Source: an uncultured Chloroflexia bacterium
GTDB lineage: Bacteria; Chloroflexota; Limnocylindria; Limnocylindrales; CSP1-4
Assembly (NCBI GenBank): GCA_963778645.1
Contig: CAVZVH010000026.1
Span: 723,841 to 787,840 of the forward strand
Length of the DNA stretch: 64,000 bases
Direction of reading: 5' to 3'
Each line of letters starts with the position of its first letter. Positions within the stretch are counted from its first letter, which is position 1. The notes beneath the pieces are model-generated. The model made no database searches. It was not told the DNA's origin and saw nothing but the letters and a program-made list of their open reading frames with translations. This document shows positions 1-64,000 of the stretch, one piece after another. The position numbers were made by a program, and so were the translations under genes.

Positions 1-1520
1 AACCCGTGGTTCTCGGAGATCACGACCGTCACATCGAGACCTTCCTGGAGGGCGGTGACGAGTTCTGTGGGTTGCATGAGGAAGGTCCCGTCGCCGATCA
101 ACGCGATCACGGCTCCGTCCGCCTGGGCCAGCCGAACACCGAGCGTCGCCGGCAGCTCGTAGCCCATGCATGAGAACCCGAATTCGAGGTGGCACGCGCG
201 CCCGCCGGTGGCGTCCCAGACCTTGAGGAGATCGCCCGGCGGACCGCCGGCCGCGGCGACGATGGTATCCCCCGGCCTGGCCGCCTCCTGGAGGACGCCG
301 ATCAACTGGGCCTGGGTCATCAGCGCGTCGTTCGCTGGTTCTGGCTCAGGCGCCGCCAGCGCCGCCGCGCGGACCGGGAGCCAGGCGGCTTTCACGGCCC
401 GGGCTCGCGCTTCCCACGCTGGTCGCGGACGGACGCCTGCCTCGCGTCCAGCGGAGAGCAGGGCCTGCAACCCGCGACGAGCGTCGGCGACGATCGGGAT
501 CGCGCCCTGCTTGCGCGCGTCGCGGTCGGTCACGTTGATCGAGGCGAATCGAACCTCGGGGTCCGCAAAGATCGACTGCGAGGCCGTGGTGAAGTCCGTC
601 AGGCGCGTGCCGACGTGCAGGACGAAGTCGGCCTCGGCCGCCAGCGCGTTCGCCGCGGGATTGCCTTCCACGCCGATGCCGCCCATGCCCCACCACGCCT
701 CGGCCCCGACGGCACCCTTGCCCGCGAAGGTCTCTGTGACCGGGACCCCGAACGCCTCGGCGAGCTCGGCCAGCTGATCGCCGGCGTCCGAGTAGTGGAT
801 GCCTCCGCCGGCGACGATCAACGGTCGTTCGGCGACGGCCAACAGGCGAGCGACGTCCGCGACGACATCGAGGTCCGGCGCCGGCCGGGCGATCGCCCAG
901 TCACGTGGTGCGAGGAAGGCCGCCGGGTAGTCGTGCGCCTCGGTCTGGATGTCCTGGGGCAAGGCGATCACGACCGCGCCCATCTCGGATGGGCTCGTCA
1001 GGATGCGCATCGCCTCGGGCAGCGCGGTCAGGAGCTGTTCCGGACGCGTGATCCGGTCGAAGAAGCGCGCGACAGGACGGAAGCAATCGTTGACGCTGAC
1101 ATCGCCGGCCGACGGGTTCTCGAGCTGCTGCAGGACCGGACCCTGACGCCGAGTCGCATACGTGTCGCCAGGGAGCAGCAGTACGGGCAGGCGGTTGATC
1201 GTGGCGAGGGCCGCACCGGTGACCATGTTCGCGGCGCCAGGCCCGATCGATGCGGTCACCGCGAGCAACGAACGCCGACGCGACGCCTTCGCGAACGCCG
1301 TCGCCACGTGGACGAGCGACTGCTCGTTGCGGCCCTGGACATAGGGCATCTCCGCCCGGAACTCGTCGAGCGCCTGGCCGAGACCAGCGACATTGCCGTG
1401 ACCGAAGATGCCGAGCATCGCGGGGATCGAACGCCGGCGCTCGCCATCGGCGACGGTGTGCTGCTGGCCCAGGTATCGAACGACGGCCTGTGCCGTCGTC
1501 AGTCGAACGGTCGTCGGCAT
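1..1520 (-). CDS. iolD: IolD-type thiamine-diphosphate enzyme (3D-(3,5/4)-trihydroxycyclohexane-1,2-dione acylhydrolase), 3' end off window
   Basis: The minus frame is open from the window edge to ATG at 1518-1520; it is missing from the ORF track because no stop lies in the window. My translation reads MPTTVRLTTAQAVVRYLGQQHTVADGERRRSIPAMLGIFGHGNVAGLGQAL...GPGAANMVTGAALATINRLPVLLLPGDTYATRRQGPVLQQLE...FFDRITRPEQL. Near the edge is the TPP motif GYELPATLGVRLAQADGAVIALIGDGTFLM. AGGAGG lies upstream of the ATG. Confidence 0.85.
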   Translation of the reverse strand, partial: MPTTVRLTTAQAVVRYLGQQHTVADGERRRSIPAMLGIFGHGNVAGLGQALDEFRAEMPYVQGRNEQSLVHVATAFAKASRRRSLLAVTASIGPGAANMVTGAALATINRLPVLLLPGDTYATRRQGPVLQQLENPSAGDVSVNDCFRPVARFFDRITRPEQLLTALPEAMRILTSPSEMGAVVIALPQDIQTEAHDYPAAFLAPRDWAIARPAPDLDVVADVARLLAVAERPLIVAGGGIHYSDAGDQLAELAEAFGVPVTETFAGKGAVGAEAWWGMGGIGVEGNPAANALAAEADFVLHVGTRLTDFTTASQSIFADPEVRFASINVTDRDARKQGAIPIVADARRGLQALLSAGREAGVRPRPAWEARARAVKAAWLPVRAAALAAPEPEPANDALMTQAQLIGVLQEAARPGDTIVAAAGGPPGDLLKVWDATGGRACHLEFGFSCMGYELPATLGVRLAQADGAVIALIGDGTFLMQPTELVTALQEGLDVTVVISENHG

Positions 1521-1644
1521 ATCGTCGCGGCCCCTCCTGTCAGACGGCTCCGCGGTGACGGTCGGGGCCGCTGCCATTGTGGGCTTCTCCGGCTCGATGC
1601 GTCCTAGTAGAAGGTGGCGACCGCGTCGGTTTGCGAGCTGGATC

Positions 1645-1680
1645 GAAAACGCCGAGCGGGGGAACCTGCTCGGCGTTTTC
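1645..1680 (-). terminator. Rho-independent-type hairpin downstream of the 1699..2670 gene
   Basis: GAAAACGCCGAGC-(loop gggggaacct)-GCTCGGCGTTTTC is a perfect GC-rich stem flanked by an A-run and a T-run. It starts about 20 nt after the minus-strand stop at 1699. Confidence 0.7.
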
Positions 1681-1698
1681 GTCAGAGAGGCTTGACGT

Positions 1699-2670
1699 CT
1701 ACTGGAACGTGCCGGCGTGCACCTGATCGGCGATCTTGCGCATCCAGCCGACCATCTGCGGATCGCGCCGCTGATCGCTCTGGTAGCTCGAGTTCTGGAA
1801 GGTATGGAAGGCGATGCCGGACACCTTCGCGTACGTGAAGCCGTCGCGGACCTGCTTGCGCAGGCGGGCCTCGCTCGGACGCTGCTTCTTGTGGCAGGCG
1901 GGTGCGAGGTACTTGTGGGTCTGGACCATCAGCCAGATCGGCGTGCCCGGGGTCTTGGCGTTGACCGTCGCGCGGACGGTCTTGAAGTGCTTCGGGCCGG
2001 TCGTCTGGACATCGACGCCTGACCTCGAGCAACCGTTGCGGGCCGTCTCGACCGGATACCAGTCGATGATGAGGATGTCCGCCATCCCCGTCCCCCACTT
2101 GTTGCCGGTCTGATTGAAATGCGGGATGTCACCGAAGATCGCGAGCACCGGGTGACCCGGATCCGCCTTGTGGAAGGCCGCGTACATGGAGCGCACTTCG
2201 GCGGACGAGATGCGGTGCCACGAGGGCTCCTTGACCGTCAGGTAGCCGAAGAAGGCGGGATGACCCTTGACGATGTTGGCCCACTTGGCGGCCCTCGAGG
2301 GGTAGACCCTGCCGGTCGAGTGGTTCACGGTCTCGGGGAAGTGGAAAATGACCTTGAGGCCGCAGCGCTGCGCCGCGGCGAGGTAGTTCCTCGCGTTGCT
2401 CGACCCGGCCGCGTTCTTCATGACATGGGTGAACCCACCGTTGCAGATCCCGCGCTTGTTCGCCGCGAGGTCGGCCAGGGACACGTTCTGGAGCACCATC
2501 GGGGCCGCGGTCGCTGCCGCTGGGACACGAGCGTTGGCGGTCTGCGCGCCGACCACCGCAGCACCGGCGCTGACCGTCGCGGAGCCGAGCGAGGCGGCGG
2601 CCAGCATCGCGAGGATGACGGGCGCCAGGTATCGGCTGAGGCGGCGCGGGCGCGCGATCGGGTGAGTCAT
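1699..2670 (-). CDS. Secreted hypothetical protein, possible TIM-barrel glycoside-hydrolase-like fold
   Basis: Internal ATG at residue 77 of ORF 1699..2898, with GGAG upstream. N-terminus MTHPIARPRRLSRYLAPVILAMLAAASLGSATVSAGA is signal-peptide-like. The body (LKVIFHFPE, ILIIDWYPVE, IWLMVQTH) has alternating beta/alpha-barrel-like motifs. Function is inferred only. Confidence 0.6.
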   Translation of the reverse strand: MTHPIARPRRLSRYLAPVILAMLAAASLGSATVSAGAAVVGAQTANARVPAAATAAPMVLQNVSLADLAANKRGICNGGFTHVMKNAAGSSNARNYLAAAQRCGLKVIFHFPETVNHSTGRVYPSRAAKWANIVKGHPAFFGYLTVKEPSWHRISSAEVRSMYAAFHKADPGHPVLAIFGDIPHFNQTGNKWGTGMADILIIDWYPVETARNGCSRSGVDVQTTGPKHFKTVRATVNAKTPGTPIWLMVQTHKYLAPACHKKQRPSEARLRKQVRDGFTYAKVSGIAFHTFQNSSYQSDQRRDPQMVGWMRKIADQVHAGTFQ

Positions 2671-2810
2671 GCGATCTGTCGCTCCGGAGGTGGTGGGGGA
2701 TGGTCCCTGCCGGCAGGATGGCAGGACCGACACGTTCCGGGTATGCCGCTGTTGGGGCATGGCCGAGGGTACTGGGGTCATGTGCAGGCTCGCACCATGA
2801 ACCCGAAACG

Positions 2811-4646
2811 TCAACCGCGACAGGCCCCCGCGGGCCGCAGGCGGACCGCTGACACGGCGCCGCCCGGGCCGACGCCAAGGCCGTCGCGACTGACACAAGC
2901 GGCCTCCCCCAGGCGACCGAGCAGCGCGTCGAGGTCCCCGCCGGAGACGACCGGTTCGACCGCCAGGAAGCGCGCGATCGCCCCGGCCTCACCGTCGGCC
3001 GGCGCGGCCAGGTCGAGCCAGGCCATCGCCGCGTCGGCGCTCGCGTGCAAGGGGATCGTCTCCGAAGCGGCGGCCACGGTCGCCGGGTCGACGGCGAACA
3101 CCTCGGCCCGATCCTCCCCGTCGTCGAAGCGCTCGTCGAGGAGGAGGCCGGCAACGTGACCGGCCGCCAGGCTGGCGGCCAGAGCGTCCGGCGTGAACGG
3201 ATGCGGGCCGGACAGGACGAGGTAGCGCGCCGGAGGCATGGCCAGGACCTTCGTCCACGCCGACCGTGTGTACCCGAACAGCTGGCGGTCGCGGAGACCC
3301 ACCCAGACGTACGTCGTGAGGTCGTCGGCGGGGTCGACGCGGACGGCGGGCAGGCTCACCATCTCGACCGAGTCGAACAGGCGCAGCGCCATGGACTCGC
3401 GGTCCTTGAACGTCATCGCGACCCGGTCGCCAGCACTCGTGTTCGCCCTGAGCCAGGCCGCCAGTCGATCGGGCACGAGCGCGCTGGGTGGCCGTCCGGC
3501 GGAGCGCTGGCCAACGACGATGCCGCCAACGAGGCCCAACCCCAGCACGGCCAGGAGGGCCGCGGCGGCGACGCGCCGAGGGCCGGTCGGCGCCCCCGAT
3601 GTCGCTCGGGGCGTCTCGTCGCCGGACGTGGTGCCGGACCGGGCGAGGCGGCGCCGGATCGAGGCCACCGACCATGCCCCGGCGATGCCGAGGGCGGCCG
3701 CGGACAGGACCGCCAGGCCGGCGTAGTTGCGGGCGTTGAGGCTCTGCGATGCCGCATACAGGGCGGCTGGCAACAGACCGGCGGCGGCCGCGACCAGCAG
3801 CCGGGGTCCCCGCTCGGTCCGGGCACGCCAGGCCACCGCCACCCACGATGCCGCGAAGAGGCCGATCAGGACCAGCGCCGGGCGTGCGACCCGAACATCC
3901 AGCCCGACATCGCGGCCCTCGATCACGCCGATCGCGTTGAGCGGGAACAGGTCGCCCGCGCTCAGCCAGACGACTGCCCACCACCAGCCGGCGGTGACGA
4001 GCGCGGCTCCGAGATAGACGCCCAGGTACGTCGCCACCCGTCGTGCGGGTTCGAGGCCGAGCAACGCGAGTGGCAGCAGCGCCAACGGAAGCACCGTCTC
4101 CTTGACCAGGATCGTCAAGCCGAACAGGACACCGGCGAACGCCCACCGGCGTTGCGAGGGACGCCAGACGGTGAGCAGGATCGCGACCACCCCGGCCGTC
4201 TGGGGCAGGTCGATGCGAAGGGACGGCACGAGGCGCCAGACGATCGGTGTCGCGAGCAGCGCGAGCATGGTCCCCACCGCCCCGCCAGGACCGGCCACCA
4301 GCCAGCCGATCCGGGTGACGCCCAGCAGGCACGCCATCGCCAGGACGAGGGCGACGATCCGGGCACCGGTCATGGGGTCGCCGCCGACCACCGTGCTCCC
4401 GGCCGCCAGCAGCAGCCCGTACACCGGCGAGCGCAGCAGGAACGTCGTTCCGGACGGCGTGACCGGCCCGTCACCCGCGAGGACCGACAGGCCGACGAAG
4501 AGGTAGCGGGCGTCATCGGGCGCCACGGGCGACCAGCCGAACAGCGCCGTCCGGAGCAGAACGACGGCGACCAGGGCCGCCCCAAGTCCGATCGCGATCG
4601 GCCAGTCGTCGCGTGCGCGGCGCCGGATCTCGGTCAGGTTCGCCAC
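2811..4646 (-). CDS. Large GT-C (ArnT/PMT-like) integral membrane glycosyltransferase-like protein with C-terminal soluble domain
   Basis: This is the C-terminal 611 codons of ORF 2811..5972, starting at GTG 4644-4646. The upstream part of that ORF is Arg/Pro-rich shadow. There are about 10 hydrophobic segments (DDARYLFVGLSVL, LTILVKETVLPLALLPL), followed by a ~250-aa non-membrane domain. Confidence 0.7.
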   Translation of the reverse strand: MANLTEIRRRARDDWPIAIGLGAALVAVVLLRTALFGWSPVAPDDARYLFVGLSVLAGDGPVTPSGTTFLLRSPVYGLLLAAGSTVVGGDPMTGARIVALVLAMACLLGVTRIGWLVAGPGGAVGTMLALLATPIVWRLVPSLRIDLPQTAGVVAILLTVWRPSQRRWAFAGVLFGLTILVKETVLPLALLPLALLGLEPARRVATYLGVYLGAALVTAGWWWAVVWLSAGDLFPLNAIGVIEGRDVGLDVRVARPALVLIGLFAASWVAVAWRARTERGPRLLVAAAAGLLPAALYAASQSLNARNYAGLAVLSAAALGIAGAWSVASIRRRLARSGTTSGDETPRATSGAPTGPRRVAAAALLAVLGLGLVGGIVVGQRSAGRPPSALVPDRLAAWLRANTSAGDRVAMTFKDRESMALRLFDSVEMVSLPAVRVDPADDLTTYVWVGLRDRQLFGYTRSAWTKVLAMPPARYLVLSGPHPFTPDALAASLAAGHVAGLLLDERFDDGEDRAEVFAVDPATVAAASETIPLHASADAAMAWLDLAAPADGEAGAIARFLAVEPVVSGGDLDALLGRLGEAACVSRDGLGVGPGGAVSAVRLRPAGACRG

Positions 4647-5902
4647 GACAGCGCCATTCGGACGTCCCGCCAGAGCCCGCCGGCGCCGTCCGCGGCCAGG
4701 AGCCGCCAGGCCACGACCAGCGCGATGAGGACGGCCAGGCCGTTGACGCCGAGGGCGTGGGTGCGGGCCACGAAGACGACGAGGAGCGCCCCCGCGATGA
4801 TGTCGCCGGTCCCGTGCCGGCGTCGCGCCAGGAGCGCACCCAGGCGCTCGATACCGACACCGAGCAAGGCGAACAGGCCCAGGCCAGCCGGCCCGAAGTT
4901 CGCCCACGCCTCGCCGACGATCCCGGGCGCCAGGTAGCCCGGCGGATCCTGGGCGGGGAAGACGCGCGGATAGATCCAGTAGCCGAGGTTCGGGATGTCG
5001 TCGCGCCCGACGAGCGGGCCGAGACGCCGGGCCCACGTCAACCCGCCGAAATACGGCTGCTCGTCCGGGATGACGTCCTGGAGCGCCTCGAGCGTGCGCG
5101 GCTGGATCAGGATGACGCGGTTGATCGTGCGCTCGACGGCGAAGGCGAGCTCCCGGCCGGCCGCCTGCTCGTAGGCGCGCAGGATCTGGATGCCGCCGAA
5201 GGCGAGGACGCCCACCACGGCCGCCGTGGCCAGCCATCGCCAGGGCAGCCGCCATCCCGCCAGCCCGACACCGACGAGGAGGACGGCCACGAGCTCCGCG
5301 GCGAGATAGCGGCTCGCGAGGGCGATCTCGAAGGCGAGGAGCGCCACGATGGTCGCGTACGAGGCCAGTCGCCACGCCCGTGGCCGTCCGGCCGCTGTCA
5401 GGACCAGCCCCAGGGCCAGGGCCGGGAACGCCACGCGCAGTTCCTGGACCGTGAGGCCGGTCAGCTCGCTCCGCGCCCCGGTGATGTCGTCGGCCAGGGC
5501 GGGCAGGCCGACTCGGGCGATCGTCGGCAGGATCAGGACCAGTCCCAGCACCGCCAGGCCGATCGCCACGACCGGGCGCCAGTGGCCGGCATCCAGCTGG
5601 CCGTCGCTGTCGGGAATGTCGGTCGCCGGGTGGGCCGGACCCGCCCGCCGGCGCGCGACGCGGTCGCTGATCGCGACACCGAGGGCCAGCGCCAACGTGC
5701 ATCCCGCGACGTAGAGAGCCGGTCCGGTGCGGTCGTCGATGGCGAGCCTGACGCTGCCGATCCCGAAGAAGACCGCGTGCAGGACCAACCAGGCGATCGC
5801 CGGATGCCACACGCCCAGCCCGGTCCGTCGGACGGCCGGCAGGACGAGGCCAGCCGCGGCCACGAAGGCGCCGATGACCAGCAGTGAAACGAGCAGGTTC
5901 AC
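4634..5902 (-). CDS. Wzy-like oligosaccharide repeat-unit polymerase (polytopic membrane protein)
   Basis: 422-aa ORF with a GTG start. It is multi-TM and carries a periplasmic-loop-like segment and PGYLAPGIVGEAWANFGPAGLGLFALLGVG, which is typical of O-antigen polymerases. Its 3' end overlaps the downstream start by 13 nt. Confidence 0.65.
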   Translation of the reverse strand: MNLLVSLLVIGAFVAAAGLVLPAVRRTGLGVWHPAIAWLVLHAVFFGIGSVRLAIDDRTGPALYVAGCTLALALGVAISDRVARRRAGPAHPATDIPDSDGQLDAGHWRPVVAIGLAVLGLVLILPTIARVGLPALADDITGARSELTGLTVQELRVAFPALALGLVLTAAGRPRAWRLASYATIVALLAFEIALASRYLAAELVAVLLVGVGLAGWRLPWRWLATAAVVGVLAFGGIQILRAYEQAAGRELAFAVERTINRVILIQPRTLEALQDVIPDEQPYFGGLTWARRLGPLVGRDDIPNLGYWIYPRVFPAQDPPGYLAPGIVGEAWANFGPAGLGLFALLGVGIERLGALLARRRHGTGDIIAGALLVVFVARTHALGVNGLAVLIALVVAWRLLAADGAGGLWRDVRMALSWRT

Positions 5903-6930
5903 ACTGGCCCCTCGACGCGCTCGGTCTGGAGCGCGTCACTGGCAGCCCGCGCCGCCGCGTCGGCTCCGCCATCGGGCAGGCTCGCCGAGAGGCGAGCGTA
6001 GGAGACCACCCCCGCGAGGCCCAGCGGCAACGTCGAGACGATGCGGAAGCCGAACACGATCGCGACGGCTTCGGCCGACGGGACCCCGGCCACGGTCAGC
6101 AGACCGGCCACGACGAGGTCCGTGGACCCGAGCCCGAACGGCAACAGGGAGACGACGCCGGCCACGATCCCGAGGCCGAGGGCGCCCCAGGCCACGGCCG
6201 GGTCCAGTTCGACACCGATCGCGGCGCCGACCAGCATCAACTGCGCGGTGTACGCGGCAAACACGACCGCCGTCCAGGCCGCGAACTCGAGCGCCCGCCC
6301 CCGATCGACCAGGAGCCGGGCGACGACATCGTCGACCCGGGCGAGGGCGCCACCGGCCGCCAGCCACCGGTCGCGTCCGAACAGGCGGCCCAGGGGTAGC
6401 GCCCGGATCAGCGCGGACGGCCGACCACCGGCGCGATAGAACAGGTTCGGCAGGACCACGATCACGAACAGCGCGACGACGATCACGACGGACGGAAGGT
6501 CCAGCCACCAGGCCGCCCACAACACCGCCGCGCTGGCGCCAAGGAAGGCGATGGCGACAAAGCGCTCGATCAGGACGACCGCCGCGCCGATCCGGTACTC
6601 GACGCCGTGGTGCGCCCGCAGGAGATAAAGCCGCGCCAGCTCGCCCACCGATCCGGGCGTCAGGTTGTTGATGGTGTTCGCGAACGCGGTCATCGGGACC
6701 AGCGGGAGGACCGGGACCGGCCGTCCCGCGGCCGCCAACAGGCCGGCCGAGCGCATCGCCCAGGCCACGAGGATCACCACGTTCAGGGCCAGGGCCAGGA
6801 CGATGGCCCGGCCGTCCGCTGTGCCGAGTCGATCGCCGAGTTCCCACGGCCTCGCCCGCCACGCCACGAGCGCCAGCAACGCGACCGAGATCGTGCCCCA
6901 GACCAGGGGGTTTCGGAGGGCACGGATCAT
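5899..6930 (-). CDS. UPF0104 / lysyl-PG-synthase-TM-like flippase-like membrane protein
   Basis: Last 343 codons of ORF 5899..9114, starting MIRALRNPLVWGTISVALLALVAW. Motifs TAFANTINNLTPGSVGELARLYLL and LLPFGLGSTDLV are present. Its ATG overlaps the upstream stop as ATGA at 6927-6930. Confidence 0.7.
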   Translation of the reverse strand: MIRALRNPLVWGTISVALLALVAWRARPWELGDRLGTADGRAIVLALALNVVILVAWAMRSAGLLAAAGRPVPVLPLVPMTAFANTINNLTPGSVGELARLYLLRAHHGVEYRIGAAVVLIERFVAIAFLGASAAVLWAAWWLDLPSVVIVVALFVIVVLPNLFYRAGGRPSALIRALPLGRLFGRDRWLAAGGALARVDDVVARLLVDRGRALEFAAWTAVVFAAYTAQLMLVGAAIGVELDPAVAWGALGLGIVAGVVSLLPFGLGSTDLVVAGLLTVAGVPSAEAVAIVFGFRIVSTLPLGLAGVVSYARLSASLPDGGADAAARAASDALQTERVEGPV

Positions 6931-9114
6931 CGGGTGCGACCCCAGACGACCGCATCGTCGGTCTCGGTCAGAGTCTGCCAGCCGGGTGGCGGACCGTCGT
7001 CGGGCACGTACCCGGTCACCGACTGGATCGCGATCCGGTCCGCCGCCTCGATCACCAGCGGCTCGCCGGCGGCCAGGGTCACCGCCGATCGCACGACCTG
7101 GAATTCCGCGCTGCCCGTGTAGGGCACGGCGATCTCCTCGACGAGGCGATCTCCCGCCAGGATGCGAATGCGTCGTGTGGCGTCGGCGCCTCCCGGACCC
7201 AGCGCGCCCGCGGTCGCGTCGGGCGGCGTCGGGGCGAGGTCGTCGACCGCGCCGGCGCCACCCGAGCCCGTCTGACCGGTGTCGTCCGGGGTCGCGCCCG
7301 CTCGCGTGAGGACGCGGATCTCGAGCTCGATCGGCTCGGCCGCGCTCGCCAGCGCGAAGGAGAGGCTCGATCCGGGTTCCAGCACGACCGCGTCCCAGCC
7401 GTTGCCCGGCAGGATCCGGGTCGACCCGGTCGTGGCGCCCGGGGCCATCGCGGCCAGCGCGGCCACGCGACTGATGCGACCCACCGCGTCGCCTCGTCGC
7501 CCGAGCACGATCCGGTCCGCGCCATACCGGTCGGCGACCGCCGTCAGGGCCGCCGTGTCGCCGGTCAGGGCCCCGGCGAGGTCCCGTCGGCGCTCGTCCT
7601 GTCCGGTGCCCGTGAACACGGCCGGATCGAAGCCCAGCTTCGCGTAGCCCGGCGGTTCGACGGCCACGACCGAGGCCCCGGTCTCGTACCAGACCAGCGA
7701 CGACCAGTCCTCGTAGGTGAGGATCGTCGGGCGCGGTCCGGTCACCGCTGAGCAGCTCGGACATGTCCGGGACGCGGTCGGGGCCCAGTTGCAGATGGGC
7801 GTAGCGCGGGTCCGTCCAGAGCGTCCAGAGCAACCGCTCAGTGGCGAGGGACGTCGGCACACACGCGAGCAGGAGCACGATCGCCAGGCCGGCCGACACG
7901 AGGCGTGGGCGGGCAACCTGGCGAGCCCGAACGAGCTCGACCAGCGCCACCAGGCCGATGGCCGCCAGGATGAGCCCCGGCTGGCTTGACACCATCCACA
8001 TCCGTTGCGGCCGAAGCGCGTCCTCGAGCGGCCAGGTGGGTTGATAGAGCACCGCCAACGCGAACGGGACGAGCCACCACGCCAGGAGGAGCAGCGGGCC
8101 CTCCGATGGCCGGGGCGCCCATCGGCCGGAGCCGCCCACCGGCGGCCCACTCGCCCGTCGGAGGAAGGACAGCGCGACGCCTGCCCCGACGATCGTCAGT
8201 GGCAGGATCAGCCCGAACTGGATGGGGTACTGCCAGAACCCGATGCGGACCGGCAGCAGGTCCTCGGAGGAATCGATGGAGACCCCGCCGTTCGTGCGGA
8301 TCGTCCCGACGAGGTACCCGAGCCACGGCGTCACGAGGACGGCCGCCACCGCTCCGGTCACGACCAGGGCGCCGATCAGGCGGCCCCAGCGCGACGGGTG
8401 CCGGAGCCCGACGACGACGATCAGGGTCGCCAGCGCGATCGGGATCGGGATCAGCAACTGGATCTGGACGAGCCCGCAGATGCCCAGCAGGACTCCGGCG
8501 AGCGCGGCCCAGGCCATGGTCCGTGAGCCTTCGTCGGTGGCCCGCAGGAAGGCCAGGATCGCGAACGGGAGCAGCCCGAACACCAGGTCGCGCGGATAGG
8601 CCGGGTAGAACGCCTGCCCGACCATGAACATCGAATTGACCCACAGCCGGTCGTCGGAGAGGTCGAACCCGCCGGCGAACGAGGTCAGGACGGCGGCCAC
8701 CAGGGCCACGTCCTTTCGTCCGGTCAGGCGGCGGGTCAGGAGGTAGGCACCGAGCGGGATCACCGGCAACCAGATCAACCCGAGCAGGGTGGTGGCGGTC
8801 GGTGCGTCCGTCCCGAACAGCCGGGCGATCCCCGCGAGCAGGAGGTGGAAGCCCGGCGGGTAATAGGCCGGCAGGCCCGCGTACGGGCCCTCGGCCGGGA
8901 ACGTGCCCAGCAGGATGGTGTTGGTCAGGCCCCAGTGGTAGAGGAGGTCGCCACGGACGTAGAACGGAGCCAGCGCTCGGGCGCCATAGACGGCCATCGC
9001 GCCGACCAGGAGGACGCCGAGCCACCGTTCCGCCCGAGGGATCGTCGCCAGGCGCTGTCGTACACTCCGGACCGATCCCCATACGCGGCGGCCGATCGCC
9101 AGGTCGCTGCTCAC
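6927..9114 (-). pseudogene. GT-C (ArnT/PMT-like) membrane glycosyltransferase-like gene with one frame disruption near 7735-7750
   Basis: The N-terminal membrane domain is in the frame of ORF 5899..9114 (through ...LQLGPDRVPDMSELLSG). The C-terminal domain continues in the frame of ORF 6927..8150 (PRPTILTYEDWSSLVWYETGASVVAVEPPGYAKLGFD...). Architecture parallels 2811..4646 and 9145..11259. Confidence 0.65.
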
Positions 9115-9144
9115 GCGCCCTGTTCGAGGTAGGACCGACGCTCC

Positions 9145-11259
9145 ATGGATCCCATCGCGCTCGTTGCGTCCGCCGTCTGGGCGACGATGGTGTCCATCCT
9201 CCTGTTCCTGTTGCCCGGTGCCGCGCTCGGGCCGGTCGTCCTGCCTGGCGCCTCGACGCCGCTCGCACGAGTGGGTCGCGCGGCCGGCGTCAGTCTACTG
9301 GCGACCCTGCTCCTGTGCACCATCCTGGCCCGCCTCGGCTGGCTCACGGTCCCGGCGATCATCGCCTCGCTGATCGGTCTGACGGTGCTCGGCCTGGCCT
9401 GGCGCAGGCCGCGCGTCGGACGACCGTCCGATCGATGGCGCCGCTGGTGGCTGGCGGGGTTCGCGGGGATCCTCCTGGCCGCTGCGCTCATCGTCGTGCC
9501 GTCGGCGGCCTCGGCGTGGCCGGACCTGCTGCCGAAGAGCTCGACCACCTGGTATTACGCCAACCTGGCCCAGTCGATGGCCCAGCTCGGCGCGATCCCG
9601 GACGCGCTGGCGGAGTGGGGGGCCTTCCGGCCATTCCAGACCGACTACCTGCCCGTGACCGCCCACACCGCCGCCACGATGCTGCTGTTGCCCGGTGACC
9701 TGCTGGCCGATCTCGAGGTCTACCGCCTCGCCACCCTCGTGCTCGGCCTGCTGTTCGCGACGCTCCTGTTCCGACGATGGGTGTCCGGCTGGGCGGCGGT
9801 GCTCGGCGCCATCCTCCTCCTGGGCACGGTCCGCCTTGACCAGAAGTTCGACGGGTACCGGCCGGAGACGCTCGCACTCGTCGTGGCGCTGTTCACGCTC
9901 TGGGTCGCGGACCGGGCGTTCGCCGAACGAAGTCGCCGCGCGTTCGGCGTGGCGCTCGTCGGGACCGCGCTCGTGTTCCTCAGTCACGCGGAGGTCTTCC
10001 TGATCCTGGCCCCCGCCCTCGTCGGCATCGCCCTCGCCAGGCTGGTCGTCGCCGATGGGCCGCGCCCGACCCGTCTCGGCCTGCGCCGTCGATGGCCTGC
10101 GCGGGCCTTTGCGGCTCCGGTGCTCGCGGTCGCGCTCGTCCTCGGCGGTGTCGCCCTGGGTGCAGCTGGCGGCTGGGCGCTGACCGGCGAGAGCCGGGTG
10201 CTCGGCTATGTCGTGGGGGATCCGGGCGCCGTCACGGATCCCAACGCCTCGCGCGGCCGACCGGGCGAGGTCCCGGCCGGCTGGACATTCACGGACGACG
10301 CGACGTGGGACTTCTACATCGCCTCGGTGGCGCCGGGGTTGAACGGCGCACAACCACCGGATGCCTTCACGGACACGCTCATGCTGCCCCGGTCCATCCT
10401 CCTCATCTGGCCGGGCCTCGACGGACGATTCCGATCCGGCCTGGTCGTGCTCGTGGCCCTGTTGATCGCCCCGCTGCTGGCCTGGCCGTTCCTGGACACG
10501 CGTCGGCGGCGGTTCGTGCTCGGGTGGGGGATCTTCGGGGTCGGCCTGATCGTCGGGTCGCTGCTGCTCTACGCCATCGCTGACACGTACGTGCCGCAGC
10601 GCACACCCGGGCGGCGGCTGATGCCCTATCTGCTGCTGCTGCCGGTCGTGGCGATGACCGCGGCGCTCTGGGTGACGGGCCGCCTGCTGGCACCCGCGTG
10701 GCGTGCGCTTCTGCCGGGGCGCGGGCGGGCCCTGGCGGCCGGACTCGCCCTGGCCCTCCTCACGGCCGGCGCCGTGTCCGCGTCACCCCTCGCGGTCGCT
10801 GGGGCCGACGATGGCGACGCCGCACTCAGCCAGACCGGCTACGACGCGTACCGATGGATCGATGCGAACCTGCCCGCCGATGCGCGGCTCCTGACCAACG
10901 CCTACACGGATGGGGCGGTCGCGGCGGTCGCCCATCGGGTCGGGATCGTGGATGGGCGGGCCGTGTACCTGGAGAACGCGGCCTTCCTCGCCGAGTCGAC
11001 GGCGCTCTGTCTCGGCGCGCGCGTCGTGTTCGGGACGCCGGCCGCGCCGGGCGCCACGACGTACCTCGATCGCGAGCGCGTGACGCACCTGCTCGTGGCG
11101 ACGAACGGGCCCAACGGGACGGATCTGGGCGGGTACCTGCTGTTCGAGACCGACGTCGACGCACTGCGGGCCGACCCGCGCCTTCGACTGGTCCGCTCGT
11201 TCGACGATGGCCGGCTGCTGCTGTTCGAGATCGCCGGCCGGACCGCATCGGCTGGCTAG
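9145..11259 (+). CDS. Large GT-C (ArnT/PMT-like) integral membrane glycosyltransferase-like protein with C-terminal soluble domain
   Basis: Intact 704-aa ORF with about 12 hydrophobic segments, then a ~170-aa C-terminal domain (YDAYRWIDANLPADARLLTNAYTDG...RLLLFEIAG). It is divergent from 9114 with only ~30 bp between the starts. Confidence 0.7.
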   Translation: MDPIALVASAVWATMVSILLFLLPGAALGPVVLPGASTPLARVGRAAGVSLLATLLLCTILARLGWLTVPAIIASLIGLTVLGLAWRRPRVGRPSDRWRRWWLAGFAGILLAAALIVVPSAASAWPDLLPKSSTTWYYANLAQSMAQLGAIPDALAEWGAFRPFQTDYLPVTAHTAATMLLLPGDLLADLEVYRLATLVLGLLFATLLFRRWVSGWAAVLGAILLLGTVRLDQKFDGYRPETLALVVALFTLWVADRAFAERSRRAFGVALVGTALVFLSHAEVFLILAPALVGIALARLVVADGPRPTRLGLRRRWPARAFAAPVLAVALVLGGVALGAAGGWALTGESRVLGYVVGDPGAVTDPNASRGRPGEVPAGWTFTDDATWDFYIASVAPGLNGAQPPDAFTDTLMLPRSILLIWPGLDGRFRSGLVVLVALLIAPLLAWPFLDTRRRRFVLGWGIFGVGLIVGSLLLYAIADTYVPQRTPGRRLMPYLLLLPVVAMTAALWVTGRLLAPAWRALLPGRGRALAAGLALALLTAGAVSASPLAVAGADDGDAALSQTGYDAYRWIDANLPADARLLTNAYTDGAVAAVAHRVGIVDGRAVYLENAAFLAESTALCLGARVVFGTPAAPGATTYLDRERVTHLLVATNGPNGTDLGGYLLFETDVDALRADPRLRLVRSFDDGRLLLFEIAGRTASAG

Positions 11260-11269
11260 ACTGTCGTCG

Positions 11270-12808
11270 ATGACCGAGCCCGAAGCCGCGACGCTGGAGC
11301 CGCGCCCGCTGGGAGGCATCCCCGACTTCTACGGCGCGATCTGGGCCGGAGCTCGCGTGGCCGCCGCTCGTTGGCGGGTGGCGCTCATCGTCGAGGTCGC
11401 GATGGTCGTCGCGTGGTTCATCGTCCGCTCGACCGCCAGCATCGACGGCCGAACCTACGCGTTGTGGGTCATCGCGGCCGGTGCCCTGGCGCTCGTGGCG
11501 CCGCTGTCCGGACTCGTCGTCTTCGTCGCCACCTCGGTCGCTTTCGAGCCTGACACGGTCGCCCGGACGCTGTCGTCGCGCGAGCTCGTCCTGCTGCCGC
11601 TGACCGTGGGCGTGTTGCTGCGGGTCGGCGCCGACCGGTTCCGCTGGCGGCCCGTGCCCGCCGATCTGGCTCGCGCTGGCGCATCCTGCTCGGGACGGCC
11701 CTGGGGCTCGCGAACACGTTCGCGCGGTTCGACAGACGACTTCGCCTGGCGTGCGGCCCAGTCCTGGTACGGCAACATGGCGGCGCCCGTGATCGTGCTC
11801 GTCGCGGCGGCGTGGACGGCCCGGGGCGGCTCGACGCGGGTCATCGTCGCGGCCGCATCGTCGCGGTCGTCAGCGCGATCGTGTGTCTTGCTCGAGTACG
11901 CGTCGCCGGGCCTGATCTCGCGGGAGCCGGTTCGAGTGGGTCGGGTTCTGGAAGGACTTCGGGGTGCGGCTGTCGGGCACGATCCCGTCGCCGAACGCCC
12001 TGTCCGCCCAGCTCGATCGTGCCGACCGCGGTGCTGCTGGCGGCCGTGCTCCTGGCACCGGACCTGCGGCTCAAGGTGCTGGCCGCGTTGGCGCGTCATC
12101 CCGCTGCTCGTCGCCCATTACCTGACGTTCAGCCGGTCGCCGTTGCTCGCGTGCTACGCGTTCGCCGTCATCGTCGCCTGGCGCGTTCGCCGCGCGGTCG
12201 GCATCGCCGTGCTCGTCGGCGGCCTGATCCTCGGGGCGGTCCTGCTGCCCGCGTACCTGCGAACTGCGGAGCGCGACGACCCCGAGGGCGCAGGTCATCC
12301 CGGGCATCGATCCTGGTCGCCACCGACCAGTATCGGATCCAGGCCTGGGGCGCCGCGATCGAGATGTGGGCGCGACGAACCGCTGATCGGCCAGGGCTAT
12401 CTCGCGTACAAGGAACTCGGGCCGCGCTTCGGCGATCCAGTTCTGGGCTCGCCCCACAACGAGTGGCTTCGGTTCTTCGCCGAGGAGGGGACGATCGTCG
12501 GCCTGGTGGGCTCGCGTTCGTCGTCGCGACCGCGTGGTCGCTCGCGACGCGTCCCGGGCTGGCTCGGGACCGGCGATCCTCGCCGGATTCCTCGGCTACG
12601 TCATCGCGGCGTCGTTCAACAACCCGTTGCTGTTCGTCCGGGTCAGCGCCGTGGCGTTCTCGATCATCGGGGTCGGGCTGGCACTGGCCGAGCGGGCCCG
12701 TGCGCCGGCCCCGGCGACGGAGCGGTCGAGGCGATCGATGCGTCGCCATCGACCGACGAGTCGTCCGCGCCAGATGCACCGGAGACCGCCGAGCCGAGCC
12801 CAGCCTGA
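11270..12808 (+). pseudogene. O-antigen ligase / Wzy_C-family membrane protein, heavily frameshifted
   Basis: Protein-like pieces alternate among all three plus frames. They are MTEPEAATLE...RFRWRPVP, ILLGTALGLANTFARFD, DDFAWRAAQSWYGNMAAPVIVLVAAAW, WVGFWKDFGVRLSGTIPSPNALSAQL, IPLLVAHYLTFSRSPLLACYAF, SILVATDQYRIQAWGAAIEMW, PLIGQGYLAYKELGPRFGDPVLGSPHNEWLRFFAEEG and PAILAGFLGYVIAASFNNPLLF. Confidence 0.7.
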
Positions 12809-12867
12809 CACCGGGAGCGAGTCGACGCCGCGGGTCGCGTCGTCTCGCGGCGCTACACTTCCCCGGC

Positions 12868-13920
12868 ATGCCGATCAGTCTCCTGCGCATCGCCGGTCTG
12901 GTCCTCGCGGTCGTCCTCGTGCTCGTCGCGATCGGTCGACTTCGGCGACGCGGTGCCGGGAGCCGGGTGCCCGCCAGCGGGCTGCTCGTCGTCGGTCTTG
13001 GCCTGCTCGGCGTCGCCCTCTTCCCGGACCTGGTCCGGCCGATCCAGGACATCCTGGGCCTGGAGGGTGAGCCGCTCGGTCGGCTCGTCACCGTCCTCGT
13101 CATCTCCACGGCGATCGCCTACCTGCTCGTCTTCTATGCGCTGAGTCGGGCCGATCGCGCGAACCAACGCGTCAGCCGCCTGGTCCGGGCCCTGTCGGCC
13201 GCACAATTGGAAGCGGCCCGTGGCGAACGCTGGGGCGGGGTGCTCGTGTGCATCCCGGCCTTCGATGAGGCGGACAGCCTCCCCGGCGTCCTGGCCGAGG
13301 TTCCCCCGGAGGTGGCCGGCCTGGCGACCCATGTGCTGGTCATCGACGATGGCTCGCGGGATCGAACGGCCGAGGTCGCCCGTGCCAAGGGCGCGCACGT
13401 CGTGAGCCATCCAGTGAACAGCGGCCAGGGGGCGGCGCTCCAGACGGGCTATCTCGTGGCCGAACGACTCGGTGTCGATGTCGTGGTGACCCTCGACGCC
13501 GACGGCCAGCACGACCCGGGCCAGATGACGCGGCTCGTCGAGCCGATCGTGGCCGACGAGGCGGACTTCGTGGTCGGCTCGAGGCGCATGGCCGAAGGCG
13601 AGAGCGAGGGCGCCTCGAAGGCGCGCGATGCCGGCATCACCGTTTACACCCGGCTCATCAACCTGATCGGCGGCACCGAGGTGAGCGACATCGCCAACGG
13701 ATATCGGGCGATCCGCGCCTCCCGCCTGGCGGACATCGCGTTCACCGAGGACCAGTTCCACAATCCGGAGTTGCTGCTCGGCGCGGCCCGTGCCGGCCTG
13801 CGGGTCGTGGACGTGCCCGTCACGATCCGGCGCCGGACCGCCGGATCGTCGAAGAAGGGGACGGACCTGCGCTACGGCCTCGGCTTCCTGCGGGTGATGC
13901 TCAAGACCTGGCTGCGCTGA
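12868..13920 (+). CDS. DUF2304-like membrane domain fused to GT2 polyprenyl-phosphate sugar synthase-like glycosyltransferase
   Basis: ATG at 12868 within ORF 11812..13920, 350 aa. The N-terminal ~115 aa has hydrophobic helices. It is followed by VLVCIPAFDEADSLPGVL...VLVIDDGSRDRT...VVVTLDADGQHDP...DIANGYRAI, a DPM1/GtrB-like GT2 core. Confidence 0.8.
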   Translation: MPISLLRIAGLVLAVVLVLVAIGRLRRRGAGSRVPASGLLVVGLGLLGVALFPDLVRPIQDILGLEGEPLGRLVTVLVISTAIAYLLVFYALSRADRANQRVSRLVRALSAAQLEAARGERWGGVLVCIPAFDEADSLPGVLAEVPPEVAGLATHVLVIDDGSRDRTAEVARAKGAHVVSHPVNSGQGAALQTGYLVAERLGVDVVVTLDADGQHDPGQMTRLVEPIVADEADFVVGSRRMAEGESEGASKARDAGITVYTRLINLIGGTEVSDIANGYRAIRASRLADIAFTEDQFHNPELLLGAARAGLRVVDVPVTIRRRTAGSSKKGTDLRYGLGFLRVMLKTWLR

Positions 13921-14818
13921 GCGCGGTCTCCACGATATCGGCCAGGGTCCGGTCCATCGGGATCGCTGGCCGCCAGCCGACGGCACCTTCGATCGCCGAC
14001 GCGTCGCCGACGATGTCCGGGGCATCCGTCGAGCGGACGAGGTCCGGGTCGACCTCGATCGATGGTCGAACGCCGATCAGCTCGGACAGCCGGTCCAGCA
14101 CCTCCCCGATCGCGATGCTGTGGCCGGATGCGACGTTGAAGGTGGCACCGCCCGGTGCGATGGCGCCGGTCGCGAGGCCCTCGAGCAGGAGCCGATAGGC
14201 GACGACCACGTCCCTGACATCGGTGAGGTCGCGACGGACGTGCAAGTTGCCCACCCGGACGCGATCCGTCGTTCCCCTTCGGACCGCGATGAGCCGTTCG
14301 GTGAGGGCCGGGACCACGAAGTCCGATCGTTGGCCCGGGCCGATGTGGTTGAACGCGCGGGTGACCACGACCCGCAGGCCGTGCCGACTCGCGTAGGCCA
14401 GGGCGACGGCCTCCTGCGCCGCCTTCGACAACCCATAGGTCGTCGCCGGGGCGAGGGGCTGGGTCTCGCGCAGCGGCAGATCTTCCTGGCTCGGGAGGCC
14501 ATACACCTCGGACGAGCCCGTCACGAGGACGACCGGCGAGGGCTCCAGCCCGCGAACCGCCTCCATGAGCGCGATCGTTCCGGCGACATTGACCTCGAAC
14601 GCCTCGGCGGGACGAGCGCGAGCGTCCGGCCCGAACGAGACGGCCGCGAGATGCGCGATGGCATCCGGCCGCACCGAACCGAGCCAGGCGCGGAGATCGT
14701 CGCCGCGGCGAATGTCCAGGCCGTGCTCGAGAGCGACCGACTCGTGCTCCGCCGAACCGAGGTCGGCGGTCAGCCATCGACCGACGAAGCCATGGGCCCC
14801 CGTGACGGCGACGCGCAA
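13901..14818 (-). CDS. rmd: GDP-4-dehydro-6-deoxy-D-mannose reductase (GDP-D-rhamnose forming), SDR family
   Basis: 305 aa. Motifs are MRVAVTGAHGFVGRWL, TTYGLSKAAQE (YxxxK) and RVGNLHVRRDLTDVRDVV. It lies immediately downstream of gmd on the same strand. Confidence 0.75.
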   Translation of the reverse strand: MRVAVTGAHGFVGRWLTADLGSAEHESVALEHGLDIRRGDDLRAWLGSVRPDAIAHLAAVSFGPDARARPAEAFEVNVAGTIALMEAVRGLEPSPVVLVTGSSEVYGLPSQEDLPLRETQPLAPATTYGLSKAAQEAVALAYASRHGLRVVVTRAFNHIGPGQRSDFVVPALTERLIAVRRGTTDRVRVGNLHVRRDLTDVRDVVVAYRLLLEGLATGAIAPGGATFNVASGHSIAIGEVLDRLSELIGVRPSIEVDPDLVRSTDAPDIVGDASAIEGAVGWRPAIPMDRTLADIVETALSAARS

Positions 14819-14834
14819 CGTTGGCCCGACGCCT

Positions 14835-15875
<1,041 letters not shown>

Positions 15876-16026
15876 TCAAGCCCAAGGACTCGACGGTCCC
15901 GCGACTGGACAGGCATGGCATCGTTGGTCGCGACCGTCGGCGGGTCACCCGACCGACGCCGCGTCGAGGGAGGCCGCGGATCCATGGACGACACCGCGAT
16001 GCGCGGGGCACGACCCGGAGGCGATC

Positions 16027-16764
16027 GTGGACGCTGACGAACTGGCTCGGCGGGCCCGGGACATCAACTGGTATCACACGATGGATCTGGGCCAGGGCGT
16101 CACGTCCAAGGGGTTCTATGAGCCCGCGAAGTTCGTGAATCGATTCCACCTGCCCGATCGCCTCGATGGCAAAGCGGTCCTGGACATCGGCGCGTGGGAT
16201 GGCTTCTACTCGTTCGAGGCGGAACGTCGAGGGGCGAGCCGCGTCCTCGCGGCTGACCATTACCAGTGGGATGGCTCCGGGTGGGGATCGAAGGCCGGTT
16301 TCGAACTCGCCCGCGAGGCCTATGGATCCAAGGTCGAGGACCTCCTGATCGACGTCATGGACCTGTCCAGCGAACGGGTCGGGACGTTCGATGTCGTGTT
16401 CTTCTTCGGCGTCCTCTACCACCTGAAGCATCCGCTGTATGCGCTGGAGCGAGTCTTCGACGTGACGGGCGAGCAGCTCATCCTCGAGACCGAGATCGAC
16501 ATGACCTGGACGCGTCGTCCGGCCGCGGCGTTCTACCCGGGCCGCGAGTTGGCCAAGACGGACTCCAATTGGTGGGGCCCGAACATCACGGCAGTCGAGG
16601 GCATGCTCAAGACGGTCGGGTTCCGTGAGGTCCGGCTCGTCTTCACCCGTGGGTTCGCGGTTCGCCTGGCTCGAGGCGCCCGGTCCAAGTTCATCCGGCG
16701 CGAGAAGGTCGCCCTGCGACACTTGGTCCAGCGCGACCGCGCCGTCTTCCACGCATTCCGGTAG
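16027..16764 (+). CDS. Class I SAM-dependent methyltransferase
   Basis: In frame with ORF 15802..16764. The first plausible start that does not overlap gmd is GTG 16027, so the start is uncertain. Motifs are DINWYHTMDLGQGVTSKG, VLDIGAWDGFYSFEAERRGA and FDVVFFFGVLYHLKHP. Confidence 0.75.
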   Translation: MDADELARRARDINWYHTMDLGQGVTSKGFYEPAKFVNRFHLPDRLDGKAVLDIGAWDGFYSFEAERRGASRVLAADHYQWDGSGWGSKAGFELAREAYGSKVEDLLIDVMDLSSERVGTFDVVFFFGVLYHLKHPLYALERVFDVTGEQLILETEIDMTWTRRPAAAFYPGRELAKTDSNWWGPNITAVEGMLKTVGFREVRLVFTRGFAVRLARGARSKFIRREKVALRHLVQRDRAVFHAFR

Positions 16765-16782
16765 GACGCGGCCGGGACGGAT

Positions 16783-17907
16783 CTACTCGGCGGCGTACAG
16801 CGCCGGGTCGACGCCGCACCGCTTGAAGAGCTGGCGCCACCGGTCCAGGAAGACGAGCCGGTCGAATTCCTCGGCGCGCCTCCGGATCGTCGATCGATCG
16901 AGGTCGAGCCCGCCGAGGCGCTCGACGGCGTCGATGAGCGAGTCCACGACCGGCTCGTCGAAGAACGCGCCCGTAACGCCGTCCACGACCGTCTCTCGAA
17001 CCCCGCCCGCCCGGAGCGCGACCACCGGCTTGCCGGCGGCCATCGCCTCGACCGGGGCGATCCCGAAATCCTCCTCGCCCGGGACGAGGTAGGCGTGGCA
17101 CCTGGCGAACAGGTCCAGGAGCGTCGCTCGATCCACCTGGCCGAGGAAGCGCACCGACGGCCCGGCCGTCGCCTGGAGGCGATCGCGCACCGGCCCCTCA
17201 CCGACCACGATGAGCTCTCGACCGAGCCGGGTCGCCGCGGCCACTGCCAGGTCGACCCGCCGATATGCGAGCAGGCGCGCCGCGACCAGGAGGTACCCGT
17301 CGTCGCGATCGGAAACCGGGATCTCGGCCGTGTCGACCGGTGGGTAGATCACGGCATCGGCCTCTCGGCCCCATGCCGTCCGGATCCGATCGCGGACGGT
17401 CTCTGAGATGGCGACGACCACGCCTGCGCGCCTGGCGGTCAGCACGTCCCAGCGACGGAGGAGCGGGCGGATGGTCCTCGCCGCGATCCGGCTCGGGAGG
17501 GTCAGGCTCGAGCCGGCGAGGTACGTCTCGAGGTCCCACGCATAGCGCATCGGGGTATAGACGTAGCTGACGTGGACGGCATCGCGACGCGTCCGTACGG
17601 CTTTGCAGAAGGCGACGGAGCTCGAGAGGACGAGGTCGTGATCCCTCAGGTCGCGGGTCATGAACCAGACCGGATAGAGCGGGAGGAGCGCCCGGAAGTG
17701 ACGGGTCGGCCCGAGTAGTCGCTGCATGGGCCACGTCCGCACCCGGCCAGGGTCGATGCGGTCGGCGAAACGCTCGCGGTCGAAGAAGGTGGTCTCGATG
17801 GTGGCGTCGGGCAGGAGTCGGGCGAACTCGATCGCGCATCGCTCGGCGCCGCCGTCCTGGATGAAGAAGTCGTGGGCGATGGTTGGCCGGACCCCCCGCA
17901 GGGTCAA
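16783..17907 (-). CDS. GT4-family glycosyltransferase
   Basis: C-terminal 374 codons of ORF 16783..18630. The putative TTG start overlaps the upstream stop as TTGA. Motifs are IAHDFFIQDGGAERC and EDFGIAPVEAMAAGKPVVALRAGGVRETV (the EX7E region). Confidence 0.8.
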   Translation of the reverse strand: MTLRGVRPTIAHDFFIQDGGAERCAIEFARLLPDATIETTFFDRERFADRIDPGRVRTWPMQRLLGPTRHFRALLPLYPVWFMTRDLRDHDLVLSSSVAFCKAVRTRRDAVHVSYVYTPMRYAWDLETYLAGSSLTLPSRIAARTIRPLLRRWDVLTARRAGVVVAISETVRDRIRTAWGREADAVIYPPVDTAEIPVSDRDDGYLLVAARLLAYRRVDLAVAAATRLGRELIVVGEGPVRDRLQATAGPSVRFLGQVDRATLLDLFARCHAYLVPGEEDFGIAPVEAMAAGKPVVALRAGGVRETVVDGVTGAFFDEPVVDSLIDAVERLGGLDLDRSTIRRRAEEFDRLVFLDRWRQLFKRCGVDPALYAAE

Positions 17908-18800
17908 TGCAACTTGCTCGGGCTGTCTCCTGGTCCGGTGGCGTATCCGAGGAGCTGGCCCGCGCCCGTGCAGTACTCGAGCCACACGATCCAGGGGATC
18001 GCGGCGATGAGGGAGCGCCGGGGCATCCGCTTGCGCGACGCCATCGACACCATCCGAGCCGATCGATAGAGCGGGAGCACGCCCGCGGTGGCGACCCTGG
18101 CCCAGTCGCGCCGGTCCATGAACTGCCGCCGGAACCCCCCGAGCGTCCGGCCGTTGTGGAACTCGACGGACGACGTGCCGACGAACCCCATCGACTGGTA
18201 GTGGGTGACGACAAGGGAGTCGTCCTGCAGCAGGATCTCTCCGTCCGACGCGACTTCTGCAACGTCGAAGAGCTCGATCGTGCCGAACCCATCGTGCGAG
18301 GGCAGTCGTTCGACAGCTCGCCGTTTCATCGACACGTTCGCCGCGCCGGTCGTGCGCGGGACCGCTCCGCTGGGCAGGGGTGCGAGGGCAGGGGCCTGCG
18401 TCACGATGAAGGCGGCCCAGTCCATCAGGCTGCCCACGGTGCCGTTCTCCAGGGCGCCACCGATGGCCGCAGCTTCCGGATGCTCGGCGTGGGCATCCAG
18501 GATCCGACGACACCATCCCGGCATGACCAGGCAATGGTCCTCGGTGGATGCGACGATCTCGCCGCGCGACTCCTTGTACGCGATCTCCCGGAGCTGGAAG
18601 ACGGTCATCGATGTCGGCTGGGGGAGCCACCGGACCGATGGCCCTAGATCGGGGGCGACCTGTCCACTCGAATCGACGACGATCAGCTCGCCCCCGACGT
18701 CGCGGACCTGACCGAGGACCGCCTCGATCTGTGGCGCGATGGTCGGCCAGCCGTCGCGGGTGGCGACCAGTACGGACAGGGGGATCGAGCCATCGGGCAC
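17904..18800 (-). CDS. GT2-like glycosyltransferase
   Basis: 298-aa ORF beginning LSVLVATRDGWPTIAPQIEAVLGQ...ELIVVDSSG, a GT-A N-terminal pattern. It heads a two-gene unit with 16783..17907. Confidence 0.65.
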   Translation of the reverse strand: MPDGSIPLSVLVATRDGWPTIAPQIEAVLGQVRDVGGELIVVDSSGQVAPDLGPSVRWLPQPTSMTVFQLREIAYKESRGEIVASTEDHCLVMPGWCRRILDAHAEHPEAAAIGGALENGTVGSLMDWAAFIVTQAPALAPLPSGAVPRTTGAANVSMKRRAVERLPSHDGFGTIELFDVAEVASDGEILLQDDSLVVTHYQSMGFVGTSSVEFHNGRTLGGFRRQFMDRRDWARVATAGVLPLYRSARMVSMASRKRMPRRSLIAAIPWIVWLEYCTGAGQLLGYATGPGDSPSKLH

Positions 18801-18934
18801 AGGCAGACTCCGCTGATCGTGATCGTGGGTCTCGCGGATAGGCGCTACGCCGATACCATACGTGACGTCCGGTCGCCGTGCGGGTCGCTAGCTCGCATCT
18901 CGTCCGTCCTGACCCGGAGGTGAAGGTGGCGGCG

Positions 18935-20068
18935 ATGCGACCCAGCGCGCTCCGTGTGGCATTTGACGCTGCCCCAGCGCGTCGCGACCCGACCGGCGTC
19001 GGCGTCTACGTCCGGGACCTGGCCATGGCACTGCTGGCGCGGGACCCGGAGTCGATCGCCCTGATCGGCGTCCGCCCAGACGGGCCGCTGGCCGACGCCG
19101 CGCGCAAGGTCACGCACCGCACGTATCTGGCATCCGGGGGGCATCAACGCTGGCTCGTCACCAAGGCGCGACACGACGTGTCCGAGGTCGGGGGCCAGCT
19201 TGCGCATTTCACGAATGCCGCCGCGCCGCCCCGGCCCGGTCGGCCGTTCGTCTTGACCATCCAGGATCTCTCGCTGCTCCGCTACCCCCAATACCATCCG
19301 CCCCTGCGCGTGGTCGCCTCCCCGTTCATCGTGATGGCGGCCCGTCGGGCGGCCGCGGTGATCGTGCCCTCGCAGGCGACCCGTGACGAACTTCGTCGCT
19401 TGCTGCATGTATCAGGTCGGCGTGTCGTCGTCGTCCCCCATGCTGCCTCGACGCACGTGGGCCCCGAACCGCAGGGGGGGCCGACGGCGCTCGACGACGC
19501 CCGGCAGGAGATCGGGCTCGACGACGACCCCTACATCCTCTCGGTCAGCACGCTCGAGCCCCGGAAGAACCACGCCCGCCTGGTCCACGCCTTCGAGGTA
19601 CTGACCGCGCGTCGCCCGGCACTGCGTCTGGTCCTGGTGGGCGATCCCGGTTGGCGAGGTGAGGGTCTCCGCCGATCGATCCTCGGGAGTCCAGCAGCCG
19701 ACCGAATCCATGTCACCGGCTACGTGGCCCCGGAGCGGCTCTCGGCCCTGATGGCCGGGGCCGCCGTGTTCGTGTACGTCTCTCTGTATGAAGGCTTCGG
19801 CTTGCCGATCCTCGATGCGATGCGCGCCGGCGTGCCGGTCGTCACGTCATCCGTCTCGTCGATGCCGGAGGTCGCCGGTGATGCGGCGGTGCTCGTGGAT
19901 CCCCACGACCCGACGGCGATCGCGGCGGGCCTGGAGCAAGCGATCGCCCGGCGACCAGATCTCGTGTCCGCGGGCCTGTCGCGTGTGTCGCGCCGCTGCT
20001 GGAGTGACGTCGCCGCGGAGACGTGGGACGTGTACCGCTGGGCAGCGGGCCTCGATGGCGGGACCTAG
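18935..20068 (+). CDS. GT4-family glycosyltransferase (mannosyltransferase-like)
   Basis: ATG at residue 20 of ORF 18878..20068, preceded by GGAGGTGAAGG. Motifs are YILSVSTLEPRKNH and SLYEGFGLPILDAMRAGVPVVTSSVSSMPEVAGDAA. Confidence 0.8.
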   Translation: MRPSALRVAFDAAPARRDPTGVGVYVRDLAMALLARDPESIALIGVRPDGPLADAARKVTHRTYLASGGHQRWLVTKARHDVSEVGGQLAHFTNAAAPPRPGRPFVLTIQDLSLLRYPQYHPPLRVVASPFIVMAARRAAAVIVPSQATRDELRRLLHVSGRRVVVVPHAASTHVGPEPQGGPTALDDARQEIGLDDDPYILSVSTLEPRKNHARLVHAFEVLTARRPALRLVLVGDPGWRGEGLRRSILGSPAADRIHVTGYVAPERLSALMAGAAVFVYVSLYEGFGLPILDAMRAGVPVVTSSVSSMPEVAGDAAVLVDPHDPTAIAAGLEQAIARRPDLVSAGLSRVSRRCWSDVAAETWDVYRWAAGLDGGT

Positions 20069-20781
20069 CGCCGGGCTTCCACGATGTAGTGGGTCGCGAG
20101 ATCCCGTCGTCCGGAGCGCATCGCCCAGTCCTCGTACTTGAGGTACAGCCATTGCGCCGGTGGCAGGAACCGAAGATACGTCGCGCCCGTGTATCGAGGC
20201 GTGACATCGGCGTGAGCCCACGGCGCGAGGATCTGGCGCAGTTCGCTGTCCCGGCATCGATGGAAGTGGGCCGGAAACACGCTGCCGGCGTCGCGTTCGG
20301 TGAACCGATCGACCAGCCACGCGGTGACCCGATGGGGGATGAGCCGATTGGCGAGCGCGAAATACGACCAGGCGCCCGAGAACTGGCCGATGAACGTGCC
20401 GCCGGGGCGCAGGTACGTGTGCACGTTGTCGAAGGCGGCGTCGAGGGGTCTGACGTGTTCGAGGACCTGCCAGCTGATGACGAGGTCGAACCGGCCCTCC
20501 AGCTCGGACACGCGCTGGGTGACATCGGCGACCCAGGTCTCGTCGTAGGCATCCGTGCCGGCCATCGCGAGTTCGGCGGCGGAGACGTCCAGACCGACGT
20601 ATTGGGCTCCCGGCGGTCGACGGTCCGGCGGGATCGTTGGGTGACGGCCGGCCCCGACGTCGAGGATGGACATCCCAGGTCGGACGAGCGACTCGACCCG
20701 TTCGAGGAACGGCGCGCGCCAGATACCTTGATAGCGTGCAGGCAGGTCGGGCCGGCGGAGGCCGAGGTTGCCGATGCGCAT
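20065..20781 (-). CDS. Class I SAM-dependent methyltransferase
   Basis: ORF 20065..20814; the internal ATG at 20781 is preferred (MRIGNLGL...). Motifs are ILDVGAGRHP, YVGLDVS and FDLVISWQVLEHV. Confidence 0.75.
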   Translation of the reverse strand: MRIGNLGLRRPDLPARYQGIWRAPFLERVESLVRPGMSILDVGAGRHPTIPPDRRPPGAQYVGLDVSAAELAMAGTDAYDETWVADVTQRVSELEGRFDLVISWQVLEHVRPLDAAFDNVHTYLRPGGTFIGQFSGAWSYFALANRLIPHRVTAWLVDRFTERDAGSVFPAHFHRCRDSELRQILAPWAHADVTPRYTGATYLRFLPPAQWLYLKYEDWAMRSGRRDLATHYIVEARR

Positions 20782-20924
20782 CGGTGGCAGGGTAGCAGGG
20801 CACCCTTGGTACATCCTTGGTAGGCCGTCGCTATCATGGCCCGGTGTCCGACCGACGGCCGAACTCCGGCGCCACTACGACCGGCGCAGGGTGGTCGACG
20901 ACCGTGATCGATCGAGCCGAGACG

Positions 20925-22424
20925 ATGGATGGGACACGCTTGGACGACCAGGCCGATGTGGTCGGGAGCGGACAAGGCGTCGATGCGCGCCTCATCGACG
21001 TGCTCGCGGTGGTCGTCGTCGTGGGACTCCCGGTGGCTTGGTGGCTGTCGCTCCTGCTGCTCGTCCAGACGTCCGTCGTCGACCTGACGCCGCCGAAGCT
21101 CCTCGCGGTCCTCGGACTCGGGCTCGCCCTGCTCGCGCGCCCGTGGCGGCTTGTCTCCAGGGCGGACGCGCTCAGCCTGGGTCTGTTCGCCGCCTACGCC
21201 GGCTGGTTCATCCTCGCCTCTGCCCTCCGGGCAACGGCTGCGGATGTGAAGTTGACCGCGGGCTACGCACTCTTCCTCGGGGCACCCATGCTCGGCGCCT
21301 ACGTCGCGACGCGCGTCGCGCCCAGACGGACCAGCATCCTCCTGGTCGGCACGGTGCTGATTGCGCTCGGACTGAGCCTCGTCGGCGTCATCATCGAGCG
21401 ATACACGTACCCGGGTCTCGATCAGGCGGATCCGCTCGCCGCCCTATGGTCCTTCTTTCGCCCGCAGAACGGGATGGAGGACGCGGTGCTGGGCACGCTC
21501 GCCCCGCCGCCGCTGCACTTTCCGACCGGCGACCCGATGATCCCGCGAGTGGCGGCATGGTTCGCGCACGTGAACTACCTGGCGTTCTTCGCGGTCCTCG
21601 CAGGCACGCTCGGCGCCGTCCTGATGCTCTGGGGGATCCGCCGGGCTGACCGGGTCATGTCGGTCGTCGGCGGGATAGCGGTCGCCGCGGCGAGCCTGAT
21701 CACCGCCTGGACCTATTCGCGCGTGGGCCTGGTCGGGCTCCCGATCGGCATCGTCGCGGTGGTGGTCGTCGAGCTCGTCGGTCGGGGCCGGCCGACCCGC
21801 CCGGTGCGATGGGCCGCCCTGGCAAGCCCCGCCGTGGTCGTCGGACTGGTCCTCGCCGCGACCCTGCTCGTCGATCAGGTCGGCCTGCGACGGTTGGTCC
21901 AGGACGTGGATCTGTCGACCCCTGGGCGGACGCCCGGCGAGCGGGCCGCGGCGATCGAAGCCAGCGCCGAACGGTCCACGGCCCTGCGGCTCTCCATGCA
22001 GCGGACGGCGGTCGCGATGATCCTGGAATCGCCGGCCTCCGTAGTCATCGGCCCGGGCCAACGGGCATACGAGACCGCGGTCCACAGTCCTGGCAACCCA
22101 CGCTACGTCGCCGATGCCGTGGGCGTTCGCGATCCGAATTCGCTGTGGCTGTCGGTGGCGCTGTCCGGCGGTATCGTCGGTGTCATCCTCCTGATCGCCG
22201 CCTTGACCGTCGTGGCCCTTCGGCTATGGCGCGTCATCAGATCGCGCTCCGAGACACCATCGAACCTGGTGGTCACGTGGCTTGCCGCCTGGCTCGTGAC
22301 CTGGGCGGGGATGCAGTTCTTCGGGACGTATCCGTTCGCGACGGCCGAAGCGGCGATCCTCGGCACGCTTGTCGGCGTCATGATCGGGCTCTCCAGCACC
22401 GGAGAACGGACCCCCGTCCGGTGA
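20925..22424 (+). CDS. O-antigen ligase / Wzy_C-family polytopic membrane protein (intact)
   Basis: ORF 20817..22424; the start could be 20817 or ATG 20925. It is multi-TM, with AAWFAHVNYLAFFAVLAG, TYSRVGLVGLPIG and a large loop (LSTPGRTPGERAAAIEASAERSTALRLSMQRTA). Confidence 0.7.
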   Translation: MDGTRLDDQADVVGSGQGVDARLIDVLAVVVVVGLPVAWWLSLLLLVQTSVVDLTPPKLLAVLGLGLALLARPWRLVSRADALSLGLFAAYAGWFILASALRATAADVKLTAGYALFLGAPMLGAYVATRVAPRRTSILLVGTVLIALGLSLVGVIIERYTYPGLDQADPLAALWSFFRPQNGMEDAVLGTLAPPPLHFPTGDPMIPRVAAWFAHVNYLAFFAVLAGTLGAVLMLWGIRRADRVMSVVGGIAVAAASLITAWTYSRVGLVGLPIGIVAVVVVELVGRGRPTRPVRWAALASPAVVVGLVLAATLLVDQVGLRRLVQDVDLSTPGRTPGERAAAIEASAERSTALRLSMQRTAVAMILESPASVVIGPGQRAYETAVHSPGNPRYVADAVGVRDPNSLWLSVALSGGIVGVILLIAALTVVALRLWRVIRSRSETPSNLVVTWLAAWLVTWAGMQFFGTYPFATAEAAILGTLVGVMIGLSSTGERTPVR

Positions 22425-23617
22425 GGATCGCGTTCGTCACGGGCGACGCCCCGTGGCCGCCCACCGCGGGTGGCCGCCTGCGTGATGTCGCCACGTACGA
22501 GGCTGCGGCCGCTGTCGGCCAGGTCTGCCTCGTTTCCTTCCCGTTCGCGGTCCAGCCAGACGCCGCCGATCTGCCGGCCGGCGCACGGATCGAACGGATG
22601 CCATGGCCGACATCGCGTGTCACCCGGCTGGCGAATCGGGCGCGGGCGACGCTCCACCGGCGACATGTCTTCCAGCAGCATCTCATCGACATGGGCGCCC
22701 TGCCTCGGCTCGAAGCCGCGCTTGCCGACATCCGTCCCGACGTCACGATCATGGGCTACCCGCTGTACGGGGAGCTGCTCAAGGTGGCCAGGGCAGCATC
22801 GCCCCGGTTGTTCGTCGATCTCACTGAGTTGCGCCTCCGAGACGCCAGATCGCGCCGACGGTCCCCGAACCCGATCGAGGGCCGGTTGCGTGCGACGCTG
22901 GACGCGTACGTGCTGGGGCGGGTCGAGCGCGACATCGCCCGCTACGCGGACGAGGTCTGGTTCGTGACCGAGGAGGACGCGGAGGCGTATCGCGTGGCGA
23001 CCGGGGTCCCGACGCGAGTCATTCCGAACACTGTTCCGGCGGCGGCCCTCGAGCACCACCGCGCGGTCCGGCCGGCGGCTGGTGGGTACGCCTACCTTGG
23101 CGCGTTCGACCACGGTGCCAACGTCCAGGCGGCCACCCGGCTGATCCAGCGCATCCACCCGCTCGTCCGAGAGGGGGAACCCTCGGCTCGCCTGTCGCTC
23201 ATCGGCCGACGGCCTCCCGACGACCTGCGTCGCCTGGCCGAGACCACGCCCGGCGTATCGCTCCATGGCGATGTGCCAGACGCGGTCGGCGAGCTTGCCG
23301 CTACGGGGCCGTTGCTCGCTCCGCTCGAATGGGGAAGTGGGACGAAGTTGAAGTTCCTGGAGGCCGCGGCCGCCGGCATTCCCATCGTCACCTCGCCCCA
23401 GGGCCTCGATGGGCTGGATTTCGAGCCCGGCAAGGAGATCCTCGTGGCCAGCACGGACGGCGACTTCGCCGCGGCGCTGCTGCGCCTGTGGCGGGAGCCG
23501 ACGCTGGTCGAACGGCTTCGAGATGGGGCAACGCGTCGCGTCCTCCGCCAGTACGACCGGCCGGTCGCGGCGCGGGCGATCCGGGCCGCACTCGAGGGCG
23601 CGGCTCCGGCTTCATGA
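22421..23617 (+). CDS. GT4-family glycosyltransferase
   Basis: GTG 22421 overlaps the upstream stop as GTGA. It is in frame with ORF 21809..23617. Motifs are VRIAFVTGDAPWPPTAGGRLR and PLEWGSGTKLKFLEAAAAGIPIVTSPQG. Confidence 0.8.
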   Translation: MRIAFVTGDAPWPPTAGGRLRDVATYEAAAAVGQVCLVSFPFAVQPDAADLPAGARIERMPWPTSRVTRLANRARATLHRRHVFQQHLIDMGALPRLEAALADIRPDVTIMGYPLYGELLKVARAASPRLFVDLTELRLRDARSRRRSPNPIEGRLRATLDAYVLGRVERDIARYADEVWFVTEEDAEAYRVATGVPTRVIPNTVPAAALEHHRAVRPAAGGYAYLGAFDHGANVQAATRLIQRIHPLVREGEPSARLSLIGRRPPDDLRRLAETTPGVSLHGDVPDAVGELAATGPLLAPLEWGSGTKLKFLEAAAAGIPIVTSPQGLDGLDFEPGKEILVASTDGDFAAALLRLWREPTLVERLRDGATRRVLRQYDRPVAARAIRAALEGAAPAS

Positions 23618-24333
23618 TCGGTCCCGGGCATCGCCTGCGCCTCGGCCTGTGGCGAGCTCGCCATCCCGGCATGCAGCGACGATGTCCAGCGTGCGGGACG
23701 AGCGTCGCTCGGTTCGCGCCGTACGGCGTGGCACGCCGACCCGATGCGCAGTGTCCGGGCTGCGGGTCGCTCGAACGGCACCGCGCTCTGTGGCTCTACC
23801 TGGAGCGGCACACTCCCTTCTTCGAGCGATCGCTCAGGGTGCTGTTGATCGCCCCGGAGCCGGTGCTCGACGCAGCAGGACGGCGACGGCACCCGGACTT
23901 CCTGTCCATCGACATCGTGCCGGGACATGCGATGCGACGGATGGACCTGACCGCGCTCGAACTGCCATCGGAGGACCGCGACCTCGTGATCGCCTACCAC
24001 GTCCTGGAGCACATCCCGGATGATGCGGCGGCCATGAACGAGATCCGCCGTGTGCTCAAGCCGGACGGCGTGGCCCTTGTGGAAGTGCCAGTATCAGACG
24101 GTGACACCGATGAGCGCTACGCGTCGGCGCCTCCGGAGATCCGAGCGGAGCACTACGGACAGCCTGACCACGTTCGGCTGTACGGCCGGTCGGATTTCGA
24201 GGCACGGCTGCTCGCCCACGGCTTGGAGCCCGAGGCCGTCCGTGTCGGCGACGTGATGCACGCGGATATCCAGCGGGCCGCCCTCGACCCCGACGAGATC
24301 TTCTATCGAGTCGTGCGGGCTCCGGGTGCGTGA
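23614..24333 (+). CDS. SAM-dependent methyltransferase with N-terminal Cys4 zinc ribbon
   Basis: ATG 23614 overlaps the upstream stop as ATGA. Motifs are CPACGTS...CPGCGSLERH, then VLLIAPE and DLVIAYHVLEHIPDD. Confidence 0.75.
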   Translation: MIGPGHRLRLGLWRARHPGMQRRCPACGTSVARFAPYGVARRPDAQCPGCGSLERHRALWLYLERHTPFFERSLRVLLIAPEPVLDAAGRRRHPDFLSIDIVPGHAMRRMDLTALELPSEDRDLVIAYHVLEHIPDDAAAMNEIRRVLKPDGVALVEVPVSDGDTDERYASAPPEIRAEHYGQPDHVRLYGRSDFEARLLAHGLEPEAVRVGDVMHADIQRAALDPDEIFYRVVRAPGA

Positions 24334-25475
24334 TGCGGATCCTCCACCTGGACCACAGCCCGGTCCTGGGTGGCGCCGAACGATCGGTCCTCGAGCTCGC
24401 AAGGGCGCAGCGGACGCTGGGGCACGAGGCCGTCGTCGGGGTGGGACGCGACGGGGCGTTTCGTTCGGCGCTACGAACCGCCGGACTACCCGTCGTTGAC
24501 CTGAAATGGTCGTCGCGTTACACGGATGCGAGCCGGAATGCCGGTCTGTCGAGGTCGGCCTTCATGGTGCCGTCCATCGTGATGGCGGCCGTTCGGCTCC
24601 GCCGGATCGTCAACCGGCTGCGGCCAGACATCGTCCACGCCCACACCCGCAAGAGCCAGCTGGTCGCGGCCGCGGCGCTGGTCGGGTCTGGCGTCCCACT
24701 GGTCTGGCATCTTCGTGATGACGTGCCCGATCGCCCGGCGCTGCGTCGTGCCATGCGGCTGGGCATCTCGCGAGCCGCGCACGCGGTGGCGCTGGCGCGA
24801 TGGCTGGCGGACGGCTACAGATCCGCGGCCATCGTACCCATGAGTGGCGAGATCGGGATCGTGCCGAGCGGCATCGACCCGGCCGGTCTTCACGGCTTGG
24901 CTACTCCATGGCTCGACGGCGAACGTGACCCGATCGTCGGATACATCGGCCAGATCGCCAGGTGGAAGGCGCCGCACCTCCTGGTCGACGCGGCGGAGAT
25001 GCTCATCGATCGGCCGGACGTGCGGTTCGCGATCATCGGCGACGTCTGGTTCCCGCAGTCCGACGACGGCTACGGATCGTGGCTGGAACGACGCATCGCC
25101 GAGTCGCCGGTACGCGATCGGATCCGTCGCCTCGGGACGAGGTCGCCGGTAGCGGCGTTCCGCGAGATCGACGTCCTCGCCCACACCAGCGCCGAACCCG
25201 AGCCGTTCGGCCGGGTCATCGTCGAAGCGATGGCGTCCCGACGGCCGGTCGCCGCATTCCGCCGAGGCGCGGTCTGCGAGATCGTCGACGACACGACAGC
25301 GAGCCTGGCCGAGGGTTTCGACGCCGTGGCGCTGGCCGACGCTATCCGCTCGGCGGTCTCGGACCGGGCGCACGCACGCGAGCTAGCGACGGCGGCAGCC
25401 GCGGCAGCCGAACGGTTCACGCCGGCCAGTGTGGCTGCGACCATGGATGAGGCCTACCGCGTGGTCACCGGGTGA
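24330..25475 (+). CDS. GT4-family glycosyltransferase
   Basis: 381 aa; the start overlaps the upstream stop. Motifs are MRILHLDHSPVLGGAERSV and SAEPEPFGRVIVEAMASRRPVAAFRRGAVCEIV. Confidence 0.8.
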   Translation: MMRILHLDHSPVLGGAERSVLELARAQRTLGHEAVVGVGRDGAFRSALRTAGLPVVDLKWSSRYTDASRNAGLSRSAFMVPSIVMAAVRLRRIVNRLRPDIVHAHTRKSQLVAAAALVGSGVPLVWHLRDDVPDRPALRRAMRLGISRAAHAVALARWLADGYRSAAIVPMSGEIGIVPSGIDPAGLHGLATPWLDGERDPIVGYIGQIARWKAPHLLVDAAEMLIDRPDVRFAIIGDVWFPQSDDGYGSWLERRIAESPVRDRIRRLGTRSPVAAFREIDVLAHTSAEPEPFGRVIVEAMASRRPVAAFRRGAVCEIVDDTTASLAEGFDAVALADAIRSAVSDRAHARELATAAAAAAERFTPASVAATMDEAYRVVTG

Positions 25476-26605
25476 AGGTCCTGGTCGTCGGGCTCGCCAC
25501 CTTCTCGGAGATGGCCGGTGGGTCCGCGAGATACCTGGGCGGGATGGTCGAGGCCCTGCGATCCGATGGCCATGACGTCAGCGTGTTGACGTCGGCGAGC
25601 TCGATCGACGCCAGCCGCTACGTGGTCCCGGGGATCATCGGCCAGATCGCGCGCTCGCTCCGCCGCCTGGTGCTCTTTCATCCGCGTGTGGCAGCCACCG
25701 TCTTTCGCGAACGCCCCGATATCGTCAATGTCCACTTCGCGTTCGACGGCCTTGGGGCCGTCCTCGCCGGGCGCCTCCTGCACATCCCGATCGTGGTCAT
25801 GTTCCAGGGACCATGGGCCCGCGAAGCGGAGGCGACCCAGATGCGCGGGCGTTGGCCGCTGAGCACACGGATCCGTCGGTTCGTCGAGCGCCGGGTGTAC
25901 CGGTCTGCGGCCCGCTGCATGGTCCTGTCGACGGCGTACCGCGACCTGCTCGTTGACGACTACGGCGTCGCCCGGAGCCGGATCCGGGTGATCCCGGCCG
26001 GGATCGACCTTGGCCCCTACCTGGACCTGCTCGACCGGGCCGCGGCCCGTCGCAGGCTCGGTCTGACGACGGAGGGCCCTGTCATCGTGACGGTCCGCCG
26101 ACTCGTCCGGCGGATGGGCCTGGATCTCCTGCTGTCGGCCATCGCGAGCCTGCCGAAGGATCGACGACCCCTGCTCGCCATCGCAGGCACAGGTCCGGAG
26201 CTGGACGCGCTGCAGGCGCATGCGTCGTCCCTCGGTGTGGCCGATCGGGTCCGTTTCCTCGGCCGCGTGCCGGATGCGGACCTGCCCGTGCTGTATGCCG
26301 CCGGCGATGTGTGCGTGGTCCCGACCCGAGAACTCGAAGGCTTCGGTTATGTGGCCCTGGAGGCGTACGCGGCCGGCACGCCGGTCATCGCCACCGCGGT
26401 CGGCGGACTGGTCGATCTTGTCGGGACCTTCGACCCTGGCGCACTGGTCGCACCCGAGTCCGGGGCGATCGCACGGGCGATCGAAGGGTCCCTCGCCGGA
26501 GGCGCCAAGGACCGGGACGCTTGCCGGGCCTACGCGGCCACATTCGCCTGGGACGCGATCGGCCCGCGTGTCGAGGCAGTCTTCCGCGAGGTCGCGGTCG
26601 CGTGA
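25472..26605 (+). CDS. GT4-family glycosyltransferase
   Basis: 377 aa with a GTGA overlap with the upstream stop. Motifs are MKVLVVGLATFSEMAGGSARY and ELEGFGYVALEAYAAGTPVIATAVGGLVDLV. Confidence 0.8.
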   Translation: MKVLVVGLATFSEMAGGSARYLGGMVEALRSDGHDVSVLTSASSIDASRYVVPGIIGQIARSLRRLVLFHPRVAATVFRERPDIVNVHFAFDGLGAVLAGRLLHIPIVVMFQGPWAREAEATQMRGRWPLSTRIRRFVERRVYRSAARCMVLSTAYRDLLVDDYGVARSRIRVIPAGIDLGPYLDLLDRAAARRRLGLTTEGPVIVTVRRLVRRMGLDLLLSAIASLPKDRRPLLAIAGTGPELDALQAHASSLGVADRVRFLGRVPDADLPVLYAAGDVCVVPTRELEGFGYVALEAYAAGTPVIATAVGGLVDLVGTFDPGALVAPESGAIARAIEGSLAGGAKDRDACRAYAATFAWDAIGPRVEAVFREVAVA

Positions 26606-28170
26606 CCGGGCAGATCGTGCCCCCCGACGAAACCCCTGTGAGCGGGGTGGACGGGTCGGTCGCTGCGGACGACCTGGCAGGGACGGGCACGCGGACGATC
26701 GGTCGACAAGCGATGCTGAACGTGGGGAGCGTCCTGCTGGCAGGCGTGTACACGATCTGGCTGACGTCCTACCTGCTCAGTTGGCTCGGCAGCGCAGGCT
26801 ACGGCGCCTGGGCCACGATCACCGCTGTCCTGACCCCGCTGATGGTCCTCGATGCCGGTCTGGGGCTCCTGGTGGTCCGCGCGGCCGCGGGTCACGGCAA
26901 CCGCGAGACCGAGTCCGCGATCGAGGTCACGACGGCCCATGGGCTCTACCTGGGCCTCGGGACCATCGGCCTCATCGCCGGGATCGTCCTCGGGTTCGTG
27001 CCCGGCGCGTTGCTCGGGCTGTCGGACGCCGATGCCCAGCAAGCCCGGTTGACGGCCTGGACGCTGGCCGCCGACTTCGCCCTGATCATCGGCACGAGCG
27101 CCTTGCCGGGCCTCCTCCGGGGACGTCGCCGCTACGGCGCGCTCATGGGTGCGTCGCTCGTCCAGGTCGTCAGCGGTGTGGCGTTGACGATCGTGTTCGT
27201 GCCGATCATGGGGCTGGTCGGCGCGGCGCTCGCACAGCTCGTCTCACACGCGATCGGCAGGATCGTGCAGCTCGTCCTCGTGCGCTGGTTGGTGCCGTGG
27301 TTCTCGCCGGTGCCACGACCGCCCCGATGGGCGTACCTTCGGACCGTGCTGCGGTTCTCGGGACCGCTGATCGTGATCTCGATCGCATCGCAGATCAGTT
27401 TCTCGACCGACGTGGTCGTGGTCGGCGCCATCGCTGGCGCCACGGCCGCGAGCTCGATCGCGATCGGTGCTCGGCTGCCGATCCTCGCGGTCTCCCTGCT
27501 GTCGGTAGCCACGGACGTGCTGTTCCCGGTCTTCGTGCAGGAGGAACGGCGCGAGCCCCGCCGGCCGCCGGCACTCCTGCGGCGTGCGCTGTTGACGGCC
27601 GGACTGATGAGCGGCTGCGCGTTTCTGTTCCTGGCCTCGGCGCGGACCGAGATCCTCGCCATCTGGGTTCCAGGCGTCGACCCGATCGCCGGCACGGTCT
27701 TCGCGATCTACTGCGCGACCTGGGCGATCCACGGACCCGCGCATATCCTCGCGCTCGTGGTCATCGCGCATGATCGGCACATGCTCCTGGCCCCGATCGT
27801 CCTGGTCGAGTCGGTCGCCAACCTCGCGCTGAGCATCGGCCTCGTCCTGGCCATCGGGCCAGTCGGCGCGGCCATAGGCTCCTTGATCGCGGTCGGGATC
27901 TCGAACGGCATCGTGCTCCCCATCGTGACCCGAGCACGCATCGGGATGGGCGTCGGCCGGATCATCGTGGCATCGGCCGCCGGCCTGCTGGGTGGTGGGC
28001 TGGTCGCAGCGCTCGCCTGGGGGATCGTCGAGGTTGCCGCGCTCGAAGGCGCAGCGAGGCTCATCACCCAGGCCGCCGTCACCGCGACGCTCGGTCTCAT
28101 CGCCCTGGTCATCGCCTGGAGTGGCGTACGCTCGGTCCTCGGGACCCGCGGGCTGTGGCCGTCCCGATGA
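26602..28170 (+). CDS. Wzx-type oligosaccharide flippase (MOP superfamily)
   Basis: GTG 26602 overlaps the upstream stop as GTGA. It is in frame with ORF 26311..28170, 522 aa, with about 12-14 TM segments. It has LNVGSVLLAGVYTIWLTSYLLSWLGSAGYGAWA and RTVLRFSGPLIVISIASQISFSTD. Confidence 0.75.
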   Translation: MTGQIVPPDETPVSGVDGSVAADDLAGTGTRTIGRQAMLNVGSVLLAGVYTIWLTSYLLSWLGSAGYGAWATITAVLTPLMVLDAGLGLLVVRAAAGHGNRETESAIEVTTAHGLYLGLGTIGLIAGIVLGFVPGALLGLSDADAQQARLTAWTLAADFALIIGTSALPGLLRGRRRYGALMGASLVQVVSGVALTIVFVPIMGLVGAALAQLVSHAIGRIVQLVLVRWLVPWFSPVPRPPRWAYLRTVLRFSGPLIVISIASQISFSTDVVVVGAIAGATAASSIAIGARLPILAVSLLSVATDVLFPVFVQEERREPRRPPALLRRALLTAGLMSGCAFLFLASARTEILAIWVPGVDPIAGTVFAIYCATWAIHGPAHILALVVIAHDRHMLLAPIVLVESVANLALSIGLVLAIGPVGAAIGSLIAVGISNGIVLPIVTRARIGMGVGRIIVASAAGLLGGGLVAALAWGIVEVAALEGAARLITQAAVTATLGLIALVIAWSGVRSVLGTRGLWPSR

Positions 28171-28892
28171 GTGTCCGAGTCCTGCAGCGGCGACCCGACA
28201 TCGAAGCGGCCGCGGTGCGCCTGAGCGATCGCGGCCTACAGCCGCGGCGGGGAGACGGCGACCTCGCCTGGTGCGTGCGTTTTGTTCTCCGGACCGGCCA
28301 TCGGCCGCGCCCGCCCGATGCCATCAAGTCCTGGGACGTCGAACACACGCTCGCCGCGATCGAGCAGCACGTCACCGCTGACGAGCGCGTCGTCGATCTT
28401 GGTGCCGAGAACTCGGCTGTGCTGTTCGCCCTTGCCCGGCTCGGTTACCGGGAGCTCGACGGTGTCGACCTCAACCCGGACCTCGCTGTCGCCCCTCGGC
28501 GGGACCGGATCAACTACCACGTGGGCGACTTCCACTCGATGCCCTACCTGCCGAATGGGTCATGCACGGCCGTCACCGCCATCTCCACGATCGAGCACGG
28601 ATGGCGAGGGTCCGAGCTGCTGCGGGAAGTCGCGCGCGTGCTCCGTCCGGGCGGGATCTTCGTCGCCTCGACCGACTACTGGCCGGACAAACTGGACACC
28701 TCCGACCGGGCCATGTTCGGGATGCCCTGGACGATCTTCAGTCGGGCGGAGATCATCGGCTTGCTGGCCGAGGCGGCGTCGGTCGGCCTCGTCCCGGTCG
28801 GCGACGTCGAGCTCGATGCGGCGGAGCCGGTCATCGACTGGAACGGCCGGCGCTACACCTTCGTCCACATCGTGCTTCGCAAGGCCGGCTGA
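28167..28892 (+). CDS. Class I SAM-dependent methyltransferase
   Basis: ATG 28167 overlaps the upstream stop as ATGA. Motifs are VVDLGAENSAVLFALARLGY, AVTAISTIEHG and LRPGGIFVASTDYW. Confidence 0.7.
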   Translation: MSVRVLQRRPDIEAAAVRLSDRGLQPRRGDGDLAWCVRFVLRTGHRPRPPDAIKSWDVEHTLAAIEQHVTADERVVDLGAENSAVLFALARLGYRELDGVDLNPDLAVAPRRDRINYHVGDFHSMPYLPNGSCTAVTAISTIEHGWRGSELLREVARVLRPGGIFVASTDYWPDKLDTSDRAMFGMPWTIFSRAEIIGLLAEAASVGLVPVGDVELDAAEPVIDWNGRRYTFVHIVLRKAG

Positions 28893-28910
28893 CACGGCGG
28901 CGATCCCCGG

Positions 28911-30083
28911 TCAGTTCTCGACGCGGAACTCCGCGCGGTGCCACACCTCGATCCCGCGACCCCGGATGACGTTGAGCCAGCCCAGCGCGAACGCCGCGTT
29001 CACGACGGCGAACGAGCGGGCGAAGGCGACGAGCCGAGGCGGCCGCCGGCCGGCCCCGATGATGAGGTGCGCGACGCCTGCCAGGAGCACGCCGAGGACT
29101 ACGGCGATCGGCACGGCGAGGTAGGCGGGCGAACCGCCAAGAGTGCCCAGCCATAGCCCCGTGATCGAGGCGAGGGCGATGAACCAGGGCGTCGCCCAGC
29201 GGAGCAGCTTGTGCGACCAGATCGCGAGGGCCGGACCCGGATGGCGCCAGGGCGCCAGCTTGCGAACCATCGAGAGGTTCGCCCGGATGCCCCGCGTGGC
29301 GGTGCGCGTGCGATTGCGGAACTGCTCGCGCAGGCCGCTGATCGGACGATCCGTCGCGATCGCCGCCGGGACGTACACGACGAGGCCGCCGGCCTCACGC
29401 ACGTAGAGCGGCAGCAGATGGTCCATCGAGGCGGTCAACGGCACCGGCCGGTAGACCACCCGACGGACCGCCAGGAGCGCGCCGGTCACGGCGGTCAGGA
29501 CGCCGGCCCGGCTCTCCATCTCGCGGACCCGACGCTCGTAGCGCCAGTAGAGGCCCTCCTGCGCCGATGTCGCCGTGGCGCCTTCATCGCGCCACTCCAG
29601 TCGACCCGTCGCACAGCCGACGCGTGGGTCGCGCAGCGCCTCCGCCAGCGCGGCCAGGCAACCTGGCGCGAACCGGGTCTCCGCATCGGTCAGCACCACG
29701 ACGTCGCCGCGGGCGGCCTCGAACAGGGCCGCCTGGGTCGCGGTCTGGCCGCCCCGCGGCAGCGCCAGCAGCCGCACCTGGGGGTCCTGGGCCGCCATCG
29801 CCGCCACGATCGCTTCGGTGGCATCGGTCGACCCGTCCGAGCCGACGAGGACCTCCGCGATCCGGGCGCCGCTGTGCGTCTGGGCGAAGGCGTCCTCGAT
29901 CCGATCGGAGATGTGGTCGGCCTCGTCGTGGACGGCGATCGCGATCGACAGCGTCGGCGGTTCGTTCGTGCGTTCTGGGACGACCGGCCTCTTCCGGGCG
30001 AGCAGCCAGACGGTGAGCGGGTAGCCGAGGTATACCCAGACGAGGGCGGCGATCGAGGCCCAGAACACGATCTCGGCGAGCAC
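28911..30083 (-). CDS. Membrane-anchored GT2 glycosyltransferase (synthase-like topology)
   Basis: 390 aa. It has an N-terminal TM, a GT-A core (LSIAIAVHDEADHI, VLVGSDGSTDAT, VVVLTDAETRF) and a QxxRW-like stretch EQFRNRTRTATRG. About 4 C-terminal TM helices follow. Confidence 0.75.
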   Translation of the reverse strand: MLAEIVFWASIAALVWVYLGYPLTVWLLARKRPVVPERTNEPPTLSIAIAVHDEADHISDRIEDAFAQTHSGARIAEVLVGSDGSTDATEAIVAAMAAQDPQVRLLALPRGGQTATQAALFEAARGDVVVLTDAETRFAPGCLAALAEALRDPRVGCATGRLEWRDEGATATSAQEGLYWRYERRVREMESRAGVLTAVTGALLAVRRVVYRPVPLTASMDHLLPLYVREAGGLVVYVPAAIATDRPISGLREQFRNRTRTATRGIRANLSMVRKLAPWRHPGPALAIWSHKLLRWATPWFIALASITGLWLGTLGGSPAYLAVPIAVVLGVLLAGVAHLIIGAGRRPPRLVAFARSFAVVNAAFALGWLNVIRGRGIEVWHRAEFRVEN

Positions 30084-30100
30084 GCGCAGAGCCTACGCGC

Positions 30101-31282
30101 TCAGCGCTCCCACGGCAGGTCGGGCCACCAGGTCCGCCAGCGTCCGACGAGCCGGCTGGCTTCGGCCGATCGGGTGTGGGCGGCGGCGAAGACATGGGCT
30201 CGCCGGCGCCGATCGTCGATCGCGGCCGCGTCCATCGACTGCAGGCGTTTCCACGCCGCGAGGACCGCCTCGGCCTCGGGTGCGCGGATCGGCTCCAGGA
30301 GGTCCGCCGCGACCAGCGCCGCGACGGCCCCGGCAGGCACGGCAAGCACGGGCAGGCCGACCGCGAACGCATCGAGCACGACCTTGGGGAAGCCTTCGGC
30401 CGGCGACGGGAAGACGAAGGCATCGGCGGCCGCCAGACGGTCGAGGTACGACACGCGATCGGCGACGTAACCGAGCCACCGGATCCGATCGCCAGCCCCC
30501 GACGACGTCGCGAGCTCGCTCAGGCGCTCCCGGTCCGGCCCGTCGCCCAGGATCTCGAGCTCGAGCGCCGGATCGGCGGCCACCGCGGCGATCATCGATT
30601 CGAGCCCCTTGCCGGCGGCCAGCCGTCCGGCCCAGGCGAGCCGGATCGGGCGTCCGTCGGATCCGGGTGCCCACGCTCGGGCGTTCGGATCACGCAGTTC
30701 CTGCGGCTCCACCAGGCTGGCCACGACTCCGTCGCCATGGACGACTCCGTCACCGACGACGACGCGATGCCCGCCGACGCCGGCCAGCCGACCGATCGCG
30801 TCGTAGCCGAGGCCGATCAGCCCGGCCCCGATGCGAGCGACCCCGCGGTACCTGGCGCCGGCCACGTCGGCCGCGCTGCCGGCGACCCACACGAAGCGAG
30901 GCGTGCCGGCTCGACGCGCGATGATCGCGGCCAGGGTCGCGTTCGACGCCGGGACCTTCAGCCAGAGGAGGTCGGCCTCGCCGATGGCGCGTCGCAGCGT
31001 GGACCGGTTGGCGCCGAGGAGGCCGGGCAGGTGACGGAGGTAGCCGGCGATCCCCTCGAATGGCGCCGTGCCGACCACCTGGATCCGGGGATCGACGGGC
31101 TGGGTGGCCGGCGGCGTCGCTGCGTCGCGCAGGGGCACGCACGAGATGATCGAGGCGACCGGCGATCCGGGCAGGTCCAGCAGACCCGCCACGAACCGCT
31201 GGAACGTGGCGTTGACCGGGTAGATCCGCCCCTCCCACGCCAGGTGCGGGTTGTCGTCGACCACGACCAGGGCGATGCCCAC
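30101..31282 (-). CDS. GT4-like glycosyltransferase
   Basis: C-terminal 393 codons of ORF 30101..32455, from GTG 31280-31282, 2 nt after the upstream stop. Motifs are VGIALVVVDDNPHLAWEGRIYP and PSPAEGFPKVVLDAFAVGLPVLAVPAGAV. Confidence 0.7.
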   Translation of the reverse strand: MGIALVVVDDNPHLAWEGRIYPVNATFQRFVAGLLDLPGSPVASIISCVPLRDAATPPATQPVDPRIQVVGTAPFEGIAGYLRHLPGLLGANRSTLRRAIGEADLLWLKVPASNATLAAIIARRAGTPRFVWVAGSAADVAGARYRGVARIGAGLIGLGYDAIGRLAGVGGHRVVVGDGVVHGDGVVASLVEPQELRDPNARAWAPGSDGRPIRLAWAGRLAAGKGLESMIAAVAADPALELEILGDGPDRERLSELATSSGAGDRIRWLGYVADRVSYLDRLAAADAFVFPSPAEGFPKVVLDAFAVGLPVLAVPAGAVAALVAADLLEPIRAPEAEAVLAAWKRLQSMDAAAIDDRRRRAHVFAAAHTRSAEASRLVGRWRTWWPDLPWER

Positions 31283-31284
31283 GC

Positions 31285-32769
31285 TCAGCGCTCCTCGCCC
31301 GGCTCGCGCTCGCCGATGACGAGATCGGCCGCGCCTTCCCCGCCGCGCAGCCCGACGATCGGCCCGTGACGTCGACCGGTAAGCCGGCCGACGATCGCCC
31401 GCAGCGCGGCCACCAGCGCCACGATGTCGGACCGACGGATCACCAGGGTCTCCCCCCAGCCCCGGCCGGACAGCCGGTGGAAGACGATGAGCGTGAGAGC
31501 CGCCGTGGCCAGGTAGGAGATCGACGAGGCAGCCGCCGCGCCGCTGATCCCGTAGGCCGGAATGAGCACGAGGTTGGCCGCGATGTTGATGACCAGCCCG
31601 GTCACCATGATCAGCGTGCTGGTCCCCGGGCGTCCGCCCCCGACGATGTAGCGCGACAGGACCGCCACGACGCTGTACGCGACGATGCCGGGCAGGATGA
31701 GCCGGAGCGCCACGCCCGCATCGGCGAAGGCCGAGCCATAGACGAACCGGACCAGCCGCGGGCCGATGATGAACGCCGGGACCGCTGTCACGAGCGCGAC
31801 GGCGATCGTGGTCCGGGTCAGGACCGACGCGATCCGGCCCGCATCCGCCTTGGGGTCGACGGCCCGGCTGAACATGACCGTCCCGAGGGCGTTCGGGACG
31901 TACCAGAGCGTTTCGGCGAGGCCGCTCGTGACCGAGTAGATGCCCGTCTGGCGGACGCCCAGGATGGCGTTGACGAGGAACGCATCCGAACGGAACTGGA
32001 GCCGCTCGGCGAGCGCGCCCGGCAGGGATCGCGCGCCGAACCGCAGCTCCTCGACCAGGAGCGGCATCGACGGTCTGAAGCCGAGACTCCCGTCGCGGGC
32101 GGCGACCCACAGGATGAGCGCGCCCGTCGCCCCCAGGGCGACGAGGTTGAGGAACAGGGCCAGGTCCAGGCTGAGCCGGGCGATCGCGGCGGCCGCGAGG
32201 ATGAAGAGCAGCAGGAGCCCCCGTCGCGCCACGCGGATGAGGCTGTAGTCGACCACGCGCTTCCGTCCAAGGAGGGCGTACAGGCCGATGCCGAAGAAGA
32301 GTTCGCCGGGCAGCGCCAGCGCGGCATACGTGAACTGCGCCGCGGAGAGGTTCGGGATGAGGATCGCCAGCGGTCCGTCGGGCCGCGTGTTCGTCGGCAG
32401 GCCGTACAACCAGCCCGACAGCACGACCGAGAAGCCGCCGACGACCGCGGTCCACAGGATGGCGTTGGCCATCCCGCGCCGCGCCGTCTTCTGGTCACGA
32501 CCGGCCACGACGGCCAGCGCCTGGTCCATCCCGACGCCGACGAGCAGGGCCGCCAGCTGCGAGTAGAGGAGGACGAGCGCAAACCGTCCCTTGGCCGATG
32601 GGCCGAGCAGGCGGGCCAGCGCGATGTCGGTCGCGAAGATGAGGACCGCCAGCCCGAAGCGGGTGACGATGGTGACCAGCGCGTCGCGCAGCAGCGGCGA
32701 CGGGCCGGCCACCGCCGGCGGCCCGGGCGCCGTCGGAGCGGCGACCGCGTCGGCCGCTGGCTCGCTCAT
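31285..32769 (-). CDS. Wzx-type oligosaccharide flippase (MOP superfamily), second copy
   Basis: ATG 32767-32769 within ORF 31285..33372, 494 aa, multi-TM. It has LLRDALVTIVTRFGLAVLIFATDIALARLLGPSAKGRFALV and LRFGARSLPGALAERLQFRSDAFLV. Confidence 0.75.
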   Translation of the reverse strand: MSEPAADAVAAPTAPGPPAVAGPSPLLRDALVTIVTRFGLAVLIFATDIALARLLGPSAKGRFALVLLYSQLAALLVGVGMDQALAVVAGRDQKTARRGMANAILWTAVVGGFSVVLSGWLYGLPTNTRPDGPLAILIPNLSAAQFTYAALALPGELFFGIGLYALLGRKRVVDYSLIRVARRGLLLLFILAAAAIARLSLDLALFLNLVALGATGALILWVAARDGSLGFRPSMPLLVEELRFGARSLPGALAERLQFRSDAFLVNAILGVRQTGIYSVTSGLAETLWYVPNALGTVMFSRAVDPKADAGRIASVLTRTTIAVALVTAVPAFIIGPRLVRFVYGSAFADAGVALRLILPGIVAYSVVAVLSRYIVGGGRPGTSTLIMVTGLVINIAANLVLIPAYGISGAAAASSISYLATAALTLIVFHRLSGRGWGETLVIRRSDIVALVAALRAIVGRLTGRRHGPIVGLRGGEGAADLVIGEREPGEER

Positions 32770-32782
32770 CGGCCGGCTGCGC

Positions 32783-33760
32783 TCACTCCGAACCGGACGC
32801 CGCGTGGGGAGTGACGCCGGCCAGGGCCGGCTCCGCGAGGGCCGTCCTGAACCAGGCCGCGGTCCTCGCCAGCCCATCGTCCAGGCCGACCGTGGCGCGA
32901 TAGCCGAGGACCCGCGCGGCCTTCTCGACCGCGGCCACGTTGCGGCGGACGTCACCGGCCCGGGCCGGCCCGTGGACGACCTCCAGCTCCCGTCCCACGG
33001 CACGCCCGACGCCCGAGGCCAGTTCCTCGATGGTCGTCTCGATCCCGGTCCCGGCCTGGAAGAGCTCGCCCGCGACGCGGTCCTCGGGGGCATCGAGCGC
33101 GGCCGCGATGGCCGACGCGAGGTCGTCGACGAAGACCAGGTCGCGCGTCTGCTGCCCGTCGCCGTGGATCGTGATCGGCTCGCCGGCGATCGCGGCTCGC
33201 AGCCAGGCCGCCACCACGCTGCGCTTGTGCAGCGAGTTCGGCCCGTAGGCGTTGGAGAAGCGCAGTGAGCAGGCGGCCAGGTCGTAGGTCGCGGCATACG
33301 CGCCGGCATACGCTTCGATGGCCAGCTTGGAGGCGCCGTACGGCGAGACCGGGTGGGGCAGGTCGGACTCATCGCTGGGTGGCTCGTGGTCGCCAGCCGC
33401 GGCGTTGGAGGATGCGAACACGAACCGGCGGACGCCGGCCTGCCGGGCGGCCTCCAGCAGCCCGACGGACCACGCCACGTTCGCCTCGAAGGTGCCGAGC
33501 GGGTCGCGCACGGAATCGTCGATGCCGGCCCGCGCCGCCAGGTGGACGACGGCGTCCACGCCGGTCACGGCCTGCCGGACGGTCGCCGGATCGGCGAGCG
33601 ACCCGCGCTGGAGTTCGTGCGGCGTGCCAGACAGGTACGCCGCGTGCCCGATCGAGAGGTCATCGAGGATCCGGACGCGGTCGCCCCGGGCGGCCAACCA
33701 CCGGGCGAGGTTGGAGCCGATGAAGCCGGCGCCCCCGGTCACGAGGACGGTTCGCGTCAT
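32783..33760 (-). CDS. NAD-dependent sugar-nucleotide epimerase/dehydratase (SDR)
   Basis: 325 aa. Motifs are VLVTGGAGFIGSNLARWL and SPYGASKLAIE (YxxxK). Substrate is not assignable from sequence alone. Confidence 0.8.
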   Translation of the reverse strand: MTRTVLVTGGAGFIGSNLARWLAARGDRVRILDDLSIGHAAYLSGTPHELQRGSLADPATVRQAVTGVDAVVHLAARAGIDDSVRDPLGTFEANVAWSVGLLEAARQAGVRRFVFASSNAAAGDHEPPSDESDLPHPVSPYGASKLAIEAYAGAYAATYDLAACSLRFSNAYGPNSLHKRSVVAAWLRAAIAGEPITIHGDGQQTRDLVFVDDLASAIAAALDAPEDRVAGELFQAGTGIETTIEELASGVGRAVGRELEVVHGPARAGDVRRNVAAVEKAARVLGYRATVGLDDGLARTAAWFRTALAEPALAGVTPHAASGSE

Positions 33761-33775
33761 GGGGCGTCGGCCGCG

Positions 33776-34960
33776 TCAGACGCGGACCGACTCGCGCGGC
33801 GGCTCGGGGACCCAGCGGACGTTCTGGACCAGTGTGGCCGGATCGATCAGCTGCTGGTGGGCCTTGATCTTGGCGAGCATCGTGTCGATCAGTTCCTCAC
33901 CGAGCAGGTGCGGCTCCAGCCCGAGCCCCAGGAGCTTGGTGTGCTTGGCGTTGTAGTAGTGCTCCTCGAGCTCCTTGCGCGGATTGGTCGTGTGCTCGAT
34001 GGCCACGTCCCAGCCAAGATGCTCGCCCGCGGCGCGGACCCGTTCGGCCAGCTCCAGGACGCTGAACTGCTCCGTGAACTGGTTGTAGACCCGCAGCTCA
34101 CCCCGGTCGGCCGGGTTCGCAGCGGCCAGGCCGATGCACGCCACGGTGTCGCGGATGTTCAGGTAGCCGCGCGTCTGGCCGCCTTTCCCGTACACGGTCA
34201 ACGGATGCCCGATGACCGCCTGGACGCAGAATCGGTTGAGCGCCGTCCCGAAGACCTCGTCGTAGTGGAAGCTGGTCGCCAGACGTGGGTCGAGTGCGGA
34301 TTCATCGGTCTCGACGCCGTACACGACGCCCTGGTTGAGATCGGTGGCGCGCAGGCCCCAGATCCGGCAGGCGAAGTGGATGTTATGGCTGTCGTGGACC
34401 TTCGAGAGGTGGTACATCGAGCCGGGCGTCTTGGGATAGAGGAAGGTGTGCTGGCGACCGTTGTGGTCGACGGTCAGGTAGCCCTCCTCGATGTCGATAT
34501 CGGGCGTGCCGTACTCGCCCATCGTGCCGAGCTTGACCAGGTGGATCTCCGGGTCGATGTCGCGGATGGCGAACAGGACGTTCAGGTTGCCGATGACGTT
34601 GTTGGCCTGGGTATAGGCAGCGTGACGGACGTCGATCATCGAGTACGGCGCGGACGGCTGCTCCCCGTAGTGGACGATCGTGTCCGGCCGGAAGCCGCTG
34701 ACCACCGACTCGACGAAGGCGTAGTCGGTCAGGTCGCCGACGAAGAGCTCGATGTCGTGCTCGGTGACCTCGCGCCACGCCCGGACGCGTTCGTGCAGCG
34801 TCGGGATCGGGAATAGGGGGCGGACGCCAAGCTCCAGTTCCCACTGGCGCTTCGCGAAGTTGTCGACGACGGCCACGCGCCCACCGGCGCGCGAGAACGC
34901 CATGGCAGTCGGCCAGCCCAGATAGCCGTCGCCGCCGAGGATCAGGATCCTGTCGGTCAC
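33776..34960 (-). CDS. sqdB: UDP-sulfoquinovose synthase
   Basis: 394 aa, nearly collinear with the SqdB/SQD1 signature as I recall it. Shared stretches are ILILGGDGYLGWPTA, KLGTMGEYGTPDIDIEEGYLTV.HNGR, YHLSKVHDSHNIHFACRIWGLRATDLNQGVVYG, FGTALNRFCVQAVIGHPLTVYGKGGQTRGYLNIRDTV, VYNQFTEQFSV and ELEEHYYNAKHTKLLGLGL. Confidence 0.9.
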   Translation of the reverse strand: MTDRILILGGDGYLGWPTAMAFSRAGGRVAVVDNFAKRQWELELGVRPLFPIPTLHERVRAWREVTEHDIELFVGDLTDYAFVESVVSGFRPDTIVHYGEQPSAPYSMIDVRHAAYTQANNVIGNLNVLFAIRDIDPEIHLVKLGTMGEYGTPDIDIEEGYLTVDHNGRQHTFLYPKTPGSMYHLSKVHDSHNIHFACRIWGLRATDLNQGVVYGVETDESALDPRLATSFHYDEVFGTALNRFCVQAVIGHPLTVYGKGGQTRGYLNIRDTVACIGLAAANPADRGELRVYNQFTEQFSVLELAERVRAAGEHLGWDVAIEHTTNPRKELEEHYYNAKHTKLLGLGLEPHLLGEELIDTMLAKIKAHQQLIDPATLVQNVRWVPEPPRESVRV

Positions 34961-34998
34961 GCTGTCATCTCCGGTTGGGGGGCACGGGGATGGCCATC

Positions 34999-35044
34999 TG
35001 AGGCCGCGGTCGAGTCTAGCATCGGGCTCGACGAGACGGCCTCA
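34999..35044 (-). other. Imperfect GC-rich hairpin at the boundary between the decayed cassette and the sqdB operon
   Basis: GAGGCCG..GTCGAG pairs with CTCGAC....CGGCCTC. There is no U-tract. It lies between the pseudogene stop (35110) and the sqdB start (34960). Confidence 0.3.
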
Positions 35045-35109
35045 GCCCTCCCAGGGGCTCGTCACGAGCCCGGCTACGCGATCCGCCGAGCGGCCATCCA
35101 ATGGGCCCA

Positions 35110-36561
35110 TCACACGCTCGATTGCTTCGCGTCGGGTCGAATAAATCGCTTCGCCGACTCCGGATCGGACAGTCTCGTCGCCTCCTCGGAAAGCGCAGCA
35201 CCATCACGAACCGACGTCAGGTCGAGTCCGGCCAGCTCTGCGCTCGCAATCGAGGGTTCACCAGTCTCGACCACGATCACCGGGCACTCGGCAGCCAAAG
35301 CCTCGCCAGCCACGGTCGAACGATGAACGACGACGACGTCCGCCCAGCCGAGAAGAGGCTCGACAGGCGATCGATCAATGACCTTCGTGCGTCGTCGGAT
35401 CTCGTGGTTCCACGCCGGTTCGCGGAGAACTTCGCTCCAGTCGCTTCCGCCCGGATGCAGCTTGATGACCAGCGCCGCGGAGGGCAGGTGCGTCAGCGCC
35501 TCCAGCATCGTCTCGACCAGTTTTCGATTGGAGTCCACTGACGCCACGCTGAGAGCGAGCAGGATTCGTGGAGCTCCGACAGTCGCGAGAGCCCGGTCCA
35601 CGCCGAGTTCGGTCGCCGAATCGGTCGCGAGCGCCAAGCCAGTCGAGACGCGGGTTGCCAACCACCCTGACACGGGCAGCCGGCGTTCCGCGTTCAACGA
35701 ACCAACGAGCCGACGCTTCACTCCACGCCGCCAATCGATCGGCGGCGAGCGGGAGGTAGCCGAGCGTCGCCTGAGGTAGACCATGCTGCAGGACGACTGA
35801 ACGGAATTCCGAGATCCGCCGCGACGTGGGTCGTCAGGCGACCGATCCGATGCTGGTCCGTTGCAACGACCACAGTCAATGGCCTCGAACGCTCGAGGAA
35901 CGTTCTGATCGCGGTGGCCTCGATGACGATCCATGGGAGAGATCGTCGAACCACCGGTCGGGCAGCCTGCATGGCCGTCAAAGCCACGTCGACGCCGCCG
36001 ATCAGGAGTGGAGGGGGAGATCGGCTGGCCGCCTGCCAGCAATCCTCGACAGATCCGTGCAGGGAGCGGAGCCGGCGGAATTCGGCAACAGGCGACAGGA
36101 CGAGCGGGCTGGCGTGGTGGCCGGACGACCGCCAGCGGCGAAGTGCGCGCGGGTCGGCAACGCCGACGGACGGGGGATCGGGTACCTGATTCGCGACGGC
36201 GACCAAGCCATCGAGCGTTGACGGCGTCGCCAGCTCAGAGATAATTGCCACGTTGGAGCGAGCGGGACCGGTAGTGAACGACGTGGGCGCGACGGCTCGC
36301 AGTCCCCACGCTCGGATCGCACGATCCAGCCCGCGCTGTCTTCAAGCCCCGATAGATCGGCCGTCCGATGACGCGGGCCGGCTGTCCAATCAGAGGGAGC
36401 ACGGCGGCAAGGACCGCATCCGCGACCTCGATGTGGATTGCCCAACCGGATGGAAGGCCGTCCAACGAGAGGAGGTCCTCGCCAGACGGACCCAGGAACC
36501 ACGATTTGGCCCAGCGCTCGACCGACACCAATGCGTCTGCGTGGGTTCCGCGCCCCGTCAT
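35110..36561 (-). pseudogene. GT-B-fold capsule/teichoic-type transferase-like gene (CDP-glycerol glycerophosphotransferase / capsule-synthesis-like), at least 3 frameshifts
   Basis: Pieces occupy all three minus frames. They are MTGRGTHADALVSVERWAKSWFLGPSG...IGRPIYRGLK, GLDRAIRAWGLRAVAPTSF...VAIISELATPSTLDG...ADLGIPF, VVLQHGLPQATLGYLPLAADRLAAWSEASARWFVERGTPAARVRVVGNPRLD and ALATDS...LVIKLHPGG...ADVVVVHRSTVAGEALAAECPVIVV. Shifts lie near 36330, 35780 and 35645. Confidence 0.6.
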
Positions 36562-37923
36562 AGGGCGGGCTCGGAGGGGGTTGCCACGTCAGCCGCCGGC
36601 GTCAGCGACCCGGCTCTGGTCGAAGGTAGGCCCGGGAGGCGCCGCGCCGCGATCCTGGCCCGCCATCGAAGGCCGAGGCTGTACAGGACCATCGCCAACG
36701 CTGAGGCCGCGGACACGCCCAGCAACCCATAGCCGAGCTGGAGGAGGATGATGGCCATGGCGAGGTCGGCGGCGATGGCGGCCACCTGGATGGCCAGATA
36801 CTCGCGCTGGGCCCCGACGCTCGTCAAGACGCTAGCGAAACCCGATGCCCATGCGTAGACCAGCGCGCCAAGCATCGAGATCAGGAGTGGCCCGCGGGCA
36901 TCGTCGAAAGCCGGCAGGAACACAGGGATGGCGAGCCACGCAGCGAGTCCAAGGGTAGCGATCAGCGTGCCGGCGAACGCGACAGCGAGCCGGGATTGCC
37001 GTTGAGCGAGCGCGAGCAACTCGGCGCCGGAACTCCCTGCCCCGAACGCAAAGGCGAGGTGTGGGTACGCCTGCTGAGCGAGGATCGTCACGACTACCAA
37101 CAACGCGCTGACCGCGAGACCGACGAGGCCGTAGATCCCGACGGCCTCCGTCCCGAGGAACGTCAGCACGAGCCATCGGTCCAGCGTGGTCAGGGCCATA
37201 AAGGCAAGACCCGCCAGCATCAGCGGCAGACCAACCGAGATGAGTCGCCGTGCCGTCGGAGGATCCCAGCGCAGGCGAGGAGGTCGCTCGAGCAGGAGCA
37301 CCGTAATCACCAAGCTGGTCAGCTGGGCGAGGACCTGGGCCGCGATCAGGCCCGACAGACCGAACCGTAGCGAGCGACAGTCCTCCCACAAGGGTGACAC
37401 CTCCCACCGCCGCGAGCTGGATCGCCGCGGCTCGGAACGCGAAACGCGACCGAAGGAGGATCTGAGCCAGCAGGAATAGCTGCTGGCTGAACGCGGCGGC
37501 GGCGACTAGAACGACGAGCAGGGCGTCGCCGCCCACGCTTGGCTCGCCGATCGTCCTGACGATGACGCCCACCGCTATGGCTCCGATGAGGCTGGTCCCG
37601 ATGGTGGCCACGAGGGACACGTCCTCCGCCAGCTCAGCGTCCGCTTGACGACCTGCCCCAAGCCGCAGCGGTACCTCACGGCCGAGCCCGTTCGGGATTC
37701 CTAGCGAAAGGAAGGAGACGTACTGGAGAACCAGCACGATGAGTACCCACTCCCCGAACGCCGAGGGCCCCAGGTAGGCCGCAGCCACGACGCTGAGAGC
37801 CAGCCGACAGCCCTGGAAGACCAGTGTCCCGAGCGCGAATCTGCCGATGTCCCCCGTGACCGGCAGGAGGTATCTGCGAAATCGCGAAGATGAAGCTGCG
37901 AGAGCCGCCCGGAACGATCCCAT
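36558..37923 (-). pseudogene. Wzx-type flippase (third copy) with a frameshift near 37365-37375
   Basis: The N-terminal half is in ORF 36832..37923 (through ...QLAAVGGVTLVGGLSLATV). The C-terminal half is in ORF 36558..37400 (FGLSGLIAAQVLAQLTS...). Its stop overlaps the downstream ATG as ATGA at 36558-36561. Confidence 0.7.
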
Positions 37924-37994
37924 GCGATCTGTCTAGGCCTGACGAGTCCACGGGGCCGGCGCCGGCGCTGTCATTCCGCTGCTGGTGCGCGTTC

Positions 37995-39490
37995 TCACCC
38001 ACGACCCGACGTTGGGATCGGGGCGATCGATGGGTCCGGTGCGGCAGATGTCGTCGTCGTTGGCCTAGCACCAACGGGCTCGGTCTCACCAGGCAAGGGG
38101 ATGGAGATCCGCTCGGAGACCGCGACGGCGAGCCCCACGGCACTCGCGATCAGAAGCCACTCGAGCGAGCCGTTTCGCGGGTTGAACAGGTGGGAGTTCG
38201 TCAGTGCGGCGACCGGGAACAGGACGGACGCGATCGCGATCCCCATGCCGGCCCAGCCGACAGCGGCTCGCGCCGCGCGTGCGCGGAATACCCACGCGAT
38301 AGTGCCCAGACTGGCGGCAAGCAACAGGAGGTATAGCGTCAGCGTAGGCAGTCCGAACTCCGCCCCGACCTGCAGGTAAGCCAAATGCGTGTCGGCCACG
38401 ACCAAGGGACCGGTCGGGTCCAGGACATAGCGCTGGATGTTCATCTGGAATGGCCCGACTCCGAAGAGAGGATCAGACTCGACCATCGTCAAGGCCGCGG
38501 TCCAGAACGCGCTTCGTGACGAAATTTCCGCCGCCGCGGCGGAGTCGTCGATGTTGCCCACCGCTTCGCCGGTGGAGCCTGGGTCGATGACGCTCAGGGT
38601 ACGCCCGCCGGCATCAGCGACGCTTGATGCAGCCAAGGTGGCGACCACGATGAGGCCGGCGATGACGATCGAGCGGACCTGCGCCACCCCGATCCGTACG
38701 GGGTAGGCGACGACCGCCAGCACAGCGGCTCCAAGCAGAAGCAGGAGGGCCATCCGTGTTCCGGTCTGCATCATCGCGAAGATGCATGCGATCGCGATCA
38801 GGCCGCACAACGAGGCGCGCAGCCAGCGTGCGCGTCGTTCGTCCAGATCGGATGCATACCGAAAGGCCATCCCCGCTGCTGCGACCGCTACGACGGTCAG
38901 AGCGACCGCGAGACCATTGCGCCCGAACGTCTTGGCCGTGAACCGATCCGGACTGTCGCTGATGGTCGTATAGACGCCATTGCCGAGCAGAAACAGGCCT
39001 CCGGCCGCGATGGCCAGTCCGAGGCGGCTGCCGTCGCCCAACTCATCGCGGAGTGCACCCGCGAGAAGGAGATAGGCCGGGATCCTCACCGAACAGGATC
39101 ACGCCCCGCACGACCGCGCCGGGCTCGACCCCGCTGACCAACGCTGCCAGCGTGGACAGTGTCGCGACGCCGGCGAGGACGATCCCGAGCGGCATCAGGC
39201 GCCGGGTCCAGCCCGGCAGGTCCGTCGCTCGCGGATCGTCAGCACCAGGGCCCAGGCCAGGAGCAGGTCGTTGAAGGTCAAGACCGGAGCCATCGCATTG
39301 GCCAACGGGTGGAGATTCAACGTCATCTGCGGGAACACGTCGTCCACGTTGCCCGGGATGGCCAGGAGTCCGAATGCCAGAGCGGGGATGCGCCACGTCG
39401 GGCGCGTTTCGAGGATGGCGAGGCCGACCACCATAGCCAGGCCAGCGACGAAGATGGCGGTGGTCAAGCTGTCTCCGACTCCGCGAACTG
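37995..39490 (-). pseudogene. O-antigen ligase/polymerase (Wzy_C-like) with at least 2 frameshifts; 5' end uncertain
   Basis: The main part is ORF 37995..39089 (FAMMQTGTRMALLLLLG, DTHLAYLQVGAEFGLPTL). N-terminal pieces sit in two other frames: SLTTAIFVAGLAMVVGLAILE...LLLAWALVLTIRE, and PLGIVLAGVATLSTLAALVSG. Confidence 0.6.
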
Positions 39491-39578
39491 AGGACGTCGC
39501 GAATTCTAGTCGATGCTCTTTGCCGATGACGACGGTCGGCCCTCCCCGTGAAGGGAGTCGCGGGACATACTTGCGGAC

Positions 39579-40514
39579 ATGTCGCCTTCGATCGGGAGCT
39601 GCCCCGCTTGCGGTTCTGATTGGCTCCCAAGCCCCACCAGCATCAGGGTCGAAGGCTTCGTCATCGAGCGTTGCTCGTCCTGCGGACTTGGGAGGCTCCG
39701 GGAGCCGCCTGCTGACGAGGAGCTGGCCAGGCTCTACGCAGCCGACCTCTATGCCCCTGGCACCCCGAGGGCGTGGCCGCTGATCCGGTCGCTCCATCGC
39801 CGACTCAATCGCCGACTGCTCAGTCGGCTGGGGGAGCCGAGCGGACGCTTGCTCGACGTCGGCGCTGGTAAGGGACACTTCCTCGCCGCAGCCAGGGCCG
39901 CCGGCTGGGATGCCGATGGTCTCGAGTACTCGGCCACATCGGCAACGGCCGCCAGGAACCTCTACGGCGTCGAGGTGCGGGTCGCGGACTTCATGGCCCT
40001 GCCGCCCTGGCCGGCCCACTACGATGTGCTGTCGATGATCCACGTGCTGGAGCACCTGCCGGACCCCGGCCGCGCGCTAGATGTGGCGCGCACGCTGCTG
40101 ACGCCTGGAGGACGGATCCTCATCTCGGTCCCGAACGCGGCGAGTCTCCAGGCACGGTCGTTTGGGCGGCATTGGCTGCATCTCGACCTGCCCCGGCACC
40201 TGTTCCACTTCACGCCGCAGTCCCTCGCGATCCTCTTGCGACGGGCAGGCTTCTCCATGCTGCAGTCCGATACCTCATCGCCAGACATGGATGTGACCGG
40301 CTTCGTGCAGTCGACGCTGAATGTCGCAGGCTTCGAACGCAACGTCGCCCTTCGCTTCGTCAAGCGAGATGCGGCCGCAGGAAGCATCCGGGGCACCCTC
40401 GGGCCTCTCGCGATCGCAGCCGCCGCCATCCCGGCCGCGGTCGGATGGTCGATCATCGCCCCCCGGCTCGGCGGTGGAGCGAGCATTCAAGTCGTCGCTC
40501 GCCTCGATCACTGA
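39579..40514 (+). CDS. Class I SAM-dependent methyltransferase with N-terminal Cys4 zinc ribbon (intact)
   Basis: Unbroken 311-aa ORF. Motifs are CPACGSDW...CSSCGLG, LLDVGAGKGHFLAAARAAGW, YDVLSMIHVLEHLPDP, LTPGGRILISVPN and WLHLDLPRHLFHFT. Confidence 0.8.
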   Translation: MSPSIGSCPACGSDWLPSPTSIRVEGFVIERCSSCGLGRLREPPADEELARLYAADLYAPGTPRAWPLIRSLHRRLNRRLLSRLGEPSGRLLDVGAGKGHFLAAARAAGWDADGLEYSATSATAARNLYGVEVRVADFMALPPWPAHYDVLSMIHVLEHLPDPGRALDVARTLLTPGGRILISVPNAASLQARSFGRHWLHLDLPRHLFHFTPQSLAILLRRAGFSMLQSDTSSPDMDVTGFVQSTLNVAGFERNVALRFVKRDAAAGSIRGTLGPLAIAAAAIPAAVGWSIIAPRLGGGASIQVVARLDH

Positions 40515-41710
40515 GACGTCGGCCGGCGGCCGGACCTCGGACGGACCATGCGGACGAACAGCGCCTCGTACTGGTCGGTGACGTGATCCCACGCAAAATG
40601 CAGCGCGAGCCCGATCGGCGGCCGCGGACCCGAGACGCTGACGTTCGGCCGCGTTACCAACCAGCTGACGAAGCTCCCCGGCAAGGGATCCAGGATCGTT
40701 GCGGTCGTAATACCGGCCCGTGTCACCGAGGACCTCGCGGTGTTCGGGCACGTCGTTGGCGACGATCGCCGCTCCGCGGCCCATCGCCTCGACCAGGGCC
40801 GGATGCGTGCCGCCGACCTCGGTCGCCTGGACGTAGGCCATGGCGTTCGACTGAAGCTCCGCATAACCCTCGCCGAAGACATATCCAGTGAGCGTGACGC
40901 CCGGAGTCTCTGCGGCGATCGCCTCGAGTGAGGCCTTATAGGCGGTCGCATATGGCGCGTCGCCGACGATGACCAGCGGCACGCCTAGCCGACAGCCCGC
41001 CGCCTGCGCGGTAGCCGTCGATGACCGTATGGGCGTGGTTCTCCGGTTCCAGTCGACTCACGTACAGGATGTAGCGACCCGCCTCGAGGCCCAGCCGGGC
41101 CAGCGTCTCGCCCGCGGGCAGGCGTCGTGCGTCCGATGCCGTACGGGATGTACACGGTCGCCTTGCCGTACCGCTCCTCGTACCAACGCGCGATGACCTG
41201 CGGCGTCAGATACCAGGACGATGGGCAGTTTCGGCGCCAGCCACGCGCAACGCCTTGTAGTACCAGCGACCAAGTCGGTTCCATTTGCCGCGCTCCCATT
41301 CGAGGCCGTCGACGTTGAGGACGACCCTTGCGCCCCCAAGGCGAGGCACCATGGCGAAGGGCGCGTTCGCGTTGTTGCAGATCAGGACGATGTCGAATCT
41401 TCGGAGCAGGCCGTCGACGACGACTCAGTGCTGTATGGGCGATCGTATCGAGATACTTGTGGCGGACTGACGGGCAGCACTCGAAGCCGCATCCCGCGGT
41501 GCTCACGGACGCCAGCCGGGACATGTGCGACCGACCGTAGACGGTGACGACATTCCGCGCGCTCGACGAGGCGGACGCCCAGCTGCTCCGCAAAGGTCTC
41601 GAAGCCGCCGTATGCCGCCGGCACGCCGCGCGTGCCCATGATCGCGATCCGGAGTGTGCGGGCGCCCGGATCGCCGAGCGTGAGCGTCCTGGTTGCGCAC
41701 GGCCCTTTCG

Positions 41711-41714
<4 letters not shown>
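40508..41714 (-). pseudogene. DUF1972-type GT4 glycosyltransferase, at least 5 frameshifts
   Basis: Pieces in three frames: LRIAIMGTRGVPAAYGGFETFAEQLGVRLVER, VTVYGRSH...RHKYLDTIAHTALS, DIVLICNNANAPFAMVPRLGGARVVLNVDGLEWERGKWNRLGRWYYKAL, PQVIARWYEERYGKATVYIPYG, YILYVSRLEPENHAHTVIDGY, VPLVIVGDAPYATAYK...GGTHPALVEAMGRGAAIVANDVPEH and HFAWDHVTDQYEALF. Confidence 0.7.
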
Positions 41715-44285
<2,571 letters not shown>

Positions 44286-44401
44286 CGACCGTACGTCCGT
44301 ACCAGTCGTGTCGGGACCGATGGTCCGCCGTCGGGACGCGACACCGATGCCACCATCGGCACGTGAGCGTTCGTCATCCCGTCGGCGACCGCGAGCCCGG
44401 C

Positions 44402-46558
44402 ATGTCCGGGTCCCGGCCGACCGCTCCGCCTCGCACCGGCCCCGGGCCGTCCGTCTTTCGACGACTGCTCGGCGGTCAGGTCGCAACGGCGCCCCTCCCG
44501 TCGGTCGCGGGCGATCGCTCGCTGGAGATCGAACTCGCCGAGCGCCTGGACTCGGTCCTCGGCATCGCCGAACGATTGGCCGCCTCCCACGACCGCCAGG
44601 AGCTCTTTCGAACGATCGTGGATGAGACCCGGCGGGCTCTTCGCGCCGACTGCACGACGATCCGCATCCTCCACGAGGACCGGCTGGACGTGGCCGCCTG
44701 GGCCGGCCTGTCGGATGAGATGGCGGCCCGTCTGCCGGTCTTCACGCGGGACGAAGGCTGGGTCGGCGAAGTCCTCCGGACGGGTCGGGTCCTGGCGTTT
44801 CCCGATGTCCGCCAGATCGACGCGTACGGCTTCGACCGCTACGCGGACGTCCTCCAATTCGCCGGCGAGCTCGTCGCGCCGCTCATCCACCACGACCGGG
44901 TCATCGGGGCGCTGACGGCGGTCACGTACGAGCCGCGCGACTGGACGAGTGGGGATGTCGCGTTCATCACCACGCTCGCGACGCACGCCGCCATCGCGCT
45001 GACCAACGCGGAGCTCTTCGAACAGACGGAGGCACGAGCGGCGCAGTTGGGCGTCCTGCAGGCGGCCTCCGCGCGGTTGAGCCGGGCCGGCTCGGTCGAG
45101 GAGATCGGCCGGACCGTCATCGAGGAGACCCGCCGGATCATCGACTACCACAACGCCCGGGTCTATGTGGTCGAGGCCGACGAGGTGGTCCCGATCGCCT
45201 TCGCGGGGATCGTCGGTGCCTACGAGCAGGTGGACCTCGCGCTCCTGCGCTGCCGTCTCGGCGAGGGCTTTACCGGCTGGGTCGCCCAGCACGGCGAGGC
45301 GCTGCTCATCAACGACGCGAACGCGGACACCCGCGGCGCGACGATCGCCGGCACCGAGGATGTCGACGAATCGATGCTCGTCGTCCCGATGCGCTACGAC
45401 CAGACCGTCGTCGGGGTCATCACGCTCTCGAAGCTCGGCCTCGACCAGTTCGATCCCGACGACCTGCGGCTCCTCACGATCCTCGCCGACCAGGCGGCCA
45501 CGGCGGTCGAATCGGCCCGGCTGCTGGCACGGACCCAGGACCTCGCCGGGGAGTTGCGCCGGCTCCTGGACATGAGCGCCGAGCTGTCGGAGAGCCTGGA
45601 TCCGCGACAGGTGGCGAACCTGATGGCCGGTCACCTGGCCCTGGCCATGGGCGTCGACGAGTGCGCCATCAGCTACTGGGACCGGCCCGCCGGCCGGGTC
45701 GAGTCGCTGGGCTACTACCCTCCCCTCAAGGTCGGGGAGATGGAGCCGTATTACGAGGTCGGGCGCTACCCCGAGACCCTTCGCGTCCTGGAGCGACAGG
45801 ACACGGTCATCATCGAGGCGGACGATCCCTCGGCCGACCCGGCCGAGGTCGCGCTCCTGAAACGCGAAGGCAACCATGTCCTGGCGATGCTGCCGCTCGT
45901 GGCGAAGGGGCAGTCGATCGGCCTCGTCGAGTTGTTCTCGAGGGCGACCATCACCTGGGACGCCGAACGACTGCAGCTGGGTCGGACCATGGCCAACGAG
46001 GCGGCCATGGCGCTCGAGAACGCCCGCCTGTACGAGGACGCCCGCAACCGCGCCGATCGCGACCCGTTGACCAACTTCTACAACCACCGGTTCCTGCATG
46101 AGCGGTTGGGCGAGGAAGTCGTCCGGGCGCAGCGGGCCAGGCAGCCGTTGAGCGTGCTGATGCTGGACCTCGACGACTTCAAGCTGGTGAACGACACGTT
46201 CGGCCACCTGTTCGGCGACCGGGTCCTGACCTGGACGGCGGAGCTCCTGCGGTCGACGTTGCGGGCGTCGGACGTGCCCGCCCGCTACGGCGGCGACGAG
46301 TTCGCGATCATCCTGCCCGAGACCGACGCGGCGGAGGCCCGGTCGGCCGCGAACCGCATGCTGGACGCCTTCCGCGACAACCCGTTCGTCGGCGAGCAGC
46401 GCGGGCCGGTGCCCATCGGCGCATCGATCGGGGTCGCGACGTTCCCCCTCGACGGCCGGACCGCCACGGACCTGATCCTCGCCGCCGACCGCGCCCTGTA
46501 CCAGGTCAAGCGAGGCGGTGGTCACGACGCCGCGGCCGCCTCCGACACGGCCGCCTGA
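44402..46558 (+). CDS. Multi-GAF sensor diguanylate cyclase (GGDEF)
   Basis: In frame with ORF 44159..46558; the start is ATG 44402 or GTG 44363. It has three GAF-like repeats, then DPLTNFYNHRFLHERL...LDLDDFKLVNDTFGHLFGD...RYGGDEFAIILP. I saw no EAL or HD-GYP domain. Confidence 0.85.
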   Translation: MSGSRPTAPPRTGPGPSVFRRLLGGQVATAPLPSVAGDRSLEIELAERLDSVLGIAERLAASHDRQELFRTIVDETRRALRADCTTIRILHEDRLDVAAWAGLSDEMAARLPVFTRDEGWVGEVLRTGRVLAFPDVRQIDAYGFDRYADVLQFAGELVAPLIHHDRVIGALTAVTYEPRDWTSGDVAFITTLATHAAIALTNAELFEQTEARAAQLGVLQAASARLSRAGSVEEIGRTVIEETRRIIDYHNARVYVVEADEVVPIAFAGIVGAYEQVDLALLRCRLGEGFTGWVAQHGEALLINDANADTRGATIAGTEDVDESMLVVPMRYDQTVVGVITLSKLGLDQFDPDDLRLLTILADQAATAVESARLLARTQDLAGELRRLLDMSAELSESLDPRQVANLMAGHLALAMGVDECAISYWDRPAGRVESLGYYPPLKVGEMEPYYEVGRYPETLRVLERQDTVIIEADDPSADPAEVALLKREGNHVLAMLPLVAKGQSIGLVELFSRATITWDAERLQLGRTMANEAAMALENARLYEDARNRADRDPLTNFYNHRFLHERLGEEVVRAQRARQPLSVLMLDLDDFKLVNDTFGHLFGDRVLTWTAELLRSTLRASDVPARYGGDEFAIILPETDAAEARSAANRMLDAFRDNPFVGEQRGPVPIGASIGVATFPLDGRTATDLILAADRALYQVKRGGGHDAAAASDTAA

Positions 46559-46577
46559 CCCCCGCCCTGACGCACGA

Positions 46578-46671
46578 GTAGTACGGAAGTACTACGTCAC
46601 CGAGGGCCAGTCGTACCAGCCACGGGACTGGACGGAACGTCTCCGGACCCGCATCCTTTACTTCCGACGTG
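46578..46671 (+). promoter_or_regulatory. Candidate structured leader upstream of the second GGDEF gene
   Basis: An unusually AT-rich palindrome GTAGTAC-ggaa-GTACTAC lies at 46578-46595. Its CGGAAGTA (46584-46591) is also complementary to TACTTCCG (46659-46666), 2 nt before the GTG at 46669. Confidence 0.25.
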
Positions 46672-47925
46672 ACCGAACCCACCCACCGCCGGACAAGCGA
46701 CGGCCTGATGCCAGACCAGCGCATCCGACGCTCCTGGTGGATCTTCGCCGACACGTTCATCCTGCTGACGGTCCTCCTGTTGGCGCGCCTGCTGACCGAT
46801 GGCGGGCGCTCGCTCGACTGGGTCGTGGCGGCGCTCGCACTGATCGTGGGGATCGCCGCGTTCCGTCATCGCCGGGCGGTCGCCGACCTGGAGGCGGGTC
46901 GACGAGCCGAGGCGGAGTCGTTCGCCCGGATCCTTTCGGGGCTGTCCCGCTCGGTCTCCGAGGACGCGATCGTCGGCGCGATCGTCGAGGAACTCGCGAG
47001 CACGGCCGGCGCGGATCACATCGTCGTCGCGCGCCGAAGTCCCGAGGCGAACGCCGTCGAGGCCACGCTCATCAGCGCGCGGCCGGGCGTGGCGCCGTCG
47101 ACGACCCTGTTGGCGGCTGCCGGACTCGATCGACCGCTCGTCAGGCCGGCGCGTCGACAGGTCGGTCTCCATGGTCGACCCGGATCGGCGGCGTCGATCG
47201 AGAGCGAGGCGGCCCAGGCCATCGCCGACCGGATCGCCGAGCAGGTCCGCAGCGCCTATGGGCTGACCCACATGCTGGCGGCGCCGCTGCGAGCACCCGA
47301 CGGGGTCGTGGGCGCCATCGTCATCTCGCGTCGTTCGGCGGAACCGTGGTCCGGCATGACCCGACGGCTCCTCAATGGCGCCGCACTCGAGGCGTCGGCC
47401 GCCCTGTCGCGGGCCGGCTCGCTTCGTACGGCCGAGATGCAGGCGTCGACGGATGCGCTCACCGGGCTGCCCAATCGTCGCTACTTCGACGAGTTCTGTG
47501 GGCTGCTGGCGCGTCGACGACGCGCCGAGGACGCCGTCGGCGTGCTCATGGTCGATATCGACCGGTTCAAGGTCCTCAACGACCGGTTCGGCCATGCGGC
47601 CGGTGACGACGTCCTCAAGGCGGTCGGGCGGGCCATCGTCGGGGCGGTGCGCGACGACGATGTGCCGGCGCGGTACGGCGGCGAGGAATTCGTCGTCCTG
47701 CTGCGCAACCCGAGCGAACCCGTCGCGCTCGAGATCGGCGAGCGCGTGCGCGAGAGCGTCGCGGCGCTCGACCTGTCGGCTCTCGGCATCCCGGCCGTCT
47801 CGGTGTCGGTCGGGGTCGCCGTCGCCGACCGCCCGGACCAGCCGATCGGCGAGCTCGTCGAGATCGCGGACCAGGCCCTCTACCGCGCCAAGCGGGCGGG
47901 GCGCGACCGGGTGGTCGCCGCGTAG
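46669..47925 (+). CDS. Membrane-anchored diguanylate cyclase (GGDEF)
   Basis: 418 aa; start is GTG 46669 or ATG 46708. It has two N-terminal TM helices and a GAF-like middle region. The catalytic part reads DALTGLPNRRYFDEF...VDIDRFKVLNDRFGHAAGD...RYGGEEFVVLL. Confidence 0.85.
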   Translation: MTEPTHRRTSDGLMPDQRIRRSWWIFADTFILLTVLLLARLLTDGGRSLDWVVAALALIVGIAAFRHRRAVADLEAGRRAEAESFARILSGLSRSVSEDAIVGAIVEELASTAGADHIVVARRSPEANAVEATLISARPGVAPSTTLLAAAGLDRPLVRPARRQVGLHGRPGSAASIESEAAQAIADRIAEQVRSAYGLTHMLAAPLRAPDGVVGAIVISRRSAEPWSGMTRRLLNGAALEASAALSRAGSLRTAEMQASTDALTGLPNRRYFDEFCGLLARRRRAEDAVGVLMVDIDRFKVLNDRFGHAAGDDVLKAVGRAIVGAVRDDDVPARYGGEEFVVLLRNPSEPVALEIGERVRESVAALDLSALGIPAVSVSVGVAVADRPDQPIGELVEIADQALYRAKRAGRDRVVAA

Positions 47926-47941
47926 CCGCTACCATCGGGCG

Positions 47942-49810
47942 GTGACCCACGAACCCCTCGAAGACCGACGCGACGGACGACGAACCGACGCTGACCAACG
48001 GCGACCTCGCGCGGATCTTCCACGAGATCGGCGACATGCTCGAGGTCAAGGGCGAGCTCGTGTTCAAGACCGTCGCCTACCACCGCGCCGCCGATGCGAT
48101 CGGGCGCAGTCCGGTCGACCTGGTGGCCGCCTACCGGTCCGGGACGCCGCCGCGCATCCCAGGCGTCGGGGCGGCGATCAGCGACAAGCTCGCCGAACTG
48201 GCCAGGACCGGCCACCTCGCGTTCTACGATCGGCTGCGCGCCGAGATCCCGCCCGGGCTCGTGGCGCTGCTGCAGATCCCGGGATTGGGCCCCAAGACCG
48301 TCCGTCAGCTCAACATGGAACTCAAGATCGAGTCGATCGAGGACCTGCGCGCAGCCGCGGATGCCGGCCTGTTGCGCGACCTGCGCGGGATGTCGGAGAA
48401 GACCGAAGCGCTCGTCCTCGAGGGGATCGCGCGCCTGGAATCGACGCCGCAGCGGATGCTCCTCGATCGGGCCGAGGAGCGCATCGACGAGCTGATGAGC
48501 GCCCTCGCGGACACCCCGGGCCTCCGTGGCGTGGAGCCGGCCGGATCGTTCCGCCGCCGGCTCGAGACGATCGGGGACCTGGACCTCCTCGCCGAGACGG
48601 ACGACGCCGGTGCCCTGATCGGGCGATTCACGTCGCTCGGGGTCGTCGACCACGTCGTGAACCAGGGTGGCTACAAGGCGGCCGTCCGGCTGATGCGCGG
48701 CCCCCAGGCCGACCTGATGGTCATGCCGCCCGGGCGAGGCCGGCACGTACCGCATCCACTTCACGGGCTCCAAGGAGCACAACGTCCGACTGCGGGCGAT
48801 GGCCCGTGACCACGGCTGGAGCCTCTCCGAGAAGGGCTTCCTGCGCATCGACGAGAAGGGCGAGCCGCTGACCGGCGACGCCGCCGAGCTGCGGACGTTC
48901 CCGACCGAGCCCGAGGCCTACGCGTTCCTCGGGTCTGCCGTTCATCGAGCCGGAGCTGCGCGAGGACGCCGGCGAGATCGAGGCGGCGCTCGCCGGTCGC
49001 CTGCCCGCCTGGTCACGCATCGACGACCTGCGCGGCGACCTGCACACGCACTCCGACTGGACCGACGGTGTCCACCCCATCGAGGTCAGATGGCCGAAGC
49101 CGCCCGACGGCGCGGCTACGCGTACCAGGTCCTGACCGACCACACCCAGTCGCTGGCCATCGCCCGCGGACTCCGGCCGGACCAGGTGGCCGAGCAGCGC
49201 GAGATCATCGCGGCGCTCAACGCCCGGTTCGCCGCCGAGGAGGCGGCCGGGCACCGCGCCGCCGGAGACGCCGGCCGGCGGGTTCCGGCTGCTGCATGGC
49301 TGCGAGCTGGAGATCCGGGCCGACGGGACGCTCGACTTCGAAGACGACCTGCTCGCCTCGTTCGACCTCGTCGTCGCGTCGCTCCACGTCTCGCGCCGAC
49401 AGCCGCGGGCGGACCTGACGCGGCGAACGCTGAACGCGATCCGGAGCCCGCACGTGGACGTCATCGCCCACCCGGCCGGCCGGATGATCGGCACGCGGGA
49501 CGATCTCGATCTCGAGTGGGACCAGGTCTACGCCGAGGCCGCCCGGACCGGCACCGTGCTGGAGATGAACGGATCGCCCCACCGGCTCGACCTGGCGGTC
49601 GAGCGAGCCCGTCGGGCGGTCGCCGATGGGTGCCTCCTGTCGGTCGACTCCGACGCCCACAAGACCGGCGAGCTCGACTACGTCCGGTGGGGCATCAGCC
49701 AGGCCCGCCGCGCGTGGGTCGAGCCCGCGAACGTCCTCAACACCCGCAACCGTGAGGACCTGCTCGCGTGGGTGGCCGCGAAGCCGACCGGACGTGAGGT
49801 CGGAGTGGCG
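47942..49810 (+). pseudogene. polX: DNA polymerase X family protein with PHP domain, at least 5 frame disruptions
   Basis: Pieces: GTG 47942 then (E)PSKTDATDDEPTLTNGDLARIFHEIGDMLEVKGELVFKTVAYHRAADAI...IPGLGPKTV...DLDLL...ADLMVMPP / GTYRIHFTGSKEHNVRLRAMARDHGWSLSEKGF...EAYAFLG / LPFIEPELRED...DLHTHSDWTDG / AEAARRRGYAYQVLTDHTQS / FRLLHGCELEIRADG...VVASLH...VDVIAHPAGR...SVDSDAH. Shifts lie near 47955, 48735, 48935, 49085 and 49270. There is no in-frame stop before 49811. Confidence 0.75.
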
Positions 49811-50660
49811 ATGAGCGTCTCGCGTACCATCCCCGCGATGGACGACCGACTCGCCCGCCGCGACCTCGCGCTGGCGGCGATGACCGTCGTCGGGCTGTCG
49901 CGCCTCATGGAGCCTCCGGCGCTGTGGCTGGTCGCGGTGCTGCTGCTCGTCGCGATGCTGTTCGGGACGCTCCAGGTGCTCGCCGACGAGAGTCATCCGG
50001 CCGAGGCCTTGGCCGGTGTCGCCATCGAAGCCCTGATCCTGCCGTCGGTCGCGGCGGTCGCCTGCCTCGGGGCCATCCGCCTCGTGCCGTTCGGCTTGTG
50101 GCTGATCCCGGCACTACTGGTCACCGGTCTGCTCGTCGCCCAGGCGCTGGCCATGGAGGCCAGGATCCACGCGGACCAGGAGGACCTCTCGTCAGCCGAT
50201 CGGACCTCGCTCCTGGTCACGATCCTGCTGATCGGGTTCCTGGGGTTCACCGGCGTCGCAGCGATGGTCCCGGGCGGCCTCGTCCAGCCGACCGCCGATG
50301 GCGGCGTCACGCCGCCGATCCCCGAGACCGACCTCCTGACGCTCGCGGCCGGGGACGCGGTCATCGCGTTCCTCCTTGGCTACCGGGCTGCCTCGTTGCG
50401 GCTCGTGACCCTTCGCGACGCCCTGTGGTCCGCGCTGACCTACGCCGCTCGCGATCGCGATCGGTGCCGCCGCCCTGCGCGCGATGGCGATCCCGCGCCT
50501 GATGGGGCCTGCCCTGCTGACGCTGGCCTTCTACCTGTGGGACGCGTTCCACGGGGCGTCGCCGGCCCGCCGCCGCGACATCAACTGGATCTGGCAGACG
50601 GTCCTGCTGGCGGGCCTCGGGGTCATCGTGGTCGCCTGGAACCTGCTCCTGCGCGGCTGA
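49811..50660 (+). pseudogene. Hypothetical polytopic membrane protein with a frameshift near 50447
   Basis: ATG 49811 follows GGAG. MSVSRTIPAMDDRLARRDLALAAMTVVGL... has about 6 hydrophobic helices in the ORF 49454..50713 frame. The last part (AIAIGAAALRAMAIPRLMGPALLTLAFYLWD...NLLLRG-stop at 50658-50660) is in another frame. Confidence 0.5.
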
Positions 50661-50719
50661 GCCACGGGGCGCGGCGCCCACCCGCGTTTGACGTGCCGGC
50701 CGGACGGTGCTAGAAAGCT

Positions 50720-51668
50720 ATGCCCGCGCAGCGGCCCGGCCGTGGCCGCGCGCCCCGAACCCGAACCGCCCGAACTTCGCCGCGCCCCGAAAGGACCAGC
50801 CACCCGTGACCTTCCGCCCGACGTCGAGACCACGCCCCAGAGCCCGGTCAATCTCACCCGCACCGAAGCGCCAGCTGGCCGACCAGGCCATCGCCCAGGC
50901 GTCCGCCGCCCAGTGGGCCGATGCCGCGGCCACGAACCGCAAGCTCCTCGAGCTCGGGCCGGACGCAGAGGCCGAGAACCGCCTCGCCAAGGCGCTCTGG
51001 GAGCTGGGTGAGCTCGCCTCCGCGCGCGAGCACTACCAGACGGCCCTCGCGCTCGATCCCGACCAACCGCATCGCCGAGCGCAACATCGACCGGCTCAAG
51101 ATGCTGCTGGTGGCCGCCGGCGAGAAGACCGTGCCCGGCCCAGGAGGGCAGCAAGGCCCCGGTCGGCATCTTCGTCGAGGAGACCGGCAAGACCGGGTTC
51201 GCCTTCCTGACCGACCTCCCCGACCCGCGCCAGCTGGCCCAGGTCAATCCGGGCGACAACGTCGAGCTGATGCCCGAGGGCAACCGGCTCATCGCCATCA
51301 GCAACGGCATGCGCATCGGCGTCGTCGAGCCGCGCGTCGCGGCCCGCCTCCTCAAGCTGATCGCCGACGGCAACAAGTACGCCGCCGGCGTCACGTCGCT
51401 CGGCGACAAGGACGTCCGGATCATCATCCGCGAGGTCTTCCAGGACCCGCGCAACTACGGCAAGGTCAGTTTCCCGACCGCGGCCAAGTCCACGGACCTG
51501 CGCCCGTACACGAAGGGCACGCTCGTCCGCGAGGAGATGGAGCTCGAGGACGACCTGGAGGACGACGAGGAGGACGAGGAGATCGAGGACCTCGATCGCG
51601 TCCTGCCGCCCGAGTCGACCACGGACGAGGCGTTCGAAGAGGAGCCCGACGAGCTCGACGAGGCGTAA
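50720..51668 (+). pseudogene. TPR-like protein with conserved-looking middle domain and acidic C-terminal tail, 2-3 frame disruptions; 5' end uncertain
   Basis: Pieces: QLADQAIAQASAAQWADAAATNRKLLELGPDAEAENRLAKALWELGELASAREHYQTALALDP / NRIAERNIDRLKMLL / KAPVGIFVEETGKTGFAFLTDL...MPEGNRLIAISNGMRIGVVEPRVAARLLKLIADGNKYAAGV...EEMELEDDLEDDEEDEEIEDL. Shifts lie near 51065 and 51110-51150. Confidence 0.5.
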
Positions 51669-51729
51669 GGGCCGCTGACCGCGACCCGAACCCGCTTGGG
51701 GGTATCGCCGGTCCGCTAGCATCCTGTTG

Positions 51730-54570
51730 ATGACGGGTCGACACGCGCCCGCGAGCCTCACGCCCGGCTTCTCGCTGCCGGCCTTCGAGAAGTCGGCGCC
51801 GCCACCGCCCCCCGGCCTGGTCGCGGCGCGCATCGACATGCACTCGAGCTCCGGCGACGTCGTCGCCGATCTCTTCGGGCGGGGCGGCTGGGTCGCGCGG
51901 GCAGCCGTCGACCGGCAGCGGCGCGCCGTCTCCCTCGAATCGACGCCGCTGACCCGGATGCTCGCCGAGGTGGTGCTGCGGCCGCCGGACGTCCGCCACC
52001 TCGACGCCGCGTTCCAGGGCATGGCCGCCTCGCCGCGACGCGAGTCGAGCCTCAAGGTGTCGCTCGGCGACCTGTACGCGACGCGCTGCGCGACGTGCGG
52101 CCGGATGCTGGTCGTCGACGAGATCGTGTGGGGCCTCGACGAAGGCATGGACGTCGCGACCGCGGACGCCACGGCCGCCAAGCCGATCGCCCGGAATTAC
52201 CGATGCACGGTCTGCCGCGACCAGCGGGGCGGGTCGGAGCAGCGCTCGGGGCCGCTCGACGACGACGACCTCGCCAAGATCGCCGCCGACGTCGGCGTGG
52301 ACGAGGTGCGGGCCAGCTTGCGCGGACGGTTCGCGCCGGTCGATGGCGCCGAATCGCTGGTCGACGAGCTGCTGGCGCTCCACACCCCACGCCAGCTGGT
52401 CGGGCTCGCGGCCATCCTCGACCGCATCGAGAGCGACCTCCGCGCCGCGCCCGTCCTGGCGGCGCTCCGACTGGCCTTCCTGCACAGCATCCTGCCGGCC
52501 AGCCGCCTGGCCACCACCAACGGGCGGATCGCGAACCTGCGCATCAACGGCGGCCACGTGCGGCTTCCGACGGCGACGCAGTGGCGGGAGCGCAACCCGT
52601 GGTTGGCCTTCGAGGATGCCGTGCGACTGGTCCGGGGCTTCGTCCAGCGGCTCGAGGGTGGTGCGCTCGGACCCCTTCAGGCCCGCCTCGGCGAGGACCT
52701 GCGGAGCCTGGGGGAGGGGACGGCGACCGCGGTCCTGGCCCTCTCGAGCCCATCCGGCCTGCGCGTCCTCCACGACCAGCCCGACGTCCAGGGTCGGGGC
52801 GCGCCGGCCCCGCGGATCCGCCTGGTCCTTGGCCAGCCGCCGGTCCGGCCCGGTCTCGAACGCCTGGGCATCGCCTACCACGCGACGTCCTGGGTGCTCG
52901 GGCGCGATGCCGCCTCACTGCTCCCGATCGACGCCCTGGCCGGATCGTCGCTCCGGGCGCCCTGGAGCTGGCAGGCCGTGACGATCGGACGGGCGCTCGA
53001 AGCCGCCGCACCCGCGATGGCCCGGGATGGTCGTGCGGTCCTGCTGGCCGACAGCGGGCCGGAGGGTCTGGCGGCGGCCGTCCTTGGCGGAGCGAGCGCG
53101 GGCTATCGACTGGTGAGCGCCCGCCTGGCCGACGGCGACGACGAGGTCGGCGGGTCGGTGGAATTCCTGCCGCCCGGTGCCGCGCGGCCGCCCGCGCCGC
53201 GGACCCGGTCCAATGTGTCGTTGCCGCCGATCCCGGGCGGCGCCGGCGATCCGGACCTCGTGCCCGGGCCGGGCCTCTTCTCCGCCCCTGAGCGCTTCGA
53301 CCAGCGGCCGTTCTCCGCCGCGGAGGCGGCGCAGACCGTGACCGACACGGCCGTGGAGACGCTGCGAGCCCGCGGCGAACCGGCCCGCTACGAACGGCTC
53401 TTCGGCGAGGTCCTCGTCGGGCTGGATCGGGCCGGGCAGCTCCGCCGGCTCGCGACGGTCGACTCCGAACGAGGCCGCGCGGCGGCGCGACGCATCGACG
53501 GATCGGGCGCGACCGAGTGGCCCGAGACCGAGGAGCCACCGAGCGACGGGCCGGTCGGACCCACGTCAGCAGCGGGACGCGACTCGGACGGGCCACCGGC
53601 ACGCCGGCGTGCCGACCGAGCGGTCGGGGCACCGCCGGACCTCCGCTCGGGCTCGTTGCGAGTGGCTTCAGCAGGCGAGGCATCGCCCGACCCGGTCGAC
53701 CGGCTCCTCTCGCTCGTGCGCGACGAGATGACGCGGCCCGGGAATGGCCGGCTCATGGAGATCGAGCCCGGCCGCTGGTGGCTCGCCGACCCGAAGGACC
53801 AGGAAGCGGCGGCCATCCCACTCGCAGACCGCGTCGAATGGGCCGTGTTCAGCCTCCTCTCGACCGCGGGCCCGCTCTCCGAGGCCGCGTTCTTCGAGCG
53901 CATCGCGACGCTCTTCACCGGCCATGACCTGCCCGACGAGGGCCTGGTCCGGGCCTGCCTGGAGAGCTATCGGAGCATGGCCAGCACGCCGGACCGTCTG
54001 GTCACGACGGACGACCTGCTTCGCCGTAGCCAGGAGCACACCGACCTGCTCGCGACGCTCGCTGACGCCGGTCATCGACTCGGCCTGCGGGTCTGGCTGG
54101 CCCAGCGCGAGCAGACCCGACGGACGCACGGCACGCTGCTCGGCGACCGGCTCGACCGACGCGAGCGGCAGGCGTACCTGGGCGCGATCAGCCGGCCGGC
54201 CGAGGATCTCGCCGACGTCGACTGCATCTGGTACGTTCGCGGCAAGGTCGCGCTGCTGTTCGAGGTCGAGTGGACCGCGATGCTGGGCGAGCCGCTCCTG
54301 CGCCGTCATGCCCGGATCCCGCCGAACGATTCGCTCGTGCGGTTCCTGGTCATCGCCCCGGAGCGGACCGAGCTCGTCCGCTACAAGATCGGTCGCTCGC
54401 CGCTGCTGCGTGCCGCCCTCGAGGCCGGCGCCTTCAACATCGTCAAATCGGACCACCTCCGGCGTTTCCTCGACGTCGAGAAGCCGGATCTCGCGGATCT
54501 CGAGCCGTACCTGGGCCTCGATCCGATGATCGAGCGGAGCGGGGAGCAGATGCCGCTGTTCGGGGGCTGA
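51730..54570 (+). CDS. Large Zn-ribbon DNA-methylase-like protein (COG1743-like layout) with degenerate catalytic motif and PD-(D/E)xK-like C-terminal domain
   Basis: Unbroken 947-codon ORF (TTG 51727 or ATG 51730). Features: PPGLVAARIDMHSSSGDVVADLFGRGGWVARAAVDRQRRAVSLE (SAM motif-I-like FGxGG), a Cys4 ribbon CATCG...CTVCRD, HTPRQLVGLAAIL, WRERNPW, LVLGQPPVRPG where DPPY is expected, and the C-terminal DVDCIWYVRGKVALLFEVEW. Confidence 0.6.
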   Translation: MTGRHAPASLTPGFSLPAFEKSAPPPPPGLVAARIDMHSSSGDVVADLFGRGGWVARAAVDRQRRAVSLESTPLTRMLAEVVLRPPDVRHLDAAFQGMAASPRRESSLKVSLGDLYATRCATCGRMLVVDEIVWGLDEGMDVATADATAAKPIARNYRCTVCRDQRGGSEQRSGPLDDDDLAKIAADVGVDEVRASLRGRFAPVDGAESLVDELLALHTPRQLVGLAAILDRIESDLRAAPVLAALRLAFLHSILPASRLATTNGRIANLRINGGHVRLPTATQWRERNPWLAFEDAVRLVRGFVQRLEGGALGPLQARLGEDLRSLGEGTATAVLALSSPSGLRVLHDQPDVQGRGAPAPRIRLVLGQPPVRPGLERLGIAYHATSWVLGRDAASLLPIDALAGSSLRAPWSWQAVTIGRALEAAAPAMARDGRAVLLADSGPEGLAAAVLGGASAGYRLVSARLADGDDEVGGSVEFLPPGAARPPAPRTRSNVSLPPIPGGAGDPDLVPGPGLFSAPERFDQRPFSAAEAAQTVTDTAVETLRARGEPARYERLFGEVLVGLDRAGQLRRLATVDSERGRAAARRIDGSGATEWPETEEPPSDGPVGPTSAAGRDSDGPPARRRADRAVGAPPDLRSGSLRVASAGEASPDPVDRLLSLVRDEMTRPGNGRLMEIEPGRWWLADPKDQEAAAIPLADRVEWAVFSLLSTAGPLSEAAFFERIATLFTGHDLPDEGLVRACLESYRSMASTPDRLVTTDDLLRRSQEHTDLLATLADAGHRLGLRVWLAQREQTRRTHGTLLGDRLDRRERQAYLGAISRPAEDLADVDCIWYVRGKVALLFEVEWTAMLGEPLLRRHARIPPNDSLVRFLVIAPERTELVRYKIGRSPLLRAALEAGAFNIVKSDHLRRFLDVEKPDLADLEPYLGLDPMIERSGEQMPLFGG

Positions 54571-54730
54571 GCCGGATCACGCAGGCCCGATACGCGGGGG
54601 ACACGACGGCGCTACATTAGGCGCCCAGTGCGGCTGTCGGGCCGCGTATCCCGACGCGGCTGACGGGCCGCAGCAGCTCTCATCCCGCGGCATCGGGCCG
54701 CGCCAGGGGACGCGCATGAGGAGGTCCTAG

Positions 54731-56417
54731 GTGACCACGCCCCGTTATGCCGGCTCGCCGGTCGATGAGCTCGCCGATCGCTTCTGGGAGGCGATCCTGG
54801 AGCTGAACCCGACGACCGCCACGTTCTACGGCGACCCGCGCTACGCGGACCGCCTGGAGGATCCGGGGCCCGAGGGCCGGGCCAAGACTCGCGCACTCAT
54901 GGAACGGACCGCGGAGGAGGCGCGTGCCATCTCGACCGATGGGCTGCCCACCGAGGAGCGCATCACCCGCGACATGCTGCTCGTCATCGCGGAGCTCAAC
55001 ATCGAGGAGGACGACCAGCGCCTGCACGAGCTGCGGGTCGTGGACCAGATGGGCGGCCCGCAGCAGCTGCTGCCCCAGATGACCCAGTTCCAGCCGGCCG
55101 ACACACCCGAAGGACTCGAGGCCTTCATCGGTCGCCTCAACGCGTACCCGGCGTTCATGGCGGCGAATTCGCAGATCCTCATCGATGGGATGCATTCAGG
55201 TCTCACGGCGCCGAGGATCGTGACCGAGCGCACGATCGCGCAGATCGAGCGGATGCTGTCGGTGCCGATCGACGAGGCGATCATCCCCTCGATGGTCACC
55301 GTCGCGTCGGACGCCGACCGTGAGCGCATCCGCGAGATCGTCCGCGACGTGGTCGTCCCCGCCGACACGGCCTTCCTCGACACCCTGCGCGGCGAGTACC
55401 GGCACGCCAGCCGCGAGGAACCGGGCATCTGGTCGGCACCCAACGGCGACCAGCTCTACCGGACCGCGATCCGCAGCTGGACGACCCTCGACCTCGACCC
55501 CGAGGACGTCCATCGGACGGGCCTGGCGGACATCGAGCAGATCGAACTCGAACGCCGCGAGATCGCCCGAGCGGCCGGCTTCGGTGACGACACGGCCGCG
55601 TACCGGGCGGCGCTCGATGCCGATCCGGCCAACACGCCCAAGACCAAGGCGGAGCTCGTGCGAACGCGCCGCCGAGGACATCGAGCGCGCCATGGCGGCC
55701 GCACCGCGCTTCTTCGGCGTCCTGCCCAGGGCCGGCTGTGATGTCCGCCCGGTCGAGGAGTACAAGGAGAAGGACGCGCCCTTCGCGTACTACTACCCGC
55801 CGGCCGCCGACGGCTCACGGTCGGGCATCTACTACGCCAACGGGTACGACCTCCCGAGTCGCAAGTACACCAAGCTCGCCACGACGACCTACCACGAGGC
55901 GGCGCCCGGTCACCATTTCCAGATCACCCTGGAGATGGAGAACCCGCACCTCAACACGTTCCGACGCCTCGGGGCGCGGATGGTCGGCGGGGCTTACGTC
56001 GAGGGCTGGGGCCTGTACAGCGAGCGCCTTGCCGACGAGATGGGGCTGTTCCGCGACGAGGCCGAGCGCTTCGGCATGCTCGATGCCCAGGCGTGGCGCG
56101 CCGCGCGGCTCGTTGTCGATACCGGGCTGCACGCCCTTCGTTGGGAGCGCCAGCGTTCGATCGACTTCCTCCAGCAGACGGGCCTGTCGGAGACCGACGC
56201 GGTCATCGAGACCGACCGCTACATCTGCTGGCCGGGCCAGGCGCTGACCTACAAGGTCGGCCAGCGCGAGATCGAGCGGTTGCGGGCCGAGCTCTCGGCA
56301 CGGGACGGCTCCGACTTCGACCTGCGCGCGTTCCACGACGCCGTCCTCGGTCACGGGTCATTGCCACTGGCGACGCTCTCCCGCGAGCTCCCGAACTGGG
56401 TGGCCACGCCGGCCTGA
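54731..56417 (+). pseudogene. DUF885-family protein with one frameshift near 55655-55665
   Basis: The N-terminal 310 aa are in ORF 54731..55741 (GAGGAGG upstream of the GTG start). The C-terminal part is in ORF 55320..56417 (RAAEDIERAMAAAPRFFG...TTYHEAAPGHHFQ...DRYICWPGQALTYKVG). Confidence 0.75.
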
Positions 56418-56540
56418 CCGACCGGGCGGGCGACGTTCACGGGACGTTCATCAACGCGAACCCCTGTTCGGTTGCGACTAATCGGCCGACAGCGCACGAT
56501 TGGCAGTCCTCGGGGAACGCAGCGATGTGGAGGAGGTCCC

Positions 56541-58273
56541 ATGACCGCACGCACCCGGCCCCTGGCGCCAGCGCGCCTCATCATCCTGATCGGCGGCCGT
56601 GGCGCTCGTCGCCGGGCTGGCCGGCACTGCCGGCGCGGCCGGGCCGCCCGGGTTCCAGACGACAAAGGGCTCGATGCTCACCCCGACCGTGCCGCGCGCC
56701 TGGGTCGACCCGATCATGACCGTCGGCGATGACATCGGTGCCTATCAGTTCGAGTCGATCCCGGACGGGATCGCGATCCGCAAGGCGTCCGGTCACGGCA
56801 AGGCGGAGGTCTACGTCAACCACGAGACCTCGACCGTGCCATTCCCGTACGTTGCGACCGGACCGACGGCCGCCAACTCGCAGAACGACTTCGACAACGC
56901 CCAGGTGAGCAAGCTGATCATCGATACCGACGATGCGAGCGTCCTCCAGGCGTCGATGGCGATCACCAGCGCCGAGGGCTACCAGCGGTTCTGCTCGAAC
57001 TTCCTCGCCACCAAGGCGCATGGGTTCTCGCGCGAGCTGCTGTTCACGAACGAGGAAGCCGTCGACTGGGTCAAGCGATCCGGCCCGCCGTTCTGGCCGA
57101 CGATCGAGGGCGCAGACGACTCACGCCAGCGGGCGTCGTCGTGGCCCTCGACCCGAAGACCGGCGAACGACGACCGATCTGGGGCATGGGTCGCCACAAC
57201 CACGAGAACAGCGTGGCGCTGCCCGGCTACAAGAAGCCGGTCGTCCTCTCGGGTGACGACACCTTCGTCAACTTCCCCTCGCAGTCACAGCTCTTCTCGT
57301 ACATCGCCCCGAACGCGAACGCGGTCTGGAACGACACGGGCGATCTGTGGGCGTTCGTGTTGGACGATCCGAGGCTGCAGTACGAGGACTTCGTCCTGAA
57401 CGACACGGCGGCCCCCGCCGGTCACTTCATCAAGGTGCCCAAGCTCATCGCGACCGGCAGGAACCCGGACGGGACCGAGGTCATGTCCACGGATGCGGAG
57501 TTGGCGCTGGGCCTCCCCGGCCAGTTCGCGGTGCCGACCGACGGGTCGTTCTCGCGCCCGCCCGGGCATGACGACCGGCGCCAAGCGTCGACGGCCCCCA
57601 GTGGGTCCTCGAGCGCTGGTCCCAGCTCAACGGCGTCTTCAAGTTCATCCGCCTCGAGGACATGGCCTACGACAAGCGCCATGGCATGTCCAACGTCGTC
57701 TATATCGTGGACTCCGGTCGCGGCGCATCGGGCGCAGTGGCCAACGGCAAGTCGACGAACGGGCGCGTCTGGAAGATGGTCTTCGACAAGAACGACCCGA
57801 CCAAGGTGACGTCGCTGTCGATCCTCATCGAGGGCGACGACAGTCCGATCAAGACGATCGGCGAGATCCACCAGCCCGACAACATCGAGTCCACCACGCG
57901 CGGCCTCTACCTCACCGAGGATCCGGGCGGTGGCCAACAGTTCAACTTCACCGATCCGCTGCACATCAACGATCCGAACCGGACTCCGGCGCGGATCTGG
58001 CAATACAAGCTCAGCGGCGGTGCGACGTCGGTCGTCGCGGTGGTCGATCAGTCGACCGATGAAGCAGTCGGCGACGTCGACACCACGAGCCGCGGGAACC
58101 TCGGCGCGTGGGAAGCCAGTGGCATCGTGGACGTGTCCGACTTCTTCGGGTCCGGCACCTTCCTGGTGACGATCCAGGCCCATACGATCTTCATCGAGAT
58201 CGCCGACGCGGGGACCTGGCTCAACAAGCGCGAAGGCGGCCAGCTGGTGCTGTTGCGGATCCCAGGCGCCTGA
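56541..58273 (+). pseudogene. DUF839/PhoX-like secreted beta-propeller protein (putative phosphatase), at least 4 frame disruptions
   Basis: ATG 56541 follows GGAGGAGG. Pieces: MTARTRPLAPARLIILIGG / VALVAGLAGTAGAAGPPGFQ...EGYQRFCSNFLATK...LLFTNEE / VVVALDPKTGERRPIWGMGRHNHENSV...VVLSGDDTF / VDGPQWVLERWSQLNGVFKFIRLEDMAYDK...VYIVDSGRG...GRVWKMVFD...LYLTEDPGG...GAWEASGIVDVS. Shifts lie near 56595, 57115 and 57550-57590. Confidence 0.6.
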
Positions 58274-58300
58274 CAGCGCAACGCGCCATCAGGGCAAGAA

Positions 58301-58324
58301 AGCCCCGGTCCTCGGACCGGGGCT
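58301..58324. terminator. Bidirectional hairpin between convergent genes
   Basis: AGCCCCGGTC-ctcg-GACCGGGGCT is a perfect 10-bp GC-rich stem. It lies between the stop at 58273 (+) and the stop at 58335 (-), flanked by AAGAA and TCTCC. Confidence 0.6.
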
Positions 58325-58334
58325 TCTCCTACCC

Positions 58335-59740
58335 TCAGGAATCGAACCCGATCCCAAGGGCGTCGAGCGTCTGGAGGATGAGGCCGCGGCGACCCTCGTT
58401 GCGGTCGGCGCGATCCAGCTCGTGGCGGACGGTCTCGACCGCCATGGACCGCAGCGGTTCGGGCGGGAAGGGGATCGGTGCGCTCGAGACGATGCGCAGT
58501 CGCAGCCGGTCCTCGTCGGGTCGCAGGATGAAGTCCCGCACGACGCCGCCCGCCCACCGGCTGGCCCCGACCCCGAGGCCCGTGTAGCCCAACGCGTACG
58601 TCACGCGACCACCCATCGTCTGGCCGAAGGTGACCGTGAACCGCGACGTCGTGTCGATGGCGCCGCCCCAGCGATACGGAAACCCCAGGCCCTCGAGCTG
58701 CGGAAACGCTCGGAAGAACTGGGCCTCGAGCTTGTCGAACGTCGCTGGCCGACGATCCAGCTCCGGTCCCACCCGGCTGCCGTAATGGTGGATCGCGTCG
58801 TACCCGCCCCACAGGATCCGGTCGTCGGCGGTCAGTCGGAAGTAGTGGAACTGGTTGTTGCCGTCCGACAGACCCTGTCGCCGCACCCAGCCGAGCGGAT
58901 CCGCGCATCAGAGGGCGTCAGCGGTTCGGACACCAGCACGTAGTCGTAGACCGGCACGAACAGCGGTGACAACCGCCGAAACCAGTTCGAATAGGCCGAC
59001 GTGGCGACGACCACCTGGCCGGCATGGACGGTGGCGCCGTCGGCGGTTCGGAGCACGACGGCGCCGGCGACTCGTTCCAGCGTCGTCACCTTCGTCCGCT
59101 CGTGGATCCGGACACCGCGCGCCCGGGCGACGCGGGCGATCCCGCGGCACAACGCCACCGGATCGACGAGGACATCCCGACCGGGCGGCCGATACAGGCC
59201 GGCCTGCCAGATCGGTGAGCGGACCTCGGCCTGGGCAGCGTCGCGGTCGAGGAATTCGAGATGCTCGCCGTGCTCGGCCGCCTCGTCCACCCACGCACGG
59301 AACTCGTCGACCTGGTAGCCCTGGTCGGCCAGGGTGAGCGTGCCCGTCTCCTCGAGGTCGCAGTCGATGCCGTGCTCGCGCGTGAACGCGATCAGTCCCT
59401 GCAGGTTCTCGATGCCTTCCCGCTCGAGGCGCTCGAGCTCATCCGGGAAATGCTTGATCCCGTTCGCCAGGCCGTGCGTCAGGCTGGCCTCGCAGAACCC
59501 GCCGTTGCGGCCGCTCGCCCCGAATGCGACGGTCTCCGCCTCGAGGACGAGGACCCGCAGTGAGGGATCCGTATCGGTGAGCGCGATCGCCGTCCACAGG
59601 CCGGTGAACCCGGCGCCGACGATCGCGACATCGACCGTCGTCGGCTCGCCGGGGGTCAACGAAGGGTCGGCGGGAGGGCCCGGGTCTCGGAGCCAGTAGC
59701 TGATGGGTTGCTGGCCGTTAGCCCCGGGCCGGTCGGTCAT
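58335..59740 (-). pseudogene. FAD-dependent oxidoreductase (DAO family, gamma-glutamylputrescine-oxidase-like) with one frameshift near 58895-58905
   Basis: The N-terminal 280 aa are the last part of ORF 58832..61162 (MTDRPGANG...VDVAIVGAGFTGLWTA...GASGRNGG). The C-terminal part is in ORF 58335..58886 (GWVRRQGLSDGNNQFHYFRLTADDRILWGGYD...). Confidence 0.7.
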
Positions 59741-59953
59741 CCGCGCATGGTGCCACGGCCAACGAGACGCGCGCATCGCGCAGGCCAGGGCCCGATCCAG
59801 GCCGGGATTCGCACCCAGCCAAGGGCAACGGACACGAATGTCGCGTTGACGACGCAACGGCCGGTATGGCACGATGGCCCGGCGCCCCGTCCCACTCCGC
59901 GCAACTCCTGTCCCACGGACCGGGCCGTCCCAACCCGTACGCAGAGGACCTTC

Positions 59954-61354
59954 ATGGCCACAGAGCCCGCCGCCCGCCCGACGCCGTCGATCACGCGCGA
60001 CCGCCAGCACGAGCTGTACGAGCGAGCGTTGCGGCATCTGCCCGGCGGCGCCAACTCGAACTTCCGGGCGTGGGGCGACGACACCATCTATGTCGACCGC
60101 GGCCAGGGTGGGCTCGTCTGGGACATGGACGGCAACGAGTTCGTCGACCTGCGGATGGGCTACGGGCCGGTCATCCTCGGCCACGGTGACGCACGCGTCG
60201 ACGACTACGTCAACGAGCGGATGCGCCGGGGCGTCAGCTTCAGCCTGACCAGCGAGGACGAGATCCGCGCGATCGAGCTCGTGTGCGAGCTGACCGGCTG
60301 GGTCGAGATGGCGCGGATGACGGTCTCGGGCACCGAGGCCACGATGCACGCGATGCGCATCGCGCGCGCCTACACGGGCCGCGAGAAGATCGTGAAGTTC
60401 GAAGGCCAGTACCACGGCGTCCACGACTACGCGCTCATCAGCGTCGGGCCTGACGACATGTCCGAGCTGGGTGACGCCGAGAAGCCGGTCGCGCTCGCGT
60501 GGGGTCGCGGCATCCCGGGAGCGGTCGCCGACACGATCATCCCGGCCCGCTACAACAACATCGACTTCCTGCGCCGGTTGTTCGAGGAGCAGGGACACGA
60601 GATCGCGGCGGTGATCGTCGAACCCGTGCTCGGCAACGCCCAGGGGATCATGCCCAAGCCAGGCTTCCACAAGGCCATGCGGGCCCTCACCGAAGAATTC
60701 GGCATCCTGCTGATCTTCGACGAGGTCAAGACGGGCTTCCGCTTCGCCCGGGGCGGCGCCGCTGAATTCTTCGGCATCACACCGGACCTCGCGACCTACG
60801 CCAAGGCGATGGGGAACGGCTATCCGGCGGCGGCGTTCGGGGGGTCGCGCGAGGTCATGAGTGTGCTGCCGGACAAGGTCAGCCATGGCGGCACCTACGC
60901 GGGCAACCGCATCGCGGCCGCGGCCGCGGTGAAGACGCTGACCATCCTCAAGGAGACGGACGCCCTCGAGACGATCCACGCCACCGGGCGCCGCCTGCAG
61001 GACGGGCTCAAGGAGATCCTGAACCCGGTCGGGATCCCGTACCACTTCACCGGGCACCCATCCATGTTCGGGATCATGTTCCGAGAGGAGGAGGCGTCCG
61101 AGTACCGCGACTGGGCCACAACGGACCACGAGCTGTACGACGCGATCGCGATCGGCATGCACGCTCGCGGCGCGATGCCCGAGCCCGATTCACGCGAGCC
61201 GTGGTTCCTCTGCGAAGCGCACGCGAAAGGCGACCTCATCGATCGCGTGCTCACCGCGTTCTCCGACTCGCTGGACGCAGCGCTCGAAGACCGCGCACAT
61301 CACGCACCGCCGCCGACGCCGCATGGCGGGATGGCATCGCCCGGCGCGGGCTGA
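59954..61354 (+). CDS. Class-III (aspartate aminotransferase family) PLP aminotransferase, GSA-aminomutase-like
   Basis: ATG at residue 83 of ORF 59708..61354. Motifs are LPGGANSNFR, VDLRMGYGPVILGH, MTVSGTEATMHAMRIARAYTGR, IFDEVKTGFR and ATYAKAMGNGYP. Confidence 0.85.
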   Translation: MATEPAARPTPSITRDRQHELYERALRHLPGGANSNFRAWGDDTIYVDRGQGGLVWDMDGNEFVDLRMGYGPVILGHGDARVDDYVNERMRRGVSFSLTSEDEIRAIELVCELTGWVEMARMTVSGTEATMHAMRIARAYTGREKIVKFEGQYHGVHDYALISVGPDDMSELGDAEKPVALAWGRGIPGAVADTIIPARYNNIDFLRRLFEEQGHEIAAVIVEPVLGNAQGIMPKPGFHKAMRALTEEFGILLIFDEVKTGFRFARGGAAEFFGITPDLATYAKAMGNGYPAAAFGGSREVMSVLPDKVSHGGTYAGNRIAAAAAVKTLTILKETDALETIHATGRRLQDGLKEILNPVGIPYHFTGHPSMFGIMFREEEASEYRDWATTDHELYDAIAIGMHARGAMPEPDSREPWFLCEAHAKGDLIDRVLTAFSDSLDAALEDRAHHAPPPTPHGGMASPGAG

Positions 61355-61376
61355 CACGGAAGCGAGGGGTAACGAC

Positions 61377-62186
61377 ATGGTCCTCGATGGCAACGCGGTC
61401 CGCTCGGTCGACCGGGCGGCGGCCCTGCTCCTTGCCCTCGGGGACAGTCAGGGCGAGGCCGGGGTGACCGAGCTCGCCCGACGCCTCGGCCTGCACAAGT
61501 CAACGGCCTCGCGTCTGTTGGCGACGCTCCAGAAGCGCGGTCTGGTCGAGCAGGACGACGAGACCGGCAAGTACCGGCTGGGTCTCGTGGTCATCCGCCT
61601 GGCCGAACGGGCCGAACGGACCCTGGACCTGCGTGGCATCGCGCTGCCCGAGCTCGAACGCCTGGCGCGCCTCACCCACGAGACGACCGGCCTGGGCGTG
61701 CTGGACGGCGAATCGATGCTCGCCGTCGCGCAGGTCGATGGCCCGAATCTCATCGCGGTCGGCGATTGGACCGGGCGCGCCACACCACTCCATTGCGTCG
61801 CCTCCGGCAAGGTCCTGCTGGCGGCCCTGGCCGAGCGGGAGGTGCTTCGCATCGTCCGCCATGGCCTTGTCAGTTACACGGAACGAACGATCACCGAGCT
61901 CGAGCCGCTCCTCGAGGAGCTGGCCCGCATCCGCCGGCGCGGTTACGCGACGGCGATCGGTGAGTACGAGTTGGGACTCAACGCGGTGGCCGCACCGGTG
62001 CACGACGCCCGCAGCAACGTCATCGCGGCGGTCGACATCTGGGGGCCGGCCTTCCGCCTGACCCCACGCCGAGTGCCGGAGCTCGCGGCCCAGGCGCGCG
62101 AGGCCGCGGCGGCCATCTCGGTCCGCCTGGGCGGTACGGTTCCCGAGCGCGATCCCGCACGAACACCGACGACCGCCACCGCCTGA
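61377..62186 (+). CDS. IclR-family transcriptional regulator
   Basis: ATG at residue 19 of ORF 61323..62186. It has the HTH VTELARRLGLHKSTASRLLATLQKRGLV and an effector-domain pattern (GYATAIGEYELGLNAVAAPV). Confidence 0.85.
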   Translation: MVLDGNAVRSVDRAAALLLALGDSQGEAGVTELARRLGLHKSTASRLLATLQKRGLVEQDDETGKYRLGLVVIRLAERAERTLDLRGIALPELERLARLTHETTGLGVLDGESMLAVAQVDGPNLIAVGDWTGRATPLHCVASGKVLLAALAEREVLRIVRHGLVSYTERTITELEPLLEELARIRRRGYATAIGEYELGLNAVAAPVHDARSNVIAAVDIWGPAFRLTPRRVPELAAQAREAAAAISVRLGGTVPERDPARTPTTATA

Positions 62187-62230
62187 GTCCATCGGCGTCA
62201 CCGGCGTGCGCCCGGGTGCGTCCGAGCGAC

Positions 62231-63070
62231 ATGACCAGAAGAAGCGCCGCCGCCGCCGTCCTGTCCCTGCTGCTCGTCGTCGCCTGCGGTCAGGCGCCCG
62301 CGACGGATAGCCCGTCCTCGCCGCCGGGCAGCGCCTCTACGACCACGGCGCCATCGACCGCGACCGGCCCCGAGCCGACGCCGTCCGCTCCCGTCCCGGT
62401 CATCACGCCGCCGACCAGCGACGACCCGGCGTCGATCCTGCTGACCTGCGGTGGCGAGGAACGCTTCCCCTCGGCGGCACTCGCCGGCATCGGTCTCGCG
62501 GAGTTCGAGAACGATGCTGCGGCGGCGGTCCTCAAGTCGATCATCGCGGAGTCCGCCGAGCCCGATATCTTCCCGGATCACGGCTGGCATCGGGTGGCGG
62601 CCGGACCAGGCGGCGTCGTGTTCGTCGGCCCGTTCGTCGCGCCGGGCCCCGGCGATCCGGCCTGGGTCATGGTCGAGGCCGCGCCGGGTCCGGACGGCTG
62701 GACGGCCGATGCCTACGGTGCCTGCCACGCCCAACCCGTGTTGCCCGACCGGATCTGGCACGCGGACTTCTGGCTGGACCCGGCCGCACCGCCGCCCGGG
62801 CCGGACGCCACCACGCTCCACGGCCTGATCGTCGAGCGGGCCTGCGCCAGTGGCCAGCCACCGAACGGTCGGGTCCAGGCACCGGTGGTCGTCTACGACG
62901 AGCATGCCGTCACGGTCACCGTCACGGTCCGCGAGACGCCTGGCGGCGCGGACTGCCCCGGCAATCCGGAGGTGCCGATCACGATCGAGCTCGAACAGCC
63001 GCTCGGCGACCGCGTGATCCTTGACGGCTCCGTCTTCCCGCCCCGCACCACGAACGTGCCGCCGGGCTGA
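62231..63070 (+). CDS. Lipoprotein of unknown function
   Basis: ORF 62216..63070. MTRRSAAAAVLSLLLVVACGQ carries the lipobox L-V-V-A-C. A Ser/Pro/Thr-rich linker follows. Confidence 0.65.
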   Translation: MTRRSAAAAVLSLLLVVACGQAPATDSPSSPPGSASTTTAPSTATGPEPTPSAPVPVITPPTSDDPASILLTCGGEERFPSAALAGIGLAEFENDAAAAVLKSIIAESAEPDIFPDHGWHRVAAGPGGVVFVGPFVAPGPGDPAWVMVEAAPGPDGWTADAYGACHAQPVLPDRIWHADFWLDPAAPPPGPDATTLHGLIVERACASGQPPNGRVQAPVVVYDEHAVTVTVTVRETPGGADCPGNPEVPITIELEQPLGDRVILDGSVFPPRTTNVPPG

Positions 63071-63120
63071 CACCCCGACGACCTGAGCGTCCGGTGCCGG
63101 TCGCCGGGCGAGCCCGCGGG

Positions 63121-63666
63121 CTACGTTTCGGAGTGGGTCGCGCGGTACTGCTCCACGGCCTCCCGCAGCAGGTTGCCCGTCGACCCGTCGACCGCTGACT
63201 CGAGCTTCGGGTCGGCGGCGGCGATCTCCGGCACCTCGGTGAGGGCATCGTGCATGCGATCGCGGAACTCGGGCGTGACCGTCAACACGAGCACGGTCCG
63301 GCCCTCGCGCATCAGGCCCGCAACCGACTCCAGGTCCTTGTTCTTGAGGCCGCTGTCATGCAGCACGGCGGCCACGGCCCCGATGCCGGTCGCGGCCGCT
63401 GCGCCGGCCCATCCGATCGGCCCGGCCATGACCAGGAGGGCGCCCGCCACGCCGCCGGCGACCGCCCCGCGCGCGGCGCCCGCATCGCTGCTCGTGCTCT
63501 CGCGGGTCGTCACCTTGCCGCCGGGCGCCTTCGTGACGATCGCCCAGTCGGCGATCTTGAGGTATCGGTCCGTGCTCAACTCGTGGATCTCGGCGAGCGC
63601 CGCGTCGGCGAGCGCCTCGTCCGGATAGCCGAGAGCGAAGAGATAGCGCTCCTGCTGGTCGCCCAT
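63121..63666 (-). CDS. DUF1269-like membrane protein
   Basis: 181 aa. It has a Gly-zipper hydrophobic core GAARGAVAGGVAGALLVMAGPIGWAGAAAATGIGAVAAVL flanked by soluble segments. Confidence 0.6.
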   Translation of the reverse strand: MGDQQERYLFALGYPDEALADAALAEIHELSTDRYLKIADWAIVTKAPGGKVTTRESTSSDAGAARGAVAGGVAGALLVMAGPIGWAGAAAATGIGAVAAVLHDSGLKNKDLESVAGLMREGRTVLVLTVTPEFRDRMHDALTEVPEIAAADPKLESAVDGSTGNLLREAVEQYRATHSET

Positions 63667-63797
63667 CGTGTGCCTCCCGCGTCGCGCGTTGCCGCGGCCG
63701 ATCCGGGATCGGTGGCCGCGACGGCCATGGTACCCATGCGGCCCGACCGACGACGGCTGGCTAGAATGACCGGGCCAGCCGCCGAATGGAGGGATCC

Positions 63798-64000
63798 GTG
63801 AGCGTCGAGCCGTCCCCTGCCTCGCCCGAGATCGAGAACCTGCTCGCCGAGACGCGGACGTTCCCGCCCGATCCGGCGTTCACGGCGCAGGCGAATGCGA
63901 CGGCCGCCCTCTACGCCGAGGCGGAGGCGGACTTCGAGGCCTTCTGGGCCAGGCTGGCTCGCGAGCGGGTCGATTGGTTCGAACCGTTCGACATGACGCT
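63798..64000 (+). CDS. acs: Acetyl-CoA synthetase, N-terminal fragment (runs off window)
   Basis: GTG 63798 follows GGAGGG. The sequence ...ENLLAETRTFPPDPAFTAQANATAALYAEAEADFEAFWARLARERVDWFEPFD fits the Acs N-terminal pattern (DxExFW...W..PF). Confidence 0.65.
   Translation, partial: MSVEPSPASPEIENLLAETRTFPPDPAFTAQANATAALYAEAEADFEAFWARLARERVDWFEPFDMT

Follow-up and report, generated by a model that had tools for sequence, protein, structure and literature searches.

The gene at 51,730–54,570 of the window (the whole 64,000-nt stretch of DNA that was analyzed) is the Chloroflexota version of a widespread family of zinc-ribbon methylase fusions, and it has lost its methylase motifs. It is homologous to that family, both motifs are gone, it is under purifying selection and vertically inherited, and within its own clade it retains a D...E-x-E motif in a nuclease-like C-terminal domain. 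It is neither a defence element nor a new architecture, and the interpretation given in a first-pass annotation (a methylase scaffold fused to a nuclease as a single-protein DNA-sensing or defence element) is, as a whole, partly supported. We would put at about an even chance the reading that the protein recognizes DNA, leaves it unmethylated, and cleaves it with its nuclease-like domain, in a housekeeping role on the chromosome.

The gene and its family

The list of open reading frames has an entry of 947 aa on the + strand (51727..54570), counted from TTG 51727, which is merely the first in-frame start codon. The start is placed at ATG 51730 because orthologs and the copy in our collection (P0001, 946 aa, beginning "MTGR") agree on it, as the first-pass annotation had it, and a tblastn search with the ortholog from assembly L001 covers 51,730–54,567 in one frame at 91% identity. 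The features of the gene are as follows.

51730..54570, + strand: whole gene, 946 aa plus stop, start ATG 51730
51757..53190, + strand: methyltransferase-like module, aa 10–487, Rossmann-type fold (profile, AF2, Foldseek)
51868..51891, + strand: degenerate motif I / SAM loop, D47-L-F-G-R-G-G-W54 (alignments)
51919..51954, + strand: motif II-like strand ending in E70, then x-x-P73 (alignments)
52087..52215, + strand: Cys4 zinc ribbon, C120-x2-C123 ... C159-x2-C162 (invariance, AF2, profile)
52381..52602, + strand: helical insert with LHTPRQLVGL (aa 217–226) and WRERNPW (aa 285–291)
52816..52848, + strand: degenerate motif IV, I363-R-L-V-L-G-Q-P-P-V-R373 (alignments)
53191..53295, + strand: disordered linker 1, aa 488–522 (pLDDT <50)
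53296..53505, + strand: helical middle domain, aa 523–592 (AF2, alignments)
53506..53679, + strand: linker 2, disordered, length-variable, low-complexity, aa 593–650 (pLDDT <50)
53680..54009, + strand: winged-helix-like region, aa 651–760 (AF2, Foldseek)
54010..54567, + strand: NmeDI_C-type restriction-endonuclease-like domain, aa 761–946 (profiles, AF2, Foldseek)
54034–54036, + strand: candidate active-site E769
54220–54222, + strand: candidate active-site D831
54262–54264, + strand: candidate active-site E845
54268–54270, + strand: candidate active-site E847
54385–54387, + strand: candidate active-site K886

Translation of the frame and alignment of the orthologs confirm the motifs that the first-pass annotation had listed, which vary little or not at all among 25 orthologs. 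In a broader alignment of 59 sequences, reaching down to 21% identity, there is no variation at C120, C123, C159, R221, E287, W291, D831, or W834; position 162 is Cys in 58 and His in one, which bears out the Cys4 ribbon. Each motif block is backed by homology and, as judged from the alignments, the motifs are not due to chance.

The window protein and a catalytically intact relative, P0339, give one collinear BLASTP alignment over aa 29–911 (E 4e-26), and P0339 is also found when P0193 is the query (E 2.6e-43, 96% coverage). The correspondence is collinear along the full length, taking in the motif I region, CxxC...CxxC, TPRxL, ExNxW, the motif IV strand, the winged helix, and the NmeDI_C domain, with invariant columns common to the degenerate and active branches. 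The first-pass annotation held that such an arrangement would be undescribed, but methylase plus NmeDI_C is also the architecture of >1,300 proteins that are catalytically intact, carry the annotation DNA methylase, and come from several phyla. Each branch, degenerate and intact, comprises >1,300 clusters. Among 21 sampled members of the active branch, FxGSG is present in all 21 and DPPY in 20, the exception being P0457, with DPHY. Wherever members of the degenerate branch are named, they belong to Chloroflexota, and a genome scan with family alignment A4 found the gene in at least 561 species genomes. Literature searches (on PF27126/NmeDI_C and on inactive-methylase nucleases) returned nothing on the zinc-ribbon methylase plus NmeDI_C family; a MANTIS preprint that they brought up is unrelated to it.

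The intact proteins are about 820–860 aa long (e.g., P0339; P0346, "MAG: DNA adenine methylase [Ignavibacteriales]"; P0393, "DNA methyltransferase [Thermodesulfobacteriota]"). They share with the window protein the end-to-end domain order, the Cys4 ribbon, TPR(N/Q)L, E-x-N-x-W, the winged helix, and a C-terminal D...W...FE(V/I)E...K, and they too lie in housekeeping surroundings rather than in restriction-modification (R-M) operons. They differ in having DPF(S/A)GSG and TDPPY where the window branch has DLFGRGGW and GQPPV, in their spread over several phyla, and in having a small RadC-N-like neighbor gene (two of three loci) instead of a TPR gene.

A degenerate methyltransferase half and a nuclease-like C terminus

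Searches of Pfam-A, NCBIfam, and PDB sequences with the single window protein gave no significant match (for Pfam PF01555, E 0.44 at profile positions 167–211, which is non-significant), and both the methyltransferase and the nuclease homologies emerged only because family profiles and distant relatives were used. Relatives pass the gathering cut-off of Pfam N6_N4_Mtase (PF01555), for the motif I end only. The origin among N4/N6 DNA methylases that had been proposed from the N-terminal motif holds at E about 1e-9: against the PDB, the family profile matches TTHA0409 (2zie, E 8.7e-10), M.RsrI (1.8e-9), and M.PvuII (2e-5). These matches to solved beta-class enzymes come in two pieces and in permuted order. 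Measured against the beta-class reference set (M.RsrI 1eg2, TTHA0409 2zie, M.PvuII 1boo, M.MboIIA, CcrM; PF01555), the window protein has a homologous motif I region and motif IV strand and a class-I SAM-methyltransferase-like fold; unlike them, it is permuted, with motif I first, then the zinc ribbon and helical insert, then motif IV, it lacks FxGxG and (D/S)PPY, and it carries about 460 extra C-terminal residues. The AF2 model of the module has pLDDT mostly >90.

The first-pass annotation had suspected loss of catalysis from motif IV. Alignment to intact enzymes confirms that GQPPV (aa 368–372, nt 52831–52845) occupies the DPPY position: QPPV aligns with SPPY of TTHA0409, DPPY of M.RsrI, and TDPPY of P0339. 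Where intact relatives read (V/I)DYIFTDPPYD, the window protein has Q369-P-P-V372, and both the catalytic D/N/S and the aromatic residue of (D/N/S)PP(Y/F/W) are gone. The SAM loop is no more canonical, since FGRGG (aa 49–53, nt 51874–51888) has Arg (R51) in place of the first Gly of the GxG in the DPF(S/A)GSG of intact relatives. That glycine is consistently replaced in the degenerate branch, by Arg in 39 of 59 sequences and Gln in 13, giving the consensus F-(G/C)-(R/Q), and in this first aligned set FxGxG plus (D/N/S)PP(Y/F) are absent from 58 of the 59, P0339 being the sole keeper. Catalysis has probably been lost, because motif I is degenerate as well as motif IV, and on the strength of these motifs the window protein almost certainly no longer methylates DNA.

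Could it nevertheless be an active methyltransferase, of DNA or another substrate, with non-canonical motifs and with the nuclease-like domain serving for target recognition? E70 and the Rossmann scaffold are retained and highly constrained (the E70 position is acidic in most members, and P73 is invariant), and the active branch demonstrates that the architecture can carry a canonical methylase. However, amino-methyltransferases need both motifs to position the cofactor and the target base, and across the branch motif IV is without D/N/S and aromatic and the first Gly of the SAM loop has given way to Arg or Gln. With the window protein itself reaching only the Pfam score given above, we regard this as very improbable.

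Between the two motifs, the ribbon is predicted by AF2 to form beta-hairpins at aa 117–135 and 151–157, pLDDT over aa 100–180 is mostly >90 (lowest blocks 81 and 84), and zinc-finger chains in the PDB match this stretch of the family profile. In the helical insert, where HTPRQL is aa 218–223, R221, L223, E287, and W291 are invariant even in the active branch, which has TPRNL and EQNVW. These blocks had been associated with COG1743-type methylases with a zinc ribbon, and this was upheld through P0339, whose insert-to-motif IV region matches BREX PglXI (E 5.6e-38); P0339 also matches PADLOC MTase_II (PDLC03367, E 2e-35) and plasmid genes for "DUF1156 domain-containing protein." PADLOC DUF1156_MTase matches P0339 over the motif I stretch only. 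The kinship with COG1743/DUF1156 and BREX type 3 PglXI methylases has limits: Pfam finds no DUF1156 N-terminal domain in the window protein or its relatives, the window protein itself falls below these models (its PADLOC matches are all weak), and the 20-kb neighborhoods hold no BREX partners (PglZ, BrxC/PglY, BrxA, and others).

Beyond the first linker, R548, E550, and P551 ("RARGEP") of the middle domain are conserved family-wide, and linker 2 is unalignable among orthologs. The winged-helix-like region, which conserves WW683-684, P697, and E703, matches the cullin WHB winged helix (Foldseek probability about 0.9, rmsd 2.5 Å, 69 aa) and also STK19.

The nuclease-like C terminus that the first-pass annotation had suspected, from D829-x-D831...LLFEVEW848 (beginning at nt 54214), stands as a sequence-level homology. 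A precomputed Pfam annotation gives PF27126 NmeDI_C, aa 756–946 match PADLOC REase_II PDLC03534 (E 8.3e-5), and hhalign against a full-length PDLC03534 member (probability 94%, E 1.4e-7) aligns D831/E845/E847 with the D...E-x-E of the NmeDI-type enzyme. R.NmeDI is a 351-aa enzyme that recognizes RCCGGY and cuts on both sides (PMC2095814). The homology, over about 135–190 C-terminal residues of the window protein, spans profile positions 176–307 of 351, the C-terminal half of the enzyme, and the PDLC03534 profile finds no match to the N-terminal half in the window protein. Also unlike NmeDI-type enzymes, the window gene has no adjoining cognate methylase, is vertically inherited rather than mobile, and has a cleavage activity that is only predicted.

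The C-terminal AF2 model (pLDDT 87) has the predicted order alpha-beta-beta-beta-alpha-beta, with D831 just before beta2 (832–836) and the E-x-E in beta3, a topology and residue placement that would fit a PD-(D/E)xK core and from which E769, D831, E845, E847, and K886 would be expected to cluster. BamHI is a variant of this active site in which Glu replaces Lys (D94/E111/E113). The acidic D...E-x-E and its placement before beta2 and in beta3 are alike in the two proteins, although by analogy only, as BamHI has no detectable sequence match or significant structural match to the window protein. Foldseek had been proposed in the first-pass annotation for both models. Top PDB matches of the full-length model are all class-I SAM methyltransferases, but weak, and matches of the C-terminal model are enriched in nucleases (FokI, EcoT38I, AgeI, MUS81, ERCC4, Mrr), none at E ≤ 1e-3. 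A search of PDB sequences with a C-terminal profile gave no relative.

A less probable but serious alternative is that neither module is catalytic and the protein acts purely by binding DNA or as a scaffold (in the nucleoid, in regulation, or to recruit other factors such as its TPR neighbor), with both folds kept only as binding surfaces. In sister Chloroflexota clades E845-x-E847 is replaced by V-V-Q, V-V-R, or V-V-T (F-x-F-R also occurs) while the rest of the protein is kept, including its full length, D831, W834, and K886; because of these clades, a function common to the whole branch may do without nuclease chemistry. The two methylase motifs have already been lost, the segment under the strongest constraint (aa 361–487) lies outside the nuclease domain, and the conserved TPR partner suggests protein–protein interactions. 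Against this, D831, E845, E847, and K886 do not vary in 25 orthologs of the window's own clade at 67–93% identity, these four residues agree with those of the active branch and of the relatives among restriction enzymes, and the domain that holds them is under strong constraint.

Selection, synteny, and frameshifted neighbors

Purifying selection acts strongly on each of the folded modules, with dN/dS of 0.01–0.08 estimated at dS of about 0.5–0.6. The values are 0.05–0.06 for the methyltransferase-like module, 0.01–0.02 for aa 361–487 around motif IV, 0.05–0.08 for the nuclease-like domain, and 0.15–0.5 for linker 2. The loss of the catalytic motifs might be taken to mean a decaying, functionless relic of an R-M fusion gene; this is hardly credible, and a pseudogene is rejected, given dN/dS far below 1, a 2.8-kb frame intact in at least 561 species, and blocks that are invariant over 25 orthologs. 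The following neighbors are referred to below.

44369–46525: GAF gene, intact
46669–47922: GAF-GGDEF gene, intact
50811..51668, + strand: TPR protein with acidic C-terminal tail, upstream (three frames in the window; synteny)
54731..56417, + strand: DUF885 protein, downstream synteny marker (frame change near 55660)
59954–61351: aminotransferase gene, intact
61377–62183: IclR gene, intact

In the best 80 loci the gene order is fixed (PolX, hypothetical, TPR, window gene, DUF885): the TPR gene precedes the window gene on the same strand in 74, DUF885 follows it in 77, and PolX lies upstream of it in 59. The adjoining same-strand TPR/acidic-tail gene reported earlier is real, separated by 61 nt; its product is about 285 aa in orthologs, and searches show generic TPR similarity and nothing more specific. 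It is clade-specific, yet a constant partner within the clade. Promoter and terminator scans gave nothing for or against its co-transcription with the window gene. Distant family members adjoin recA/recX, tRNA synthetases, G6PD, and RNase J, with scattered AP-endonuclease-type genes, and neighborhoods differ between clades.

The gene is vertically inherited, single, and strictly syntenic among housekeeping genes, and the survey of neighborhoods found none of the marks of a defence island (patchy distribution, variable context, and defence neighbors). We therefore do not retain the defence element of the first-pass annotation, the gene having fixed synteny in at least 561 species genomes without an R-M or defence partner. 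That annotation had set its proposal against universally conserved housekeeping proteins of known function; the orthologs are indeed conserved and housekeeping-like in context, but they are not of known function. A single-protein enzyme in which the dead methylase reads modified foreign bases and the nuclease cuts, as in type IV restriction, is the version of that proposal easiest to defend, and it is decidedly unlikely. Its modules derive from R-M, a base-flipping pocket that is catalytically dead could plausibly read modified bases, the conserved replacement at R51/W54 in the cofactor loop looks like a remodeled pocket, and type IV enzymes need no cognate methylase (no cognate methyltransferase gene of an R-M operon was found in any listed locus). 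Nevertheless, the housekeeping synteny is fixed (74–77 of the best 80 loci), no defence genes flank the 11 gene-annotated loci inspected, selection is purifying and not diversifying, the full architecture was not found among 72,556 plasmids, and no PHROGs family is matched by either half of the protein.

The gene had also been described as the only long intact ORF among pseudogenes, which is wrong, as the window holds the four other intact genes listed above. The broken neighbors (PolX, hyp282, TPR, DUF885, and FAD oxidoreductase) carry single-base insertions relative to intact orthologs, to which they are 85%–98% identical on both sides of the insertions. Over 14.8 kb, two assemblies of one organism, L001 and L002, disagree at 12 such indels. 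Given these indels and the conserved flanks, assembly error is the likelier cause of the frameshifts, and the surrounding "pseudogenes" are probably long-read assembly indels. We thus reject the idea of an intact ORF spared among decaying genes, and its intactness is no sign of special selection. The case is a caution regarding indel errors in long-read MAGs.

A proposed role and its meaning

In the reading that we favor, DNA binding followed by cleavage in a housekeeping role, recognition of DNA would be the only remaining task of the zinc ribbon, the winged helices, and the dead methylase module, possibly with a base docked in, or flipped into, the altered pocket. Mg2+-dependent cleavage by the C-terminal domain would follow, using E769/D831/E845/E847/K886. 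The role would be maintenance of chromosomal DNA (repair or recombination) rather than defence against foreign DNA. What points to repair is only the PolX neighbor in this clade and the scattered recA- and AP-endonuclease-type neighbors elsewhere, and they do so weakly because neighborhoods are not conserved between clades. It counts against the nuclease step that an unprotected active endonuclease would require tight control. We consider it unlikely, but worth stating, that the remodeled pocket (Arg in the SAM loop, QPPV) reads a flipped damaged or modified base and so licenses the NmeDI-type nuclease, possibly checked by the TPR/acidic-tail neighbor; an R-M enzyme would in that event have been domesticated as a chromosomal repair or surveillance nuclease and fixed in the core genome of Limnocylindria and related Chloroflexota.

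The degenerate branch should not be annotated as methyltransferase, and surveys should not list it among defence or R-M genes. If the mechanism is true, it would be a clear example, in bacteria, of domestication of an R-M-type fusion enzyme, which would have lost methyl transfer, stayed under strong selection, and settled in a fixed core position throughout a major uncultured lineage of soil and freshwater. It would also open up, for the first time, a very large family that is labeled "DNA methylase" or "hypothetical" in databases.

The reading frame and its methylase-like half

The gene occupies an uninterrupted reading frame at 51727..54570 on the + strand (window ORF listing). Its start is ATG 51730, as the first-pass annotation had it, because P0001 (the 946-aa window protein) and all orthologs open with MTGR. 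The motif coordinates of that annotation also all match those in the translated frame.

Motifs of the window protein
aa 49-53, nt 51874-51888, + strand: FGRGG
nt 52087-52215, + strand: cysteines C120/C123/C159/C162
aa 218-223, + strand: HTPRQL
aa 285-291, + strand: WRERNPW
aa 368-372, + strand: GQPPV
from nt 54214, + strand: D829-x-D831...LLFEVEW848

These motifs are not chance occurrences: all are invariant or nearly so in 25 orthologs (67-93% identity), and the cysteines, R221, E287, W291, D831 and W834 are invariant in 59 sequences with identity down to 21%.

Searches with the window protein alone drew a blank in local copies of Pfam-A, NCBIfam and the PDB sequences, and PADLOC and Pfam gave no more than weak matches, at the motif I end of N6_N4_Mtase. 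A family profile recovered 1,363 clusters at E <= 1e-3 from 1.84 billion representatives, and distant full-length relatives exceed the Pfam cut-off for N6_N4_Mtase, with the match limited to profile positions ~160-215 of 221. For comparison with the structure database, a profile built from 59 sequences matched solved beta-class amino-methyltransferases (TTHA0409, 8.7e-10; M.RsrI, 1.8e-9; M.PvuII, 2e-5; M.MboIIA, 8e-5; CcrM, 1e-3). The matching region is split in two, and the order of the parts is permuted: the C-terminal motif I region of the solved enzymes corresponds to family positions 19-88, and their N-terminal motif IV to positions ~314-350, where the family's vrLvlgsPPvld aligns with VHLVVTSPPYWT and VQLIICDPPYN. 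The AlphaFold2 model is confident (pLDDT 83, pTM 0.81), and every one of its top PDB matches is a class-I SAM methyltransferase, but these matches are weak.

Intact relatives and the degenerate branch

P0339, a catalytically intact relative, gives one collinear alignment with the window protein, spanning aa 29-911 (E 4e-26), and shares its Zn ribbon, TPRNL, EQNVW, winged helix and C-terminal D...W...FEVE, while carrying canonical DPFSGSG and FTDPPY. Along its whole length, a PADLOC type II methylase model (E 2e-35) aligns with the N-terminal half of P0339, which also matches plasmid genes annotated "DNA methyltransferase" and "DUF1156 domain-containing protein"; the stretch from the insert to motif IV matches BREX PglXI (E 5.6e-38). 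These matches support the earlier comparison with "methylase with Zn ribbon" proteins. P0339 is no rarity. A search with it returned >1,300 proteins of ~820-860 aa with N6_N4_Mtase, Dam-type and NmeDI_C Pfam matches. They carry the annotation "DNA adenine methylase" or "DNA modification methylase" and belong to Ignavibacteriales, Cyclobacteriaceae, Thermodesulfobacteriota and CPR bacteria.

In a 34-sequence alignment that includes this active branch, FxGSG is kept in 21 of 21 sampled active members and DPPY in 20 (the exception, P0457, has DPHY). All aligned members of the Chloroflexota branch instead have F-(G/C)-(R/Q)... and (G/S/A/T)(Q/S/A)PP(V/M/R/P). GQPPV thus sits at the DPPY position, as had been proposed, and motif I is degenerate too; by these alignments, the degenerate branch has lost both methyltransferase signatures. 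At the position of the first GxG glycine in the SAM loop (window aa 51, nt 51880-51882, examined in the 59- and 34-sequence alignments), 39 of 59 degenerate-branch sequences have Arg and 13 have Gln (52/59 together), a consistency that suggests a remodelled pocket rather than drift or simple decay.

The nuclease-like C-terminus

In the precomputed Pfam labels the family carries PF27126, NmeDI_C. The type II enzyme R.NmeDI (351 aa) recognizes RCCGGY and makes a cut on each side of it (PMC2095814). Residues 756-946 match the PADLOC model REase_II PDLC03534 (E 8.3e-5) over positions 177-307 of its 351-position profile. One full-length member of PDLC03534 (E 4e-123) is a plasmid gene with the annotation "restriction endonuclease"; in hhalign it aligns with the family C-terminal profile (94%, E 1.4e-7, 134 columns), pairing the family's VDCIWY...LLFEVEW with IDCIWF...AVMEIEH. 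The label, the model match and the hhalign pairing bear out the nuclease-like C-terminus of the first-pass annotation.

A second structure model, made separately for aa 651-946 (pLDDT 87), contains a winged helix resembling cullin WHB domains (prob ~0.9, rmsd 2.5 A), followed by an alpha-beta-beta-beta-alpha-beta core.

Residues of the predicted core
E769: first helix of the core
D831: just before beta2 (strand 832-836)
E845-x-E847: beta3
R879/K886: helix after beta3

Foldseek found no significant match for this model in the PDB or a viral library. The top non-methylase PDB matches, none significant, were FokI, EcoT38I, AgeI and MUS81; those in the viral library, likewise not significant, were ERCC4 nuclease (E 3e-3), phage restriction endonuclease, endonuclease I, Mrr and MmcB-like proteins. 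"Nuclease-like" is thus a well-supported description of the C-terminal part, which may be catalytically competent.

Taken with the methylase matches, these comparisons show that the window protein descends from a fusion of an amino-DNA-methyltransferase with an NmeDI-type nuclease-like domain. DNA recognition would fall to the methylase fold, now dead, together with the zinc ribbon and winged helices; the C-terminal domain would cleave DNA with a divalent metal. A purely non-catalytic DNA-binding protein is a serious rival, because sister Chloroflexota clades have V-V-Q, V-V-R or V-V-T in place of E-V-E at aa 845-847 while still keeping E769, D831, W834 and K886 (59-sequence alignment). Part of the family can therefore do without the nuclease-type acidic pair, whose replacement is, on this alignment, the strongest counter-evidence to DNA cutting. 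The window's clade, however, retains the D...E-x-E common to the restriction-enzyme relatives and the active branch.

Genomic setting, constraint and role

Neighbouring genes
window 47967-51662, 54731-56414 and 58353-59707: genes that switch frame, with single-base insertions
window 47967-49786 and 49811-50657, same strand, upstream of the TPR gene: PolX and a 282-aa protein
window 50811-51668 (L001:9073-9933 in a relative): TPR protein gene with a long acidic C-terminal tail

Frame changes affect PolX, the 282-aa hypothetical, the TPR gene, DUF885 and the FAD oxidoreductase. All are single-base insertions relative to the ortholog, with 85-98% protein identity on either side. L001 and L002, two assemblies of essentially one organism (99.6-99.9% DNA identity, target protein identical), differ by 12 one-base indels in 14.8 kb, which split a GAF gene in one and not the other, and most relatives come from "MFD...contig_N" long-read MAGs. 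The changes are therefore probably long-read assembly errors, not pseudogenes, and should not be interpreted biologically. Nor is the window gene the only long intact frame among pseudogenes, as had been claimed, since the frames of the GAF, GAF-GGDEF, aminotransferase and IclR genes are unbroken. At window 56599-58273, in the gap that separates DUF885 from the FAD oxidoreductase, ORF pieces in three frames stand where L005, another locus of the family, has a PhoX gene; this is probably another frameshifted gene.

PolX is a family X DNA polymerase with HHH_8, DNA_pol_B_thumb and PHP, and the 282-aa protein has no Pfam match. The TPR protein has only 1-2 recognisable repeats and a C-terminal ~180 aa without any match; it is more conserved than the target (median 88.6% identity, best segment). 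PolX, the hypothetical, TPR and target genes may form one cluster. An Hcp-like (T6SS_HCP) gene lies at the hypothetical/TPR junction in 5 of 80 loci (L001:8393-8875, minus strand) and is absent from the window.

Relatives are encoded in at least 561 species-representative genomes. Among the best 80, nearly all labelled Chloroflexota or Limnocylindria MAGs, 74 have the TPR gene immediately upstream in the same orientation and 77 have DUF885 immediately downstream; the hypothetical (65/80) and PolX (59/80) also lie upstream. A few loci (L022, L083, L086) have typical Limnocylindria gene order, yet are labelled Saccharimonadales, Deferrimicrobiaceae or Polarisedimenticolia, and are probably mis-binned contigs in the MAGs concerned. 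Around distant degenerate-branch members the neighbours change but are no less ordinary (recA/recX/RNase Y plus L25/MreB, tRNA synthetases, G6PD/OpcA, RNase J). Active-branch genes lie between enolase and phosphoglucomutase or right after a small RadC N-terminal-like (UPF0758_N) gene. In two loci of that branch this small gene (L092:7673-7999 and L093:7664-7999) ends 1-2 nt before the methylase-nuclease gene, which suggests translational coupling and a conserved partner.

The defence-island enrichment that the first-pass annotation had envisaged is not borne out: no inspected locus has a restriction, methylase or defence partner, and no PLSDB plasmid carries the full architecture. Defence of the type IV-like "reader plus nuclease" kind fits this distribution poorly. 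Against the closest species (dS ~0.5-0.6), dN/dS takes these values: methylase-like module, 0.05-0.06; aa 361-487, 0.01-0.02; nuclease-like domain, 0.05-0.08; disordered linker 593-650, 0.15-0.5. Every folded module is under strong constraint, so the methylase-like module, though degenerate at its catalytic motifs, still has a function of another kind, and the gene behaves as part of the core genome. We infer a role in chromosome maintenance, not defence; the PolX neighbour hints, weakly, at repair.

The arrangement is not undescribed, as had been thought, because thousands of database proteins share it and a Pfam domain name exists. Our literature search found no paper on the methylase plus NmeDI_C family. 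The novelty lies in recognising a methylation-dead branch that is large and vertically fixed; the window protein, a member of it, makes a good candidate domesticated R-M enzyme.
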